This document shows positions 1 through 64,000 of a stretch of 64,000 nt of DNA, piece after piece. Where the stretch lies: positions 30,223 through 94,222 of the forward strand of contig MPOS01000011.1 of assembly GCA_001896555.1 (NCBI GenBank), given 5' to 3'. The position numbers were made by a program, and so were the translations under genes. A model generated the notes under the pieces. It saw only the letters and a program-made list of their open reading frames with translations, did not search any database and was not told where the DNA came from. Source of the stretch: Candidatus Phosphitivorax anaerolimi. GTDB lineage: Bacteria; Desulfobacterota; Desulfomonilia; UBA1062. The stretch's first letter is position 1. Each line of letters begins with the position of its first letter.

Positions 1-1797
1 CAGTATCAGCTCTCGGGCATTCTCCACATCGCCAACATCCTGGCCCATATGACCTCAGCAGGGGCATCCGGGAACCGGTTTCCCCAGAAGCTGACGACTC
101 CTCTCTTGAAAAGGTTCGGCCTGAGCGCCGATGTCCTGGATTCACTGATGGAGAAGGTGTCCGGGCAGATCGATGCCATATGCAAGGAGATCGGCATCGG
201 CAAGCCGGTCGAAGGGCTGTTCGGCATCGTAAACACTGCGAACACGAGGCTCGCAGATATCTCCCTGCAGCTCAAGCAGCGTGCCGACGAGGCCCGGAAG
301 GCCAAGCGGAACGCGGATGTCCTCATCGGGCTCCTGGGCAAGCTCAACGATTCGGCCCGGATATCCGACGCCCTCGAAAAGGCATCGGGCTCACTGCTTG
401 AGGCAGGTCTTATCCGGAGCTTCCTGGGAGGAATCAAGGCGGGCGGATACCACCTGGTCTACGAGGTCACCCCGGAACGCAGCTCCCGTTTCATCCGGGT
501 GAAAGACGAGGAGCTCAAGGCAATAATATTTTCCCGCCAGTCTCTGGTGGGCACGATGCTGCCCAGCGGGGTGTTCGTGTACTTCGAGCCTGCAGACGGC
601 GAGGCGGCTGAGGATCACGCGTTCATATCCGCTGTGGTGGGGGCGATCTCGTCATCGCTCAGGCGCATTTATATGGAGAGCAGCATGGCCGAAGGAGAAG
701 ACAGTTTGCGAAAAGCCCTGAAGGGTGCAGCAGAGGAAAAGCAGAAGGCTATGGATGCCTTGAGCCTCAACCAGGAACTCATGAATGCCTCGCCGTACGG
801 TCTGTGCCTCTTGGATGAGAACAGCCGGGTGAGACTCGAGAACGAGAGCTCCCGCGATATACGCCGTGATCTGGGCATTGCAGGAGACGATCTGCTCGCC
901 GCCCTGCCGGACGATTCCCGCGAGGAATGCCGCCGGCTTCACGCCGCTATCGAGTCCAGGCAGGAGGTCGCCTTTGACTGGCACGAACGCGGCCGGTCTT
1001 TCAGGGTCGAGACAAAACCGGTCAAGGTCAACAACTGGCTGCTCGTCGTGTTCCGTGACATCACGAGCGAGCTTCAGGACCAGCGCCGGAAGGTCGCCTA
1101 TGCCAGGATGACCACTGTGGGCAACCTGGCCGCCTCCATGGCGCACAACATGAAGAGCCCTCTGGGCGCCATCCATGGGTTTGGCAGCATCATCAGAGAC
1201 GATCTGAACCAGGGGAGGCTCAAGGTGCTTCGCAACGGGCAGGAGGACGAGGATTTCGGCGAGATGATCGCCAACATCATCACCGGCTCTGAGAACCTGC
1301 TCAAGATCGTGAATCAGCTGCTGAGCTTCACGCGAAAATGGGAGAGCCCAGAAGGCGAGATCGATGTCGAAGGGTTCGTGGACGGCATCTTCCAGATCGT
1401 CTCGGCCCAGGCCAACTCAGCGGGGGTCAAGCTCGTCCGGGAGATCGAGGTGAGCACTGTCCGCACAAGGGCCGAAGCGCTCGAACAGGTGCTCATCAAC
1501 CTTCTGATCAATGCCGTGAAGGCATCGTCCCAGGGCTCCCAGGTCGTCCTGAGGGTGTCGCGCAAAGACGGCGGGGTCGAGTTCGCCGTGACCGACTTCG
1601 GCATCGGCATGGACCAGGATCAGATCATGAAGATTTTCGACCCGCTCTATACGGCATGGCCCGTAAAGACAGGGATGGGGTTGGGGCTTTCCCTTGCAAA
1701 GGACATCGTCGATTCCATGGGCGGACATATCGACGTCACGTCCTCGCCGGGGAAGGGCTCGACATTTTCGGTGTGGATACCGGAAGGTAAAGGATGA
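1..1797 (+). CDS. Cytoplasmic PAS-domain sensor histidine kinase. It is 5'-truncated: the reading frame is open back to position 1, and the first ATG is at 49.
   Basis: HisKA H-box is MTTVGNLAASMAHNMKSPLGAIHGF. HATPase_c G-boxes are DFGIGMD and GMGLGLSLAKDIVDSMGGHIDVTSSPGKGSTFSVWIP. A PAS-like segment lies upstream. No TM helices seen. Confidence 0.85.
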   Translation, partial: QYQLSGILHIANILAHMTSAGASGNRFPQKLTTPLLKRFGLSADVLDSLMEKVSGQIDAICKEIGIGKPVEGLFGIVNTANTRLADISLQLKQRADEARKAKRNADVLIGLLGKLNDSARISDALEKASGSLLEAGLIRSFLGGIKAGGYHLVYEVTPERSSRFIRVKDEELKAIIFSRQSLVGTMLPSGVFVYFEPADGEAAEDHAFISAVVGAISSSLRRIYMESSMAEGEDSLRKALKGAAEEKQKAMDALSLNQELMNASPYGLCLLDENSRVRLENESSRDIRRDLGIAGDDLLAALPDDSREECRRLHAAIESRQEVAFDWHERGRSFRVETKPVKVNNWLLVVFRDITSELQDQRRKVAYARMTTVGNLAASMAHNMKSPLGAIHGFGSIIRDDLNQGRLKVLRNGQEDEDFGEMIANIITGSENLLKIVNQLLSFTRKWESPEGEIDVEGFVDGIFQIVSAQANSAGVKLVREIEVSTVRTRAEALEQVLINLLINAVKASSQGSQVVLRVSRKDGGVEFAVTDFGIGMDQDQIMKIFDPLYTAWPVKTGMGLGLSLAKDIVDSMGGHIDVTSSPGKGSTFSVWIPEGKG

Positions 1798-4541
1798 CCA
1801 TGACGCAGAAGATATTGGTGGTCGAGGATGACCCGGTTTTCAGGAATTACCTGCACCAGGTGCTCAAATACGACTTTGACGTGGTGACGGCGGAGGGGCC
1901 CCTGGAGGCGTTGAAGGCCCTGGAGAAGGACTCGTTCGCGCTCATGATCACCGATCTGAGGATGCCCGACATGGACGGCAGGGCCCTGGTGGAAAAGGTC
2001 CGTGCGGAGATCGATCCGCACCTCATGGTGATCGTCATCACCGCCTTCGAAGACGACTGGCCCATGGACATGGCCATGTCGTCCGATGTGTTCAGGTATC
2101 TGCGCAAGGGCGCCTTCCTCCCCAGCGAGCTCAAGCAGAACGTGTCCAAGGCACTCGAGATGCGGGGCTCCATCGTGTCTCTCGAAGAATACAAGAGGCG
2201 AGCAGACATATCCGAGACCATCTACAAAGACGTGTTCGAGAAGTCTACCGACGCCCTGTTCATCACCGACATCGACCTGCAGCCCGTGGCCCTGAACCGG
2301 CGCTTTACCGAGCTCAGCGGGTATACCCTGGACGACCTCAAGGGCAAGACACTCTTCGACATCATCGACGAGCGGGACCGCCTGGATGCCAAAAGGGCGT
2401 TCAATGCCCAGATCGACGGGAAGCCGCCGGGAACGATCAGGCTGCATTTCGTGAAAAAGGACGGGAGCATCAGATATGTGCGGGTGTGGGCCCGGGTGAT
2501 CCGGGAGATCCAGGACATGTCCAGCGCGGTGTTCTGCATGGCCCGGGACCTGGGCGATGCACAGGAAGAGCGGAGCGCATCAGGCCCGTCCGTCGAAAAG
2601 CTCCAGCAGAGCCTTGTCGAAAAGGACCGTCAGATCGAGAACCTCCAGAGGCAATTCCAGCGTCTTACCGATCACGCCAAGGATATCGTCATCTGGCTGG
2701 ACAAGGATTTTGCCTGCGAGTACGTGAACCAGGAGGTGAGCAGGACGCTGGGGTACACATCGGACGATCTCCTGGGGAAGCAGATCCCCTGGGAAGAGAT
2801 CGTCCACCATGAGGACCTTCCCCTGGTCGAGGCATGGCGGGATGCGACCGGGAAAAAGACCGCAGATATGGAGGGGGAGATACGGGTCTACACGAAGTCG
2901 CGCTACATGCTCTTTCTCTCATACCGCATATCGTTCCAGTACGATGCCCGCGGGATCTTCAGCGGCCTGGACATCATTGCCGAGGATATCACCCAGCAGA
3001 AGATCGCCGAGCAGGAGCTCCGCAACGCAAACCGGAAGATCCAGGAGTTCAACGCCAGGCTCACCAACGGCGTGAGCAGAAAGATCAGGGCGTTGCGGGA
3101 ATCTGAAGAACGCTACAAGCAGATCGTCGAGGATTCCCGCGACATCATCTTCTCTCTCGATAGCGAGGCGCGCCTGGTGTACATGAACCGGATCGGGCTC
3201 AAGACCCTGGGCGTGACCATGGAAGACATCTTCCAGAGGCCCTGCCGGGAGTTCATGGCCGACGAGGCATCCGAAGACATGCTCCGGAAAATGATCGACC
3301 TCATCGGCAGCGGCAAGGCCCCCGGCCCCTTCGATATCTCCATCGAGACCCCGGAGGGCAGGAAGATCTACCGGACCACCCTTACCCAGATCGGAGACCC
3401 GTCGCGGGTCGAATATGTCTGCATCGCGGGCGATATCAGCGAGGAGATCGCCACGAACAAGAGGCTCCAGCTCCTGGCCACCATCGAACACTACAGCGCC
3501 GATGCCATTGTCGGCCTGGACACCGACCGGAGGGTCATCTCATGGAATCACGGCGCCGCCATGATGTTCGGCTGGTCGGAAGAAGAGGCGATTGGCAAGC
3601 CGGGCCTGTTCGTCGTCCCGGACGAGAGGATAAGGGAAGCGGACGAGATCTTCGAAGAGGTGCGCCGCAACGGGCTGGTGAAAGACCGCGAAACCCAGCG
3701 GAAGACCAAGAGCGGCCGGGTTCTCGATGTGCTGTTGACCATCACCGCGCTCAAGGATGCCTCGGGAAACATCTTCGGCTTCTCGGCCATCATCAAGGAC
3801 CTCACCGAGAAAAAGAAGATGGAAGCGGCCCTCATCCAGTCCGAACGCCTGGCCGCGACCGGCAGGCTCTCCGCGAGCATCGCCCACGAGATCAACAACC
3901 CGCTCTATGGCATCCGCAGCTGCCTGAGCCATGTTCTCAACACCCGGAAGGAGGAGATCGACCACCAGTTCGTGAGGCTCGCCATCAAGGAAACCGACCG
4001 GATAGCCGACCTCATCAGGAACATGAAGACCTTCTACATGCCCAACGAGGGCGGGGTGCAGAAGGTCGATATCAGCGAATCGCTGCGCGAGGTGTTCATC
4101 CTCAACAGAAAATATCTCGAAGAGCACGCGGTGAAGTTGAAGTTCGCACCGGACGATGCATATTATGTTGAGTGTATTCCGGATCAGATCAAGCAGGTTT
4201 TCATCAACATCGTCAACAACGCCGTAGAGGCGATGCCGGACGGGGGAGAGCTCCGGGTGGATATACAACACAATGCAGATGCCGGGACGGTCAGCATCTC
4301 GTTCCAGGACAACGGGGTGGGCATTGCGAGTGACGAGCTGCCCCGGGTGTTCGAGATGTTCTATACCAAGAAGACCATGGTCAAGGGCGTCGGCCTGGGA
4401 CTTTCCGTGAGTTACGGCATTGTCAGGCGCCACGGCGGTACTATCGATGTGAAGAGCGAGGAGAGGAAGGGCTCCACGTTCACCGTCACCCTGCCGGTCA
4501 AGAGCCTGTGGGCACGGCAGATGCACCTCGATCTCGAATGA
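1794..4541 (+). CDS. Hybrid signalling protein: N-terminal receiver domain, multiple PAS domains, HisKA and HATPase_c.
   Basis: Receiver motif KILVVEDDPVFRNYL...MITDLRMPDMDG. About four PAS modules. H-box SASIAHEINNPLYGI. G-box GVGLGLSVSYGIVRRHGGTIDVKSEERKGSTFTVTLP. A 4-bp ATGA overlap with the upstream kinase suggests an operon. Confidence 0.85.
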   Translation: MTMTQKILVVEDDPVFRNYLHQVLKYDFDVVTAEGPLEALKALEKDSFALMITDLRMPDMDGRALVEKVRAEIDPHLMVIVITAFEDDWPMDMAMSSDVFRYLRKGAFLPSELKQNVSKALEMRGSIVSLEEYKRRADISETIYKDVFEKSTDALFITDIDLQPVALNRRFTELSGYTLDDLKGKTLFDIIDERDRLDAKRAFNAQIDGKPPGTIRLHFVKKDGSIRYVRVWARVIREIQDMSSAVFCMARDLGDAQEERSASGPSVEKLQQSLVEKDRQIENLQRQFQRLTDHAKDIVIWLDKDFACEYVNQEVSRTLGYTSDDLLGKQIPWEEIVHHEDLPLVEAWRDATGKKTADMEGEIRVYTKSRYMLFLSYRISFQYDARGIFSGLDIIAEDITQQKIAEQELRNANRKIQEFNARLTNGVSRKIRALRESEERYKQIVEDSRDIIFSLDSEARLVYMNRIGLKTLGVTMEDIFQRPCREFMADEASEDMLRKMIDLIGSGKAPGPFDISIETPEGRKIYRTTLTQIGDPSRVEYVCIAGDISEEIATNKRLQLLATIEHYSADAIVGLDTDRRVISWNHGAAMMFGWSEEEAIGKPGLFVVPDERIREADEIFEEVRRNGLVKDRETQRKTKSGRVLDVLLTITALKDASGNIFGFSAIIKDLTEKKKMEAALIQSERLAATGRLSASIAHEINNPLYGIRSCLSHVLNTRKEEIDHQFVRLAIKETDRIADLIRNMKTFYMPNEGGVQKVDISESLREVFILNRKYLEEHAVKLKFAPDDAYYVECIPDQIKQVFINIVNNAVEAMPDGGELRVDIQHNADAGTVSISFQDNGVGIASDELPRVFEMFYTKKTMVKGVGLGLSVSYGIVRRHGGTIDVKSEERKGSTFTVTLPVKSLWARQMHLDLE

Positions 4542-4542
4542 T

Positions 4543-5430
4543 ATGGAACATGCCTTCACCATCCGATCAGGCTTTGTTGCGATCGTGGGAAGGCCCAATG
4601 TCGGGAAGTCCACCTTCCTGAACAGGGTCATCGGCTCCAAGATCTCCATCACCGCCAGCAGACCCCAGACCACCAGAGACCGTATCTTGGGGATCTACGA
4701 CACCGAGGACACCCAGATCATCTTCCTGGACACCCCGGGCATCCATGAGGCCGGAAAGGCCCTGAACCAGTACATGGTCGACAAGGCGCTGAGCACGCTC
4801 TCCGATGCGGACATCGCCATGGTCATGACAAGCCCTGAGGAGACCGCTGAGAAGCTCTCCCGGGTGATGGACCACGTCGGCACGTCGGGAAAGGATGCAG
4901 TGCTCGTCCTGAACAAGGCCGATCTGATCCCTGAGGCAGAGCGGGAGAAAAGGCTCGATCTGCTCGGATCTGTGGGGGCGTTCAGGGGTGCGTATGCGGT
5001 TTCCTCCCTCACCGGCGAGGGCATTGCTGAGCTGCTGGCCGGGCTTAAAAGCCTGCTGCCGGAAGGTCCCAGGTTCTTTCCCGACGACATGATCACCGAT
5101 GCGAGCCTGCGTTTCCTCTGTCAGGAGCTCATCCGCGAGAAGGTGTTCATGCTGACGGGCAAGGAGATCCCCTATGCAACGGCCGTAGAGGTGGAGAAGT
5201 TCCGGGAGGGAGAGCCCACGTATATCAGTGCCGCCATTCATGTGGAGCGGCCCTCCCAGAAGGGCATCGTGATCGGCGCGGGCGGAAAGATGTTGAAAGA
5301 AATCGGGAAACAGGCGAGAATGGACATCCAGAGGCTTCTGGGCACCCGGGTGTTTCTCGAACTGTTCGTGAAGGTGACCAAAGACTGGACCAAGAAGCCC
5401 GCGCGTCTGAAGGAACTGGGATACAAGTAA
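4543..5430 (+). CDS. era: GTPase Era
   Basis: G1 motif AIVGRPNVGKSTFLN, DTPGIH, NKADL, and a C-terminal KH domain (VERPSQKGIVIGAGGKMLKEIG). Length 295 aa. Confidence 0.9.
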   Translation: MEHAFTIRSGFVAIVGRPNVGKSTFLNRVIGSKISITASRPQTTRDRILGIYDTEDTQIIFLDTPGIHEAGKALNQYMVDKALSTLSDADIAMVMTSPEETAEKLSRVMDHVGTSGKDAVLVLNKADLIPEAEREKRLDLLGSVGAFRGAYAVSSLTGEGIAELLAGLKSLLPEGPRFFPDDMITDASLRFLCQELIREKVFMLTGKEIPYATAVEVEKFREGEPTYISAAIHVERPSQKGIVIGAGGKMLKEIGKQARMDIQRLLGTRVFLELFVKVTKDWTKKPARLKELGYK

Positions 5431-6740
5431 TGCCGGTTGTCGCCATTGTTGGAAGACCCAATGTGGGGAAGTCAACCCTGTTCAACCACCTGGTGGGGCA
5501 GAAACGGGCCATCGTAGGGCCCGAGCGGGGGATCACCCGGGACAGGATCTACGGAAGGCTGTCTCTGGACGGCGGCCTTGAGGCCGATCTCGTGGACACC
5601 GGGGGGTTCGACACCACGGGCGAAGGGGATTTTTCCCGGCACATGTTCGATCAGACCATGATGGCGATCCGTGAATCCGACCTCGTCGTGTGCCTGTTCG
5701 ATGCGCTCTCCGAGCTCACCGCAGACGACCGCGAGCTGGTGCGCATCTTGAGAGAGTCTGCGATACCGGTGATCTATGTCGCCAACAAGGTGGACGACCC
5801 AAACAGGAGCGCGGCTTCGGCCATGCTCTACGAGCTCGGCCTCCAGGACTTTGTCGAGATATCGGCGCGGAAGAAGACCGGGCTCAAGGAGCTGAAAGAA
5901 CGGATCAGACTGGCCGTGCAGGACATGCCCGGCACGGATCTGGAACACGAGACCGATGCCGTCAGGGTGAGCATTCTCGGACGGCCCAATGTTGGCAAGT
6001 CGCTTCTGCTCAACCGGATCATCGGTGAGGAACGGGCCATTGTCTCGCCCGTGGCCGGGACCACCAGGGATTATATCGACATCCGGGTGAGCCACGGGGG
6101 AAAAGACTATGTATTCGTGGACACGGCCGGCATCAGGCGAAAATCGCGCATCCAGGACATGCTGGAGCGGGAGAGCGTGCTGCGTTCGCTCAAGAACGTC
6201 AACCTCTCGCATGTCTGTCTGCTGCTCATCGACCCGGCCGAGGGCGTGACCGAGCAGGACAAGCGCATCAGCAGCATCATGGCCGAGCACGGCAGGGCCT
6301 TCGTGGTGGTGGTGAACAAGAGCGACCTCATTGAGCCCGGCAAGCGCACCGAGATCAGGGAGGCGGTCCACCATTCCCTGAAGTTCATCCCCGATGTCAG
6401 GGTCGTGTTCATCTCCGCACTTACCGGCAAGAATGTGGGGAAGATCTATCCCCTCATCGACGAGCTTTTTGCCAAGACCACCACCCAGGTCACCACCGGG
6501 CGGCTCAACCGGGTTCTCGCGGAGGTCACGGAGTCATACACCCCGCCGGTGGTCAAGGGCAGGCAGGTCAAGTTCTTCTACGCCAACCAGGTGGGGACGG
6601 TGCCTCCGGAGTTCCGGATCGTCACGAACTTTCCGGATTCCATCCAGCCCGGTTATCACCGCTATCTCATCCACTCCTTCAAAAAGGCGCTCTCTCTTCA
6701 GGGCGTGCCCATAAAGCTCAGGTTCGTGCCCAGATCGTGA
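5430..6740 (+). CDS. der: Ribosome-associated GTPase Der/EngA, with two tandem GTPase domains.
   Basis: Two P-loops, VAIVGRPNVGKSTLFN and ILGRPNVGKSLLLN, plus a C-terminal KH-like domain. The start overlaps the era stop (TAATG). Confidence 0.9.
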   Translation: MPVVAIVGRPNVGKSTLFNHLVGQKRAIVGPERGITRDRIYGRLSLDGGLEADLVDTGGFDTTGEGDFSRHMFDQTMMAIRESDLVVCLFDALSELTADDRELVRILRESAIPVIYVANKVDDPNRSAASAMLYELGLQDFVEISARKKTGLKELKERIRLAVQDMPGTDLEHETDAVRVSILGRPNVGKSLLLNRIIGEERAIVSPVAGTTRDYIDIRVSHGGKDYVFVDTAGIRRKSRIQDMLERESVLRSLKNVNLSHVCLLLIDPAEGVTEQDKRISSIMAEHGRAFVVVVNKSDLIEPGKRTEIREAVHHSLKFIPDVRVVFISALTGKNVGKIYPLIDELFAKTTTQVTTGRLNRVLAEVTESYTPPVVKGRQVKFFYANQVGTVPPEFRIVTNFPDSIQPGYHRYLIHSFKKALSLQGVPIKLRFVPRS

Positions 6741-6980
6741 GAGATTGAAGAACATCGCACCCTGCATGAGGGTCTTCCCGGATACGATCCGCCTATGGTC
6801 ATCTACGATCTTTTGCCCGCAAGAGCAAAGGCATCCCAAGGTGCACCGGCATAACCGTTGCTGGCGGAATGGAATCTCACCGAATCGTTACGGCCAAACA
6901 TCCCTCACCCAGGTTCGACAAGGGATTTCCCGAATTTTTGTGCCGTTTTGTAAGGTTGGATAATCTATTTGATTTTGTTG

Positions 6981-7153
6981 TTGACACGGGCGTGACCTTA
7001 TGTTTCTATGCAAAGAAACATAGTGATCGCCTGCAGACAGGGATGCGGCCGACGGTGATACATCACCTTCCTCTCCTCCCGCGGGGAGGGGAGGCCTTAG
7101 GGGGCCGGAAGGTTCTTTCCCTCTGCACACGATAACTGATAAGGAGGTTTACC
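6981..7153 (+). promoter_or_regulatory. Candidate promoter (TTGACA at 6981) and a structured leader upstream of trpB2. The leader has perfect palindrome GGTGATACATCACC (7041-7054) and GC hairpin CCTCTCCTCCC-GCG-GGGAGGGGAGG (7060-7084).
   Basis: Read directly from the sequence. The leader is about 150 nt between the -35-like hexamer and the RBS AAGGAGG. Confidence 0.35.
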
Positions 7154-8542
7154 ATGAGCACCAAGATATTATTGAATGAAGATGAGATCCCGAGGCAGTG
7201 GTACAATCTCGCGGCGGATCTGCCCACTCCCATGCAGCCGCCCCTGGGCCCGGACGGGAATCCCATCAAACCCGAGGATCTCGCTCCGATCTTCCCCATG
7301 AACCTCATCGAGCAGGAAGTGAGCCAGGAGCGCTGGATCGACATCCCGGAGGAGGTACTGGAGATTCTCTACCGGTGGCGTCCTTCACCCTTGCGCCGGG
7401 CAGTGCATCTCGAAAAGTTCCTGGGCACCCCGGCACGGATTTACTACAAGGACGAGGGGGTTTCTCCTCCCGGGAGCCACAAGCCCAACACCGCCGTTGC
7501 CCAGGCATGGTACAACAAGCAGTTCGGCATCAAAAAGATCACCACCGAGACCGGTGCAGGGCAGTGGGGCTGCGCCCTGGCGTTTGCGTGCGCCCTTCTG
7601 GGGCTGGAATGCAAGGTGTACATGGTGCGGATCTCCTTCGACCAGAAGCCGTTTCGGAAGCTGATGATGAACGTATGGGGCGCCACGTGCGTGGCAAGCC
7701 CCAGCCCGGACACCCAGGCCGGCCGGGACATCCTGGCAAAGACGCCTGATACCCCGGGGAGCCTCGGCATCGCCATCAGCGAGGCCATTGAAGAGGCGGT
7801 CTCGGACCCGAGCGGTCAGACCCGCTATGCCCTGGGCAGCGTGCTCAATCACGTGATGCTCCATCAGACTATCATCGGCCTGGAGGCCAAGAAACAGCTG
7901 AGCAAGGCAGGCGAGAAAAAGGTCGATGTAGTCATCGGCTGTGCCGGAGGAGGCAGCAACTTCGCAGGCATCGCCTTCCCCTTCGTGGCCGACAAGATCA
8001 ACGGTGCACAGATCGAGATCTATCCGGTAGAGCCCACCTCCTGTCCCACCCTGACGCGGGCTCCTTTCACGTATGACCACGGCGATGTGGCAAAGATGAC
8101 CCCGATGCTGCCCATGCACACCTTGGGGCACGGCTTTGTTTCTCCTCCTATCCATGCGGGCGGGCTCCGATACCACGGGATGGCCCCGCTGGTGAGCCAG
8201 GCCGTAGTAGAGGGCCTTCTCACACCCAAGGCCTACGACCAGCTCCACTGTTATCGGAGCGCACTCATCTGGGCCAAGACCGAGGGGTTCATCCCTGCCC
8301 CAGAGACCTCCCACGCCATTGCCGCGGTCATCGACGAGGCGAACAAGGCAAAGGAGGAAGGCAAGGAGAAGGTGATACTGTTCAACTGGAGCGGTCACGG
8401 CCTCATGGACCTGGTGGGGTATGCAAATTTCATGGACGGCAAGCTCATAGACTTTCCTCTGCCTGAAGAAGACCTCAAGGCATCGCTCAAGTCGATTGAG
8501 GGGCTACCCAAGGCGCCCATGGTAAAGTCCGGAAGGTGGTAA
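7154..8542 (+). CDS. trpB: TrpB2-type tryptophan synthase beta-subunit-like PLP enzyme.
   Basis: PLP-lysine motif GSHKPN. Long TrpB2-type N-terminus ([18 protein letters not shown]). Length 462 aa. Strong RBS AAGGAGG. Confidence 0.85.
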
Positions 8543-8811
8543 TGCAGCAACGCGCGGTTGAATTCGACGAACTGAGCACCCGATGCCCCATGTTGGGGCA
8601 TCAGGTGCCCTTCTCTTACTGCAGGCAGTGCGGCGGTATGCTTCCCTGCCGGAAGATCGCCGACTGCTGGTCCGGGAGAATCGATATTCTGGGTTTTCTG
8701 AGCAACAGCTTTTCTGAGGAAGAGCTGTTGCAGATAACCGCCCCTCCCAAGCCCAAGCTGCTCCAGATCGTCGAGCTGGCCCGGGCGGCCAGGGACAGGA
8801 ACGGTCAGTAG
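8542..8811 (+). CDS. Small Cys-rich hypothetical protein (about 89 aa, 5 Cys), translationally coupled to trpB2.
   Basis: The ATG overlaps the trpB2 TAA (TAATG), preceded by GGAAGGTGG. Cys spacing CP...YCRQC...PC...DC suggests a zinc ribbon. I recognise no homology. Confidence 0.35.
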   Translation: MQQRAVEFDELSTRCPMLGHQVPFSYCRQCGGMLPCRKIADCWSGRIDILGFLSNSFSEEELLQITAPPKPKLLQIVELARAARDRNGQ

Positions 8812-10082
8812 AGATCAGCCAGCACGTTCAGGTGGCGGTAGACGTTTCTGGGCAGGAAGCCCAGGGCGAGCAGGCTCGACTGGAGGTTCGAGGTGTCTAC
8901 CTTCTCAAGCTCCAGTCCGGGAAGGAGCCTGTTGGTGAGCACATCGGCCACATAGGTGAGGTTGACGATCTCGCTGTTGTCAGGGGCGCTTTCCGGGGCA
9001 TGGTGAAAGGTTATGACGTCCTTGAGAACATCCGGCAGGTTCCATTTTTCCGCGAGCATGAGCCCTGCCTGGCAGTGGTCGATGCCTATGATGTCCTGCT
9101 CGACCTTGCTGGAATTTTCCTTGTTCTCGATGATCATCCGGTAGAAGAGGGGCTGCATCTTACCGATGTACTGGTCGAGCACGACCTTTCCGATGTCGTG
9201 GAGCAGCCCGGCGGTGTAGGCGATATCGGGGTCGATCTTCTTCTGAGCCGTGGCCAGGGCCCTGCACAGCCGGGCCGTTGCCACCGCGTGGTGGAACATC
9301 CCGCCCTGGCAGAGGGAATATCCGCGGTCGGAAGAGTGATAGATGTTTTCGATCTGGGCCGTGACCACCATCTGGAGCAGAACCTTGCTGCCCAGGTAGA
9401 CGATGGCCTGGTCGATCGACGCGATCTTGCGGGGCAACCCGGTATATGACGAATTGCACATCCTGAGCACCTTGGCGCTCAAGACCTGGTCTTTCTTGAT
9501 CTCTGCGGCAACGGTGTTGATGTCGACATTCTCGTCGGAAAGCATCTGGGCGATGTTGAAGGTGATTTGGGGAACCGGGAGAAGCCTTTGGATGGTTTTC
9601 TCGATAGTCTCCTTGTCAACGGACTTTTTCCGGACGACCCCCATGGGCTTCTCCAGCAGAATCGGTTCAATGCTGCACGCCCCGGTATCGAGCCTGAAGG
9701 TCAGGCAGAAAGGGTTTACCCCGCTCGCCTCGAGCGTCTTGATGGCGATGCCCAGCTTTTTCAGAATAGACAGAGTGATCTCGACAGTCTTATAGGCGAA
9801 ATTGATGCTCAGGTCGTGGATGGAGGAGGAATCGACCAGCGCCCCACCGGCAATGAATGCCTCCATGGTCTCGATGCATGCCCCCTGTTCGACCATGGCA
9901 TCGATGAATGTGGGAATCCCGGTGCGCGCATAATACGAGGTGTGATAATCAGGGATGTCGGATACGGGCTCGGGCAGAAGGATGTGGAGCATGCCTCCCA
10001 GCTTGCTCTTGTGATCGTATATGGCAAGGCCTACGCATGAGCTCAGAAAGGCCTTCAGCAGACCGTGCCTGCCGATAACCAT
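8805..10082 (-). CDS. CheD-like chemoreceptor deamidase domain fused to a C-terminal HDOD domain.
   Basis: CheD motif LSSCVGLAIYDHKSKLGGMLHILLPEP. HDOD segment TFNIAQMLSDENVDINTVAAEIKKDQVLSAKVLRMCNSS...AYTAGLLHDIGKVVL. I trimmed the Arg-rich 5' extension of the 583-aa ORF and set the start at the ATG at 10082 (MVIGRHGLLKAF). Confidence 0.7.
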   Translation of the reverse strand: MVIGRHGLLKAFLSSCVGLAIYDHKSKLGGMLHILLPEPVSDIPDYHTSYYARTGIPTFIDAMVEQGACIETMEAFIAGGALVDSSSIHDLSINFAYKTVEITLSILKKLGIAIKTLEASGVNPFCLTFRLDTGACSIEPILLEKPMGVVRKKSVDKETIEKTIQRLLPVPQITFNIAQMLSDENVDINTVAAEIKKDQVLSAKVLRMCNSSYTGLPRKIASIDQAIVYLGSKVLLQMVVTAQIENIYHSSDRGYSLCQGGMFHHAVATARLCRALATAQKKIDPDIAYTAGLLHDIGKVVLDQYIGKMQPLFYRMIIENKENSSKVEQDIIGIDHCQAGLMLAEKWNLPDVLKDVITFHHAPESAPDNSEIVNLTYVADVLTNRLLPGLELEKVDTSNLQSSLLALGFLPRNVYRHLNVLADLY

Positions 10083-10177
10083 ACCCCCGGTGGGAACGAT
10101 CGTTGTCAAGGATGCCCCTCCTGCTCCTTGCAAAGCTGTTTTCCGGTCATTGCCGGATAGCCGGTTGTCTCTCAATA

Positions 10178-10687
10178 TCAGGACGATAACAAGTGCCTCT
10201 GATGCATCTCCATTACATGGATGATCAACATGGCGCAATATCCATTTATCACGCCGGTAACGACCGATACAAGGAGAAACACGGGTATGATATGGGCCAA
10301 TGAGACGTGCGCGACGAGAAACAGGGCGATGGCGAGCTGCGCCGACATGTGTGCGGCAGCACCCGCCACGCTCACCCCGATGGGAGAAAACAGCGACTTG
10401 GGCATGGCCCACATGGTGAATGCCGCGGCAAGCCCGCCGCCCAGAGAAAAGGCGAACATGGGCGAGAAGATGCTGCCCGTGAGGGCCGACCCGATGACGA
10501 CCCTGCCGATGACCACGACGATCGCCCACGAACCCCCGAAGGTATACAGGGCGCACAGGGTAAGGATGTTGGCCAGTCCGAACCTTAAAAACGGGGCGGG
10601 CCGGGGAATGAACGACTCCATCCAGTGCAGGGCCACCGCCATGGCAACGAAGAGGGCCAGGGTCGCGATGCGGGTGTTTCGATTCAT
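10178..10687 (-). CDS. Gx transporter family membrane protein (heptaprenyl diphosphate synthase component I-like).
   Basis: Polytopic membrane protein of 169 aa with the LRFGLANILTL motif typical of the Hpre_diP_synt_I/Gx family. Confidence 0.6.
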   Translation of the reverse strand: MNRNTRIATLALFVAMAVALHWMESFIPRPAPFLRFGLANILTLCALYTFGGSWAIVVVIGRVVIGSALTGSIFSPMFAFSLGGGLAAAFTMWAMPKSLFSPIGVSVAGAAAHMSAQLAIALFLVAHVSLAHIIPVFLLVSVVTGVINGYCAMLIIHVMEMHQRHLLSS

Positions 10688-10831
10688 GGTTCTTTCAAGC
10701 CCCTCCAGAGCTTTACCCTATGCCTTACCACGAGCCGTGCGTTTTTGCCACCCTGGGTGGGGAGAGTGATCAGCTCCTCGCCCGGGAAATGGGAGCAGAA
10801 GTTTACCGCCCAGGATGGAAAGGCGGTCCCA

Positions 10832-11701
10832 TCAGGGCCAGGAGTAGAAGCCGCCCCGGTTCTCACCCTTGCGGCGGTACACGATCACCGTGGGCTCCTC
10901 GACACGGGCAAGCGATTCGATCTTTTTGAGGGCGTCCTCATAATAGCCTACCTCGTCCACCAGGTGCAGGGCCTTGCCCATCGTTGAGGTCATGACCCTC
11001 CCGTCCTGAAACACTGCGATATCCTGCTCGGTCACCGGACGCGACTCTTTCACTCTGGACATGAAGTTGGAATAAAACTCCATGACGATCCCTTTGAGGA
11101 GCTCGTATTCCTCGGGTGTCATATCGCGCAGCGGTGTACCGGCATCCTTGAGGTTGCCCGAGGTGATGGTCTGGTTGTCGATGCCCACCTTTTCCATCAG
11201 GCCTTCAAGGCTGATGGACGGGAGAAGGACGCCCACGTTTCCCACCACGGAGGAGGGCAGGGCGATGATGTGGTCGGCGGCCAGGGCCGCCATGTAAGCC
11301 CCGGAGGTGCCATTGTCCACGATGCAGCACACCACGGGTATTCCCTGCTTTGTCTTGTATTCCCGGATCCTTCTATACACCAGGTCCGATGCCGTGTATG
11401 AACCGCCGGGAGAGTCTACCTTCAGGATCACCCCTTTGATGCTCTTGTCCTTCTCCGCCATCTCGAGCACGTTATCGAGCCTCTCCAGGGTCCCCTGCCT
11501 GTGGATGAAGGTGTCTCGCGAGCCGGTGGTCCGGATGAGCCCCAGGATCTCGATCACCAGGATCTTCTGGTCCGATCCCTCCCGGATGACACGTTCCTCC
11601 AGGGGGGGGAGCTGCGTGAGGCTGGACAGATCGACAGAAACAAAGGCGCAGCCGCTCAAGAGAAAGAGCAGGGCCGCGCATAAGAACAGTCTTTTCTCCA
11701 T
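10832..11701 (-). CDS. sppA: Signal peptide peptidase SppA (36K type).
   Basis: N-terminal lipoprotein-like signal MEKRLFLCAALLFLLSGCA. ClpP/crotonase fold motifs GVILKVDSPGGSYTASD and VVCCIVDNGTSGAYMAALAADHI. Confidence 0.85.
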   Translation of the reverse strand: MEKRLFLCAALLFLLSGCAFVSVDLSSLTQLPPLEERVIREGSDQKILVIEILGLIRTTGSRDTFIHRQGTLERLDNVLEMAEKDKSIKGVILKVDSPGGSYTASDLVYRRIREYKTKQGIPVVCCIVDNGTSGAYMAALAADHIIALPSSVVGNVGVLLPSISLEGLMEKVGIDNQTITSGNLKDAGTPLRDMTPEEYELLKGIVMEFYSNFMSRVKESRPVTEQDIAVFQDGRVMTSTMGKALHLVDEVGYYEDALKKIESLARVEEPTVIVYRRKGENRGGFYSWP

Positions 11702-11740
11702 GATTTCCTCCTCTCTATCTAAAAAGAAGCATCTAATCTA

Positions 11741-11760
11741 GAGAATACACAAATATTCTC
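11741..11760. promoter_or_regulatory. Perfect inverted repeat GAGAATA-cacaaa-TATTCTC, 40 bp upstream of the sppA start codon. Candidate operator.
   Basis: Palindrome read from the sequence. It lies in the 316-bp non-coding gap between tldD and sppA. Confidence 0.3.
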
Positions 11761-12016
11761 CTGATTCAAAGGACGGGCAGCACTATTGGGACGGGTTCAC
11801 ATTTCCTCAAGCTTGTAGCCCCAACCGGGTCCAGAACTTGCCCTAAAAGGCCCATGCCATTGATCAGGGACATTCATTCCTGGCCGGGATAACCGATACA
11901 GGCTCATCGTTCACACTGCATGTCCTGTGGGAGCAACAATGCAAATACACTTCTTATGTGCCTGAACCGGCGTGCAATAGCACGGCCCGGACACGCTGAT
12001 CTTGAGGATGCAGGCG

Positions 12017-13423
12017 TTAGCCTTCGGAAGGGGCGCTTCCGATCTCTCCGCCGACCGTGATCTCGGGGATCAGCAGGGTGGGCTGGGCATCCGCCACTCC
12101 TACACCCTGGCCGTCTTTGCCGCAGGTCCCGATGCCGAAGCCCAGATCGTTGCCCACATGCGTGATGGAGCCCAGGATCTTCGGGCCGTTGCCGATGAGG
12201 GTTGCCCCCCGGATGGGCTCTCCGACCTTTCCGTTCTCGATGAGATAGCCTTCTGCGATGTTGAACACGAAGTCGCCGTTTACCGTGTTGACCTGCCCGC
12301 CGCCCATCTTCTTCACGAATACGCCTTTGTCTACCTTGGTGAGGATCTCCTCGGGTTTGAGCGTTCCGGGCTGGATCATGGTGTTGCTCATGCGGGGGAT
12401 GGGCCGGTTGCGGTATGATTCTCTTCTCCCGTTTCCACTCAAGGGAAGGCCGAACTTCATGGAGGTGATGAAATCGGTGAGATAGGCCTTCAGGATACCG
12501 TTCTCCACCAGCACGGTGCGGGTTGCAGGGTTTCCCTCGTCGTCATAGCCCATGCTGCCCCTCAGACCTTTGATGGTCCCGTCGTCGATGACGGTGATGA
12601 CATCCGAGGCAACCTTTTTGCCGATCTGACCGGAATAAACGGACAATCCCTCGCCTGCAAGGTCGGCCTCGAGCCCGTGGCCGATCGCCTCGTGAACCAT
12701 GGTCCCACCCGCCTCACTGGACAGGACGACCGGCATGGTCCCGGCAGGCGCCCGCCTGGCTTTGAGAGTCTGAAGCGCCCGGGAAAGGGCGCGTTCGGCA
12801 ATGAGCTCAGGGGGGTCTTCTTCGAGGAGCTCGAAGCCCCTGGCGCCGCCCACCGGCTCGTATCCGGTCTCGATGAGGGAATCCCGCGCCACCACTCCCT
12901 GGACCACGAACACGATGGAGTCACGCCGGTCCTCCACGATAAAGCCTTTCGAGTTTGCCACGACAACGCTGCGCACGCCGTCACCGTACATCACCTTCAC
13001 CTGCGCGACGGATGGATCGTATCCCCAGGCCTTTGTCTGTGCCCGGTTGACCATCTCGATCTTTTTATCCGGATCGACACCCGTGGGATCGATCCGGGAG
13101 AGCACCACCTCCCGGACAGGTCTCCTCTCCAGGGAGATGGCCTGCTCGAAGCTGCCTCTCTTTACCGCTGCAGCAACGGTGTCGGCAAGCTCGTCAAGCG
13201 CAGAGAAGTCGTTGGTATATGCATAGGCGCTGCGGTCCCCTACCACGACGCGCAGCCCCAGGCCGCTCTCGGTCGTGCTGACGAACCGCTCGATCCTCCT
13301 GGCTTCGGACACGATGGACGTGCCCTGTTTGTGCTCGAAATAGACTTCGGAGAAGTCGCCTCCGTTTTTCAAGGCCTTTTTCAGCAGTCTTTCGAATGGT
13401 ATACCGCTTAGCGATGTTTCCAT
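12017..13423 (-). CDS. tldD: Metalloprotease TldD
   Basis: HEAIGHGLEAD motif. Length 468 aa. TldD/PmbA-family architecture. Confidence 0.85.
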   Translation of the reverse strand: METSLSGIPFERLLKKALKNGGDFSEVYFEHKQGTSIVSEARRIERFVSTTESGLGLRVVVGDRSAYAYTNDFSALDELADTVAAAVKRGSFEQAISLERRPVREVVLSRIDPTGVDPDKKIEMVNRAQTKAWGYDPSVAQVKVMYGDGVRSVVVANSKGFIVEDRRDSIVFVVQGVVARDSLIETGYEPVGGARGFELLEEDPPELIAERALSRALQTLKARRAPAGTMPVVLSSEAGGTMVHEAIGHGLEADLAGEGLSVYSGQIGKKVASDVITVIDDGTIKGLRGSMGYDDEGNPATRTVLVENGILKAYLTDFITSMKFGLPLSGNGRRESYRNRPIPRMSNTMIQPGTLKPEEILTKVDKGVFVKKMGGGQVNTVNGDFVFNIAEGYLIENGKVGEPIRGATLIGNGPKILGSITHVGNDLGFGIGTCGKDGQGVGVADAQPTLLIPEITVGGEIGSAPSEG

Positions 13424-13845
13424 GATTTCACCTCTCGGGCCATGTCTCTTTTTATGTCCCGCTCCTTGATCACCTCTTTTTTCCGGTATTCCTTTCTGCC
13501 TTTGGCGAGACCCAGCTCCACCTTGATGAGATTCCCCTTCAGGTAGACGCTCAAAGGCACCAGTGTCAGCCCCTTTTCCTTGATTTTGCCCGAGAGTCTG
13601 GTGATCTCTCTTCTGTGCAGCAGGAGTTTCCTTTTGCGCTCGGGGTCCACATTGAATATGGAGGCCTGCACATAGGGGGCGATGTGGAAATTGATGATAT
13701 ACGCCTCCGAGTCTGTTATCTGCGCATAGCTGTCCTTGATGCTGCCTCCGCCTCCCCTCAGCGATTTCACTTCAGGGCCGCTCAGCGCGATGCCGGCTTC
13801 TATGGTTTCCAGGATGTCGTAAGCGCCGCGGGCCTTCTTGTTCAT
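13408..13845 (-). CDS. smpB: SsrA-binding protein SmpB
   Basis: MNKKARGAYDILETIEAGIALSGPEVKSLRGG and the C-terminal basic tail KGRKEYRKKE. I trimmed to the MNKKA start. Confidence 0.85.
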   Translation of the reverse strand: MNKKARGAYDILETIEAGIALSGPEVKSLRGGGGSIKDSYAQITDSEAYIINFHIAPYVQASIFNVDPERKRKLLLHRREITRLSGKIKEKGLTLVPLSVYLKGNLIKVELGLAKGRKEYRKKEVIKERDIKRDMAREVKSWKHR

Positions 13846-13864
13846 GCACAGAACGCGCCTGGCC

Positions 13865-14275
13865 TCACTCTTCATGAATGACCTCGATGATCCTGGGCGC
13901 CTCGATCTTTTTTCCCAGACGTCTGACAACCGCAAGACTCACCGCAAAGGCAAGGACCGCGCCCAAGGCCTGGAGCGTGACGGATGCACCTGCGGCCTGG
14001 GTGAGGAAAAGTGCGGCCAGGATGGCGGCCAGGGGAACCATGAATGCAAAGACCGAGGCCTTGAGCACAGAGGAGCCTTCCATGGCGATGACTACGGTAT
14101 CACCCCTGCGGACATGCTCCGGCGGCCGGGACAGCATCAGGTCCATGCGTTTTTTCGTGAAGCTGTGGCAGACCCCCGCTGCCTGGCAGCCCTCGCAGGA
14201 CGCCTTCCGGTCCACGATCACGCGGACTTCGGAATCGAAAACGTCTTCAATGGTTCCGCACACCGTTTTTATCAT
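13865..14275 (-). CDS. RseC/MucC-family membrane protein (SoxR-reducing / sigma-E regulator family).
   Basis: N-terminal CxxC-containing segment (CEGCQAAGVCHS) followed by two TM helices. Length 136 aa. Confidence 0.6.
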   Translation of the reverse strand: MIKTVCGTIEDVFDSEVRVIVDRKASCEGCQAAGVCHSFTKKRMDLMLSRPPEHVRRGDTVVIAMEGSSVLKASVFAFMVPLAAILAALFLTQAAGASVTLQALGAVLAFAVSLAVVRRLGKKIEAPRIIEVIHEE

Positions 14276-14282
14276 GAGAGAA

Positions 14283-16052
14283 TCAGCTCAGTACAAAGAG
14301 ATCGGGGGATTTGCCCACGATCTCCTGGTTCATGAACTCGTAGATCTCGTCCGCAGTCTTCATATGGAAGACATGCTCGGCGATCCGCCGGCACTGATCG
14401 AGGTCGACCTTTCTGGCCATCTCTTTCACGTGGGAGATAGCGAAGGCATTCGTTGAGAGTATGTCGATTCCCATGCCCAGCAGGATGGGTGTATAGATCT
14501 CCCTGCCCGCCATCTCACCGCACATGGATACCGTGATTCCGGCATCGTGGGCGGCATCGACGGTGAACTTGATCAGCCTCAGCACCGCGGGATGCAGGGG
14601 TTCGTAGAGGTAGTTCACATATTCGTTGCCCCGGTCGATGGCCAGGGAATACTGGATCAGGTCGTTGGTTCCGATGCTGAAGAAATCCACCTCGCTGGCA
14701 AGGATGTCTGCAATGATGGCTGCGGAGGGGACCTCGATCATGATTCCCACCGGGATGTTCTCGTCGAAGGGGATGCCTTCCTTGAGCAGGTTATCTTTTG
14801 TTTCTTCGAGGATTTCCTTTGCCTTCATGAGCTCGTCCATGCCCGAGATCATGGGGAACATGATGGATGTGTTGCCGTAGTGGCTCGCCCTCAGGATTCC
14901 CCTGAGCTGCGTCCTGAAGACGTCCACCTCTTTGAGGCACAGCCGGATGGCCCTCAGGCCCATGACCGGGTTCATCTCATTGCGGAGCTTGCCCAGCGAT
15001 GAATAGAGCTTGTCACCGCCCAGGTCCAGTGTCCTGATCACGGTGTTGTAGGGCGATACGGCCTCCACCACGGTCTTGTACGCCTGGTAGTGGTCCTCCT
15101 CGCTGGGGACGTGGTTTCTGTTGAGATAGAGAAACTCGGTGCGGTAGAGCCCGATGCCCTCGGCCCCGTGGTCGAGGACGGTCTTCACCTCGTCCTTGAA
15201 CTCCAGGTTTCCCTTGACCTTGACATACTTCCCGTCCCGGGTGACGGCCGGGGACTTTGCCTTTTCCTTGAGCTTCAGCTCGAGGGTGATGAACGAGCGT
15301 TCCCGGTGCTCATACTCCAGGATCTGATTCTCGGAGGGGTTGACGATCACTACGCCGGAAATCCCGTCGAGGATCAGGTTGTCCCCCGGATTGATCAGCA
15401 TGGAGGCGTTCTCCAGACCGACCACGGCGGGCATCTCCAGGGAATGGGCGATGATGGAGGTGTGGGATGTCAGACCGCCCACGTCGGTGGCAAAGCCCAG
15501 AATCTTTTCCTTGTTCAGCATGGCGGTGTCAGCGGGAGAGAGATCGTGGGCCACGATGATGCTGTTGTCGAGGAGGTGGCACCTGCTGGTCTTTTTGCCG
15601 ATGAGGTTCCTGAGGAGGCGCTCTCCCACGAAGGTCGTATCCGCGACCCTGCTCTTGATGTATTCATCGCCGATTGACTCAAAACTCTTCTCGATCTCGA
15701 GCAGCGCGGTCTTGAGAGCCCATTCGGCATTGATGTGCTCCGTAGTGATGAGCTCTCTGACCCTGCCGCTGAGCGCGGGATCGGTGAGCATCATCATATG
15801 CGTCTCAAGGATGAAGGAATGCTCTTTCCCCACATTGTGGGCCTCGAGTTCCTTGATCGCCTCCCTGATCTGTTTTTCGGATGTCTTGACCGCGTCGTCG
15901 AAGCGCTTGATCTCGTCTGACAGAAGAGACTCCGTGATCCGGATCTTGGGATAACGCTCGATCTTTCTGGTGTCCATGATCACGGCCTTGCCGATGGCAA
16001 TGCCTGCCGAAGCGGCTACGCCGTGCAGGATGTGGACCTGCCGCTGATCCAT
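14283..16052 (-). CDS. ptsI: Phosphoenolpyruvate-protein phosphotransferase (PTS Enzyme I).
   Basis: MDQRQVHILHGVAASAGIAIGKAVIMD N-terminus, PEP-utilizing domain GGLTSHTSIIAHSLEMPAVVG, and a C-terminal TIM barrel. The start overlaps the ptsH stop (TGATG). Confidence 0.9.
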   Translation of the reverse strand: MDQRQVHILHGVAASAGIAIGKAVIMDTRKIERYPKIRITESLLSDEIKRFDDAVKTSEKQIREAIKELEAHNVGKEHSFILETHMMMLTDPALSGRVRELITTEHINAEWALKTALLEIEKSFESIGDEYIKSRVADTTFVGERLLRNLIGKKTSRCHLLDNSIIVAHDLSPADTAMLNKEKILGFATDVGGLTSHTSIIAHSLEMPAVVGLENASMLINPGDNLILDGISGVVIVNPSENQILEYEHRERSFITLELKLKEKAKSPAVTRDGKYVKVKGNLEFKDEVKTVLDHGAEGIGLYRTEFLYLNRNHVPSEEDHYQAYKTVVEAVSPYNTVIRTLDLGGDKLYSSLGKLRNEMNPVMGLRAIRLCLKEVDVFRTQLRGILRASHYGNTSIMFPMISGMDELMKAKEILEETKDNLLKEGIPFDENIPVGIMIEVPSAAIIADILASEVDFFSIGTNDLIQYSLAIDRGNEYVNYLYEPLHPAVLRLIKFTVDAAHDAGITVSMCGEMAGREIYTPILLGMGIDILSTNAFAISHVKEMARKVDLDQCRRIAEHVFHMKTADEIYEFMNQEIVGKSPDLFVLS

Positions 16053-16318
16053 CAAGCCTCTCCGAACCCCTGTTCGACTAGTCTTGCAAGCGCTTCGACT
16101 GCCTGGCATTCATCATCGCCGGCGGCCTTGATGACAATATGGCTGCCTTTTGTGGCAGCGAGGGTTAGCAGTTCCATGATGCTTTTTCCATTTACCTCCA
16201 TGTGGTCTTTTATTACGATGATATGGGAAGTGAACTCCGACGCCTGACGGGAGAATGCCGCAGCGGCACGGGCGTGCAATCCCAACTTGTTCTGGATGGT
16301 TACTCTTTGCTCCTTCAT
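16052..16318 (-). CDS. ptsH: Phosphocarrier protein HPr
   Basis: His15 region KLGLHARAAAAF. Length 88 aa after trimming the spurious 5' extension of the 181-aa ORF. Confidence 0.85.
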   Translation of the reverse strand: MKEQRVTIQNKLGLHARAAAAFSRQASEFTSHIIVIKDHMEVNGKSIMELLTLAATKGSHIVIKAAGDDECQAVEALARLVEQGFGEA

Positions 16319-17028
16319 TTTATAATAGTCCATACCAAACTGAGAGTAAATACTCCATAGAATATCCATAACACCCCCAGTTTGAGTCTGAATGCAACGG
16401 CTGCGGCGATAAAGACCAGCAGATTCGCTCCCAGCAGGGTCAACCCCGTATCGTTCTTGAGCGACATCACGGCAATGACCATCCCTGCCAGCAGGGGGAT
16501 GGCCAGGGCAATGCGTTTCGTCCTGTCGATCGCCAGGGTCGCGGCCAGCTCCAGGGCCCCTGCCGGCCCGTTTCGATAACCCCGGGCAAACCCCCATGTC
16601 ATGGTCCAGAGATGGATACCGTTGTAGAGCAGGAGCACCAGGATCATGGCCCAGACGTTATCCCCCATGAGAGCAAGGAGCAGGAGGAGCGCGAAGATCG
16701 GCTTGAGCGTGGCCCAGAAAAAGGTGTCGCCCAAGGCGGCCAGCGAACCGGAGATCCCGGGCCTGAGCTTCTCGATCACCGCCTCGTCGCCGCGCTCCTC
16801 GATGTTCAGGAAGACACCGCCGATGGCGGGTGCCATGTAGGGGTGGGTGTTGAAAAAGCGGACGTATTTCTCAGCCGCTTTTTCCGCGTCAGCCGGGCGC
16901 ACCTTCTTCAGGCCGGGCAGCATGGCATACACGAAGCCGATATTCTGCATGCCTCTGAAATTCCACGCACCCTGGACGAAGAAAAAACGCCAGATAATTT
17001 TTGCCATTAGTCTTTTTGACAGTTCCAC
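16315..17028 (-). CDS. PTS mannose/fructose/sorbose-family IID component.
   Basis: IID signature IWRFFFVQGAWNFRGMQNIGFVYAMLPGLKK. Polytopic, 237 aa. Confidence 0.8.
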   Translation of the reverse strand: MELSKRLMAKIIWRFFFVQGAWNFRGMQNIGFVYAMLPGLKKVRPADAEKAAEKYVRFFNTHPYMAPAIGGVFLNIEERGDEAVIEKLRPGISGSLAALGDTFFWATLKPIFALLLLLALMGDNVWAMILVLLLYNGIHLWTMTWGFARGYRNGPAGALELAATLAIDRTKRIALAIPLLAGMVIAVMSLKNDTGLTLLGANLLVFIAAAVAFRLKLGVLWIFYGVFTLSLVWTIIK

Positions 17029-17098
17029 AGCTTGAGAATTACTAGCACAGAAAAAACCGGGAAGGCAATAGCCGCCGGCCAGGAGAGTTCAAGCGGCA

Positions 17099-17752
17099 TT
17101 ACCGCGATTTTTTTACCCCTATTCTCCCGCAGAACCCGGCCAGCCTGCACCGTGAGCAGAAGGGACTTACGGGCACGCAGACGAACTGCCCGTAAGGAAC
17201 GAGATAGTCGTTGATGACGGTCCAGTACTCCACCGGAAGTTTCTCCCTGAGCTTCATTTCCGTTTCGTCGGGATTTCTGGTGGACACATAGCCCCACCGG
17301 TTGGTGATCCGGTGGACATGGGTGTCGACGCAGATGCCCAAGCCGCCAAAGGCGAGGATGATCACGAGGTTGGCTGTCTTTCTCCCCACGCCGGGCAAGG
17401 CCAGGAGCCGGTCCATGTCGTCGGGAACCCGGCCCCCGAAGGTGTCCAGCAGGATCCGGGACACCTCGATGATGTTCCTTGCCTTGGTTTTGTAGAAACC
17501 TACCGGGAATATGGCCTTTTCGATCTCCTCCACAGGGGTGTGCACCATCCGCTCGGGCGTGGGGGCGAGGGCAAAGAGCCTCCGGGACGCCTCTTCCGTG
17601 GTGGCGTCCTTGGTTCTGAGGCTGAGCATGGTCGAGACGAGCACCTGAAAGGCGTCCGACGTCCTGGCCACCTTGCTGACGATGGGTTCGCGCAGCGGTT
17701 TCACATCAGCTTTCAGGATACTGAACACGGTGTCGATCGTCGAGTTGTCCAT
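17099..17752 (-). CDS. nth: Endonuclease III
   Basis: HhH-GPD motif LLALPGVGRKTANLV and a C-terminal 4Fe-4S cluster C-X6-C-X2-C-X5-C (CVPVSPFCSRCRLAGFC). Confidence 0.9.
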   Translation of the reverse strand: MDNSTIDTVFSILKADVKPLREPIVSKVARTSDAFQVLVSTMLSLRTKDATTEEASRRLFALAPTPERMVHTPVEEIEKAIFPVGFYKTKARNIIEVSRILLDTFGGRVPDDMDRLLALPGVGRKTANLVIILAFGGLGICVDTHVHRITNRWGYVSTRNPDETEMKLREKLPVEYWTVINDYLVPYGQFVCVPVSPFCSRCRLAGFCGRIGVKKSR

Positions 17753-17852
17753 GATTTCTTCCTACACGATGAGCGCGAGGAACGGAAGAGAATCGATGCG
17801 CGTCTTTTTCAATCTTGCTTCGACAGATACGGATTCCGGCGGCCTGTTTGAG

Positions 17853-18923
17853 CTAGAAGCCGAACTTGAGCCCGATCACGTATCTCCGGTCATCCATCTG
17901 CCCTGCATACGTCCCTACTTCTTCGGCATAGGTGAGCAGGTCGAGTTGGACATACTTTGCGTCGATCTCGAGGCCGAGCGTGAGATATCCCTGATAAAAG
18001 CCCGCCCGCACGGTGAAGAGGTTTCCGAAATCGTACTCTGCCCCTATACGGAGTCTTTTGCCGGGATCGTCGTCGTCATCGATCATGCCCGCCACATCGA
18101 CATAATCCAGGGCAAAGACCCAGGAGTCGACATAGACTGCGAATCCGATGTCGATGTGCTCCTCGAGGTCGCGAGCGTCTCCCATATCCGACCCGATGAG
18201 ATTGTTTGCGCTCAGGCCGACCTGAAAATCGACGTTCTTCTGGCCAATGGTTACATCTCTGAACCGGTAGATGACCCCCACATCGAGCAGCGTTCCGGAT
18301 CCGTCCTGGACATCGTCGTCCACCATATCGTCAAAATTGTCACTGGTGATGTCGGGGACGGTGTATTCCTCGTTGATACTCTTGCGGACGACATATTTCA
18401 GGCTTGCGCCGATTGAGAGGTCGTCATCGAGAAGGGAATGGGCATATCCTATCGCCGCACCCGCATCCCCCGTGCTGTCGATGATGAGGCTGGGATACTG
18501 GAAATTTCTGGCAATGAAGTTTGTCTTGGCGGAGCTGAAAATCCCGAAGGCGAAGTGAGGCCTGATGTAATAGGGGAAGACGGCTGCAGCGGCGTGGGAA
18601 TAATCGCCGATATACTCCCTCAGGAATTCCGCCACCTCCTGCTCGTTATCGGTATCCACGTCGAGGGCGTCGGTGTAGGCGTCATAGGCTCCCTGTCCGA
18701 GCTCCGCCTCGACGGACAGGAGAATGAGCCTTCTCTGCTCGATAAAGGACAGGCCGGCAGGATTGTAGAAGAGAGCGTTCTGATCGTTCGACACCGCCAC
18801 GAACGCCCCTCCCATGCCCAACGGCCGGATACCCTTGTAAATAGAGGAATATTCGACAGCATGCAGCGCGGATGAAAAAAGGATGAAAGCGAGCACGGGA
18901 AAGCAAAACAGAAGTTTCTTCAT
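17853..18923 (-). CDS. Outer-membrane beta-barrel protein (PorV/TraF-like family).
   Basis: Signal peptide MKKLLFCFPVLAFILFSSALHA. Motif LGMGGAFVAVSNDQNALFYNPAGL. C-terminal LKFGF ending in Phe. Confidence 0.6.
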   Translation of the reverse strand: MKKLLFCFPVLAFILFSSALHAVEYSSIYKGIRPLGMGGAFVAVSNDQNALFYNPAGLSFIEQRRLILLSVEAELGQGAYDAYTDALDVDTDNEQEVAEFLREYIGDYSHAAAAVFPYYIRPHFAFGIFSSAKTNFIARNFQYPSLIIDSTGDAGAAIGYAHSLLDDDLSIGASLKYVVRKSINEEYTVPDITSDNFDDMVDDDVQDGSGTLLDVGVIYRFRDVTIGQKNVDFQVGLSANNLIGSDMGDARDLEEHIDIGFAVYVDSWVFALDYVDVAGMIDDDDDPGKRLRIGAEYDFGNLFTVRAGFYQGYLTLGLEIDAKYVQLDLLTYAEEVGTYAGQMDDRRYVIGLKFGF

Positions 18924-18953
18924 CGTATCCCCCAGTCCATTCTCTTCGGTCAT

Positions 18954-19946
18954 CTACTCGGCTGAGAAACTGTTGACGAGATCATAGACACCGGAAGTGG
19001 TCATGATGGAGACAATGGTGTTCTCGTCGATTCCGGTAGTCGGCATCATAAGTGCAAATGCGAGGAAGTCCTCCAACGTGTCCCTCACGTCGTTCTGCTC
19101 CGGCGCGGCCCTGTCGAATGCCCGGATGGCGTTGAGGACATTGATCAGGTCTTCCTGATAAGGGTTCAGAGATTGCGGATCATACGGCCCGAAATCACTC
19201 TCATCTACGCTGCTCCATCTGTACAGTATTCCCGAGGAGTAATTGATGTAATACTGATAGGCCGTTTTGTTAATGGGCACCGGTATCATTCCAGGATCCC
19301 AGTTCTCGGGATCCTGGGTCAGGGTGTAGTTCATGGCATCGGCAACCCGGTTGCCGGTGAATAAGATGAAGTGGGCCGCGGATGCCACTCCGAGCTGGAT
19401 CTCGTCATCGTCGGAATGGCGGTTCGCTCTGATCAGGATGTCCAGAATATACTGGGCCGACTCGAGGTTTTCGATAAGCTCGCCCGCACAGTATCCGTCG
19501 ATGAACAGCGCGTCCTTGTACAGGTCGTAATTCCTGTCATATTCATCGACAAAGACAAGCACGGTTCTGCTCTCTGCGTCGCACTTGCTCGTATCGTCAT
19601 CCTCGAGCTCTGGCGCGGGATAGAGGTCCAATATTTCCGCGACCATGTCGAAATTCTCTCGCTCTTCCAGCCCGGCAAAAAAGATGAGATTTACGAAATC
19701 GACCCCGGCCTTTCCCATGTACGCGGAGCTCAGAAGCCTCGATACCCGCGGGTCGGGGCTTGTGGTGGTGTAGATTTCCGTCAGCAGGTTGATGGCTGAC
19801 GTATAATCCAGATCATCGAGGGCAATGGCCGCTTCTTCGATAACGGCTTTGCGGCCCGAATCATCGGATATGCCCTCAAACGCACTGTCATTGCTGCACC
19901 CGGACAGCAAAAGGAGCAGCGCCAGTATCGTGGTGAATGCTTTCAT
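18954..19946 (-). CDS. Hypothetical lipoprotein
   Basis: Lipobox LLLLSGCS. Abuts the barrel gene on the same strand (0-bp gap), probably co-transcribed. Confidence 0.55.
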   Translation of the reverse strand: MKAFTTILALLLLLSGCSNDSAFEGISDDSGRKAVIEEAAIALDDLDYTSAINLLTEIYTTTSPDPRVSRLLSSAYMGKAGVDFVNLIFFAGLEERENFDMVAEILDLYPAPELEDDDTSKCDAESRTVLVFVDEYDRNYDLYKDALFIDGYCAGELIENLESAQYILDILIRANRHSDDDEIQLGVASAAHFILFTGNRVADAMNYTLTQDPENWDPGMIPVPINKTAYQYYINYSSGILYRWSSVDESDFGPYDPQSLNPYQEDLINVLNAIRAFDRAAPEQNDVRDTLEDFLAFALMMPTTGIDENTIVSIMTTSGVYDLVNSFSAE

Positions 19947-20488
19947 TCCAAGCCTCCTGCGGAAGAGAACGCCTTAATATTCACGGATTCCCCGGATAGC
20001 CATAAAAAGATTGTGCAAATTACACGCCATTATAACCGGTTCTTTTCTTATGTCAAAAGGATTTCCTGGGAGGGCGGTATGTCTTCCGGGAAAGGAGCAT
20101 ATCTTTGGCGCCGATGCCATTGCCCGATTTTCCTTCAAGGCAATGATTCCTGAGAGGATCTCCAGAGCGGATAACGTGTCGGTCGATGCTCAAAAAAACC
20201 ATACCGTCTCGTTCCGGCAGGCAGATGAGGGCCGGCGGGTGCTTCAGGCCATGTGCCTCATTCGGCAATGGAAAATCTTTTCGGATAATGGGTAAAAATT
20301 TACACACGAACCGGCTCTTCCCACAGGGGAAATGTGTCGCGCCTGCCATAAAGACATTCCTGAAGCGCATGCCAAAGAAGCTTACCGCCGGTTATCGAGC
20401 GGTTGGGAAGTGTACCCCCTGCCAGCATGGAAAACCGAAGATGCAGGAATAGAAATTGCATTTAAATAATTAAAAAGAATACTTACGA

Positions 20489-20509
20489 AGTAATGATGAT
20501 TCATTATTA
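20489..20509. promoter_or_regulatory. Palindromic operator AGTAATGATGATTCATTATTA (Fur-box-like), 110 bp upstream of the large lipoprotein gene.
   Basis: 16 of 19 positions are self-complementary. An identical 21-mer recurs at 23189-23209. It resembles the Fur consensus GATAATGATAATCATTATC. Confidence 0.5.
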
Positions 20510-20620
20510 GACAAGGGTGCAGGATGTATGGATTTGTCAGGGCATTTCGGATTCTTCTGCGGTATAATGATGTGAGAAACACGTGAGATCCGGCCTGTGG
20601 ACGATGCAGGAGATGCGGTG

Positions 20621-23044
20621 ATGAAGATACGTTCTATCTGGACCTTGCCGGCAGTGGGCTGTATGATGCTTTTCATGGCGTCCTGTTCCGGGAGCAGCCA
20701 TACCGATGAAGTGATCGCCGAAGAATCGATATACGACCCCGGCGCTCCCGTCTCGGCCGTGGGCTTTGGCGAGGCCTGCGGCATCCGGCTCTTTCTCCAG
20801 GATGAGAACGGCGGCCTTTCTCCCCTGAACGATGGCGATTATGTGGAACCCGGAAGCAGGAGGTTCGCGGTGGAAACTGCGTGCGACCCCTTGTCGATCG
20901 ACCGGGTGCTTGTTTCTGACGGAGCGGCCTACCAGGAGGAGGCCTTGCCCCAGGACGGCAGGTACACCTGCGAGTTCGCCGTGAGCGCAGACGATCTCTA
21001 CCAGGTCGTGCTCATCCAGGCCGTGCATCCGAGCGGGAGGGCGAGCAAGGAAAAGATCGTTCTTCGGACAGCCCCGCCCCTGCCTGCAGGTTCGTATGCG
21101 AAAAACGCCGTGGGAATACTCGTCGCCCAAGAGCTGCTCGATCTGCAGAAGCAGGATCTCGCGGCGCTTCTCGATGAGAAGATACAGGAGTTTTTCTCCT
21201 CCATCCGCCAAAACGGCCCTTCGTTCATAACCGATCTCCGTTATGGCGACAGCGATCCCTCTACCGTGGATGTCGTGGTCCACTCCATCGATGCGGTCCG
21301 TTTCGATGCTGAGCCGTCGGCGGTCCTTCGTGTTAGATTCACCATCCGGGACGTGACCCTCGCCGCCCTGCCCATGTTCGGCCAGGACTTCCTCTCGACC
21401 TCGGCAAACGATCTCCTGGTGGATGCGTATCTCGCCGTCGATGACTCGGGGGAGGGGGGAGAGGTCCGCCTGGTGCTCGATCTCCTGGATTCAGTGAGTG
21501 CCGCTTTTTCCCAGCCGTTTTTCCTCAGGAGCTCGATCGAGCACATGATCGCATCCGAGCTCAGGAAGATCGAGCTGCCCCCGCTCTCATTCGACTCGGC
21601 GGGCGGCGGATATGATCCTGCGGAATTCCTGCCCGGGCAGGTTGAGGTATTCGGCTCTGTCGTGAATGTCCATGAACTCATCGAAGGGTTCGAGCTCGAT
21701 CCCGGCAGGCGTTTCTTTGCAGACGTCTACAGCATTCCCGGGGCGACCACGCATGAGATGCTCGCGCTGGGTCTCGGGCTCTGCTCACAGACGTCCGAGG
21801 ACGTCTCCTGGAGTTTCCCGGATGAGGTTCCGCCCTCTGAAAGTTTGGATATGGAAAAAGTGGTCTGCGGGCTTTTCGAGGATGCCGTCAACGAGGTGTT
21901 CGAAGGTATCAGGCAGGAATACGTTGGCGTGGTGACGAGCCTTGCCTACGGGGACGGTGACCCGGCAACCGACGATGTTATCATCGACTCCTTCATCCTC
22001 GGCAATACGGACGATCCGGGTGTGAGGACCGCTTCCGTCCGGTTCACCGTGAAGCAGGTCGATCTGGAGGCGGCAACCCTGTTCGGGGTTCCGATCATCT
22101 CCACCCGGGACAACGACCTTGCCGTCGATGCCGTGTTTTTTATAGAGCAGAGGGATGATGATACGGGAAGATGGATGGTCCTCTCTCCCGATTCACGGAC
22201 GGACCCGGTCGTATCGTTTGGAACGTGGTTTCTCGGAAGAGAGCTCGTGGAGGAACTGGTCAGGCAGGATCTGAAGGAGATGGCATCCCGCCCGTACGGC
22301 ATCGACGAGCTGCTTGCAGGGTTCGGGCTCGGGCTCGATCCGGGCTCGGTGTTCACCTCGGAGCCGTACGCCCTGTTCCCCGACGTTTCTCCCTTCTTCC
22401 AGGACCCCGGATGTATTTTGGCACTGCCGGACACCTTCTCTGTGAGCCTCGCCGTATCCCAGAACGCGATCAACAGGCTTCTTGAGGATATCGCAGGGGC
22501 TCAAGCCGAGCGGGACGTCTACGAGCTGATCAAGAAGCTTCTGGGAGAGGACTTTCCGGGCTTCCGGAGAGAGCCTTCCGCGGGAGAGCAGACGGTCATG
22601 CGGCTGAGCGTGCCGCCCGCTGTCGATGTCAGAGACTCCCGGATTCGGCTTTCCATTCCGGATATCGTCTTCCAGTACCGGACATCGGGAGGGCCGCAGT
22701 GGGAGGCGTCCGTGGATGTATGCCTGACCGTCACACCCGCAGCGTATTGGAACCGGCTCGACATCGACCTTTCCTGCGTTTCCGGGAAGAACCGGTTCCA
22801 CGTGATGAGAGACAACCCCAGCAATCTCGGCATCTTCGACCATTCCTCCCTGGTCGAGGATATTCTGGGCGGTCTGCCCAGACTGCTCGGAGGCTCTCCG
22901 GGCTCCGCTTTCCTGTCGCTCGGGCTCGACAGCTGGGAGCCCTCGCTTGTCTTCGAGGACAGGGACGAGCCGGTGCTCATATCGGCAGGAGGCGGCTACC
23001 TATTTGTCGATATGGCGGTGGGCGGCATCGATATCCTGCAATGA
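20621..23044 (+). CDS. Large (about 807 aa) hypothetical lipoprotein with an internal domain duplication.
   Basis: Lipobox LFMASCSG. Repeated module: LRYGDSDPSTVDVVVHSIDAVRFDAEPSAVLRVRFTIRDVTLAALPMFG versus LAYGDGDPATDDVIIDSFILGNTDDPGVRTASVRFTVKQVDLEAATLFG. Confidence 0.6.
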   Translation: MKIRSIWTLPAVGCMMLFMASCSGSSHTDEVIAEESIYDPGAPVSAVGFGEACGIRLFLQDENGGLSPLNDGDYVEPGSRRFAVETACDPLSIDRVLVSDGAAYQEEALPQDGRYTCEFAVSADDLYQVVLIQAVHPSGRASKEKIVLRTAPPLPAGSYAKNAVGILVAQELLDLQKQDLAALLDEKIQEFFSSIRQNGPSFITDLRYGDSDPSTVDVVVHSIDAVRFDAEPSAVLRVRFTIRDVTLAALPMFGQDFLSTSANDLLVDAYLAVDDSGEGGEVRLVLDLLDSVSAAFSQPFFLRSSIEHMIASELRKIELPPLSFDSAGGGYDPAEFLPGQVEVFGSVVNVHELIEGFELDPGRRFFADVYSIPGATTHEMLALGLGLCSQTSEDVSWSFPDEVPPSESLDMEKVVCGLFEDAVNEVFEGIRQEYVGVVTSLAYGDGDPATDDVIIDSFILGNTDDPGVRTASVRFTVKQVDLEAATLFGVPIISTRDNDLAVDAVFFIEQRDDDTGRWMVLSPDSRTDPVVSFGTWFLGRELVEELVRQDLKEMASRPYGIDELLAGFGLGLDPGSVFTSEPYALFPDVSPFFQDPGCILALPDTFSVSLAVSQNAINRLLEDIAGAQAERDVYELIKKLLGEDFPGFRREPSAGEQTVMRLSVPPAVDVRDSRIRLSIPDIVFQYRTSGGPQWEASVDVCLTVTPAAYWNRLDIDLSCVSGKNRFHVMRDNPSNLGIFDHSSLVEDILGGLPRLLGGSPGSAFLSLGLDSWEPSLVFEDRDEPVLISAGGGYLFVDMAVGGIDILQ

Positions 23045-23188
23045 AAATACGCTCCCTGCGATGAAAAGACGAGGATAACCGGGAAATCTCCTGTTTCCGT
23101 GGGGTAGGGTTCTATAAGGGCGTCCAGTCGGGTTTTTTCGGAATGATAAAGGGATAAACAGAGGTTGCGAATAATACAGGATTTATAA

Positions 23189-23209
23189 GAGTAATGATGA
23201 TTCATTATT
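23189..23209. promoter_or_regulatory. Second copy of the palindromic operator AGTAATGATGATTCATTATTA, 130 bp upstream of the MMPL exporter gene.
   Basis: Exact 21/21 identity to 20489-20509, and exactly 2700 bp away. Confidence 0.5.
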
Positions 23210-23340
23210 ATTGATTGGGCTGTGATCTCGGGAACATAAGCCTGATACGCCGTGGCGGGAGAGGTTTCATCGCTGCCGGTGGCGGCTGCATGGGCACGGT
23301 AGGTACCGGGATGAATCCGGCTTGAACAAAGAGGGGGTAT

Positions 23341-25770
23341 ATGAAAAAAATCGTTCGCTTCAGTGTAAATCGCCCTTGGCGGGTGATCGGTGCCGTGCTC
23401 TGCATCACAGTGTTTTTCCTTTTCCAGATTCCCCGGGTGAAGATCGATCCCCGGGTGGAGATCGTCCTGAAACAGAACAACCCGGTGGAAGAGGTGTATA
23501 ACCGCAACAGACAGGAGTTCGAATCGTATGCGGACGTGCTCATCGGGATGCTCCATGACGACGTCTATAACCCCGGCTCGCTGGAAAAGATCCGCAGGAT
23601 CACCGAAGAGGTGGAAAACATCCCGGGGGTGAAGAAGGTCACCAGCATCCTCAACGTGAAGAACATTGCGGGCGGCGAGGAAGGACTCAACGTCTCCCCT
23701 ATGGTCGAAGAAGGAGAGCTGCCCAGATCAGGAGAAGAACTGAAGGAGCTGCGGGAAAAGGCGCGGTCCTGGAGCGTGTACGAGGGTGTTTACATCACTG
23801 AGGACGGCAGCGGCACGGCCCTATCCGTGGTGCTCGATAACACGGTGGAGACCGATGACATCGTACCCATCTATTACACCCTGCTCGACATCGTGAAGAA
23901 ATACGAAGGACCGGAAGAGTTCTTCATCTCCGGGCCCACGGTGGTGGAGGCGCTTCAGGGACACTACATGATCAAGGACCTGAAGCTCCTGGTGCCCCTG
24001 GTCAATATCGTCCTGCTGGGGTTCCTATTTCTGTTCTTCCGGAACTTCAGGGGCACGGTGCTTCCCCTTGTCTCTGTAGGCATAGCATCCATCTGGACCA
24101 TCGGCCTGATGCCCATGTTCGACATCCCGTTGACCATGGTCACGAGCGTGCTTCCCGTGGCCCTGATCGCCGTGGGCTCTGCCTACGGCATCCATGTTCT
24201 GGAAAACGTATTTTCAGACGCGGAAGAGGGGAAGGCGGGCCTGTCCGGCATCATCACCGCGGCCACCCGTGTGAGCCTGCCCGTGATCATGGCGGGGCTC
24301 ACCACCATTGCATCGTTCATATCCCTGTGCACTTCCGCCATCGTCCCCTTAAAGCAGTTCGGCGCCCTGTCGAGCTTCGGGCTCCTCGCCGCGCTCATGA
24401 TATCGCTGACGTTTCTGCCTGCAGTGCTCGCAGTGGCAGACTCCCGGGGATGGAAATACCGGCCCCACCACCATTCGAGCAGGGACTGCATCGGGCCGGT
24501 GCTGGTATTCTTTTCCCGTATCAGCCTGAGAAGGAGCGGGCTCGTTCTGGGAATCAGTGCCGTCCTGCTCGTCCTTTCGGTGGGTGGCGGCCTTCAGGTC
24601 AAGAGCGACCTGAACCTCATCGAGGACTTCCGGAAGGGGAGCCCCATCCGCATCGCGGATGAGGTGCTGAATGAAAAATTCGGAGGAACGTCTCTGTTCA
24701 ATGTGGTGCTGGACGGCATGGAGCCCGACGATATCAAGGACCCCGCCGTCCTGCGCGAGATGGACGCCCTTCAGAACAGGCTCATGGGCATGAACAATAT
24801 CGGAAAGGCAGTGTCGGTGGTGGACTTCATCAAGCGGATGAATCAGGCCATGCACGACGGAGATCCGGCGTTCTATACCATCCCCGAATCAAAGGACCTC
24901 GTGGCCCAGTACCTGCTCCTTTTTTCATTCTCGGGCGGGAGCGGCGAGCTCGACAGCTTCGTGAACTTCGACTGCAAAAGCGGTCAGATCCTGCTGCAGA
25001 TGAAATCCCAGAGCGGGTATCTGGCACAGGATGTGGTGAACCTGGTCAACGGCTATCGGAAGCAGGAGCTGAAGACCTCCCGCGTCGCGGATATATTCAC
25101 CACCGGCCTGGCCATGCTTGCAAAGGAGTTCAACCGCCTGGTGGTGGAAAGCCAGGCCAGCAGCTTCGCTGTTTCCTTTATCCTGGTAATTTTCATCGTC
25201 TCCGCGATGTTCAGGTCCTTCAAGCTGGGGTGCTACAGCGTGGTGCCGCTCGTGGTTCCCATTTTCCTGAACTTCGGGATCATGGGTCTGACGGGCATCA
25301 AGCTCAATGCCGCGACAGCAGTGATCGCCAGCCTTGCTATCGGCATCGGCATTGACTACTCCATCCATTTTCTCAGCCGGTACCGTCACGAGATCACGAT
25401 GCAGGGCAGCGTGGAAAAGGCCATCGAGAGATCGCTGCACACCTCCGGCAGAGCAATTCTGTACAACGCCCTTGCTGTTGCGGCGGGCTTTCTGGTTCTC
25501 GTGCCGTCGAACTTCGTCATCATCAGTCAGCTGGGCATACTCGTGGCCCTGGTCATGATCACCACATCACTTGCATCTCTCACCCTGCTGCCCGCCATAC
25601 TCAAAGTATTTCCCCCCCGGCTGGCTCACAGAACGGCCGAGACGACAATGTCGGTGTTTCCCGCCCGGGTTTTTCCTCAAGGTGTTCATCCCGGAGAGGA
25701 AAATGTGGTAGGATATCAGTACAAAACAACGGACAGACCAACGAACAGGAGGATCGAACATGACATGTAG
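23341..25770 (+). CDS. MMPL/RND-superfamily exporter.
   Basis: Twelve-TM, two-lobe architecture with large periplasmic loops, typical MMPL topology and motifs. Length 809 aa. Confidence 0.8.
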   Translation: MKKIVRFSVNRPWRVIGAVLCITVFFLFQIPRVKIDPRVEIVLKQNNPVEEVYNRNRQEFESYADVLIGMLHDDVYNPGSLEKIRRITEEVENIPGVKKVTSILNVKNIAGGEEGLNVSPMVEEGELPRSGEELKELREKARSWSVYEGVYITEDGSGTALSVVLDNTVETDDIVPIYYTLLDIVKKYEGPEEFFISGPTVVEALQGHYMIKDLKLLVPLVNIVLLGFLFLFFRNFRGTVLPLVSVGIASIWTIGLMPMFDIPLTMVTSVLPVALIAVGSAYGIHVLENVFSDAEEGKAGLSGIITAATRVSLPVIMAGLTTIASFISLCTSAIVPLKQFGALSSFGLLAALMISLTFLPAVLAVADSRGWKYRPHHHSSRDCIGPVLVFFSRISLRRSGLVLGISAVLLVLSVGGGLQVKSDLNLIEDFRKGSPIRIADEVLNEKFGGTSLFNVVLDGMEPDDIKDPAVLREMDALQNRLMGMNNIGKAVSVVDFIKRMNQAMHDGDPAFYTIPESKDLVAQYLLLFSFSGGSGELDSFVNFDCKSGQILLQMKSQSGYLAQDVVNLVNGYRKQELKTSRVADIFTTGLAMLAKEFNRLVVESQASSFAVSFILVIFIVSAMFRSFKLGCYSVVPLVVPIFLNFGIMGLTGIKLNAATAVIASLAIGIGIDYSIHFLSRYRHEITMQGSVEKAIERSLHTSGRAILYNALAVAAGFLVLVPSNFVIISQLGILVALVMITTSLASLTLLPAILKVFPPRLAHRTAETTMSVFPARVFPQGVHPGEENVVGYQYKTTDRPTNRRIEHDM

Positions 25771-26554
25771 AAGCCTGGCAGGATTGTTTCTTGGGCTGAT
25801 GGCGGCCGTCGCCGTGGTTCTGACGGCTCAGGGTCCGGCTGTGGGCGCGGAGATGAGCGCGTATGACATCGTGAAGAAGGCCGAAGACCTTCTCGACCAG
25901 GCCAAGGACAGCAAGGCCGACATGATCATGACCCTCGTGAACGACAAGGGCCAGAAGCGCGAGAGGAAGCTCAGCGCATTTGTAAAGAAATACGGGGAGA
26001 ACAGCTCGAAATCCATCCTGTTCTTCAACTCTCCGGCAGACGTCAAGGGCACAAGCTTTCTGGTGTGGACCGAAAACAAGGAAGACAAGCAGTGGCTCTA
26101 CCTCCCGGCTCTGCAGCGGGTGCGGCAGATCAGCGCGAGCGGCAGGGGAGAGAGCTTCATGGGCACCGAGCTCACCTTCTTCGACATGGGCAGCCACGAC
26201 ATCGACGAATACACCTTCAAAACGATCAAGGAAGAGGATGTCGACGGCGAGATGTGCTACATGATCGAGGCCCTGCCCAGGAAGGTGGAGTTCTACAGCA
26301 AAATCGATCTCTGGATCCGCAAAGACAGCTTCATCCCCGCAAAGGCGGATTTCTACGACCCCAAGGGCCGGTACGAGAAACAGGGCAGGTTCTCTCAGGT
26401 CAAGAACATCCAGAACATCAACACCCCCACACGCATCGAGATGCACAATGTGCAGAACGGCAGGACGACCATCATCGAGCTGAGCGATGTGGTGTATGAC
26501 TCCGGGCTGAAAGATGATATATTCACCGAGAGATACATGAAAAGGGGAAAATGA
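25760..26554 (+). CDS. Outer membrane lipoprotein-sorting (LolA-like) protein associated with MMPL exporters.
   Basis: Signal peptide. Segment KLSAFVKKYGENSSKSILFFNSPADVKGTSFLVWTEN...QWLYLPALQRVRQIS is typical of the LolA-like partner of MMPL/DUF1302 clusters. Confidence 0.7.
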   Translation: MTCRSLAGLFLGLMAAVAVVLTAQGPAVGAEMSAYDIVKKAEDLLDQAKDSKADMIMTLVNDKGQKRERKLSAFVKKYGENSSKSILFFNSPADVKGTSFLVWTENKEDKQWLYLPALQRVRQISASGRGESFMGTELTFFDMGSHDIDEYTFKTIKEEDVDGEMCYMIEALPRKVEFYSKIDLWIRKDSFIPAKADFYDPKGRYEKQGRFSQVKNIQNINTPTRIEMHNVQNGRTTIIELSDVVYDSGLKDDIFTERYMKRGK

Positions 26555-26813
26555 GATCGGAATGCCGGACCGCGAACACAGCAGAACCGTTCATTTCTGC
26601 AAGACTCGATTGCTTGGGCTCCCTCTCCCCTTGCAGGAGATGGATAGGGTGAGGTGGAAATAAAGTCACAGCTTCCACGCCTTCTCTCTGCCCCTCTGGG
26701 TACCCGCTTCAGCGGTTCGTGCGGAGGGGGCCCTGAGGGATTGCATGGTGGAGAATGCAACAGCCCCGAGTTTTGCGGAAGAAGGTGAGAGAACACACAA
26801 GAGCCGCGCACAA

Positions 26814-27164
26814 ATGCCGAAAACTCACGTCAGGCGCACCAGAGACCTCAGGAAGCGCTCCACCGACACAGAGCAGCCTCTCCGGCGGCACCTGCTGGCA
26901 AGGCAGATGTCAGGCCAGAAATTCAGTCGCCGGCAGACAGCCGGCGATTATATTGTCGATTTTCTCTGCTGTGAGAAAAGGGTGATCATCGAGCTCTATG
27001 GAGGCCAGCACGGCATTCACCAGGAAAAGGACATTATGCACGATTCATGGCTCAAAAAGCAGGGCCTTCGAGCTCTCCGGTTCAGGAACAACGAGGTTTT
27101 TTCCAATACTGACGGGGCACTGCAGACTGTCCCGGATGCATGCTCAGGGGGGGACGGGGCTTGA
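26814..27164 (+). CDS. DUF559 (Vsr-like endonuclease fold) protein.
   Basis: Segment LRKRSTDTEQPLRRHLLARQMSGQKFSRRQTAGDYIVDFLCCEKRVIIELYGGQH...LRFRNNEV matches the DUF559 consensus. I trimmed to the MPKTH start. Confidence 0.7.
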   Translation: MPKTHVRRTRDLRKRSTDTEQPLRRHLLARQMSGQKFSRRQTAGDYIVDFLCCEKRVIIELYGGQHGIHQEKDIMHDSWLKKQGLRALRFRNNEVFSNTDGALQTVPDACSGGDGA

Positions 27165-27298
27165 TCTTCAATTTCAACTCCCCCCACCCTGTCCCGCCTC
27201 CACTCAAGGAGGAGGGCGCGTGCACCCGTCGCGCCCAGCAGGGCTTCGCAGTGGGAGAGGGTCGGCGCTCCATTCCCCGGCATGCCGCTCAACTGCTG

Positions 27299-28792
27299 AT
27301 GCTGCTGGCTGCAGCGTTCATCCCGGCCTTCTTTTCCCCGCTCTACGCTTATGAGTACGATGGCGAGAACCTGGACATCTCCCTGAGCGGCTATCTCGAG
27401 GCCGGCGCCGTCTACGTACTGGACGACGAGTCGCCGGACGAGGATCCCACCACCGAGCTTGGCCTCGAGCTCAAGGCGGACTTTTCGACCGTGTCCACGC
27501 TCAAGATTTTTCTCCAGGCGGTGAACGACGGGACAGTCATCGACCCCCAAAACGGTCTGCTGTTCAATGAATTCGACAAGGTCTATCAGGACAAGAACCC
27601 GTACGTCGATATCGACGAGGCCTATGTGGACCTGTACTCGTCCTTCGTTGATCTGCGCATCGGCATCCAGAAGTTCGCCTGGGGCAGACTCGACGAGATC
27701 AACCCCACCGACAACCTCAACCCCGAGGACTTCAGGCATGGCATCACGGCCGACGAGATCGACCGGAAGATCGGCGTGCCCGCTCTCCGGGCCAACACGT
27801 ATTCGGATATCGTCAATGTGGAGCTGGCCTGGATACCCTGGTTTGTCCCCTATCGTCTGCCCACACCCGAGGAACGGTGGTTTCCGGGCGTGCTTCAGCC
27901 TCCTTCGTCTATCGACACCGGCACGTCGGCCGGCGCCATCCCGGTGGCCGCCCGATACAAGGATGTCGACGTCCCCGAGTTCAGCCTCGACGACTCCCAG
28001 GCAGGGATCCGACTGTCGAAATATGTCGGAGGCTGGGATCTCTCCGTAAGCTATTTCAGGGGCTACGATACCGTACCGCTCACCGATGTGGTCTCCGACC
28101 TTACCGTGGACCTTATCGACCCGCTGTCCCTCTCGTACGACCTTGCCCTAGACCTCACCTATCAACCGGCTCTCCATCGGATCCAAGTCTTCGGCTTCGA
28201 CTTCGCCACCACGGTGAGCTCGTTCACCATCCGCGGCGAGTTCGCTTATTTCAAGGGCAGGCATTACAACCGCAAGCTCGAGTCCGTTCTCAGGCAGGAG
28301 ATCACCCCGGCCCGCCAGCAGGCGATCATCGACGAGTTCATGCAGAACTATCTCGACTCCGGGGGGGCGGCGTCGCGGCAGACCTTCCGCATCGACCCGG
28401 AGGTGAACATCCAGATGGATTCCATGAAGTACGGGCTCGGCATCGACTATATCTACGGCGACACGAGCGTAAGCCTGCAGATGATCCAGGAGCTCATACC
28501 GGACTACGACAGGGACAGGCCGGTCTACTTCAACAAGGAGGGCCTGGATACCTTCCTCACCCTTCAGCTCAAGCAGTTCTTCCTCCAGAACACCATGGAG
28601 CTCGACCTGCGCGCCGCGTACGGCATCGAGTTTCAGGAGTATCTCGTGAAGCCCTCGCTGAAGTACAATTTCACCAACACGCTGCAGGGATCTATCGGGG
28701 TCGTGGTCCTGGGCGGCAAATACGACGACTCGCTCCTGGGTCAGTTCGACGACAACGACCAGATCTATGCGTTGCTGAAGTGCTTTTTCTGA
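27299..28792 (+). CDS. Outer-membrane protein, DUF1302-like, partner of the MMPL and LolA-like genes.
   Basis: Signal peptide MLLAAAFIPAFFSPLYA. Alternating beta-strand-like pattern. C-terminal KCFF ending in Phe. Genomic context with the MMPL and LolA-like genes. Confidence 0.5.
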   Translation: MLLAAAFIPAFFSPLYAYEYDGENLDISLSGYLEAGAVYVLDDESPDEDPTTELGLELKADFSTVSTLKIFLQAVNDGTVIDPQNGLLFNEFDKVYQDKNPYVDIDEAYVDLYSSFVDLRIGIQKFAWGRLDEINPTDNLNPEDFRHGITADEIDRKIGVPALRANTYSDIVNVELAWIPWFVPYRLPTPEERWFPGVLQPPSSIDTGTSAGAIPVAARYKDVDVPEFSLDDSQAGIRLSKYVGGWDLSVSYFRGYDTVPLTDVVSDLTVDLIDPLSLSYDLALDLTYQPALHRIQVFGFDFATTVSSFTIRGEFAYFKGRHYNRKLESVLRQEITPARQQAIIDEFMQNYLDSGGAASRQTFRIDPEVNIQMDSMKYGLGIDYIYGDTSVSLQMIQELIPDYDRDRPVYFNKEGLDTFLTLQLKQFFLQNTMELDLRAAYGIEFQEYLVKPSLKYNFTNTLQGSIGVVVLGGKYDDSLLGQFDDNDQIYALLKCFF

Positions 28793-29001
28793 AGCCCCCT
28801 CAACATTTCATTCAGAGGACCCTGCTGCTTTTCCGCGGGGGTTTCTCTTCCTCCTCTCCCCCCCAGGCAGCCGCTCGATCGTGCCAGAGAGATGAGACAG
28901 CAAGAAGGAGAGACAAAAGAGGTTTTTGATATCCCGCTGCTTGGCCTGAGGGGTGCATCATATGCGCAGGTGGTCAGCTCGTAAGGGCCTTCTCTCCCCG
29001 A

Positions 29002-29024
29002 CCCTCTCCCGCAAGGGGAGAGGG
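29002..29024. repeat. GC-rich hairpin CCCTCTCCC-GCAA-GGGGAGAGGG, REP-like. Related copies at 7060-7084, 26620-26650 and 42761-42790.
   Basis: Read from the sequence. It sits between convergent genes, in a bidirectional-terminator position. Confidence 0.4.
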
Positions 29025-29037
29025 AAGAGATTGCGCG

Positions 29038-31851
29038 TCAGCTCAAAGAGAGGAGATACGATCTCAGGTTCGCCTTTTCTTTCTTCAGCCCCAGCTTGTC
29101 TCTGATGTTGTTCCGGTGGAACTCTACGGCACGCTTGGAAATGTTGAGCAACTCCGAGATTTCCTTGGTCGACTTGCCCTCGCGCACCAGGTTCGCCACC
29201 TGGATCTCGGTGGGGGTGAGATTCAGATATTGGGCGGAGAGCTTCTGGAGGAAGGGAGAGATGATGTCGCCCAGGCTCGATTCCAGGAGCTGCACGTAGG
29301 CGGCCTGCCTGTCGTCGAGCGAGCATGCCTTGAGCTTTTCCAGATAGGGCAGGGCCAGCTCCTTGATGTTGGACAGGACCTTTTCCTCGAGCTCCTTCTT
29401 GTCCTGCTCGCCGCGCTTGAGCAGCACCTTGAGCGCGGTGTTGGCCTCCTCGAGATTCAGCGACTTGAGCTGAAGCTCCTCTTCCTTGCGCATGAGCGTC
29501 TGCTCGGCCAGCTTGCGCTCCTCGATCTCCCGCTTCAGCCTGATGTTCGCCCGGACGAGCTCCTCGGTCCGCTCCTCGACCCGTTGCTCGAGGCTCTCGT
29601 AGGCCTTCTGCAGCTTCTGCTCGGTGAGCTTGCGCTCGGTGATGTCCACGAACGAGCACAGCAGGCAGATGGGCCTGCCGTTCTCGTCCTTCACCATGCT
29701 CGCGGAGAGCTGCACCGCGATGGGCGTCCTGTTTTTCTTGACCGCGATGATCTCCCCGAACCAGGTGCCCTTTGCGAGCACGGTCTGGAGAATAGCGTCC
29801 GCGTCTTCCCGGGACTGGGCGAAGGTGAGCGCCGACTTTCCCAGGACCTCGGACGGATCCTTGCCGCCCCACATGCGGAGAAAGGCATCGTTGACATAGG
29901 TGATGTTGCCCTGAAGATCGCCGATAGCGATGCCGTTGATGGATGACGAGATGGCAAAGTCCTTGACCCTGAGCTCCTCTTCCATCTTCTTGCGCTCGGT
30001 GATGTCCACGAACGAGTCCATCACGCAGATGGGCTCGCCCCTGTCGTTGTACACCATGCTTGCCGAGAGGTGGACCGTGATCGGCGAGCCGTCGCTCCGG
30101 AAGCCGGACACCTCCCCTGACCAGCTTCCCTTCTCCACCACGGCCTGGAATATCTCCAGGGCTTCTTCTTCCGACTGCGCCAGATCGAGAACCGACCTGC
30201 CCAGTACCTCGGAGGGGTCTTCAGCACCCCACATGGCCAGCGCCGCGTCGTTGACGTAAGTGATCTTCCCTTCCAGATCACAGAAACCGATGCCGTCGAT
30301 GGACGAGGCGATGGCGTTTTCCCTGACCCTGAGCTCCTCTTCCATCTTCTTGCGCTCGGTGATGTCAACGAACGAGTCCATCATGCAGATGGGCTCGCCT
30401 TTGTCGTTTTTCACCAGGCTTGCCGAGAGCAGGACCGTAATCGGCGAGCCGTCCTTGCGGAAGCCGGACACCTCGCCCGTCCAGCTTCCCTTTTCCACGA
30501 TGGCCTGGAAGATCTCCAGGGCCTCCTGCTCGGATTGCGCGAGGTCCAGCGCAGACCTTCCCAGCACATCGGAGAGATCGCTGTCTCCCCACATCTTCAG
30601 GGCCGCATCGTTCACATAGGTGATTCTGCCTTCCAGATCGGAAATTCCGATGCCGTTGATGGACGAGGCGATGGCGTATTCTTTTATCTGTAGATCCTCC
30701 TCCATCTTCTTGCGCTCAGTGATGTCCACGAACGAGTCCATCATGCAGATGGGCTCGCCTTTGTCGTTTTTCACCAGGCTTGCCGAGAGCAGGACTGTAA
30801 TCGGCGAGCCGTCCTTGCGGAAGCCGGACACCTCGCCGGTCCACCCGCCTTTCTCCAGAACGGCCTGATAGATTTCTATGGCCTCTTCCTCCGACTGGGC
30901 TAGACTGAGCGCCGAGGTGCCGATGACCTCGGACGCATCCGGGGCCCCCCACATCTTCAGGGCCGCGTCGTTGACGTAGATAATGTTGCCCTCCAGGTCC
31001 GATATGCCGATGCCGTTGATGGACGACGCTAGGGCATTGTTCCTGATGCGCAGCTCCTCCTCCATCTTCTTGCGGTCAGTGATGTCCACGAACGAGCACA
31101 TGATGCAGATGGGCTCGCCTTTGTCGTTTTTCACCAGGCTTGCCGAGATGAGCACGGTGAAAGGATCACCGACTTTCCTCTTTGCGTTGACCTCTCCCTC
31201 CCACCTGCCGCTGGTGCGGATGGTGTCGATAATATCGAGGATCTCCTCCTGTGACTGGGCGAAAATCATCGCAGGTTTTCCCAGGACCTCATCGGGCTTT
31301 CCGGCACCCCACATCTTCAGGGCCGAATCGTTTGCATAGGTGATGACGCCGTCGAGGTCGGCGATGACGATGCCGTTGATGGACGAGGCCAGGGCGCTTT
31401 CCTTGACCCGCATCTCTTCTTCCATTTTCTTGCGGTCGGTGATGTCCACGAATGAGCACATCATGCACACGGGCTCGTTCGATTCATTGCGGACCAGGCT
31501 GGCCGAGAGCAGGACGGTGACCGGCGAGCCGTTTTTCCGCCGGCCGTTGATCTCTCCCGTCCAGTCGCCTTTGCACAGCACGGTCTCCATGATCTCCAGG
31601 GCCTCCTGCTCGGACTCGGCGAACACGGTCACCGGCTTGCCGATGATCTCCGCTGGGTCGGTCCCGCCCCACATCATGACGGCTGCCTGGTTCACATAGG
31701 TGATGGTGCCCTGCAGGTCGCCGATCGCAATGCCGTTGATCGACGATGCGATGGCGAACTCCTTGATCCGCAGCTCTTCCTGGATATACCTGAGCTCGTC
31801 GATCTTGTCTTTCAGGGGCTTGACTTCCTCGCTCATGCGGCTCGGCGGCAT
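29038..31851 (-). CDS. LuxR-family transcriptional regulator with eight tandem PAS domains and a C-terminal GerE-type HTH.
   Basis: C-terminal TPTEIQVANLVREGKSTKEISELLNISKRAVEFHRNNIR. Eight repeats of about 120 aa, each ending DITDRKKMEEELR/DITERKKMEE. Confidence 0.85.
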   Translation of the reverse strand: MPPSRMSEEVKPLKDKIDELRYIQEELRIKEFAIASSINGIAIGDLQGTITYVNQAAVMMWGGTDPAEIIGKPVTVFAESEQEALEIMETVLCKGDWTGEINGRRKNGSPVTVLLSASLVRNESNEPVCMMCSFVDITDRKKMEEEMRVKESALASSINGIVIADLDGVITYANDSALKMWGAGKPDEVLGKPAMIFAQSQEEILDIIDTIRTSGRWEGEVNAKRKVGDPFTVLISASLVKNDKGEPICIMCSFVDITDRKKMEEELRIRNNALASSINGIGISDLEGNIIYVNDAALKMWGAPDASEVIGTSALSLAQSEEEAIEIYQAVLEKGGWTGEVSGFRKDGSPITVLLSASLVKNDKGEPICMMDSFVDITERKKMEEDLQIKEYAIASSINGIGISDLEGRITYVNDAALKMWGDSDLSDVLGRSALDLAQSEQEALEIFQAIVEKGSWTGEVSGFRKDGSPITVLLSASLVKNDKGEPICMMDSFVDITERKKMEEELRVRENAIASSIDGIGFCDLEGKITYVNDAALAMWGAEDPSEVLGRSVLDLAQSEEEALEIFQAVVEKGSWSGEVSGFRSDGSPITVHLSASMVYNDRGEPICVMDSFVDITERKKMEEELRVKDFAISSSINGIAIGDLQGNITYVNDAFLRMWGGKDPSEVLGKSALTFAQSREDADAILQTVLAKGTWFGEIIAVKKNRTPIAVQLSASMVKDENGRPICLLCSFVDITERKLTEQKLQKAYESLEQRVEERTEELVRANIRLKREIEERKLAEQTLMRKEEELQLKSLNLEEANTALKVLLKRGEQDKKELEEKVLSNIKELALPYLEKLKACSLDDRQAAYVQLLESSLGDIISPFLQKLSAQYLNLTPTEIQVANLVREGKSTKEISELLNISKRAVEFHRNNIRDKLGLKKEKANLRSYLLSLS
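29560..31720. repeat. Tandem array of about 360-bp direct repeats (about 6-7 units) encoding the PAS modules of the regulator. Units 30360-30720 and 30720-31080 are near-identical.
   Basis: Out-of-frame ORFs recur at 30260, 30620, 30980 and 31340 with near-identical translations. The protein segment GEVSGFRKDGSPITVLLSASLVKNDKGEPICMMDSFVDITERKKMEE is repeated. Confidence 0.8.
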
Positions 31852-31978
31852 GATGATCTCCTCCTGATAACAGTAATCATCGATGTATCGAGAATGACGA
31901 TAGTATCATATCTCCGGTCCAGGTATCAAATAAACTGCTCACATTTGATGCTGCGAAAAGAGGTTTTCTTAAATACTA

Positions 31979-32959
31979 TCAGAACGGGATCACCACGCCG
32001 ATGGAAAAGGTTGATATGATCTCCTGCTCGAACACACCAATCTTGACGGGATCTTCAGGGTTATACGAGGACATGTCGTCGCCCTCGTAATAGTCGGGGT
32101 CTCTGGTTTTGTACGACACCTCCAGCACGGGGTCGAAGTTGTCCAGATCATACATGGCCGCGCCGGCCTCCGCCACGAGTCTGATATTGTTCTTGAACGG
32201 GATATAGATCCCGGCAAAGACCTGCAGGAGCTGCCCGAACACGGTTTCGGAATCATCGAGCCTGATCCGGTATTCAGACCCCTGGTAAGACTGCTCTCTG
32301 ATCGCGTCGCTTTCCACCTCGCGCGTCGCCATGCAGAAACCCAGGCCCCCTCCGATATAGGGGTTGATCCTTTTTTTGTCTCCTCCGTGGTGCTCGTAGA
32401 CGATGTTGAATGAAAGGGGCACGATGTAGAGCGTGGTGTCGAGGTCGACTCTCCGGAGCAGCTCGGCGCTGGTGATGATGGCCTCTCCTTCACCGCGGTA
32501 GCTGCTGCCCAGGTTTTTGTCGTTGATGTCCTCTGCGGTGACGCCCGGCTCGTTGGAGCCGGGGAAGGTCTCTTCCGCCTCCATGATGATCGACTCCCGG
32601 TTGCTGCCCGTGTCCCACTCCCCCCTGAGCATGATCACCTCGAGCGAGGCGAGGAACGAGATCTTTTCCTTGATCTTTTTTTTCGCACCCAGCGAGACGG
32701 ACAGTCCGTAGTCGAGGAAATCACGGAAGTCGCTGTCGTACACCGCGAATGCGCCGCCGGATTTTATCGAGTAGGAGAAGGTCTGGTCGCGGGGAAACTG
32801 CTGTTTTCTGGGCGCCGACACCAGGATCTCTTCGTCCTGGGTGAGGGCTGCCTTCATGGCGGGAGACTCGGGATTTGCCGTGCGTGAGAGGTTTTCGGAA
32901 CTCCAGACAACGAGCGGAAACGCCAGGATAAAAACAGTGTATGCAGCTATACGGCTCAT
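31979..32959 (-). CDS. Hypothetical outer-membrane beta-barrel protein.
   Basis: Signal peptide MSRIAAYTVFILAFPLVVWSS. C-terminal FSIGVVIPF ending in Phe. Alternating hydrophobic pattern. Confidence 0.5.
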   Translation of the reverse strand: MSRIAAYTVFILAFPLVVWSSENLSRTANPESPAMKAALTQDEEILVSAPRKQQFPRDQTFSYSIKSGGAFAVYDSDFRDFLDYGLSVSLGAKKKIKEKISFLASLEVIMLRGEWDTGSNRESIIMEAEETFPGSNEPGVTAEDINDKNLGSSYRGEGEAIITSAELLRRVDLDTTLYIVPLSFNIVYEHHGGDKKRINPYIGGGLGFCMATREVESDAIREQSYQGSEYRIRLDDSETVFGQLLQVFAGIYIPFKNNIRLVAEAGAAMYDLDNFDPVLEVSYKTRDPDYYEGDDMSSYNPEDPVKIGVFEQEIISTFSIGVVIPF

Positions 32960-33382
32960 TATAACGATCCTTAAGGCCCTTTCTTTCATATGTGCTGCCT
33001 GGAAAAAACATCCTCACCCCCGGCTGCCGCAAGGGGATAACATGTGTTCGATTCACGAGTCATGCAAGAATTATTCCCTGCCATCTATTTCGCAGGAAGC
33101 GGATAAGACTTGACATTTTATCCATGAATCTTTCATGATCCGCAGCCTGAAAGAAAATAATTTCTCCTAAAGGGCAAAACCTTGCATATTCACAAGTGAC
33201 TGCCCTTGTGATCATATCTGTTGCAATGGCGGGGCAAAGATGATTAAATAAAACAGCCATAATGAGGTCCGCTCCCGTGATTGCTGCGTTTGTCTGTTAT
33301 GCAATGGATACTGATCCAGGTCTCATCTGCAGTCATCTCTGCCGAGCAGGACGGCGAGAACCTGTGTAGGAGGTTAGAACAT

Positions 33383-34354
33383 ATGAAGGGACACCGGATA
33401 TTCCCTCTTGTCGCGGCAATCTTCTTTCTGGCATGTGCGTGCGTTTCGTGTGAAAGCGGTTCAAGCAGCAGCGACCCCGGAGAGGTCCTGCCTCCGAGAC
33501 CATGGGATAACCCTATGCCCGATCCTTCAGACGATACGACATCCTCTAGCATGGAATTGATAGGGTCTTGGGTTGGGTATTTTCTTGCCGGTGACGACGA
33601 TGTATTTGACGATGTATTTAATTATAGCAACGAAAACGATAATCCCCTGGAATTTGATTTTGATGATGATGATCTTTTTGCAATAGGGATCATTACCCGG
33701 GAAAAAGAAGCAAGATTTATTGGAGATACGTCGCAGTTCGTATGTCCTGAAGGTTCATTGGGAGCAAGTAATATTGCTGGCATTAGAACTATATTCGGAG
33801 GATACTTTGACTATTATACGTGGAACACTCAGGGGCTCGAACCATACACCGCCAATGTGGAGCCTATCTCCATCTATGGAAATGCACTCTTTTCCATATA
33901 CTTTCTTGACGGCTTCTATTGGTATACTGACACACCGGAAGCCGACAGGGATTTCTGGCAATTCCAGTTCTTCAACTACACCACCACCGGGATATCCGCG
34001 GATATTGAAAAGATCGCGGGCCAGTGGAAGATCAGCGATGCGTTCTGGAAGGGCAACACCCTGACTTTCACCATAGAGCCCAACGAAGACCGTAGGAGCG
34101 CTACCATAACCGGCACCGACACTCATACCCCTCAAAATACCTTCGAGGGAACCATCATCGAGATACACTATGACGACACCGACTTGTACGATGTCTCGCT
34201 CAAGCTCAACGAGGAATTCGACCTGGAAGGCCTGGCGACCTATGTGTCCAGCTACGATAACCAGGGTATACACGCCGAGTCTTCCCTCGCCATCGGCGTA
34301 TCCGACGGGCAACGCATGGTCACCGGCCTGGCGGCGCCGGTGCCCGAGGAATGA
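33383..34354 (+). CDS. Hypothetical lipoprotein with an acidic low-complexity segment.
   Basis: RBS TAGGAGG 8 nt upstream. Signal peptide MKGHRIFPLVAAIFFLACACVSC. Acidic run DDDVFDDVFNYSNENDNPLEFDFDDDDLF. Confidence 0.55.
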   Translation: MKGHRIFPLVAAIFFLACACVSCESGSSSSDPGEVLPPRPWDNPMPDPSDDTTSSSMELIGSWVGYFLAGDDDVFDDVFNYSNENDNPLEFDFDDDDLFAIGIITREKEARFIGDTSQFVCPEGSLGASNIAGIRTIFGGYFDYYTWNTQGLEPYTANVEPISIYGNALFSIYFLDGFYWYTDTPEADRDFWQFQFFNYTTTGISADIEKIAGQWKISDAFWKGNTLTFTIEPNEDRRSATITGTDTHTPQNTFEGTIIEIHYDDTDLYDVSLKLNEEFDLEGLATYVSSYDNQGIHAESSLAIGVSDGQRMVTGLAAPVPEE

Positions 34355-34810
34355 CGCGCGGCAAGTGCTTCATTCACCGAGGATGCTTGCTATGTCTTTC
34401 TGTTGGTAATTATTTTAAGATATTGCCGGATGCTCTCTCGATCATGCCTCCGGTAGACCGTTTCGTCCCATCATTCTCTTCTGGGTGATGGATCTTCGCT
34501 CCCATCGACCAGGGAGGTCAGCACACCCCCTTTGAACAGTACGCCATCCGAGCGGCATGCCGGGGCTCCTCTCCTCGATCCGCTCAAGCGGATACCCCGG
34601 AGAGAGGGGCAGGGAGAGTTGTTTGCAAACCAGGGGTCTGCAAACCTGTCCCCCTACCGGAGAAACGGCGTATTTCCCGTGTTTCTGCCAGGAGGTACGA
34701 CCCCGGAATGGATGAAAATCTTTTCATTAATTCATGGAAAAATGTTTCTCTTTTTCCTTTCGTGTTTGAGAGCATAGATTATAACTAATTGAATTATAGA
34801 TAATTTTATA

Positions 34811-34826
34811 TGGCATGCTTATTGCT
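34811..34826 (+). promoter_or_regulatory. Sigma-54 (-24/-12) promoter TGGCAT-N5-TTGCT, upstream of the 34900 gene.
   Basis: TGGCATgcttaTTGCT matches the RpoN consensus TGGCAC-N5-TTGCW with GG to GC spacing of exactly 10 nt. It is preceded by an AT-rich tract. Confidence 0.55.
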
Positions 34827-34899
34827 GAATGGGTAGCCCATGGAGACCAGAGAAAGAGGCGTGCATCCAGAGCATATCTTATTCAATTCGGAGAGATCA

Positions 34900-35478
34900 A
34901 TGCGAGGTCGGATGTTTGTAGCGATTCTTCTTGCCCTGTGTCTGTTCTGTTCCCCCGCCCACGCCTGGATGTGGGAAGTCGGCGACGAGGTTCTGGCCGA
35001 GATAACCGGCGAAGGCTATTCCAGTTTTACCCTCGAAAACGAAGTCGCCCGTGCATACTTCAACATCACCACCACCACCTACACCGAGATCGATTCCCTG
35101 AAAATGGGTTACTACGACAACGGCACCGGATACGGGTGGGACGAAAACTGGGAAGGCGTATCCCTGGGTTCTGCCTCCGAGAGTCTCGTGTGCAAGGGCG
35201 TGTACATCGAGGCGGGTTTTTCCAACATGACAGACCCTGCCACCCGGCAACTCAATTTCGTCAGGGTGGGCACACCGTCCATGACAGGCCCCATCAGCGC
35301 AAACTTTATTTCGTTCAGCGGCCGCATCGAGAACCCCACGGACGGCGTTCTCGTGGACGGCAGCCGGCTGAATCTCGGCCAGAGAACGATCTACTGCAAC
35401 AATTCGGAGTTTTCCGTAACCCTGGACAGGACCTCCGGCTGGTGGTTCCACTGGGACAATGCAACGATTACCCCGTGA
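34900..35478 (+). CDS. Secreted hypothetical protein (193 aa) carrying the cluster-specific mature-N-terminal motif.
   Basis: Signal peptide MRGRMFVAILLALCLFCSPAHA, then WMWEVGDEVLAEITGEGYS. RBS GGAGAG. Confidence 0.6.
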   Translation: MRGRMFVAILLALCLFCSPAHAWMWEVGDEVLAEITGEGYSSFTLENEVARAYFNITTTTYTEIDSLKMGYYDNGTGYGWDENWEGVSLGSASESLVCKGVYIEAGFSNMTDPATRQLNFVRVGTPSMTGPISANFISFSGRIENPTDGVLVDGSRLNLGQRTIYCNNSEFSVTLDRTSGWWFHWDNATITP

Positions 35479-35737
35479 TATGAGCAGAGAGGAAAACTGA
35501 CAGGGAGTATGCATTCGGTTGTTTTGAATTGAAGTAGGGAGATCGAGTTCAAGGAGCATCTCCTTAGCCCCTGTGGTTTTGGTTATACAAAGTACCGTGA
35601 AAAGGGGGTGATGTGCTGGCAAACGTGAAACAGGAGAAATCGAAAAGCGTTACACCGTTAGGCATGAGTAGTTGGGTAAAAAACTAAAAAGCAAGTAACA
35701 GGCACCACAAAAAATAAATTTTTGGAGGCATTAAGTT

Positions 35738-36784
35738 ATGAAGAGAGTATTGACGTTTTTGGCTATCATGTTGCTGCCATTGTCCGTAATGGCAATGACA
35801 CCGGTTTCCGACCAGACCCTCTCCGATGTTACCGGCCAGGCCGGAGTCAACATCAATGCTGACCTTATGATGGACATCGCCATCGGCACCATGGCATGGG
35901 GCGATGCCGACGGTATCACTGCAAGCGGCAGCTGGCCTACCTGGGGCACCACTGCTGACGGCGGCTACGTGGGAGTCACCGGGTTCGACATTGACGGCCT
36001 GAGAATCAAGGCCCGCGAAACCGACACCTATCACGAATATGCGGCACCTGCACAGCTGAAGCCCATCACCATCGACGTTGCCACCGATCCAAACATCTAC
36101 GACGGAGCGACCTTTGTGCGGTTCGGCCTCGGCTCCCTCCAGATCACCATGGGCGCCCTCGACTTCGACGTGAGGCTCGGGACTGACGCGGCAACCCTCG
36201 CGGCTTCCGGCAACCTGCTCGGTGTTGTGAGCATCGGCGCCATGGGCATCTACATCGATCCCAAGAGCTATGTTGACATCTTCTCCGACGGCACCTGCGG
36301 CGTGAACATAGCCATGGACATCGAGATCGATCAGTTCAACATCGGCTACGTGTCCTGGGGCGACACCGACGGCGTGACCAACACAGGCATGGGCGCGATG
36401 CCCTGGATGGCTGCGGCTAGCGCCGGTTATGTCGGACTTGCCAACCTCGAGATCGGCGGCCCGATCACCGTCAGCGGTCAGCTGGCAATCGATGTCAACA
36501 CCGCCTATGCCGGCATCTACTCCCACGGCATAGTCGGGACCGATGCGGGCGCAGCCCCTGTGAGCGTTGTTCACATCCAGTTCGGCTCCGACGTCTACTC
36601 GGATCCCACTCTGGGCGCTGCTGACCTCTTCTCCGTACTCGTCGGCCCGATCACTGCCGAGGTGAAACTCGACGGCGTGGCAGCCCTGGACGGCGCCAAT
36701 GCCGGCACGCTGGGCGACATCTACATCAGCAGCTTCGGCCTCGACATCTATGGCGGCAGCTGGGTGGACATCTGGGCCCACTAA
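35738..36784 (+). CDS. Secreted protein, paralog A (348 aa). It carries the N-terminal LSDVTGQAGV motif, internally duplicated WGDxDG modules and the C-terminal SWVDIWAH.
   Basis: Signal peptide MKRVLTFLAIMLLPLSVMA, mature N-terminus MTPVSDQTLSDVTGQAGVNIN. The duplication WGDADGIT...GGYVGVTGFDIDG versus WGDTDGVT...AGYVGLANLEIGG. Confidence 0.7.
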   Translation: MKRVLTFLAIMLLPLSVMAMTPVSDQTLSDVTGQAGVNINADLMMDIAIGTMAWGDADGITASGSWPTWGTTADGGYVGVTGFDIDGLRIKARETDTYHEYAAPAQLKPITIDVATDPNIYDGATFVRFGLGSLQITMGALDFDVRLGTDAATLAASGNLLGVVSIGAMGIYIDPKSYVDIFSDGTCGVNIAMDIEIDQFNIGYVSWGDTDGVTNTGMGAMPWMAAASAGYVGLANLEIGGPITVSGQLAIDVNTAYAGIYSHGIVGTDAGAAPVSVVHIQFGSDVYSDPTLGAADLFSVLVGPITAEVKLDGVAALDGANAGTLGDIYISSFGLDIYGGSWVDIWAH

Positions 36785-36811
36785 TCAACTGCTGACTCAT
36801 GTGTAATCGAG

Positions 36812-36839
36812 AAAGGAGGGTTGGCTGCAACCCTCCTTT
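36812..36839 (+). terminator. Perfect 12-bp-stem hairpin AAAGGAGGGTTG-GCTG-CAACCCTCCTTT between paralogs A and B. Candidate partial terminator or mRNA stabiliser.
   Basis: Read from the sequence, 28 bp after the paralog A stop. There is no strong U-tract. Confidence 0.45.
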
Positions 36840-36898
36840 CTCTTCCAGGGAACATCATGCAATGCGGTGACAGGTGAGAATCGGAGGAAGAGAATTTT

Positions 36899-37924
36899 AT
36901 GAAGATAATGAAAAGCGCATCACTGGCCGTGCTGATCGTTGCGTTCCCGCTCTCCATGATGGCCATGACGCCGGTGCGGGATCACGATCTCTCCCAGGTG
37001 ATCGGCCAGGCCGGTGTGAGCATCAATACCGACATCATGATGAACATCGCCATCGACACCCTGGCATGGGGTGATTACGACGGCATTTTCGAAGGCGGCC
37101 ATCCCTCCTGGGGCACCACCGCTGACGGCGGCTATGTGGGACTGGCCGGGTTCGACGTCATCGGGCTCAGGATCAAGGCCCGCGAAAACGACACCTTCGG
37201 CGGGTATTCCGCTGCAGCGGACTTCAAGCCGATCACCATCGACGTCGCCTCCGACCCGACCTACAGCCTCTACAGCGGGTTCACCTTCGTGCGGTTCGGC
37301 CTCGGCTCCCTCCAGATCACCGTGGACCAGATGGACTTCGCGGTCTTTCTTGCAGCCCCCGGCGCCCCGGGCCAGGTGCTCGGCACGGTAAATCTCGGCG
37401 CGCTCGCCATGTACGTCAACCCGTGGAGCTACGTAGACATCTATAACAGCAGGCCGGGCAACCAGTGCGGGGTTTTCGTGACCATGAGCGTCGTGATCGA
37501 CCAGCTCGATATCGGCTATCTGTCGTGGGGCGACATTGACGGCGTGGCCAATGAAGGCATCGGCGCGATGAGCTGGATGTCAGATGGCGCGCAGGGAGCC
37601 GGCTATGTCGGGCTCTCCAACCTGCGAGTGTGGGGGCCCATCATCATGCAGGGAACGGTCGCCATCGATGTGACGACCTCGTATGAAGGCATCTACGCCC
37701 ACGGCTCGTTTGGGGACCCGGGCTGGGCCCCTGTGAGCGTTGTGCACATCGGGTTTCCCCAGGTATTCAGCCTGGATGTGGCGGGACCCATCACCGCCGA
37801 TGTGAAGCTGGACAGCTTCGCTTCCCTGAACAGTCCTGATGCCGGCACACTGGGCAACATCTATATCTCGGGACTCGGCATCGATATCCTGAACCGCAGC
37901 TGGGTGGACATCTGGGCGCACTGA
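36899..37924 (+). CDS. Secreted protein, paralog B (341 aa). A tandem duplicate of paralog A.
   Basis: Signal peptide, then MTPVRDHDLSQVIGQAGVSIN. Same WGDxDG modules and the identical C-terminus SWVDIWAH. Confidence 0.7.
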   Translation: MKIMKSASLAVLIVAFPLSMMAMTPVRDHDLSQVIGQAGVSINTDIMMNIAIDTLAWGDYDGIFEGGHPSWGTTADGGYVGLAGFDVIGLRIKARENDTFGGYSAAADFKPITIDVASDPTYSLYSGFTFVRFGLGSLQITVDQMDFAVFLAAPGAPGQVLGTVNLGALAMYVNPWSYVDIYNSRPGNQCGVFVTMSVVIDQLDIGYLSWGDIDGVANEGIGAMSWMSDGAQGAGYVGLSNLRVWGPIIMQGTVAIDVTTSYEGIYAHGSFGDPGWAPVSVVHIGFPQVFSLDVAGPITADVKLDSFASLNSPDAGTLGNIYISGLGIDILNRSWVDIWAH

Positions 37925-38114
37925 GCCCTCTCCGAGAGTCAAGCCCCGAGGCGCGGCACTGGTATAGATTCTTGAGGATGAAGATCAGGCTCTTGAGGCA
38001 GGGAAATTTTTCTTGCCTGTCTCAAGATAATGAGTGAATAGATCGAAGAGACAGTATGTGCAGAAAACAAGTGCAGGTTCGTATGGAGCGGCGGGAATGA
38101 AAGGAGATAAAGGT

Positions 38115-38999
38115 ATGAGCCCTGGCAGGAAAGGATACCGTCTTTTTTCCCGGCATTTCGCACTGTTTGCTCTTTTCGTTTTCTTTCTCCCCATTTCCGC
38201 TCCGGCTCAGATGAGCCGGCTGAGCGATGACGAGCTCTCCGAGGTGAGCGCCCGCTCGGGCATCACCTATGTGATCGGCGATTCACAGCTGCGCGTCTAC
38301 GCCGACTCATACCGGGTCTCCGACACAGATCACACCCCGCGCCACTGGATCGAGCTCAACGATTTCACCGTCGATGACGGCCAGGGCGGCTACTTCTCCA
38401 TGAACACCCCCGCTGACTACGACGACTTCAACACCCTCGACATCGGCACCACCGGCGAGGGGGATACGTATATTTTCATGAATCTTTCCACTCACGTAGA
38501 GCCGAGGACCTACACTGTCGGGAACTTCGTCTTCTGCGACCAGGACCTGGGCGGAATCAGGCTGGAAAACCTCAGGAAGGGGACTTCGGACACGTTTATC
38601 ATAGGCCCCCACGGCGATGGGATGTCCGGCATCGACATCGAGTATCAGACAGAGATCACCATCGACTCTCTGCAGTACACCTACAATACCCAGCCCGAAT
38701 CGCTCAACCTCACCGGCATCCGATTTGCCGGCAGCGCGCTCGGTGCGCCGGAAGATCCGTCATCCTGGATCTTTTCGGGAAAGTTCAAGTTCGGCGATCT
38801 TGCGAACAACAGGCCTGTGACCATTGATGTCGGTACCTATGATGACGGTGCTGTCACGTCGACCTCGGTGTTCTACAACGCACCCATGTCCGGCAGCATC
38901 CGGGTGGAAAACGTGGATTTCGGAGGGAACCAGTTCGGCCCCTGCGCCATCGACGGCATAACCGTTCATCATCTCGGCATCCAGATACCCGGTAATTGA
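38115..38999 (+). CDS. Secreted hypothetical protein with a related mature-N-terminal motif (protein C).
   Basis: Signal peptide MSPGRKGYRLFSRHFALFALFVFFLPISAPA, then QMSRLSDDELSEVSARSGITYVIGD. RBS AAAGGAGATAAAGG. The stop overlaps the next gene. Confidence 0.6.
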   Translation: MSPGRKGYRLFSRHFALFALFVFFLPISAPAQMSRLSDDELSEVSARSGITYVIGDSQLRVYADSYRVSDTDHTPRHWIELNDFTVDDGQGGYFSMNTPADYDDFNTLDIGTTGEGDTYIFMNLSTHVEPRTYTVGNFVFCDQDLGGIRLENLRKGTSDTFIIGPHGDGMSGIDIEYQTEITIDSLQYTYNTQPESLNLTGIRFAGSALGAPEDPSSWIFSGKFKFGDLANNRPVTIDVGTYDDGAVTSTSVFYNAPMSGSIRVENVDFGGNQFGPCAIDGITVHHLGIQIPGN

Positions 39000-39808
39000 C
39001 AGGGGCGGGCAAATCTGGGAGAATCCGGACTATGGAGGTTATCGCGGGCTTCCTCATCGTTCTGGCTATACTTACCACGCTCCATCCCGTCAGTGACGTA
39101 TCGGAAAGCGAACTGACGTTGTACCCGGAAGTGCCTGGAATTCAGCATGTTTTGAGATATGAGGTCAAGCCGTACTCTGTCATGAAGGACGAGAACATCG
39201 TCAAGCAGCAGTTCGACTACAGTTGCGGTTCTGCGGCGCTGGCAACCCTCCTGAACTACTACCTGGGCGAGAACTTCACCGAGGAGCAGGTGATCCAGGG
39301 GCTGATGGAGTATGGCGACATCAAGCAGCTGGAGGAGAGGCGCGCGTTCTCTCTGCTGGATATGAAGCGGTTTGTTACGGTTCTCGGCTACCAGGGCACG
39401 GGCTACACTGCGGAGCTCGAAGATCTGAAGAAGCTCGACAAGCCATGCATCGTTCCGATCGAGTTTTTCGGGTACAGGCACTTCGTGGTTTACCGTGGCA
39501 TATATGGCGATCATGTGTTCTTCGCCGACCCCTTCATGGGCAACATCAGCTTCACCTTATCGGAATTTGAAGAAATGTGGCACAGAAATATCGTGTTTAT
39601 CGTGACCGACGGCGGAGTCACCATGGATGCGCTTCTCCTCAAGGAGGAGGATTTGCGGCTCGTGGAGATCATCAGGACGAGCGATGCTCTTCCCGAGCAT
39701 GCACGTTCGACCATTCTGATCGAGCAGCAGAAGTTCATGGAATCCATCGGGAGGATCGACGAGGACGCGAACAGGAGATACCAGTTCAAGAGCATCAATG
39801 TCTATTGA
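38996..39808 (+). CDS. Membrane-anchored peptidase C39-family cysteine protease, standalone and predicted periplasm-facing.
   Basis: One N-terminal TM helix (EVIAGFLIVLAILTTL). Catalytic Cys in QQFDYSCGSAALATLLNYYLG. His and Asp in GYRHFVVYRGIYGDHVFFADPFMG. The TTG start overlaps the upstream TGA; an alternative ATG at 39032 has RBS GGGAGA. Confidence 0.7.
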   Translation: MTGAGKSGRIRTMEVIAGFLIVLAILTTLHPVSDVSESELTLYPEVPGIQHVLRYEVKPYSVMKDENIVKQQFDYSCGSAALATLLNYYLGENFTEEQVIQGLMEYGDIKQLEERRAFSLLDMKRFVTVLGYQGTGYTAELEDLKKLDKPCIVPIEFFGYRHFVVYRGIYGDHVFFADPFMGNISFTLSEFEEMWHRNIVFIVTDGGVTMDALLLKEEDLRLVEIIRTSDALPEHARSTILIEQQKFMESIGRIDEDANRRYQFKSINVY

Positions 39809-39841
39809 TGTCGCACTGCGTGCTCCGGGCCCAATCATGAA

Positions 39842-40915
39842 TTGACAGGTTACAGCAAGAGGAGACCATACGTGAAGAGACTCGCTGTTTTGATTGCTGT
39901 GTTTTTTTGCTGCCTTGTTTGTGCTGCCGACGGGAGCGCCCAGGAGCAGGAAACAGGAAGAGAGGAGCTTCTGAACCGTATCGAGGAGCTGGAGAAACGG
40001 ATCAATGAATTGACGGAAGAGAGCCGCGCCAGAAGAAGACTGGAGATCACCGAGCAGGAGAAGCAGGAGAAGGAGAAGGAAGTGCTCGAAGCAGTGGGCA
40101 GAGAATACTCTCTCGAACCAAAGCGCACGCTCGGGCTCGACTATACGCTGTCGTACAAGTATACCCCAAGCGAGAGGATTCTCAATCAGCTCCTGATCGA
40201 ACGCCAGATAGATCACGAGATCAAGCACACCATCACTACATCGTACAGCATCCTCGACAATCTGACCTTCAGCGCGGGCATTCCTTTCGTATACCGGTAC
40301 AACGAAGTGGGCACGGACAAAGAGCTGGATGAAACCGACATCGGTGATATTACCCTGGGATTTTTGATCCAGCCCATCAAGTCGAAGGCCGGCGATGTGC
40401 GGACAATTCTGGGCCTGAGCGCCTCATTGCCCACGGGCAGGAGCCCCTTCAAGATCAACCCCGAGACAGAGCTCTCGACCGGCAACGGTGTGTATGACTT
40501 TTCGCTCACCGCAAGCTTCAGCAAGCAGATCGATCCTGTTGTGGCCTTCTGGAACCTCGGCTACACCTACCGCATGGATGCCACTGGTCTGGATTACAGA
40601 GTTATGGAGCAACTAATATTGGAAGAGGTGGAGACAGGGAACTCCATCTCCGCGGGGGCAGGGATCGGCTATGCACTTTCTTACAAAGTATCGGTGAACT
40701 CGTCTTTCAGCTACACCTATCATTTCAGCTCTGCATATAAGTATACGGGTGCAGCTCAGGACGTTGAGTCCGGAGACAGATCTGAGGCCACGTTCGGCGT
40801 GGGCTTGGGCTGGAAAGCAACAAACAAGACCACCCTTTCTTTCAGTCTCGGGTACAGTCTCACGGGGTCGGGCTTCACGTTTACGGTCAGGGCCCCGTTC
40901 AGCTTTGTCCTATGA
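39842..40915 (+). CDS. Outer-membrane beta-barrel protein with an N-terminal coiled-coil segment.
   Basis: Signal peptide LAVLIAVFFCCLVCAADG. Coiled coil EELLNRIEELEKRINELTEESRARRRLEITEQEKQEKEKE. Beta-strand-rich remainder ending FSFVL. Confidence 0.55.
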   Translation: MTGYSKRRPYVKRLAVLIAVFFCCLVCAADGSAQEQETGREELLNRIEELEKRINELTEESRARRRLEITEQEKQEKEKEVLEAVGREYSLEPKRTLGLDYTLSYKYTPSERILNQLLIERQIDHEIKHTITTSYSILDNLTFSAGIPFVYRYNEVGTDKELDETDIGDITLGFLIQPIKSKAGDVRTILGLSASLPTGRSPFKINPETELSTGNGVYDFSLTASFSKQIDPVVAFWNLGYTYRMDATGLDYRVMEQLILEEVETGNSISAGAGIGYALSYKVSVNSSFSYTYHFSSAYKYTGAAQDVESGDRSEATFGVGLGWKATNKTTLSFSLGYSLTGSGFTFTVRAPFSFVL

Positions 40916-40929
40916 GGGGAGAGTGTATT

Positions 40930-42615
40930 ATGCTATTGAGGAGGTTTCCGGCTATTTGCCTGCTGCTGATCGCGGGTTTGATCAGCCCCATGCCGGCGCG
41001 TGCCGGGCTTTTCGAGCAGCTCGCGGTCTGCCCCGCGGCCTCGTCCCTGGGCAGCGCGGTGACCGCCTATCCCGAGGGGTGCGGCGGGCTGGCCGTGCAT
41101 TTCAACCCGGCCCATCTGGCGACCTATGAGGCCAGCCGCTTCGACAATGCGCTGATATTCACCATAAACAAGCGGGAGGCAACGTACACCCAGGGGATCG
41201 ACCCGGAAACCGGCGAGCTCTGGGCGCCATTCGGCGGCTGGTTCAACGACGGCAAAGACCCTCTGGACGGTGCACATGCCGAGCAGCAGAGCGGGTATAT
41301 GGTGATCCCCATCGTCGACTACGAGATCCCCTACCTGGCAGGTGCGGGCATGGGGATCATCTACAAGCCGCCCGAGCCCGAGTCGCGGCTCACCTTCGGA
41401 TTCGGACAGTATGCCCCCTTTGCGGTGGGGCTGAAGAATCACAGCGGAGACCCGTTCAGCTTCATGGGCAGGAAGGCCTTCTTCCTCCGCATGGTCCTGG
41501 CGGCCCCGGCGGTTGCATATAAGCTCACCGACACCATATCCATAGGCGCCTCGGTAGGGATCGGGGTCACCCTGTTCAGCTTCCAGACGAACATGAGAAC
41601 GCCCAACACCATGGTCGCACTGACCGGCGCCCTGGGTGAGGCGACCGAAGGTCTGGAGATCCCGGTGATATCAGAGCTGACTTTCCCGCCGCCCTGGTTC
41701 GGCGGCGGAATGCACCCCTATGAGAAATCGGGCGAGCTTGAGCTCCTGGTGGAGGACTACTTCACCACCTCGTACAACCTGGGCTTTCTGTGGGAGCCCA
41801 CGCCCTGGTTTGCCTTCGGGGCCTGTTACCAGAGCGAGTCCGAGACCACTATGGAAGGCGACTACAAGTTTTCCTACGAACGTAGATTTCAGAACACGGT
41901 CGCCTGGCTGGGGCGTTCTCCCCTGACGATCATAACAGCCGCCATGTTCGACCTGCCCTACCAGGCAGTGCCCCATCAGAAGGGCACCGCCACCGTCAGC
42001 ATGACCTGGCCCGCCCGCCTTCAGCTCGGCGTCAAACTGAAGCCCATAAAACAGCTCGTGCTCACCTGCGACGCCCACTGGACCGACTGGGAGGCATGGC
42101 CTACTCTCGAGATACAGTTCGACCAGAAGATTCAGCTTCTGAGATTCGCCCGGATGCTCGGGTATATGAACAGTCCCAAGGCCATGGTTTTGAATCTGGG
42201 TTTTGAGAACACCTGGCATTTCAGCTACGGAATCGAGATACGCCCCATCAAGCGGCTCGCCCTGCGCTTCGGGTATGAGCCCAGACCCACTTCCGTGCAG
42301 GACGACCTCTTCGGCCCTGTGCCCATGTCGGATATGGATATCTATTCTGTGGGGATCGGGTTTACCATCGAGGACCATCCCAAGCCCAAGCCCGGCAACT
42401 TCCATGAACTGCTCAAACAGATTCAGCATCCGACCGCAATCGACCTCAATGTGACGCTTGTGCAGCTCAAAGACAAGACGGTGGGGTTCAACGAAAGCAC
42501 GAATATGAACTCGATAGATTTCACCGACATTGTCTACAACCCGTATGCGGGCCTTGAGTACGAGCAGGAGATGTCCGTATGGGTGATATCGCTGAATCAG
42601 GTGTTCAAGTGGTGA
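40930..42615 (+). CDS. FadL/TodX-family outer-membrane hydrophobic-compound channel.
   Basis: Signal peptide MLLRRFPAICLLLIAGLISPMPARA. FadL-like N-terminus GLFEQLAVCPAASSLGSAVTAYPEGCGGLAVHFNPAHLA containing the NPA motif. RBS GAGGGGAGAG. Confidence 0.65.
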   Translation: MLLRRFPAICLLLIAGLISPMPARAGLFEQLAVCPAASSLGSAVTAYPEGCGGLAVHFNPAHLATYEASRFDNALIFTINKREATYTQGIDPETGELWAPFGGWFNDGKDPLDGAHAEQQSGYMVIPIVDYEIPYLAGAGMGIIYKPPEPESRLTFGFGQYAPFAVGLKNHSGDPFSFMGRKAFFLRMVLAAPAVAYKLTDTISIGASVGIGVTLFSFQTNMRTPNTMVALTGALGEATEGLEIPVISELTFPPPWFGGGMHPYEKSGELELLVEDYFTTSYNLGFLWEPTPWFAFGACYQSESETTMEGDYKFSYERRFQNTVAWLGRSPLTIITAAMFDLPYQAVPHQKGTATVSMTWPARLQLGVKLKPIKQLVLTCDAHWTDWEAWPTLEIQFDQKIQLLRFARMLGYMNSPKAMVLNLGFENTWHFSYGIEIRPIKRLALRFGYEPRPTSVQDDLFGPVPMSDMDIYSVGIGFTIEDHPKPKPGNFHELLKQIQHPTAIDLNVTLVQLKDKTVGFNESTNMNSIDFTDIVYNPYAGLEYEQEMSVWVISLNQVFKW

Positions 42616-42760
42616 GAGCGCCTATGCGGGCGGCATATCGAGCTTGATGCCGTTATTTTCGGACAATGGCAGGCAAAGGACTGGTACTGCACCTGTGCGG
42701 AAATGCTCCCGGATCTTCTCGCGGACACCTCCGCGCCCAGCTCAATGCGGGATTGCATGC

Positions 42761-42790
42761 CCACTCTCTCCTTGAGGGAGAGGGACTTGG
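42761..42790. repeat. REP-like GC hairpin CTCTCTCC-TTGA-GGGAGAGGG, downstream of the FadL-like gene.
   Basis: Read from the sequence. It belongs to the same CTCTCC/GGAGAG family as the hairpins at 7060, 26620 and 29002. Confidence 0.35.
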
Positions 42791-42929
42791 GAGAGGCGTC
42801 ATAATGAAATACACCCAAAAATCCCGTCCCCAAACCCCGGCGAACCTTGCAACATCCAGTCTGAGGCGGTATAGTGAAGGCATCGGGAAAAACCGGTTAA
42901 TGTTTCTAACATGACAAAGGAGAAGATCT

Positions 42930-44441
42930 GTGAAGAGGAAGGCTGCTTACACCATATTGGTTTCCCTGGTATTCTGCGGACTTGCGCCCATGACGATTAC
43001 TGCGGAGGATAAGGCCGCCCTCAGGGAAGAGATCATTCGGCTGGTGGAGCCGGTCGAGAAGTATCAGATCATATTTGAGTCGTTCGTGCCGAGCCCTGAT
43101 TCCCAGCACGTGGCCTGCGTGGCCCGGTCGGGCAAAAAGTTTGTCGTGATGCATGACGGCAAGGCCCAGAAGGAGTATCACTCAATCGCCAAGGAAACCC
43201 CTGTCTTCAGCCCTGATTCCCAGCACATGGCCTACAAGGCCCAGGAAGGCATCAAGTGGGTCGTCGTGCGCGACGGCAAGGAGGAAGAGCGGTTCGACAA
43301 CGTGAGCGTCCCTGAGTACAGCCCTGATTCGAAGCACCTGGCATATGTCGCCCAGAACGGAAAAAAGCAGCAGGTGGTGTTTGACGGCAAGAAGCACAAG
43401 GCCTACGACGGCATACCCCTGAAGCACAACCTGGTGTTCAGCCCCGATTCGCAGCATTTCGCCTACTCCGTCCTGAAGGGGGGCAAAATGGTGGTGGTGA
43501 TGGACGGCAAGGAGGGAAAGGAATACGACCAGGTTTCGTTCCCGATATTCAGCCCGGACTCGAAGCACATGGTCTACCCTGCCAGGAGAGGGGATAAATG
43601 GTTTGTGGTAAAGGACGGGGAAGAAGGGCCCGAGTATGACCTTGTTGGTGTGTTCAGGTTCAGCCCTGACAGCTCCCGGTTTGCCTACACGGCAAAGATC
43701 GGCGGCAAGGCAGTGATGGTGGATGACGGCAAGGAGGGGCCGAAATTCACAGACATCGCCATGCCCATGTTCAGCCCTGACTCGAAGCACATGGCCTATC
43801 TGGCCATCGACGGCGACAAGATGCTCATGGTCATGGACGGGAATAAGGGCAAAAAGTATGACGAGATCAACGACCTGGCCTTCAGCCCGGACTCCGCCCG
43901 GTATCTCCTCACCGTAAGAAGCGGCAAAGACTGGACGGCCATTGTCGACGGAAAAGAAGCGGGCAGATACACGAACATCTTCCTGCCCGGCTTCAGCCCG
44001 GATTCAAAGCATTATTCGTTCATGGCCAGGAAGGGCGAGAAGTGGCTCCTAGTGTATGACGGGAAAGACGGCACGCTCTACGATTTCGTCACCCTCGCCC
44101 AGTTCAGCAGGGATTCGAACCACTATGCCTTCATGGCGAAAAAAGGCGAAAAGTGGGTGGTGGTGAAGGACGGCAGGGAGTCTCAGGAGTACGACGGGGT
44201 AGCGCTTCCGATGTTCTCGCCTGATTCCAGGCACTTCGCCTTCGCTGCAGTGAGAGACAACGCCTGGTTCGTGGTGGCGGACGGGGTGGAGGGGAACGAG
44301 CGCTTTGCCGGGTTCCTGAAAGGAACCGCTCTGCTGTTCGAAACAGATGATGTCTTTCACATCCTGGGCCTCCAGCTCAACATGGTCAGCCCCACCGAAG
44401 CGAGCATGAATATCGTGAAGCTCAAAGGGGAGATCAAATAA
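42930..44441 (+). CDS. Lipoprotein composed of about 11 tandem PD40/TolB-like repeats.
   Basis: GTG start with RBS AAGGAG. Signal peptide VSLVFCGLAPMTITA. The repeat is FSPDS(K/Q)H(M/L/F)AY.A..G.KW.VV.DGKEG.(E/K)YD. Confidence 0.7.
   Translation: MKRKAAYTILVSLVFCGLAPMTITAEDKAALREEIIRLVEPVEKYQIIFESFVPSPDSQHVACVARSGKKFVVMHDGKAQKEYHSIAKETPVFSPDSQHMAYKAQEGIKWVVVRDGKEEERFDNVSVPEYSPDSKHLAYVAQNGKKQQVVFDGKKHKAYDGIPLKHNLVFSPDSQHFAYSVLKGGKMVVVMDGKEGKEYDQVSFPIFSPDSKHMVYPARRGDKWFVVKDGEEGPEYDLVGVFRFSPDSSRFAYTAKIGGKAVMVDDGKEGPKFTDIAMPMFSPDSKHMAYLAIDGDKMLMVMDGNKGKKYDEINDLAFSPDSARYLLTVRSGKDWTAIVDGKEAGRYTNIFLPGFSPDSKHYSFMARKGEKWLLVYDGKDGTLYDFVTLAQFSRDSNHYAFMAKKGEKWVVVKDGRESQEYDGVALPMFSPDSRHFAFAAVRDNAWFVVADGVEGNERFAGFLKGTALLFETDDVFHILGLQLNMVSPTEASMNIVKLKGEIK
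43060..44300. repeat. About 117-bp tandem DNA periodicity underlying the PD40-like protein repeats.
   Basis: The recurring peptide FSPDSKH-AY at roughly 39-aa spacing implies in-frame DNA repeats. Confidence 0.6.
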
Positions 44442-44629
44442 CCGGCCCGGATAAAGCCGCCGAAACACCGGCATAGCGCCGGTTTGGAAGAGAGATTGGA
44501 GCCCTGCTCCCAGCGGGAAAGCGGAGAGCAGGGCTCCTACTGTACGCATCCTGTGCTTCGAAGGACTGGGATTCCTGGAAACACGCCGCAGGCTCCAGGG
44601 ATACTCTCCAGTGTGGCTCTTTGCGGGCC

Positions 44630-45712
44630 TCAGCCCCGGGTTTCCTGCGGGATGGTCCTCACCAGCTTCACGCCGATGATCATGGCGGACCCGATGCCCA
44701 CGATGATGACCGGGACCATGTGGAAGAAGTGATAGGCAAGAGTAAGCCCTGCGGCCTCTGTCGCCGGGATGCCGAAGATCATGAGCCCGAACACCCCGCC
44801 CGCCTCCCACAGGCCCCAATATCCCGGAACCGATGGGAGCATGATGAAAAAGCAGATGATGAGCTCCACGGCAAATGCCTGAAGGAACGATATCTGCACT
44901 CCAGGGAAACCGAATGTCAGGAGATACAGCGCCAGGCCGAGCATCGCCCAGAGGGCAAAGGAGAGCAGCAGGCACAGTACAAGGTTCAGGGGACTTTTCA
45001 GGATGTCGAACCCTACGGCGAAGTTATCCAGGAGACAGGTTATTTTCGTACACAGACCTGCCCGGAGCTTTTCCCTGAACGGCTGCTGCGCGAAGAACAT
45101 CATGTCGGGCGTCTTGAGGATGATCCGGTTGAAGACACTTCTCGTCGATGAGAAGCTGATGAGTAATGTGACCACCACGAGGACGAGACTGAACTTGAGC
45201 GTGGCCTTCCAGAGGCCGTCAAGCAGCGCCGGGGTGAGATGATAGGTTGCGAAGGTGATGTCCAGAGATGGATCGATAGGAACGGCGGCCAGTATATAAA
45301 TGAAGAATGAGAGCAGGGCCGCTGCATCGAATATTCTGTCTATTCCCGCCGTGGCGAGCACTTTAGAGAACTCGACGTTTTCCTTCTTGTAAAACACGGC
45401 GGGCCTGGCTATCTCCCCCACGCGGCCCGGGAAGACACTGCTCATCATAAAACCGATCATTACCGGGTGAAAAGCACTCCAGAAGCCGGTTTTTTTCACG
45501 GGCAGCAGGATGAGCTGCCAACGCCACACCCTGAGCACATAGCTCAGAAAAGCCACGAGGAGCGAAGGGATGACCCACCAGTAGTTGATGACCTTCAGAT
45601 AGTCGATGAGCTCCCGCAAGGGGATATTGACAAACGTGAGATAGAGAGCGGCTCCGGAGAAGACAATGCCCGCAATCAGTGAAAAGATAGTTTTTTTATT
45701 CAGTGTGATCAT
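44630..45712 (-). CDS. Lysylphosphatidylglycerol-synthase-TM-like (flippase-like, UPF0104) membrane protein.
   Basis: Polytopic. Segment LRVWRWQLILLPVKKTGFWSAFHPVMIGFMMSSVFPGRVGEIARPAVFYKKE is typical of the LPG_synthase_TM family. I trimmed to the MITLNKK start. Confidence 0.6.
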   Translation of the reverse strand: MITLNKKTIFSLIAGIVFSGAALYLTFVNIPLRELIDYLKVINYWWVIPSLLVAFLSYVLRVWRWQLILLPVKKTGFWSAFHPVMIGFMMSSVFPGRVGEIARPAVFYKKENVEFSKVLATAGIDRIFDAAALLSFFIYILAAVPIDPSLDITFATYHLTPALLDGLWKATLKFSLVLVVVTLLISFSSTRSVFNRIILKTPDMMFFAQQPFREKLRAGLCTKITCLLDNFAVGFDILKSPLNLVLCLLLSFALWAMLGLALYLLTFGFPGVQISFLQAFAVELIICFFIMLPSVPGYWGLWEAGGVFGLMIFGIPATEAAGLTLAYHFFHMVPVIIVGIGSAMIIGVKLVRTIPQETRG

Positions 45713-45941
45713 ACTGCTGCTGCACTCTCCGCCCTTTCCTGAAATTTCTGCATGCAGGTTTCGTCTGCCTTTTTGCCGGGTATTTCGAGCAGATGGTGCC
45801 ATTCCTCCAAAGTATTGGCGTGTAGGGTATACGGCATTCGAGAAAAGAAGCAAGATGTAAATGAAGCTCATGACGCCCGATCGTTCATGCTTTCACTGGA
45901 AAAAAATATGGAGATCGGGTAATGTGTTCGAATATTATTCG

Positions 45942-48287
45942 ATGAAAGTCAGAAATGGGGATTTGAAGATGGGGGCGGGAGTCATCCGGTTTGCCGGCAG
46001 GTATCGAAGCATCATCTGCTGTCTCGTTCTGATTCTATCCACGGCGCTTGCCTATTCCCGCATTGCCGGCAACGACTTCGTCAATTATGACGACCCATAT
46101 CAGGTGACGCAGGAAGATCACGTTCTCGGCGGCCTTACCTGGGAAAACATTCTCTGGTCTTTCGGCCCCGAGGCGCGCTGTTCACCGCTCACATGGATGG
46201 CCTACGCAGCGGGCCATAGCTTGTTCGGGCTGAATCCCGGCATGTTTCATATCATGAGCCTCGTTATCCATATCGCAGGCAGTGTGCTGCTTTTCTCTCT
46301 TCTCCGAAGAATGACCGGCAAGTTCTGGGAGAGCGCCTTCGTGGGCGCGTTGTTCGCCCTGCACCCCATCAATGTCGAGTCCGTCGCATGGGTTGCCGAG
46401 CTGAACAATGTCCTGAGCGGCCTCTTTTTTATGCTGACCCTGCTCCTCTATTCCCGGTACGCGGAGCAGCCGATCTTGAGGAGATACGTTGCAGCACTGC
46501 TGGCGTTCGGCCTCGGGCTGCTTGTCAAGCCGGTGCTCATGACCCTTCCCTTCATTCTGCTTCTGATCGATCTGTGGCCGCTCAAGCGCATTCAGCCGGA
46601 AAGGGATGACAGCAGGCACAACATGTGGGGTATGACCATCCGGGGAGTGCCTCTTTCCCGGATTCTCCTGGAAAAGGTCCCCTTCGCCCTTCTGGCGGCG
46701 GCGTCTCTTATAAGCAATATATATGGGGCGGAAAAGCGCATGGGGTTGTATAGTGCCGATATTGTGCCCATGGGCCTCCGGATTTCCAATGCCCTTGTTT
46801 CGTCCATAAAGTATCTGGGGAAGCTGTTCTGGCCGCATGATCTGACCATTTTTTACCCGTACCCGAGCGCGATCCCTCTGTGGCAGGTGGCAGTCGCTGT
46901 TCTCATACTGGCGCTTTTCACCGTATCGGCGGTGCGCATGGTCTTGAAGCGCCCATACATTCTCGTGGGATGGCTGTGGTTTCTGGCCGGTCTCGTTCCG
47001 TTCCTCGGCATCATCCAGGCCGGCATATGGCCCGAGCTGGCGGACCGCTATGCATATCTCACGTTTATCGGGATCTTTATCGTAATATCATGGGGTGCCT
47101 CTGAGCTGCTGGGAAGATTCAGATACCGCCGCGTTGTCATCACTGCGGCAGGTACGGCAGCAGTTCTCATTTTGACGGCAGCGACATGGAATCAGACCGG
47201 ACATTGGAAAAACAGCGAGACCCTGTTTCGCCATGCGCTCGAGGTGACGGAGAACAATCACCTGGCGCACTACAATCTCGGGTTTTTTCTGCTCGAACAG
47301 GGCAATATGCAGGAAGCCATAAGCCATTTTCGCCGGTCGCTCGAAATCTTGCCCAAAAATCCATCGGTGCTGAACAATCTGGGGCTCGCCCTCTTTTTCG
47401 AGGGGGATATGGATGGCGCTATCAGCGCATATCGCGAGGCTCTCGAGGCTAGCCCGGGGTCTCATATAGCACATGTCAATCTGGGCTATGCATATACACG
47501 AAAGGGAGATGAAGAGAAGGCGATCGAGCACTTTATCAGGGGATTGCAGTCTGATCCTCACGACAGCAAGGCCCGGAACTGTTTGAGCGATCTTTTCCTG
47601 CGGTCCGGGAGAATTGATGAAGCTCTCGAGCACTATCATGAGTCACTGCGGCTCAATCCGCACCAGCCGTTCGTTCATAACAGCCTTGGGCATGCCTATA
47701 TGAAAAAAGGCAACATGAGGAAAGCCGTTGAATATTATGAGAATGCGGTCAGGCTCGATCCCCGTGACAGCGAGGCGAAAAACAATCTCATAAACGCCAG
47801 AGCCACCCTGGCAAAAAGCGAAGAACTGATCGCTCAGGTAAAGGCAACGATACAGCAGAGGCCGCAGGATCCCCGGCTGTACATGCACCTGGGAGACCTT
47901 TATTTCCGGCAGGGAGCATACGATGAAGCCATTACAGAGTACCAGAAGTCGCTTTCGATTCAGCACGAATCCGTCAATGCACTATATGGGCTTGCTGTCG
48001 CCTATTCTCAGACAAAGGACTATGGAATGGCGCTGGAGTCGCTGCAGAGCATCCTTCGACTCATGCCGGACAGTCCGGACGTTCACTACAATATCGCCTG
48101 CATCTACGCCAAACAGAGCAAGGTAGACGAATCAATTTATTGGCTCGACAAATCCATTCAAAAGGGTTTTAACAACTGGAACCTGATCAGGACAGACCCG
48201 GATCTGCATTCCATTCGGGGCACGGAAGGCATGCAGAGGCTCGTCCGGGAAAACGAGGCGATCGGCGCAGGGCGGAGGGCACAGTAG
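45942..48287 (+). CDS. TMTC/PMT-like membrane glycosyltransferase-fold protein (DUF1736) with a C-terminal TPR array, paralog 1.
   Basis: N-terminal polytopic domain with FVNYDDPYQVTQ, FGLNPGMFHIMSLVIH and FALHPINVESVAWVAELNNVLSGLFFMLTLLLY. About 9 C-terminal TPR units. The start is uncertain (45861, 45942 or 45969). Confidence 0.75.
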   Translation: MKVRNGDLKMGAGVIRFAGRYRSIICCLVLILSTALAYSRIAGNDFVNYDDPYQVTQEDHVLGGLTWENILWSFGPEARCSPLTWMAYAAGHSLFGLNPGMFHIMSLVIHIAGSVLLFSLLRRMTGKFWESAFVGALFALHPINVESVAWVAELNNVLSGLFFMLTLLLYSRYAEQPILRRYVAALLAFGLGLLVKPVLMTLPFILLLIDLWPLKRIQPERDDSRHNMWGMTIRGVPLSRILLEKVPFALLAAASLISNIYGAEKRMGLYSADIVPMGLRISNALVSSIKYLGKLFWPHDLTIFYPYPSAIPLWQVAVAVLILALFTVSAVRMVLKRPYILVGWLWFLAGLVPFLGIIQAGIWPELADRYAYLTFIGIFIVISWGASELLGRFRYRRVVITAAGTAAVLILTAATWNQTGHWKNSETLFRHALEVTENNHLAHYNLGFFLLEQGNMQEAISHFRRSLEILPKNPSVLNNLGLALFFEGDMDGAISAYREALEASPGSHIAHVNLGYAYTRKGDEEKAIEHFIRGLQSDPHDSKARNCLSDLFLRSGRIDEALEHYHESLRLNPHQPFVHNSLGHAYMKKGNMRKAVEYYENAVRLDPRDSEAKNNLINARATLAKSEELIAQVKATIQQRPQDPRLYMHLGDLYFRQGAYDEAITEYQKSLSIQHESVNALYGLAVAYSQTKDYGMALESLQSILRLMPDSPDVHYNIACIYAKQSKVDESIYWLDKSIQKGFNNWNLIRTDPDLHSIRGTEGMQRLVRENEAIGAGRRAQ

Positions 48288-48392
48288 ACCGAATCGTGGA
48301 GGTACTATGCTGTGGCCCCTCTGTTCACGAATGGCGTTTTCCGATAAGACCGGGGCATATGAAGTGTTCGGCTGCCTACAGGAGAACATGCT

Positions 48393-49511
48393 ATGAAAAA
48401 GGCCCTCATTACGGGTATCACCGGGCAGGACGGGGCATACCTCGCAGAATTTCTGCTGGAGAAGGGTTACACGGTCCACGGGATAAAGAGACGATCCTCG
48501 AGCTTCAACACCTACCGGGTCGATCATCTCTATCACGATCCGCATGAAGAAAACGTCAAGTTCCACATGCATTACGGGGATCTCACCGATGCCACAAATA
48601 TCATCAGGATCATCCAGGACGTCGAGCCCGACGAGATCTACAACCTGGGGGCGCAGAGCCATGTTCAGGTTTCCTTCGAAACCCCGGAATACACCGCCCA
48701 GGCCGACGCCCTGGGCACCCTGAGGATCCTGGAGGCATTGAGAATACTGAACATGGGGGGCAAGGTGCGGTTTTACCAGGCATCCACCAGCGAATTGTTT
48801 GGCAAGGTCCGGCAGATTCCCCAGGATGAGAATACGCCGTTCTATCCCAGGAGCCCTTATGGGGTGGCAAAACTCTATGCCTACTGGATAGCCGTCAATT
48901 ACCGCGAGGCGTACGGCATGTTTGCCTGCAACGGTATTCTCTTCAACCATGAATCCCCGGTTCGAGGCGAGACATTCATAACCAGGAAGGTCACCCGGGC
49001 TGCCAGCCGGATTGCGCTGGGGCTTCAGGATACCCTGTATATCGGCAATCTCGATGCCAGAAGGGACTGGGGGCATGCCAGGGATTATGTTATCGCCCAG
49101 TGGCTTATCCTGCAGCAGGACGTGCCGGATGACTACGTCATTGCTACAGGCATCCAGCATTCGGTACGGGATCTCTGCGCACTCGCCTTCTCCAAGGTCG
49201 GGATCGGGATAGAATGGGAAGGCGCCGGGGTGGAGGAGCAGGGTATCGCAAGCAGTGTCCTTCACCGGGACAGTGATATGGTAGTGAGGCCCGGCGATGT
49301 AGTCGTGAGGATCGATCCGAGATATTTCAGGCCGACCGAGGTGGATACCCTGCTCGGCAACCCCGGGAAGGCAAAGGAAAAACTCGGATGGGAGGCGAGG
49401 ATCAGCTTCGAGGATATGATCAGTGAGATGGTCGAACATGACCTGGCCGATGCCCGCCGTGATATCCTGTGTCTGAACAGCGGGTTCAGGGTGTTGGAAG
49501 GCAGAGAATGA
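48393..49511 (+). CDS. gmd: GDP-mannose 4,6-dehydratase
   Basis: [40 protein letters not shown], YxxxK and extended-SDR motifs. Length 372 aa. Confidence 0.9.
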
Positions 49512-49609
49512 TTCCCGGGTTTCAGGAAAATGTGTTTCAGGAGAGCGAGTTTCTTCTTATCCTGCGGGAATGGTTCTGACATGCCGGCGGCAGCGATTTT
49601 CGGTATGAA

Positions 49610-50590
49610 TTGACCGATACGGGTATGGCGATGGATAGAGATTCAAAGATTTTCATTGCGGGGCACACCGGTCTCGTCGGCGCCGCCGTTCAGCGCAGAC
49701 TGGAGTCGGAAGGTTTCGGCAATCTTCTCGTCCGTGCGCACCCCGAGCTGGATCTGACCAGGCAGAGAGAGGTCGAGGATTTCTTCAGGCAGGAGAAGCC
49801 CGAATATGTCTTCCTCTGTGCTGCCAGGGTGGGTGGAATACTGGCCAACGCAACATATCCGGCGGAATTCATCTATGACAATATCATGATCGCGGCCAAT
49901 GTCATCCATGCCGGATTTCGTTTCGGGGTGAAGAAGCTTTTAAACCTGGGCTCATCCTGCATCTATCCAAAGCTTGCACCGCAGCCGCTGAAAGAGGAGC
50001 ACCTGCTCACCGGCATCCTGGAGTCGACCAACGAGCCGTACGCCATTGCAAAGATAGCCGCCATAAAACTCTGCCGTTACTACAACACGCAATACGGCAC
50101 GAATTTTCTCTCGGTCATGCCGACCAACCTTTACGGCCCGCACGATAACTTCGACCTCGAGACATCTCATGTTCTGCCGGCGCTTATCAGACGATTTTAT
50201 GAGGCAAAGAGGAGCTCGGCGTCACAGGTGACGCTCTGGGGAACAGGGGGCCCCCTGAGGGAGTTTCTTTATGTCGATGATCTGGCGGATGCATGTGTGC
50301 ATCTCATGAAAAACTACGATGCGAAAAGCATCGGGGAATTCATCAACGTTGGAACCGGCAACGATATAGCGATCAGGGACCTTGCGGAGATGGTTTCCCG
50401 GATCGCCGGATACGGCGGCAAAGTTCTCTGGGATTCGGGCAAGCCGGACGGAACCCCGCAGAAGCTCCTGGATATATCGAGGATTCTGGCAACAGGGTGG
50501 TCTCCGAGCACGGGCCTGGCAGAAGGCATCGAGAGGACCTTCCAATGGTATGTTGAAGAAAGGCGGCGCGAGCTGGCCCGGCACGAATAG
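49610..50590 (+). CDS. fcl: GDP-L-fucose synthase (GDP-4-keto-6-deoxymannose 3,5-epimerase/4-reductase).
   Basis: KIFIAGHTGLVGAAVQRRL and PTNLYGPHDNFDLETSHVLPALIRRF. About 320 aa. Confidence 0.85.
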   Translation: MTDTGMAMDRDSKIFIAGHTGLVGAAVQRRLESEGFGNLLVRAHPELDLTRQREVEDFFRQEKPEYVFLCAARVGGILANATYPAEFIYDNIMIAANVIHAGFRFGVKKLLNLGSSCIYPKLAPQPLKEEHLLTGILESTNEPYAIAKIAAIKLCRYYNTQYGTNFLSVMPTNLYGPHDNFDLETSHVLPALIRRFYEAKRSSASQVTLWGTGGPLREFLYVDDLADACVHLMKNYDAKSIGEFINVGTGNDIAIRDLAEMVSRIAGYGGKVLWDSGKPDGTPQKLLDISRILATGWSPSTGLAEGIERTFQWYVEERRRELARHE

Positions 50591-50775
50591 CCGTGCAGGC
50601 TCACTTTCAAAAGAAAAATCCATAACCGGCCGGAAGTTCTTTCTCAGGGTATGATCAGGCGCGATGAGAACAATGGCGAAGCAATTAATATAATGATATA
50701 TATTATTCGATGAGATACGTTGATATGGAGGCGGCGGCTTTCAATGAGAAACAGTGAGATGCGTCAGGAGCGCAC

Positions 50776-51723
50776 ATGGCTATTTCCGTAGTGATACCGG
50801 TGTATAACAGCGGGAAGATTTTGCCCCTGCTGGTTGAGCGGCTGGAGCCCGTGCTGAAGGCCCTCGGTCCGACCTACGAGCTCATACTGGTGAACGATGG
50901 AAGCGCCGACGGCAGCTGGAATGCCATTGAAGACCTTGCCCTGCAGCATACCTGGATCTGCGGTATCAATCTCATGCGCAACTATGGCCAGCACAACGCC
51001 CTGTTGTGCGGAATCAGGGCTTCCCGTTACGACACTATCGTTACCATGGATGACGACTTGCAGAATCCTCCTGAGGAGATCCCGGTAATGATCCGGAAGC
51101 TTCGGGAGGGATACGATGTAGTGTACGGCACACCGATGAGAGAGCGGCACGGGCTGATGAGAGACATCTCCTCGCAGATCACCAAGCTGGCCCTGAAGAC
51201 CGCCATGGGCATCGAGACCGCACGAATGGCGAGCTCTTTCCGTGTTTTCAGGTCGAAGATTGCGGAAGCCTTTGCGGATTACAAGGGGTCGTTCGTATCC
51301 ATCGATGTGCTCCTGACATGGGGAACAACCCGTTTTGCAGCCATACCGGTGAAGCACGATGTCCGGCAGAGCGATGCGTCGAACTATACCTTCAAGAAGC
51401 TCATCACCCATGCGTTCAACATGATGACGGGATTCAGCACATTGCCGCTGCAGTTGGCAAGCATCCTCGGCTTCTTCGTCACTTTTTTCGGAATAGGCAT
51501 TTTCATTTATGTGATCGCCAGCTACATTATCCATGGAGGAAGTGTTCCGGGCTTTGCTTTCCTGGCGTGCATCATCGTCATATTCTCCGGAACCCAGTTG
51601 CTCGTATTGGGAATAATCGGGGAATATCTCGCACGGGTGCATTTCCGGAGCATGGACCGTCCGTCAAGTGTTGTCAGTGAAACAGTCAGGAATTCTTCAG
51701 TAGGAAAACAAGAGCAGAGATGA
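50776..51723 (+). CDS. GT2 polyprenyl-phosphate glycosyltransferase (GtrB/ArnC/DPM1-like) with two C-terminal TM helices.
   Basis: ISVVIPVYNSG...ELILVNDGSADGS...TMDDDLQNPPEEIP and the C-terminal membrane anchor. Confidence 0.8.
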   Translation: MAISVVIPVYNSGKILPLLVERLEPVLKALGPTYELILVNDGSADGSWNAIEDLALQHTWICGINLMRNYGQHNALLCGIRASRYDTIVTMDDDLQNPPEEIPVMIRKLREGYDVVYGTPMRERHGLMRDISSQITKLALKTAMGIETARMASSFRVFRSKIAEAFADYKGSFVSIDVLLTWGTTRFAAIPVKHDVRQSDASNYTFKKLITHAFNMMTGFSTLPLQLASILGFFVTFFGIGIFIYVIASYIIHGGSVPGFAFLACIIVIFSGTQLLVLGIIGEYLARVHFRSMDRPSSVVSETVRNSSVGKQEQR

Positions 51724-52457
51724 GTCCGGATAGTGCCAAAATAAAATTATCCGACATCGACGAGGAAAGGTTCGGAATAAGAACGGCAAAATCTTCCTGC
51801 ACGACAAGGGAAGACATCCCCGAACTATTGGAGTTCTGCGAGGCGCACCAGGTCGAATTGCTCATAGCCCGGTGTCCCGCAGCTGATATCGAGGCCGTTC
51901 AGCGCATGGAAAGGCACGGGTTTTTTATCACCGATACGCTCGTCTACTATTCGTTCTTCCTGAAAAATAAACCTATTCCGGAAGACGCTGCAGGAATCCG
52001 AGTGAGACCGGTCAGCCCGGGAGAAGAGTTCGTGGTGAAGGATATCGCCCAAGGATCATTCCAGGGTTACAGGGGACACTACCATGCAGACCCCAGGCTC
52101 GACAGAAAGAAGTGCGATGATGTCTATACGGATTGGGCATATCGCTCCTGCTTCCGGGGAAGCCTGGCAAACGAGGTCATGGTCGCGGAATATGATTCTA
52201 CGCCTGCCGGTTTCGCTACGCTGAGGATCAACAGCGACTCGGAAGGAGAAGGTGTCCTCTTTGGAGTTGCACCGGTCTTTCAGGGGAAGGGTATTTACCG
52301 CTCTTTGATGATCGGCGGGTTGACATGGTGTGTTTCCCTGGGTCTCGATGTCATGATTGTCTCGACTCAGATCGTCAATACAGCCGTTCAGAAGGTCTGG
52401 ACCAGACTGGGGTTCGAGCCAAGCCATTCTTATTACACTTTTCACAAGTGGTTTTGA
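51720..52457 (+). CDS. GNAT-family N-acetyltransferase, WecD-like (dTDP-4-amino-4,6-dideoxyhexose acetyltransferase-like).
   Basis: About 245 aa with a C-terminal acetyl-CoA-binding-like segment VLFGVAPVFQGKGIYRSLM. Lies immediately upstream of the WecE-like aminotransferase. The assignment is by context and length. Confidence 0.5.
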   Translation: MSPDSAKIKLSDIDEERFGIRTAKSSCTTREDIPELLEFCEAHQVELLIARCPAADIEAVQRMERHGFFITDTLVYYSFFLKNKPIPEDAAGIRVRPVSPGEEFVVKDIAQGSFQGYRGHYHADPRLDRKKCDDVYTDWAYRSCFRGSLANEVMVAEYDSTPAGFATLRINSDSEGEGVLFGVAPVFQGKGIYRSLMIGGLTWCVSLGLDVMIVSTQIVNTAVQKVWTRLGFEPSHSYYTFHKWF

Positions 52458-52628
52458 GAGCTTGGAGCATTTGTATGATTGCGTGGCATGAGACCGGTTC
52501 AGGGCCGTACAGGACACTAGAAAGCCTGAGTCACCGGCAAAGGGTACAAGCATTCATTTTCGTTACGTTACGGTCCGATGTCAGGCAGAAAACCGCCTGA
52601 CATCGGTTCCATAACCGGGAAGAGAAGA

Positions 52629-53507
52629 ATGAAGCAATGTCTCGCATGCAGCAAGCGTTTCATTTCAGAAGACTGGGTTTGCCCCCGATGCGGTAATATC
52701 CCGGAGAGCAGGAACGGTTATCTTTCCTTCACACAGCCGGCAGCGGATACGGGCCGGGGTTTCGACTCCGGCAGTTATCGTCATCTTGCCCGTCTCGAGG
52801 CGAAGAATTTCTGGTTCAGGTCGCGCAACCGATTGTTGATATGGGCCCTTCGAAGATGTTTTCCGGATGCGGAGCGGTTTCTCGAGATCGGCAGCGGCAC
52901 AGGGTTCGTTTTATCCGGTATACGCCGTGAATTCCCGAAAATGAAAATAACCGGCAGTGACATCTATCCCCAGGGGCTCGATTATGCCAGAGAGCGGGTG
53001 TCCGATGCGGCATTTCTGCACATGGACGCCTGCGCGATTCCCTTTGAAGATGAATTCGACGTGATCGGGGCATTTGATATTCTCGAGCATATCCAAGACG
53101 ATGCTTTGGCGCTGCGCGAGATGTACCGTGCGGTTCACAGGGGAGGCGGGATTGTTCTCACCGTCCCCCAGTATATGTGGCTCTGGAGCGCTCAGGACAA
53201 GGCAGCGTTTCACGTTCGGAGATACTCCCGGGGTCGGCTGCTGAAGAGGGTGGAGGAAGCAGGATTCACCGTGGGGTATATGACATCTTTCATCACCTTC
53301 CTGTTTCCTCTCCTGGCGGTTTCCAGACTGTGTTCACGCTGGATGAACCGGCATGACGGGGCACATGACTGGACACGGGAATTGAATCTGAATCCTGCAG
53401 CAAACACTTTATTCGAGGCAATCTGTAATGCAGAGCTGTTTTTTGTGAAAAAAGGAGTGAAAATGCCCGCAGGAGGGTCTCTCCTCTGTATAGGCATAAA
53501 GGAGTAG
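52629..53507 (+). CDS. Class I SAM-dependent methyltransferase with an N-terminal zinc ribbon.
   Basis: CLACSKRFISEDWVCPRCGNIP, then the SAM motif FLEIGSGTGFV. Confidence 0.7.
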   Translation: MKQCLACSKRFISEDWVCPRCGNIPESRNGYLSFTQPAADTGRGFDSGSYRHLARLEAKNFWFRSRNRLLIWALRRCFPDAERFLEIGSGTGFVLSGIRREFPKMKITGSDIYPQGLDYARERVSDAAFLHMDACAIPFEDEFDVIGAFDILEHIQDDALALREMYRAVHRGGGIVLTVPQYMWLWSAQDKAAFHVRRYSRGRLLKRVEEAGFTVGYMTSFITFLFPLLAVSRLCSRWMNRHDGAHDWTRELNLNPAANTLFEAICNAELFFVKKGVKMPAGGSLLCIGIKE

Positions 53508-53510
53508 TCC

Positions 53511-54686
53511 ATGAAAAACGAATCCCTGGTGAGAATGCCTTTCAATAAGCCCTTCATTGCAGGCAAGGAGCTGTACAACATAGCGCAGGCCGTCATAAAC
53601 GGGCATCTTGCCGGAGACGGGCCCTTTACGAAACAGTGCCATGCGTGGCTGGAAAAACGCCTGGGATGCTCCAAGGCGCTGCTTGTCCACTCCTGCACGG
53701 CTGCACTGGAAATGGCCGCCATGCTCTGCGATATAGGCAGCGGAGACGAGGTTATCATGCCCTCGTTCACCTTTGTCTCCACGGCGAATGCCTTTGTCCT
53801 GCGAGGCGCCGTCCCGGTGTTTGTGGATATCCGTCCGGACAATCTCAATCTGGACGATAAAAAGATCGAGCAGGCAATAACATCAAAAACAAAAGCCGTC
53901 GTGCCCGTTCACTATGCCGGCGTTCCCTGCGAAATGGACGCAATCATGCGCATTGCCGATGTGCATGATCTATTTGTGGTGGAAGACGCTGCCCAGGCAC
54001 TGTTCTCGTCATACAAGGGCAGGCTTCTCGGCACCATCGGGCATTTCGGGTGCCTCAGCTTCCACGAGACGAAGAATATCATCAGCGGCGAGGGCGGTGC
54101 TTTGCTGGTGAACGACAAGAGGTTTGTCGAGCGCGCAGAGATCATCAGGGAAAAGGGGACCAATCGATCCCGGTTCTTCCGGGGCGAGGTGGACAAGTAC
54201 ACATGGGTCGATATCGGATCGTCGTATCTTCCGAGCGAGCTGATCGGCGCTTTTCTGTATGCCCAGATGGAGAACGCGAGCACCATCATCTCCGCTAGGA
54301 GGAGGATCTTCGAACGGTACTACAACCTGCTCCGTCCTCTCGAGGATGAGGGCGTCCTCCGCCTTCCGTTTGTAGAAAGCGAATGTGCGGGCAACGGCCA
54401 TATGTTCTATATCGTCATGAGATCGTTGGATGAGCGGACAAGCCTGCTGGAGCATTTGAAGAAAGAAGGGATTCTGGCCGTGTTCCATTATGTGCCGCTC
54501 CACTCGTCACCTGCCGGTCGGAAGTACTGCCGGGCAAGCGGATCCATGGAAGTCACGGACGATCTGAGCGGCAGGGTGCTGAGGCTCCCCATGTATTACG
54601 AGATGGGCGAGGACGATATCCATCGAGTGGTGGAAAGTATCAAGAGATACTTTCGCATCATGCGGGAAAAGAGCCATGTACTTTAA
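53511..54686 (+). CDS. DegT/DnrJ/EryC1-family PLP aminotransferase (WecE-like dTDP-4-keto-6-deoxyhexose 4-aminotransferase).
   Basis: MPFNKPFIAGKELYNIAQAVINGHLAGDGPFTKQCHAWLEKRLG and SFHETKNI (the PLP lysine). Length 391 aa. Confidence 0.85.
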   Translation: MKNESLVRMPFNKPFIAGKELYNIAQAVINGHLAGDGPFTKQCHAWLEKRLGCSKALLVHSCTAALEMAAMLCDIGSGDEVIMPSFTFVSTANAFVLRGAVPVFVDIRPDNLNLDDKKIEQAITSKTKAVVPVHYAGVPCEMDAIMRIADVHDLFVVEDAAQALFSSYKGRLLGTIGHFGCLSFHETKNIISGEGGALLVNDKRFVERAEIIREKGTNRSRFFRGEVDKYTWVDIGSSYLPSELIGAFLYAQMENASTIISARRRIFERYYNLLRPLEDEGVLRLPFVESECAGNGHMFYIVMRSLDERTSLLEHLKKEGILAVFHYVPLHSSPAGRKYCRASGSMEVTDDLSGRVLRLPMYYEMGEDDIHRVVESIKRYFRIMREKSHVL

Positions 54687-54731
54687 CAGCACTTTCGAAG
54701 AGTAGCTCAGTGTTTTCTCACAGGAGATGCA

Positions 54732-56192
54732 ATGGAAGAGGTTAACCGGACGCAGGGGCACATGACGGCATCGGCGCTCCGCTATAGAAAACAGCGGCAG
54801 GAACATTGGTCTTCGCTCGCGCGCAGGATGGATACGTGGAAATCAAGGGGCGTGCATTACCATGAGAGAATTACGGAAGTATATCGGTTTCTCGTGAGCC
54901 CGGGACAGAAGGTCATCGAGATCGGCTGTGGAAAAGGAGATCTCCTCGCATCACTCGAGCCGAGCATCGGTGTGGGCGTAGATTTTTCAGAAGAAATGGT
55001 CGACCGCGCCAGACGGAAATACCCCGAACTTCGTTTCATGGCCTGCGATGCGCACGAGATCGATCTCGATGAAAAATTCGATGTGATCATCCTCTCCGAC
55101 CTGGTGAACGACCTGTGGGACGTCCAGGCTGTTCTGAGCCGGCTCGACCGGCTCTGCTCTCCCAGGACCCGGATCGTCATCAACACCTACAGCCGGGTGT
55201 GGGAGCTTCCGCTGCGGCTCACGCAGAAGCTCGGCCTCTCCACTCCGCTGCTTGCCCAGAACTGGCTCACCGTGGAGGATATCTGCAATCTGCTCCATCT
55301 GGCCGGATATGAAGACATCAGGCACTTCAACGAGATTCTCTGGCCCGTGAAAACGCCCTTTCTGGCGGGATTTTTCAACCGGCACCTCGTGAAAATATGG
55401 CCGTTCTCCTGCTTTTCCCTGTCCAATTTCATCATCGCGAGGAAACGGCCGGAAAAAGATGCGGGGGCAAAGGAACCTCTGGTCTCGGTTATCGTGCCTG
55501 CCCGCAACGAGGCCGGCAATATCGACGAGATCTTTGCCCGCGCCCCGGAGATGGGCGCGGGAACGGAGCTCGTCTTCGTGGAGGGAAATTCCGGGGACAA
55601 CACCTACGAGGCGATCGCCAAAGCCATGGCGAAACATCCTCAGAGGAGGTGCAGGCTGCTCCGGCAGACAGGCACGGGCAAGGGCGACGCCGTCAGGCTG
55701 GGCTTCAGGGAGGCGTCAGGGGATGTTCTCATGATTCTCGACGCCGATATGACCGTGCCTCCGGAAGACCTGCCGCGGTTTTACGAGGCGCTCCGGTCGG
55801 GCGAAGGCGAGTTCATCAACGGCGTGCGCCTTGTCTATCCCATGGAGAAGCAGGCCATGCGCTATGCGAACCTCCTGGGAAACAAGTTTTTCTCCCTGGC
55901 CTTTTCCTGGCTTCTGGGCCAGCCGATCAAGGACACCCTCTGCGGCACCAAGGTGCTTAGCAGGGCAAACTATGAGAAGATCGAGAAGAACAGGGCCTAC
56001 TTCGGCGATTTCGACCCGTTCGGCGATTTCGATCTCCTCTTCGGTGCGGCGAAGCTGAATCTGAAGATCGTGGAAATGCCCATCAGATACCGGGAGCGCA
56101 GATACGGCGAAACGAATATCGACCGGTGGAGGCACGGGATGATCCTGCTCCGGATGGTTCTGTTTGCGATGAGGCGGATCAAGTTTTTCTAA
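54732..56192 (+). CDS. Bifunctional fusion: N-terminal class I SAM methyltransferase plus C-terminal GT2 (DPM1-like) glycosyltransferase.
   Basis: MTase motif VIEIGCGKGDL. GT2 motifs SVIVPARNEAGNI, LVFVEGNSGDNT and ILDADMTVPPEDL. Confidence 0.75.
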   Translation: MEEVNRTQGHMTASALRYRKQRQEHWSSLARRMDTWKSRGVHYHERITEVYRFLVSPGQKVIEIGCGKGDLLASLEPSIGVGVDFSEEMVDRARRKYPELRFMACDAHEIDLDEKFDVIILSDLVNDLWDVQAVLSRLDRLCSPRTRIVINTYSRVWELPLRLTQKLGLSTPLLAQNWLTVEDICNLLHLAGYEDIRHFNEILWPVKTPFLAGFFNRHLVKIWPFSCFSLSNFIIARKRPEKDAGAKEPLVSVIVPARNEAGNIDEIFARAPEMGAGTELVFVEGNSGDNTYEAIAKAMAKHPQRRCRLLRQTGTGKGDAVRLGFREASGDVLMILDADMTVPPEDLPRFYEALRSGEGEFINGVRLVYPMEKQAMRYANLLGNKFFSLAFSWLLGQPIKDTLCGTKVLSRANYEKIEKNRAYFGDFDPFGDFDLLFGAAKLNLKIVEMPIRYRERRYGETNIDRWRHGMILLRMVLFAMRRIKFF

Positions 56193-56956
56193 TGAAGGTC
56201 TTGTGCAGGCAATGGAGAGGAACAGTGGCCAGACCGCAGAATGAAATAGAGCACGGCAGAAAGCTCTCCCGGAATGACCCCGAGCTGATATGGGGCTGGG
56301 GGACGCCGGCGGGCAGGATAAGGGCCCGGCGCCGCGCCGCTCTCATAGCCGAAGGGGCCCGGCTGGGGCCTCATGTCAGGGCCCTGGAGATCGGGTGCGG
56401 CACCGGTGTTTTTACAGAATATTTTGTGAAAAGCGGAGCACACATCGTCGCTGTGGATATTTCGTCCGACCTCCTGGAAGAGGCGAGAGAAAGAGGCCTG
56501 CCGGAAGACAGGGTGCAGTTCATCGAAAAAGCGTTCGAAGAGTGCGAGGTGGACGGCCCCTTCGATGCCGTGATCGGGTCATCGATTCTGCATCACCTCG
56601 ATCTTGCCGGGTCACTTCCCCGGATATTTTCTCTTCTCAGGCCGGGCGGGTGGATGAGCTTCGCCGAGCCGAACATGCTGAACCCCCAGATCTTTTTCCA
56701 GAAGAACATCCCCTGGCTGAAAGAGCGGCTGGGCGACTCTCCCGATGAGACCGCATTCGTGAGGCATTCCCTCAAGAGGAGATTGGAATCGTCCGGGTTC
56801 GACAGGGTGGCAATTACCCCGTTCGACTGGCTGCATCCCCTCACGCCGGCGAGAGTCATTCACATTGTCTCGAAAATCGGGGCATTTCTGGAGGCGGCCC
56901 CTCTGGTGCGGGAGTTCGCCGGATCACTGTACATCCGGTGCAGGAGGCCGGCGTGA
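56192..56956 (+). CDS. Class I SAM-dependent methyltransferase.
   Basis: ALEIGCGTGVFTEYF motif. The ATG overlaps the upstream TAA (TAATG). Confidence 0.7.
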   Translation: MKVLCRQWRGTVARPQNEIEHGRKLSRNDPELIWGWGTPAGRIRARRRAALIAEGARLGPHVRALEIGCGTGVFTEYFVKSGAHIVAVDISSDLLEEARERGLPEDRVQFIEKAFEECEVDGPFDAVIGSSILHHLDLAGSLPRIFSLLRPGGWMSFAEPNMLNPQIFFQKNIPWLKERLGDSPDETAFVRHSLKRRLESSGFDRVAITPFDWLHPLTPARVIHIVSKIGAFLEAAPLVREFAGSLYIRCRRPA

Positions 56957-57636
56957 AAAAGGTTGAGGAGACGGGAATCAGGGAGAAGGGGCGGGCGAAG
57001 CTCCGGCTGCTGCCACTGAGCCACTACCGGGGCATAGACTCGGGAGACCCCATCCGGTTCTACTTCTGGCCTGTCCTCGGTTCCCTTTACCGGCGCAGGG
57101 TCGAGCTCTGTCTGGAAGAGCTCTGCGGGGGAGAAAAGATCCTTGAGGTGGGGTTCGGGTCCGGTATTACCTTTCTCAATCTCGCACAACTCTACGGCAC
57201 TGTTTGCGGAGTCGATCCGAACCCCTTGGTCGGCGACGTTCGTGCCGCGTTTGCGTCTGTCGGAATACACGCACATCTGCTGCGGGGGAGCGTTCTGGAG
57301 ATCCCCTATCAGGACAGCTGCTTCGACGCGGTTCTTCTCATCAGCATTCTCGAGCATCTCAAGCCGAACGAGCTGGACAGGGCCTTCGCCGAGATACGGA
57401 GGGTGCTCAGGCAGGGAGGGCAGGCCGTGTATGGGGTCCCGGTGGAACGGCCTTTCATGGTCATGATGTTTCGTCTCCTTGGATACAATATCAGAAGGCA
57501 CCATTTTTCGACGCAGAAAGATGTGGCCGACGCGGCTGGAAGATTTCTGACAAAGGTCCGCATCACTCCTATGTACGGCATTCACCGCCTTCTGGGGGCT
57601 GTGTACGAGGTCGGGCATTTCAGAAAGGCAGTCTGA
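56953..57636 (+). CDS. Class I SAM-dependent methyltransferase.
   Basis: ILEVGFGSGITFLNL motif. GTG start overlapping the upstream TGA, with RBS CAGGAGG. Confidence 0.65.
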   Translation: MKKVEETGIREKGRAKLRLLPLSHYRGIDSGDPIRFYFWPVLGSLYRRRVELCLEELCGGEKILEVGFGSGITFLNLAQLYGTVCGVDPNPLVGDVRAAFASVGIHAHLLRGSVLEIPYQDSCFDAVLLISILEHLKPNELDRAFAEIRRVLRQGGQAVYGVPVERPFMVMMFRLLGYNIRRHHFSTQKDVADAAGRFLTKVRITPMYGIHRLLGAVYEVGHFRKAV

Positions 57637-57649
57637 AAGGCAGAGGATC

Positions 57650-59869
57650 ATGAAAGCGAATGACCGCCGGAAAATACTGGTAATCCTTCTGCTGGCAGTG
57701 CTGTCGGCAGCGGTCTACTGGCAGGTGGCAGGCCATGGCTTCATCAACATGGACGATGCGATGTACGTTGCGGACAACCCGCACGTGCAGAAAGGCATTA
57801 CGGGGGAGGGGCTGTTCTGGGCCTTCGGGTTCGCCGACAGGGCATACTGGCATCCCGTCAGCTGGCTGTCCCACATGCTGGACTGCGAGCTGTTCGGCCT
57901 GGATCCGGGAATGCACCATCTCGTGAACGTTTTTTATCACATCATCAACGCGACGGTCCTGTTTCTCGCATTGAACATGATGACAGGGGCGTTGTGGCGA
58001 AGCGCCTTCGTCGCCGGAATGTTCGCGATGCACCCTGTCAATGTGGATACCGTTGCCTGGATTGCCGAGCGGAAGAACCTCGTGAGCACCCTGTTCTGGA
58101 TGCTCACGCTCCTGAGCTATGCCTGGTATGTTCGCAGGCAGACCACCTTCAGGTATCTTTCGGCCTTCGGGCTCTTCATTCTGGGCATACTCTCCAAGCC
58201 CATGCTCGTCACGCTCCCCTTTGTCCTTCTGCTTCTCGACTACTGGCCGCTGCAAAGGATGCCGCTCGGGTTCGGTCGCATCCGGGAGGACGGTGGTGGA
58301 GAAGGCCTGTTCTCGAGGCGTGGGCTGTCAGCCATGGCGAGACTCGTGTCCGAGAAGCTTCCCTTTCTCGCCGTGGCCCTGGTTGCCATCCATGTCTCGA
58401 TGATTTCCATGCACGGGCACGTGGACGTCATATCCACCGATGCCGTGAGCATGAAGCTCCGCTTGGAAAACGCCGTGGTTGCATATGTGCACTATCTCTG
58501 GAAAATGCTGTGGCCGTGGAACCTGACCGTCTACTACCCCTACCCCAAAAGCGTGCCGCTTGCCCACGTGATCTTCGCAGGCGCTGCCGTGGCTGCGGTC
58601 ACGGTCATGGTCCTTTCCAAGATCCGGAAATACCCTTATCTGGCGGTAGGCTGGCTCTGGTACCTGGGCGCCCTGGTGCCGGTGAGCGGGATCATCCAGG
58701 CAGGTCTGTGGCCGGCCATTGCCGAGCGGTGGATGTATGTCCCCGGCATCGGGCTGTTCATCATGGCCTCCTGGGGTGTGCGCGATCTTCTCTCGCGGCT
58801 GGAGAGCGGCAGGCAGCTGTACCGGTATGCCTCGCTCGCCGTGATCATGCTGCTTGCATTGCTCACGTTCCGCCAGGCAGGGTTCTGGAAAGATGATTTC
58901 ACGCTGTTCTCTCATGCCGTCTCCGTCAGTGAACGCAACAGCGTGGCTCACGGGAACCTGGCCGACTGGCACCTGGCGCAGGGTTCATACGAGGATGCGC
59001 ACAACCATTATCTCAAGGCCTTGGAGGCGAACCCCCTCGATCCGCTCATACACCGCAACTTTGCCGTAGCCCTGCTCAGGATGGGGAGATACGGCGAGTC
59101 CGTGCATCATTTCCGCATAGCTGCGAAGAAGTTCGCGCATGACGAGGACGTGCTCATCGGCCTGGGAACAGCCCTGGCAAGGCTGGGAGATCTGTCAGGG
59201 GCCATCGGGTCTTTCACCAGGGCACTGGACATAAATCCAGGCAATGCCCAGACCCATTTCAAGCTGGCCGTGGTCCTCGGTGAATCGGGCCGGATCGATG
59301 ATGCGGTGGATCACTATCGGGAGGCTTTGAGGCTGGAGCCGGGGTTCGAACAGGCCGGGAAGAATCTCGATCATCTGCTGGCTTTGTACGGGCAGCTCGA
59401 CTCGGCTGTCGCGCTGCTGCGGGAGAGGCTTCGCGATGAGCCGGGCAATGCGTCCCTCCATTACAGCCTGGGGGGCCTGCACGAGAAGAAAGGAAACTAT
59501 GCCGACGCCTCGGACGCGTACCGGAAATTCCTGTCTCTGAATCCCGACGGCGTTCAGGCCATGGAGCGGCTGGCCTTCATCCATTCCAGGGAAAACGACT
59601 TGCCCAGCGCCCTGTTCTGGCTCAGGGAAATGCTCAAGCGTGACCCGGGCAATCCCGGAATTCACTACAACATCGCCTGCGTGTACGCCAGGCAGGGAAA
59701 GGCGGACGAAGCACTGAAATGGCTCGGCAGCGCCGTGGAAAAAGGCTTTTCCGACCGAGGGCTCCTGGAGAGCGATCAGGATCTCGAGAGCCTCCGCGCC
59801 ACCGCACAATTTCGGGAGCTGGTGAGCAGGCTGGGATCGGAAGCGCCGGACGGCGGAACAGACGAGTAG
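57650..59869 (+). CDS. TMTC/PMT-like membrane protein (DUF1736) with a C-terminal TPR array, paralog 2.
   Basis: FINMDDAMYVADNPHVQ, FGLDPGMHHLVNVFYH and FAMHPVNVDTVAWIAERKNLVSTLFWMLTLLSY are colinear with paralog 1. C-terminal TPRs. Confidence 0.75.
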   Translation: MKANDRRKILVILLLAVLSAAVYWQVAGHGFINMDDAMYVADNPHVQKGITGEGLFWAFGFADRAYWHPVSWLSHMLDCELFGLDPGMHHLVNVFYHIINATVLFLALNMMTGALWRSAFVAGMFAMHPVNVDTVAWIAERKNLVSTLFWMLTLLSYAWYVRRQTTFRYLSAFGLFILGILSKPMLVTLPFVLLLLDYWPLQRMPLGFGRIREDGGGEGLFSRRGLSAMARLVSEKLPFLAVALVAIHVSMISMHGHVDVISTDAVSMKLRLENAVVAYVHYLWKMLWPWNLTVYYPYPKSVPLAHVIFAGAAVAAVTVMVLSKIRKYPYLAVGWLWYLGALVPVSGIIQAGLWPAIAERWMYVPGIGLFIMASWGVRDLLSRLESGRQLYRYASLAVIMLLALLTFRQAGFWKDDFTLFSHAVSVSERNSVAHGNLADWHLAQGSYEDAHNHYLKALEANPLDPLIHRNFAVALLRMGRYGESVHHFRIAAKKFAHDEDVLIGLGTALARLGDLSGAIGSFTRALDINPGNAQTHFKLAVVLGESGRIDDAVDHYREALRLEPGFEQAGKNLDHLLALYGQLDSAVALLRERLRDEPGNASLHYSLGGLHEKKGNYADASDAYRKFLSLNPDGVQAMERLAFIHSRENDLPSALFWLREMLKRDPGNPGIHYNIACVYARQGKADEALKWLGSAVEKGFSDRGLLESDQDLESLRATAQFRELVSRLGSEAPDGGTDE

Positions 59870-59891
59870 GCAAAAGGCCGGACTATACCGG

Positions 59892-60764
59892 CTACCGCCC
59901 GACCATCTCCCAGTAGGGCATATAGCTCTCTTTCAGCCTGAGCCCGCGGGCCTGGAGATAATTCTCGAAGATATCGCCCAGATATATGTGACGGTAGATG
60001 CGGTTCATGCACGCACACAGCGCCGTCACCCGGGGTTTGGCCGCTTCGAGCAGGTTCGCCATGGGCTTCCCTGACTTCTTGTGCCGCAGCACATCGTATT
60101 TGGTGAGCAGCTCTCCGATCCGGAAGTCTTTCTGGAGGTAGAGGACGCCCGTATCCTTGTCGGCAAAGACAGGCACCGCGCCGTAGTGGGTGGCGTGGTG
60201 GCGGATGTCGAGCTGCTTATCGCAGTCGTTGAACATGTTGCTCAGGGTTCTGAAGCTGGGGTGTCTGTTGAGCTTGAGCCAGTAGCGCAGGTCGGAGGGG
60301 CTCATGGCCACAGGCCTCCTCTGATCCACCTTGATGGGGGTGTACTCCGGCCTGTTGAGCAGCATGTAGATTTGGTTTGCGATGGCGCAGGATGCCTGGT
60401 ACATGTCTTCGTTCACCGCATCGAAGGCCTCTTTTGCCTCGAACACGCGCAGATCGAGGCTCGAATCGCTCCCCAGAGGGGAGTTGAACAGGCGCTCCAT
60501 GTGTTCCATCTGGTAGTAGGCGCCGGAGAGCTTTACCTCGACCGTGTAGTGCAGGAGCTGAATATAGGCTACTTCATTCTCCTGCTGCTGGGTGAGTTTT
60601 TCACCTGAGGAGGTCTCATAGTTGTTGATGTCGAAGTCTGCCGCAAGCTCTCGAAGGCCCCACCAGTAGTCCAGTGCGGTGCGGTCCTTATACTTCTCTT
60701 CCTTGTCTTTGCCGTGGCACCTGTGACGGTCTATGGTTTCCGGTTTCGGCATCCGACTCTCCAC
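59892..60764 (-). CDS. Hypothetical protein (290 aa), convergent with the glycosylation island.
   Basis: Long ORF with coding-like codon usage. I recognise no motif. Confidence 0.4.
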   Translation of the reverse strand: MESRMPKPETIDRHRCHGKDKEEKYKDRTALDYWWGLRELAADFDINNYETSSGEKLTQQQENEVAYIQLLHYTVEVKLSGAYYQMEHMERLFNSPLGSDSSLDLRVFEAKEAFDAVNEDMYQASCAIANQIYMLLNRPEYTPIKVDQRRPVAMSPSDLRYWLKLNRHPSFRTLSNMFNDCDKQLDIRHHATHYGAVPVFADKDTGVLYLQKDFRIGELLTKYDVLRHKKSGKPMANLLEAAKPRVTALCACMNRIYRHIYLGDIFENYLQARGLRLKESYMPYWEMVGR

Positions 60765-61043
60765 TGCTTCTCGGGATTCTGTCAGCGATCATCACTCTCT
60801 GATTCGCTCGACTTGTATGCTCGATGACCCTTCCAAAACCCCCTTGCAATAATGCATATCATCTCATGCACAGAAACGATAATTGTAATTACACAAAATC
60901 GGGAGTTCGGGCAACCGCTTTTCATCTAAGCGTGCCGGAGGCTCCTCCGGGGCAATCCCAGGTGCGAGCCGTTCGGCTGAGCCAGGCATGGGTCAATATA
61001 CAGTATTGCTTGACGTAAACCCTGGAAATGCCTTAGCCTGACA

Positions 61044-62426
61044 GTGAATGAAAGGAGAGGCAACGTGAACGATGCATACCGGAGCATACCCAAGGTCGAT
61101 GTCGTGTTGAAGGAGCCCGCGCTGGCGGAGCTGCCATATGCGCCCGAGCTGGTCAAGCGGGCGGTCAAGGACGCCCTGGAAAAGATCCGCGAGGCGATCG
61201 GATCGGGTGAGATCAGCCGGAGCCCGGATGCGTCGCAGGTCGCGGCCGGGGTTTCCGGCGAGCTGGTAAAGGTCTTGGAGACGGGTCTGAAAGAGGTGAT
61301 CAATGCCGCGGGCGTGGTAGTCTATACAAACCTGGGCAGGGCCCCCCTGGCGGATGAGGCCGTGGACGCCCTGGTCTCTGCGGCCCGGGGATACTCAGAC
61401 CTGGAGTTCGACCTGGAAAAGGGCTCGCGCGGGTCGCGGCAGAACCACATCCGGCCTCTCACCCGCTCCTGCTTCGGGGCCGAGGACGCCCTGGTGGTGA
61501 ACAACAACGCCGCCGCCGTGCTGCTGGTTCTGAACACACTTGCACGAGGAAAGGAGGTCATCGTGTCCCGGGGCGAGCTGGTGGAGATCGGGGGCTCATT
61601 CCGCATGCCCGAGGTCATGAGCATGAGCGGGGCCGTGATGCGCGAGGTGGGCGCCACCAACAAGACCAGGCTCTCCGACTACCGCTCAGCCATCACGGAC
61701 AACACCGGGCTCATCGTCAAGGTGCATCGGAGCAACTTCTCCATCGTAGGCTTCACCGACGAGGTTGAGATCCGCGAGCTCTCCGGCCTGGCCAGGGAGT
61801 TCGGCATCCCGCTCTATGTAGACATGGGCTCTGGCATTCCCTTCGATCTTTCCCCCTACGGCATCCCGGACGAGTGGACCATACCGGGCTGCCTTGAATT
61901 TTCCGACGTGCTCTCCTTCAGCGGCGATAAGGTCCTGGGCGGACCGCAGGCAGGCATCATCCTGGGTAAGTCCGGGCTCATCGGGCAGATGGCCGCCAAC
62001 CCCCTGCACCGGGCCATACGTATCGACAAGCTCGGCATCGCATCTCTGGGCGCCACACTCAGGCTCCTCGCAAAGGGAAGGTATCACGACATCCCGGTCC
62101 TGCGGATGATCATGGAGGACATAACCAGCGTGCGCGCACGGGCCGAGGAGCTGAAATCGCTCCTGAACATAGAGCATGCCGAGATAGTTCCCACCCGGGC
62201 CGTAGTGGGCGGCGGTTCCGCCCCGACCAAGAGCTTTCCCTCATATGGACTGATGATCACCTCGCCGCTGGCGGTCGCTGTTCACACGCGGCTGCGCAGA
62301 GGAAAACCCGCCGTGGTGGCCCGGATAGAGGAGGACCGGCTCATCTTCGACATGAAGGCCGTTGATTCCTCTCTCATCCCGGTGCTGGCTGAAAAGATCC
62401 GCGAGGCCTTCGACCATGGGTTTTAA
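61044..62426 (+). CDS. selA: L-seryl-tRNA(Sec) selenium transferase.
   Basis: SelA architecture of 460 aa: VVNNNAAAVLLVLNTLARGKEVIVSRGELVEIGGSFR and the PLP lysine region. Confidence 0.85.
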   Translation: MNERRGNVNDAYRSIPKVDVVLKEPALAELPYAPELVKRAVKDALEKIREAIGSGEISRSPDASQVAAGVSGELVKVLETGLKEVINAAGVVVYTNLGRAPLADEAVDALVSAARGYSDLEFDLEKGSRGSRQNHIRPLTRSCFGAEDALVVNNNAAAVLLVLNTLARGKEVIVSRGELVEIGGSFRMPEVMSMSGAVMREVGATNKTRLSDYRSAITDNTGLIVKVHRSNFSIVGFTDEVEIRELSGLAREFGIPLYVDMGSGIPFDLSPYGIPDEWTIPGCLEFSDVLSFSGDKVLGGPQAGIILGKSGLIGQMAANPLHRAIRIDKLGIASLGATLRLLAKGRYHDIPVLRMIMEDITSVRARAEELKSLLNIEHAEIVPTRAVVGGGSAPTKSFPSYGLMITSPLAVAVHTRLRRGKPAVVARIEEDRLIFDMKAVDSSLIPVLAEKIREAFDHGF

Positions 62427-63330
62427 GCTGGGAGTGGCCCTGGGCGGGGGAGGGGTGCGCGGGCTTGCCAACATCGGGGTCATGCAGGCGCTCTTCGACG
62501 CCGGCATTGTGCCCGACATGGTCGCCGGCACGAGCATGGGCGCCATCGTGGGCGCCCTCTATGCCGACACCCTCGATATCGCAAAAACCCGCGAGATCGT
62601 CTGCGGCGCGCTCTGTTCCGAAGATTTTCAGAAAAAGGCCCGGCGCCTCGCATCATCGCCGGGCGACGAGCAGGGGCTCTTCGATCAGATCTACGGCAAG
62701 GCCCGCAAAGGCTACCTGTTCTACCGGTTCCTGTTCATGAAGTCCATGATTCCCGCCGGGGTCTTCTTTGCCGGGGTGGACGATCTCATCCCTGACAAGG
62801 ATTTCTCCGAGCTCAAACTGCCCTTTGCCTGCATGGCCCTGGACATCGTGTCCGGATATCCCGAGATCCTGCGCTCGGGTTCTGTCCGGCAGGCGGTCCG
62901 TGCATCGAGCTCGGTGCCGGGCATGCTGCCCCCGGTTCAGATCGGCCGGAGCAGATATGTAGACGGCGGCTGGGCTGAGCGGGTCCCGGTGTCAGCGGCC
63001 CGGTTTCTCGGGGCGGACTTCGTGCTGGGTGTCGATGTGTCGCGCGAGACCGCACTGCTCGAGTACGATGAACAGATCCGCAACAGCATGGACGTTCTCT
63101 TCCGCGCGGACGACATTGCCCGGGCGCTGATGAACACGCTGCGCATCCGTCAGGCCGACTTTGTGATCTACCCCGAGGTGGGCGACGCACCGTGGTCGGA
63201 TTTCAGCAACATCGAGGAATACATAACCGCAGGCTACCAGGCCGCGGCCCGGGCCGTGCCCGCCCTGAAGAAGGCGATGCGCACAGCGAGGATCAAGAGG
63301 TTCCTGTGGAAAAGGCGCTCGATGTCATAG
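62416..63330 (+). CDS. Patatin-like phospholipase.
   Basis: GGGVRG oxyanion motif and GTSMG nucleophile elbow. The start overlaps the selA stop. Confidence 0.8.
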   Translation: MGFKLGVALGGGGVRGLANIGVMQALFDAGIVPDMVAGTSMGAIVGALYADTLDIAKTREIVCGALCSEDFQKKARRLASSPGDEQGLFDQIYGKARKGYLFYRFLFMKSMIPAGVFFAGVDDLIPDKDFSELKLPFACMALDIVSGYPEILRSGSVRQAVRASSSVPGMLPPVQIGRSRYVDGGWAERVPVSAARFLGADFVLGVDVSRETALLEYDEQIRNSMDVLFRADDIARALMNTLRIRQADFVIYPEVGDAPWSDFSNIEEYITAGYQAAARAVPALKKAMRTARIKRFLWKRRSMS

Positions 63331-64000
63331 TCGACAGTGGACAGGAAGATGCTCGGCTCGATGTCTTTCTCTCCCGCAGCCTGGGTGTCACCCGCACCTC
63401 GGCGGCGCGAGCCGTCGAAGAAGGGCTGGTCCTGGTGGACGGCAGGCCGAGAAAGCCCTCGTTCAGGCTGAAAGCAGGCATGCGAATCGAGGCGGAAGCC
63501 TTCGGGGAAAAAGAGGCTGATACCAGTCTGGAGGCTGTGGACATCCCCTTGAACATCCTCTATGAGGACCGGGACATCATCGTGCTGGACAAGCCCGCTG
63601 GACTGGTGGTCCATCCTGGGGCCGGAGTGCACAGGGCAACCCTGGTGCACGCGCTCCTGCATCAGTATCCCGAGATCGCAGGTGTGGGGAGCCCGGAGAG
63701 GCCCGGGATCGTGCACCGGCTCGACAGGCTGACCTCAGGCGTCATGGTGATCGCCCGATCGTCCGGGGCGTATGACGTTCTGATCACGGCCTTCAAGGAG
63801 CACCGGCATACCCGCGTCTACCAGGCGATCTGCTATGGCCGCATGGGCGGGCAGAGCGGCCGGATCGAGACCTTTATGGACCGGCACCCGAAGGACCGGA
63901 AAAAGATGAGCTCCAAGGTCGTGCAGGGAAGGCGGGCTGTCACCGACTGGCGGGTGATCAGGCAGTGGGAGCAGTTTTCCTTCCTGGAGCTCACGCTCCA
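63307..64000 (+). CDS. RluA/RluD-family pseudouridine synthase, 3'-truncated by the window end. GTG start.
   Basis: S4-like N-terminus, then VLDKPAGLVVHPGAG and the catalytic HRLDRLTSGVMVIAR. The frame is open to 64000. It is not in the supplied ORF table because it lacks an ATG start. Confidence 0.6.

Follow-up and report, generated by a model that had tools for sequence, protein, structure and literature searches.

TMTC1-4, which form CAZy family GT105, are O-mannosyltransferases of cadherins and protocadherins that use Dol-P-Man as donor. A comparable architecture was described in P. aeruginosa, where TfpW, a protein of 11 transmembrane (TM) helices whose TPR domain is periplasmic and whose DDX motif is essential, O-glycosylates the group IV pilin from polyprenyl-P-arabinose (bioRxiv 10.1101/2020.04.19.049825). 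Gtr systems in turn combine a GT2 lipid-P-sugar synthase, a flippase and a GT-C transferase (PMC11127046), and in streptococci (GtrB/PgtC2, PgfS/PgfM1) this three-component logic O-glycosylates Ser/Thr-rich regions of proteins (PMC12041528). The three-component logic is therefore already known, as is the GT-C+TPR architecture, from TfpW and the animal TMTCs. In a literature search on the function of bacterial TMTC-like or GT-C+TPR proteins, TfpW was the one functional study found; an earlier sequence-only reading of the DNA analyzed here overlooked it in calling the family uncharacterised in Gram-negative bacteria.

We here analyze a 64,000-nt stretch ("the window") of Candidatus Phosphitivorax anaerolimi, a Desulfomonilia bacterium of anaerobic digesters (GCA_001896555.1, contig MPOS01000011.1, forward-strand positions 30,223-94,222). 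Most members of the GT-C+TPR family stand alone in the genome, so that their neighbours give no hint at the donor. What makes this locus and its orthologues informative is that genes for the probable donors lie beside those of the transferases, and the function of bacterial TMTC-like enzymes thereby becomes open to concrete assays with defined lipid-linked sugars and mass shifts.

A conserved cluster of twelve genes

The conserved cluster spans ~15 kb (44630-59869) and comprises 12 genes, all on the + strand except the PF03706 gene (Table 1). From 45942 to 59869, the genes are separated by short intergenic gaps or have overlapping reading frames. Every gene that the sequence-only reading had listed in this island was found in place and on the + strand, and the two TPR membrane proteins said to bracket it, here termed TprA and TprB, are indeed paralogues, with 37% identity across 741 columns (full length; E = 2e-166). 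Scanning 44-61 kb for promoter and terminator consensus sequences gave hits not above those in shuffled sequences.

Table 1. Genes of the conserved cluster, with positions in the window
Product	Position	Strand	Basis
Flippase-like polytopic membrane protein	44630-45712	-	PF03706 LPG_synthase_TM / TIGR00374
TprA: GT-C domain then TPRs	45942-48287	+	PMT_2, TPR matches
Gmd, GDP-mannose 4,6-dehydratase	48393-49511	+	TIGR01472
Probable Fcl, GDP-L-fucose synthase	49610-50590	+	NF047922
ArnC/GtrB-type GT2, 315-aa	50776-51723	+	ArnC 9hwj, GtrB 5ekp matches
GNAT N-acyltransferase, weakly WecD-like	51720-52457	+	PF00583
MT1, class I SAM methyltransferase	52578-53507 (called start 52629)	+	Methyltransf_11/23/25
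WecE orthologue, dTDP-4-keto-6-deoxy-D-glucose 4-aminotransferase	53511-54686	+	NF008687
SAM methyltransferase + DPM1/AglJ-like GT2 fusion	54732-56192	+	Pfam Glycos_transf_2 + methyltransferase domains
MT3, class I SAM methyltransferase	56225-56956 (ORF opens 56126)	+	Methyltransf_25/12/11
MT4, class I SAM methyltransferase	56953-57636 (ORF opens 56938)	+	Methyltransf_11
TprB: GT-C domain then TPRs	57650-59869	+	TprA paralogue

Comparative synteny, which had been proposed as a check on the island, revealed that the cluster is kept as orthologues in other organisms. The gene set recurs in loci L007 and L091 with 46-80% identity and in changed order. L007 holds orthologues of Gmd (80% identical), Fcl (68%), MT1 (46%), the methyltransferase/GT2 fusion (74%) and MT3 (72%), and L091 holds those of Fcl (68%) and the fusion (68%) together with a weak MT4 counterpart. 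The GT2-GNAT pair is kept in both, and in L007 the MT1 orthologue is flanked by GNAT and DegT. Genes of the TprA clade adjoin GT2-GNAT-(MT)-DegT, and those of the TprB clade, among them the orthologues L091_671 (55% identical to TprB) and L007_775 (45%), come after the fusion. The fusion is also found directly beside GT-C+TPR genes in L015, L020, L027 and L063, and the linkage between GT-C and synthase genes is kept in L007, L009 and L091. Seen across three other organisms, this synteny suggests a pair of parallel donor-transferase branches; the pairing within each we infer from gene order only.

Across the wider family this linkage is weak: a detectable GtrB/DPM1-like GT2 lies no more than 10 kb away in only 7-11 of 80 loci, and two of the five close orthologues stand alone. 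Up to seven tandem GT-C+TPR paralogues occur in a single locus. Clustered at 50% identity, the family is very large, with 28,171 matching clusters at E<=1e-30, rising to 104,181 at E<=1e-3, and GT-C+TPR proteins are spread over Desulfobacterota, Planctomycetota, Verrucomicrobiota, Acidobacteriota, Nitrospinota and other phyla. Named examples carry the NCBI label "tetratricopeptide repeat protein", and homologues are labelled "protein O-mannosyl-transferase" by JGI. Gene identities and synteny, with the GT-C fold and the motif conservation described below, form the established part of this analysis.

Architecture and predicted catalytic site of TprA and TprB

The GT-C domain of TprA covers residues ~1-424 with 11 TM helices, and behind it come nine TPRs closed by an end cap; in the AF2 model, the 11 membrane helices precede nine TPRs at an exact 34-residue spacing. 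TprA matches PMT_2 (PF13231) at 33.6 bits (gathering threshold 26.1), and 11 of 17 family members have a PMT_2 match in the Pfam scan. The N-terminal domain of TprB gave no Pfam match at E<=1, PMT_2 included, and no Pfam match was found for the N-terminal domains of three other TPR-fused membrane proteins from the orthologous clusters, L009_748, L009_758 and L007_679. The DUF1736 label previously attached to both proteins could not be upheld: a search at E<=1 detected PF08409 neither in the two Tpr proteins nor in the 17 homologues. Features of PMT/GT39 enzymes (PF02366, a MIR domain in loop 5, a C-terminal 4TM module) were likewise not found in TprA or TprB.

Searching PDB sequences with the TprA N-terminal domain, either as a single sequence or as a 17-sequence profile, retrieved no match, and the GT-C fold is evident by structure comparison only. 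Foldseek with the full-length TprA model returned TPR proteins only (OGT, SPINDLY and designed TPRs), which is uninformative on the catalytic domain, and we therefore built a model of the N-terminal domain alone. With this model, probability-1.0 matches support a GT-C fold, the best being the protein-modifying GT-Cs Pmt4, STT3B and Pmt2, with scores above ArnT. As modelled, the TprA N-terminal domain has the polytopic fold common to STT3, PMT, ArnT and ALG enzymes. The fold expected by the sequence-only reading is thus supported, and the acidic motif, for which it had expected DE, is DD.

This motif lies in the first periplasmic loop, as NYDD48-51 in TprA and NMDD33-36 in TprB. In homologue alignments of 17 and 35 sequences, D50 of TprA is invariant and D51 is kept in 90% or more of the sequences; H141-P142, K196 and R369 are also invariant. 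These residues match the positions of the TMTC/ArnT motifs, namely DD (EL1), D/E (EL2), K (EL3) and the Arg of AERV (EL5) (PMC7801869). TprB carries NMDD, HPVNVD, SKP and AERW. The density of K+R is 12/50 in the predicted cytoplasmic loops versus 7/128 in the periplasmic loops, a bias that, by the positive-inside rule, would place the catalytic motifs and the TPRs on the periplasmic side; the first loop and the C-terminal TPRs are accordingly predicted to be periplasmic.

Predicted donors, flippase and acceptors

Gmd scores 581.2 bits against TIGR01472 (cut-off 415). The probable Fcl, for which metagenome contigs give a start at 49625, reaches 472.3 bits against NF047922, just below the cut-off of 500, over model positions 2-306 of 308. 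MT4 matches Methyltransf_11 at 63.9 bits. A WecD-like acetyltransferase and a WecE-like aminotransferase had been named in the sequence-only reading; the second assignment stood, with 615.8 bits against NF008687 (cut-off 375), and the first held weakly, the GNAT protein scoring 58 bits against the WecD model PRK10975 (cut-off 219), aligned over its full length. The GNAT domain itself is matched at E = 7.4e-11 (PF00583), and a PDB search with this protein gave no match. Neither rmlA nor rmlB was present among the candidate ORFs of the window scanned with Pfam and NCBIfam (1-64 kb), so that the dTDP branch would rely on RmlA/RmlB encoded elsewhere.

Since Gmd is adjacent and rmlAB are absent from the window, we also asked whether the DegT enzyme might be a GDP-perosamine synthase that uses the product of Gmd. 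This is biochemically possible but disfavoured by similarity, with 151 bits to perosamine synthase versus 475 to E. coli WecE (4piw).

By family, both GT2s are predicted polyprenyl-phosphate sugar synthases. The 315-aa GT2, whose gene shares 4 bp with the GNAT gene that follows, aligns along its whole length, TM helices included, with ArnC 9hwj (E = 6e-51; residues 3-308 against 10-318) and with GtrB 5ekp (E = 2e-40); it contains DDDLQNPPEE and two C-terminal hydrophobic helices. In the fusion protein, a methyltransferase (~residues 35-200) precedes a GT2 domain (~residues 250-475) that resembles the Pyrococcus Dol-P-Man synthase 5mlz (E = 5e-19), and the AglJ model scores 99.8 bits. Together with the Asp pair and the conserved cluster, these families support the earlier suggestion of a DPM1/GtrB-like donor synthase serving a periplasmic GT-C enzyme.

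The PF03706 gene, which did not appear in the earlier list of island genes, is conserved with the cluster. It lies upstream of TprA and divergent from the cluster, with an ORF reaching 45871 and a product called as 360 aa on metagenome contigs. The protein scores 145.8 bits in Pfam and 84.1 bits against TIGR00374 (cut-off 43.2). An orthologue of 64% identity adjoins the TprA orthologue in L007, and the gene is present with two of the four clusters examined. PF03706 is a family of predicted lipid flippases (PMC12713373; bioRxiv 10.1101/2022.03.11.483950), and no flippase of the GtrA, SMR or MATE families was found in the cluster. We regard the PF03706 protein as a candidate flippase for lipid-phosphate-sugar donors.

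With moderate confidence, we propose that the cluster encodes two parallel three-component branches of extracytoplasmic glycosylation, for which the acceptor would, by analogy, most likely be Ser/Thr on folded envelope proteins. In the first branch, WecE and the GNAT protein, possibly with MT1, would convert dTDP-4-keto-6-deoxyglucose to a Fuc4NAc-type dTDP-4-acylamido-4,6-dideoxyhexose; on the cytoplasmic side of the membrane, the ArnC/GtrB-type GT2 would load this sugar onto undecaprenyl phosphate, and TprA would use the flipped lipid-P-sugar in the periplasm. In the second branch, GDP-L-fucose made by Gmd and Fcl would be turned by the methyltransferase/DPM1-like GT2 fusion into polyprenyl-P-fucose, with the fused methyltransferase, MT3 or MT4 probably O-methylating the fucose, and TprB would transfer the fucose-type sugar in the periplasm. 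The PF03706 protein may flip the lipid-phosphate-sugar donors. Both Tpr enzymes would act as GT-Cs whose first periplasmic loop holds the catalytic Asp pair, and the periplasmic TPR superhelix may select the acceptor, the analogy for protein Ser/Thr being with TMTC1-4 and TfpW. What we infer here are the sugar identities past the level of enzyme family, a flippase function for the PF03706 protein, and the kind of acceptor.

The repeat-rich proteins encoded immediately upstream had been suggested as acceptors. These proteins, a PD40-type beta-propeller of 503 aa and three DUF6160 paralogues, are not rich in Ser/Thr (S+T 9.7-16.5%) and are not conserved beside the cluster in other organisms; the suggestion found no support. 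No acceptor candidate was found among the conserved neighbours of the cluster. A scan for type IV pilin motifs found none in the window, and pilin genes adjoin family members in L035 and L062 only.

The same donors might instead serve glycans or lipids (lipid A/core, O-antigen, exopolysaccharide or another polymer), as with ArnT and the Gtr GT-Cs, with the TPRs forming a scaffold to export or assembly machinery. TPR domains also occur with polysaccharide machineries, and their presence is therefore no proof of a protein acceptor. Nevertheless, we consider a glycan or lipid acceptor somewhat less likely than a protein. The scanned ORFs of the 64-kb window (Pfam, NCBIfam) contain no Wzx, Wzy, WaaL, Wzz, initiating phosphoglycosyltransferase or other O-antigen, LPS or EPS genes, so that the conventional O-antigen locus named earlier as a possible refutation was not found there; likeness to ECA is limited to WecE and, weakly, WecD. 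The protein-modifying GT-Cs outscore ArnT structurally, the sole characterised GT-C+TPR enzymes (TMTC1-4 and TfpW) modify proteins, and the runs of tandem paralogues fit acceptor-specific protein recognition at least equally well. An improbable alternative is that TprA and/or TprB, instead of adding single sugars, act in the periplasm as polymerases that draw on lipid-monophosphate donors to make an oligo- or polysaccharide of 4-acylamido-dideoxyhexose and/or methyl-fucose, like Emb/Aft and as proposed for TfpW. That the Tpr proteins are not glycosyltransferases for the island sugars, being fortuitous neighbours or PIG-U-like lipid-binding scaffolds while the sugars feed a conventional cytoplasmic pathway, is very unlikely in view of catalytic-type residues that are invariant or nearly so family-wide, of partners kept in orthologous clusters despite rearrangement, and of two GT2s typed as lipid-phosphate sugar synthases, enzymes that require a GT-C to consume what they make.

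Returning to glycosylation of envelope proteins, we suggest tentatively, and at less than even odds, that TprA and TprB are bacterial counterparts, possibly relatives, of TMTC. They would carry out periplasmic protein O-glycosylation with single unusual sugars (4-acylamido-4,6-dideoxyhexose and methylated fucose), moved from undecaprenyl-phosphate onto folded envelope proteins, and the family of >28,000 clusters may then represent a major unrecognised bacterial class in which tandem paralogues specify acceptors. If the acceptors are indeed proteins, TMTC-type, domain-specific O-glycosylation would extend to bacteria, which bears on the origin of the eukaryotic enzymes.

Comparison with known systems

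The Arn pathway differs in several respects. The aminotransferase here is an orthologue of WecE (475 bits) and not of ArnB (174 bits); there is no ArnA, ArnD or ArnE/F; TPRs replace the periplasmic domain of ArnT; and the locus shows no link to lipid A. The Gtr systems share the synthase/flippase/GT-C logic. However, the GT-Cs of the Gtr and streptococcal systems are TPR-free members of the GtrC, GT136 or YfhO families, and their flippases are of the GtrA/SMR or MATE type, whereas here the sole candidate is the PF03706 protein. Unlike Gtr loci, this one combines two synthases and two transferases with several methyltransferases.

TfpW, by its published description, resembles the Tpr proteins in architecture and in its polyprenyl-monophosphate sugar, and it modifies a protein. 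It differs in that tfpW lies directly downstream of pilA, while the window contains no pilin gene, and in its sugar, D-Araf, which is made by DprE1/E2-type genes and whose polymerisation has been proposed for TfpW.

Likeness to the TMTCs extends to the predicted topology, both having a cytoplasmic N-terminus, an 11-TM GT-C domain and extracytoplasmic C-terminal TPRs, and, by the published motifs, to DD in EL1, K in EL3 and A(D/E)R before TM10. An HP..(E/D) motif lies at the TM3/EL2 boundary in both ("LLFAVHPIHT" in TMTC3, "ALFALHPINV" here), and both have a weak relation to PMT_2. In contrast, PF08409, which covers the EL4 loop, has no match here (0/17), the conserved "DW" of TMTC EL4 being replaced by "YPYP", and the predicted donors are undecaprenyl-P 4-acylamido-dideoxyhexose and (methyl)fucose rather than Dol-P-Man.

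Gene content of the cluster and its surroundings

Eleven same-direction genes with short gaps or overlaps, together with one divergent gene, occupy 44.6-59.9 kb of the window. Family scans bore out the parts list of the sequence-only reading, in which two TMTC/PMT-like membrane proteins with TPRs (here TprA and TprB) bracket an island that may serve periplasmic protein or glycan modification; the divergent PF03706/TIGR00374 gene upstream of TprA was absent from that list. No Wzx, Wzy, WaaL, RmlA or RmlB was found among the ORFs scanned in the 64-kb window. The remaining genes are housekeeping and signalling genes (Era, Der, TldD, PtsI, histidine kinases), along with SelA, a patatin and an MMPL/LolA-like/DUF1302 set. 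Exact-sequence look-ups showed that window sequence recurs in anaerobic-digester metagenomes. The G+C content over 46001-54000, the first half of the cluster, is 0.53-0.55 as compared to 0.58-0.63 in the flanks, and no mobile-element genes were seen. Further upstream, the Gly/Asp-rich proteins together with the C39-peptidase-like gene and beta-barrels have the look of a module for secretion or surface fibres that is as yet uncharacterised.

Table. Features of the cluster and its upstream region (window positions)
Feature	Position	Strand	Family evidence or description
MMPL/RND-type transporter, LolA-like protein, DUF1302 outer-membrane protein	23341-28792	+	putative lipid/lipoprotein export set
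937-aa regulator, beside the preceding set	29038-31851	-	six PAS domains, LuxR-type HTH
three secreted Gly/Asp-rich proteins	35738-36784, 36899-37924, 38034-38999	+	two are clearly paralogous; one has a DUF6160 (PF19657) match and a weak match to a 'FilA pilus' model (38.5 bits)
C39-peptidase-like gene	38996-39808		
two outer-membrane beta-barrels	39842-40915, 40912-42615		Phenol_MetA_deg, FadL/Toluene_X
PD40/TolB-type propeller, 503 aa, signal peptide; between outer-membrane protein genes and cluster	42930-44441	+	~12 repeats 'FSPDSxHxAY...DGKE..YD'; TmcD_fam 157 bits in 5 stretches
PF03706/TIGR00374 'flippase-like' membrane protein	44630-45712	-	Pfam and NCBIfam family scans
TprA	45942-48287	+	PMT_2 33.6 bits (cut-off 26.1), then TPRs
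Gmd	48393-49511	+	TIGR01472 581 bits (cut-off 415)
Fcl	49610-50590	+	NF047922 472 bits (cut-off 500)
GT2	50776-51723	+	315 aa, ArnC/GtrB type
GNAT	51720-52457	+	WecD model 58 bits (cut-off 219)
methyltransferase	52578-53507	+	class I SAM
WecE	53511-54686	+	NF008687 616 bits (cut-off 375)
methyltransferase (MT) + GT2 fusion	54732-56192	+	GT2 domain DPM1/AglJ-like
two methyltransferases	ending 57636	+	class I SAM
TprB	57650-59869	+	TprA paralogue

Fold and conserved residues of TprA and TprB

TprA and TprB are paralogous end to end (37% identity, E 2e-166). Their earlier label as DUF1736 proteins did not hold, with no match to Pfam DUF1736 in either protein or in any of 17 homologues (E<=1); the TprB membrane domain had no Pfam match at all, and PDB sequence searches with the TprA membrane domain gave no match. 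The GT-C (membrane glycosyltransferase) fold suggested alongside that label fared better. AlphaFold models of TprA built on homologue alignments were confident, both at full length (pLDDT 86.9, pTM 0.80) and for the N-terminal 432 residues (pLDDT 81.4, pTM 0.84), and had 11 membrane helices, with protein-modifying GT-Cs as the best structural matches. By predicted fold and conserved motifs, TprA and TprB are GT-C enzymes. Since the density of lysine and arginine is 12/50 in loops assigned as cytoplasmic and 7/128 in those assigned as periplasmic, the N-terminus is placed in the cytoplasm and the TPRs in the periplasm. In TprA there are nine TPRs, spaced by exactly 34 residues and followed by a 'TPR end-of-group' cap.

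Residue conservation was read from two homologue alignments (17 sequences, N-terminal; 35 sequences, full-length), in which invariant or near-invariant residues were located in periplasmic loops: D50 and D51 ('NxDD') straight after TM1, H141-P142..V145-(E/D) after TM3, K196, R280, Y291 and P298 (the last three in the long TM7-TM8 loop), and A-(D/E)-R369 ahead of TM10. A 'D-x-W-P-L-x-R' motif (TprA residues 210-216, 46569-46589, and the TprB equivalent), predicted to lie where TM6 ends on the cytoplasmic side, is invariant in 35/35 aligned homologues; the periplasmic-loop TMTC motifs that the consulted section of PMC7801869 summarises do not include it.

Donor-sugar enzymes and conserved gene order

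The 315-aa GT2 aligns over its full length, both C-terminal membrane helices included, with solved ArnC (9hwj, E 6e-51) and GtrB (5ekp, E 2e-40), and is by family a putative polyprenyl-phosphate sugar synthase. The GT2 half of the fusion is closest to the Pyrococcus dolichol-phosphate-mannose synthase 5mlz (E 5e-19). With 475 bits to E. coli WecE as compared to 174 to ArnB and 151 to perosamine synthase, the aminotransferase is, judged by sequence, a genuine WecE orthologue; by this orthology its substrate should be dTDP-4-keto-6-deoxyglucose, though the window lacks rmlAB. The GNAT resembles WecD loosely. GtrA, SMR and MATE genes are all absent. PF03706, the flippase domain of MprF, has been put forward as a lipid flippase in GpgF and 'PplT' proteins (PMC12713373; bioRxiv 10.1101/2022.03.11.483950); this family role, and the adjacency of a 64%-identical orthologue to the TprA orthologue in locus L007, make the PF03706 protein a reasonable but unproven candidate flippase.

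The complete gene set is found on two of six same-species contigs, the other four extending part-way upstream. Comparative synteny, a check proposed in the sequence-only reading, showed that the cluster recurs in three orthologous loci, with enzymes 46-80% identical to those of the window. The TprA orthologue P0004 (L007) neighbours GT2-GNAT-MT-DegT-Gmd-Fcl-MT/GT2 fusion-MT-TPR protein, in a locus where the PF03706 gene, a second GT2 paired with a hexapeptide acyltransferase and a third TPR protein are also found; P0016 (L091) has an Fcl-like gene, an MT/GT2 fusion and a TPR protein, with TprA-like preceding GT2-GNAT-DegT; and P0002 (L009) has hexapeptide acyltransferase-DegT-GT2-MT flanked by further TPR membrane proteins. 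Two other orthologues stand alone, and no non-enzymatic gene common to the cluster and its orthologous clusters was found. Further TPR-fused polytopic proteins in L009 (6894-9140 and 13075-15351, both -) and L007 (13678-15717, -) have membrane domains with no Pfam match; those of L009_748/758 show no BLAST relation to TprA/TprB and carry an 'IDEGYH' motif after TM1, while that of L007_679 is 22-29% identical to TprA/TprB. These proteins may represent additional, unclassified GT-C families.

The membrane-domain identity matrix separates a TprA clade (53-61% identity), which adjoins GT2-GNAT-DegT every time, from a TprB clade (45-55% identity), which lies downstream of the MT/GT2 fusion every time; the fusion also directly adjoins GT-C+TPR genes in L015, L020, L027 and L063. 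Based on these neighbourhoods we propose two branches, one in which an amino-dideoxyhexose would pass through the ArnC-like GT2 to TprA, and another in which GDP-fucose would pass through the MT/DPM1-like GT2 to TprB. Gene order is the sole basis on which we infer this donor-transferase pairing. The fold, the motifs and the conservation of gene order lend support to the enzymatic logic put forward earlier, a lipid-phosphate-sugar synthase plus a GT-C.

In the wider family, matches to the membrane-domain profile number 28,171 clusters (50% identity) at E<=1e-30 and 104,181 at E<=1e-3, spread over many diderm phyla. A detectable GtrB/DPM1-like GT2 lies within 10 kb in 7-11 of 80 loci from other species, so that the informative clustering belongs to this Desulfobacterota subgroup and not to the whole family. 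The cluster is a useful way into a very large uncharacterised GT-C+TPR family. Tandem paralogues (2-7) occur in 16 of the 42 loci at least 18 kb long; arrays of 5-7 were seen in L072 (3389-19135), L020 (4004-18489) and L058, from a Planctomycetota MAG, a Smithellaceae chromosome and Ca. Udaeobacter, and in L020 the MT/GT2 fusion, a WecE-like gene and a GtrB-like GT2 are interspersed among the paralogues.

Possible acceptors and relation to known systems

We hypothesize that the TprA/TprB system modifies proteins. This is favoured by the only characterised GT-C+TPR enzymes (TMTC1-4, TfpW) acting on proteins, by the protein-modifying nature of the best structural matches, by streptococci, where GtrB and a GT-C O-glycosylate proteins (PMC12041528), and by pilin genes adjoining a family member in L062. 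In this Acidobacteriaceae MAG locus, a GT-C+TPR gene has three type IV pilin genes in tandem as divergent neighbours (7207-9606, -; 10001-11242, +), and in L035 another family member has one pilin (2928-3314) 2 kb upstream, both reminiscent of pilA-tfpW. Alternatively, the acceptors may be glycans or lipids, as suggested by the parallel of the gene set with the Arn pathway, by the polysaccharides that most bacterial three-component systems decorate (PMC11127046), and by the TPRs that polysaccharide export proteins also carry. As for which proteins would be modified, the secreted proteins upstream, speculatively named as acceptors before, gained no support: the PD40 propeller and DUF6160 paralogues show neither Ser/Thr enrichment nor conservation with the cluster, and the propeller gene has no conserved counterpart beside L007, L009 and L091.

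Eisenhaber et al. (PMC7801869) identified motifs in TMTC1-4 and rationalised them on ArnT, PglB and STT3 structures; these are a DD in the first extracytoplasmic loop (EL1), an EL2 acidic residue pairing with an EL3 Lys, and the phosphate-binding Arg of 'AERV'. The conserved Tpr loop residues match them one-to-one. The 'DW' of the DUF1736 loop is missing and 'YPYP' stands in its place, consistent with the failed PF08409 match. P. aeruginosa TfpW, which combines 11 TM helices with a TPR domain in the periplasm and an essential DDX motif, modifies pilin from a polyprenyl-P-Araf donor (bioRxiv 10.1101/2020.04.19.049825), so that the earlier description of such proteins as uncharacterised in Gram-negative bacteria needs qualifying. 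The system of the cluster works like a TMTC/TfpW/Arn hybrid. We do not file it under the TMTC family, because the defining DUF1736 signature was searched for and not found; the cluster is a fresh variant of the already known three-component glycosylation paradigm.
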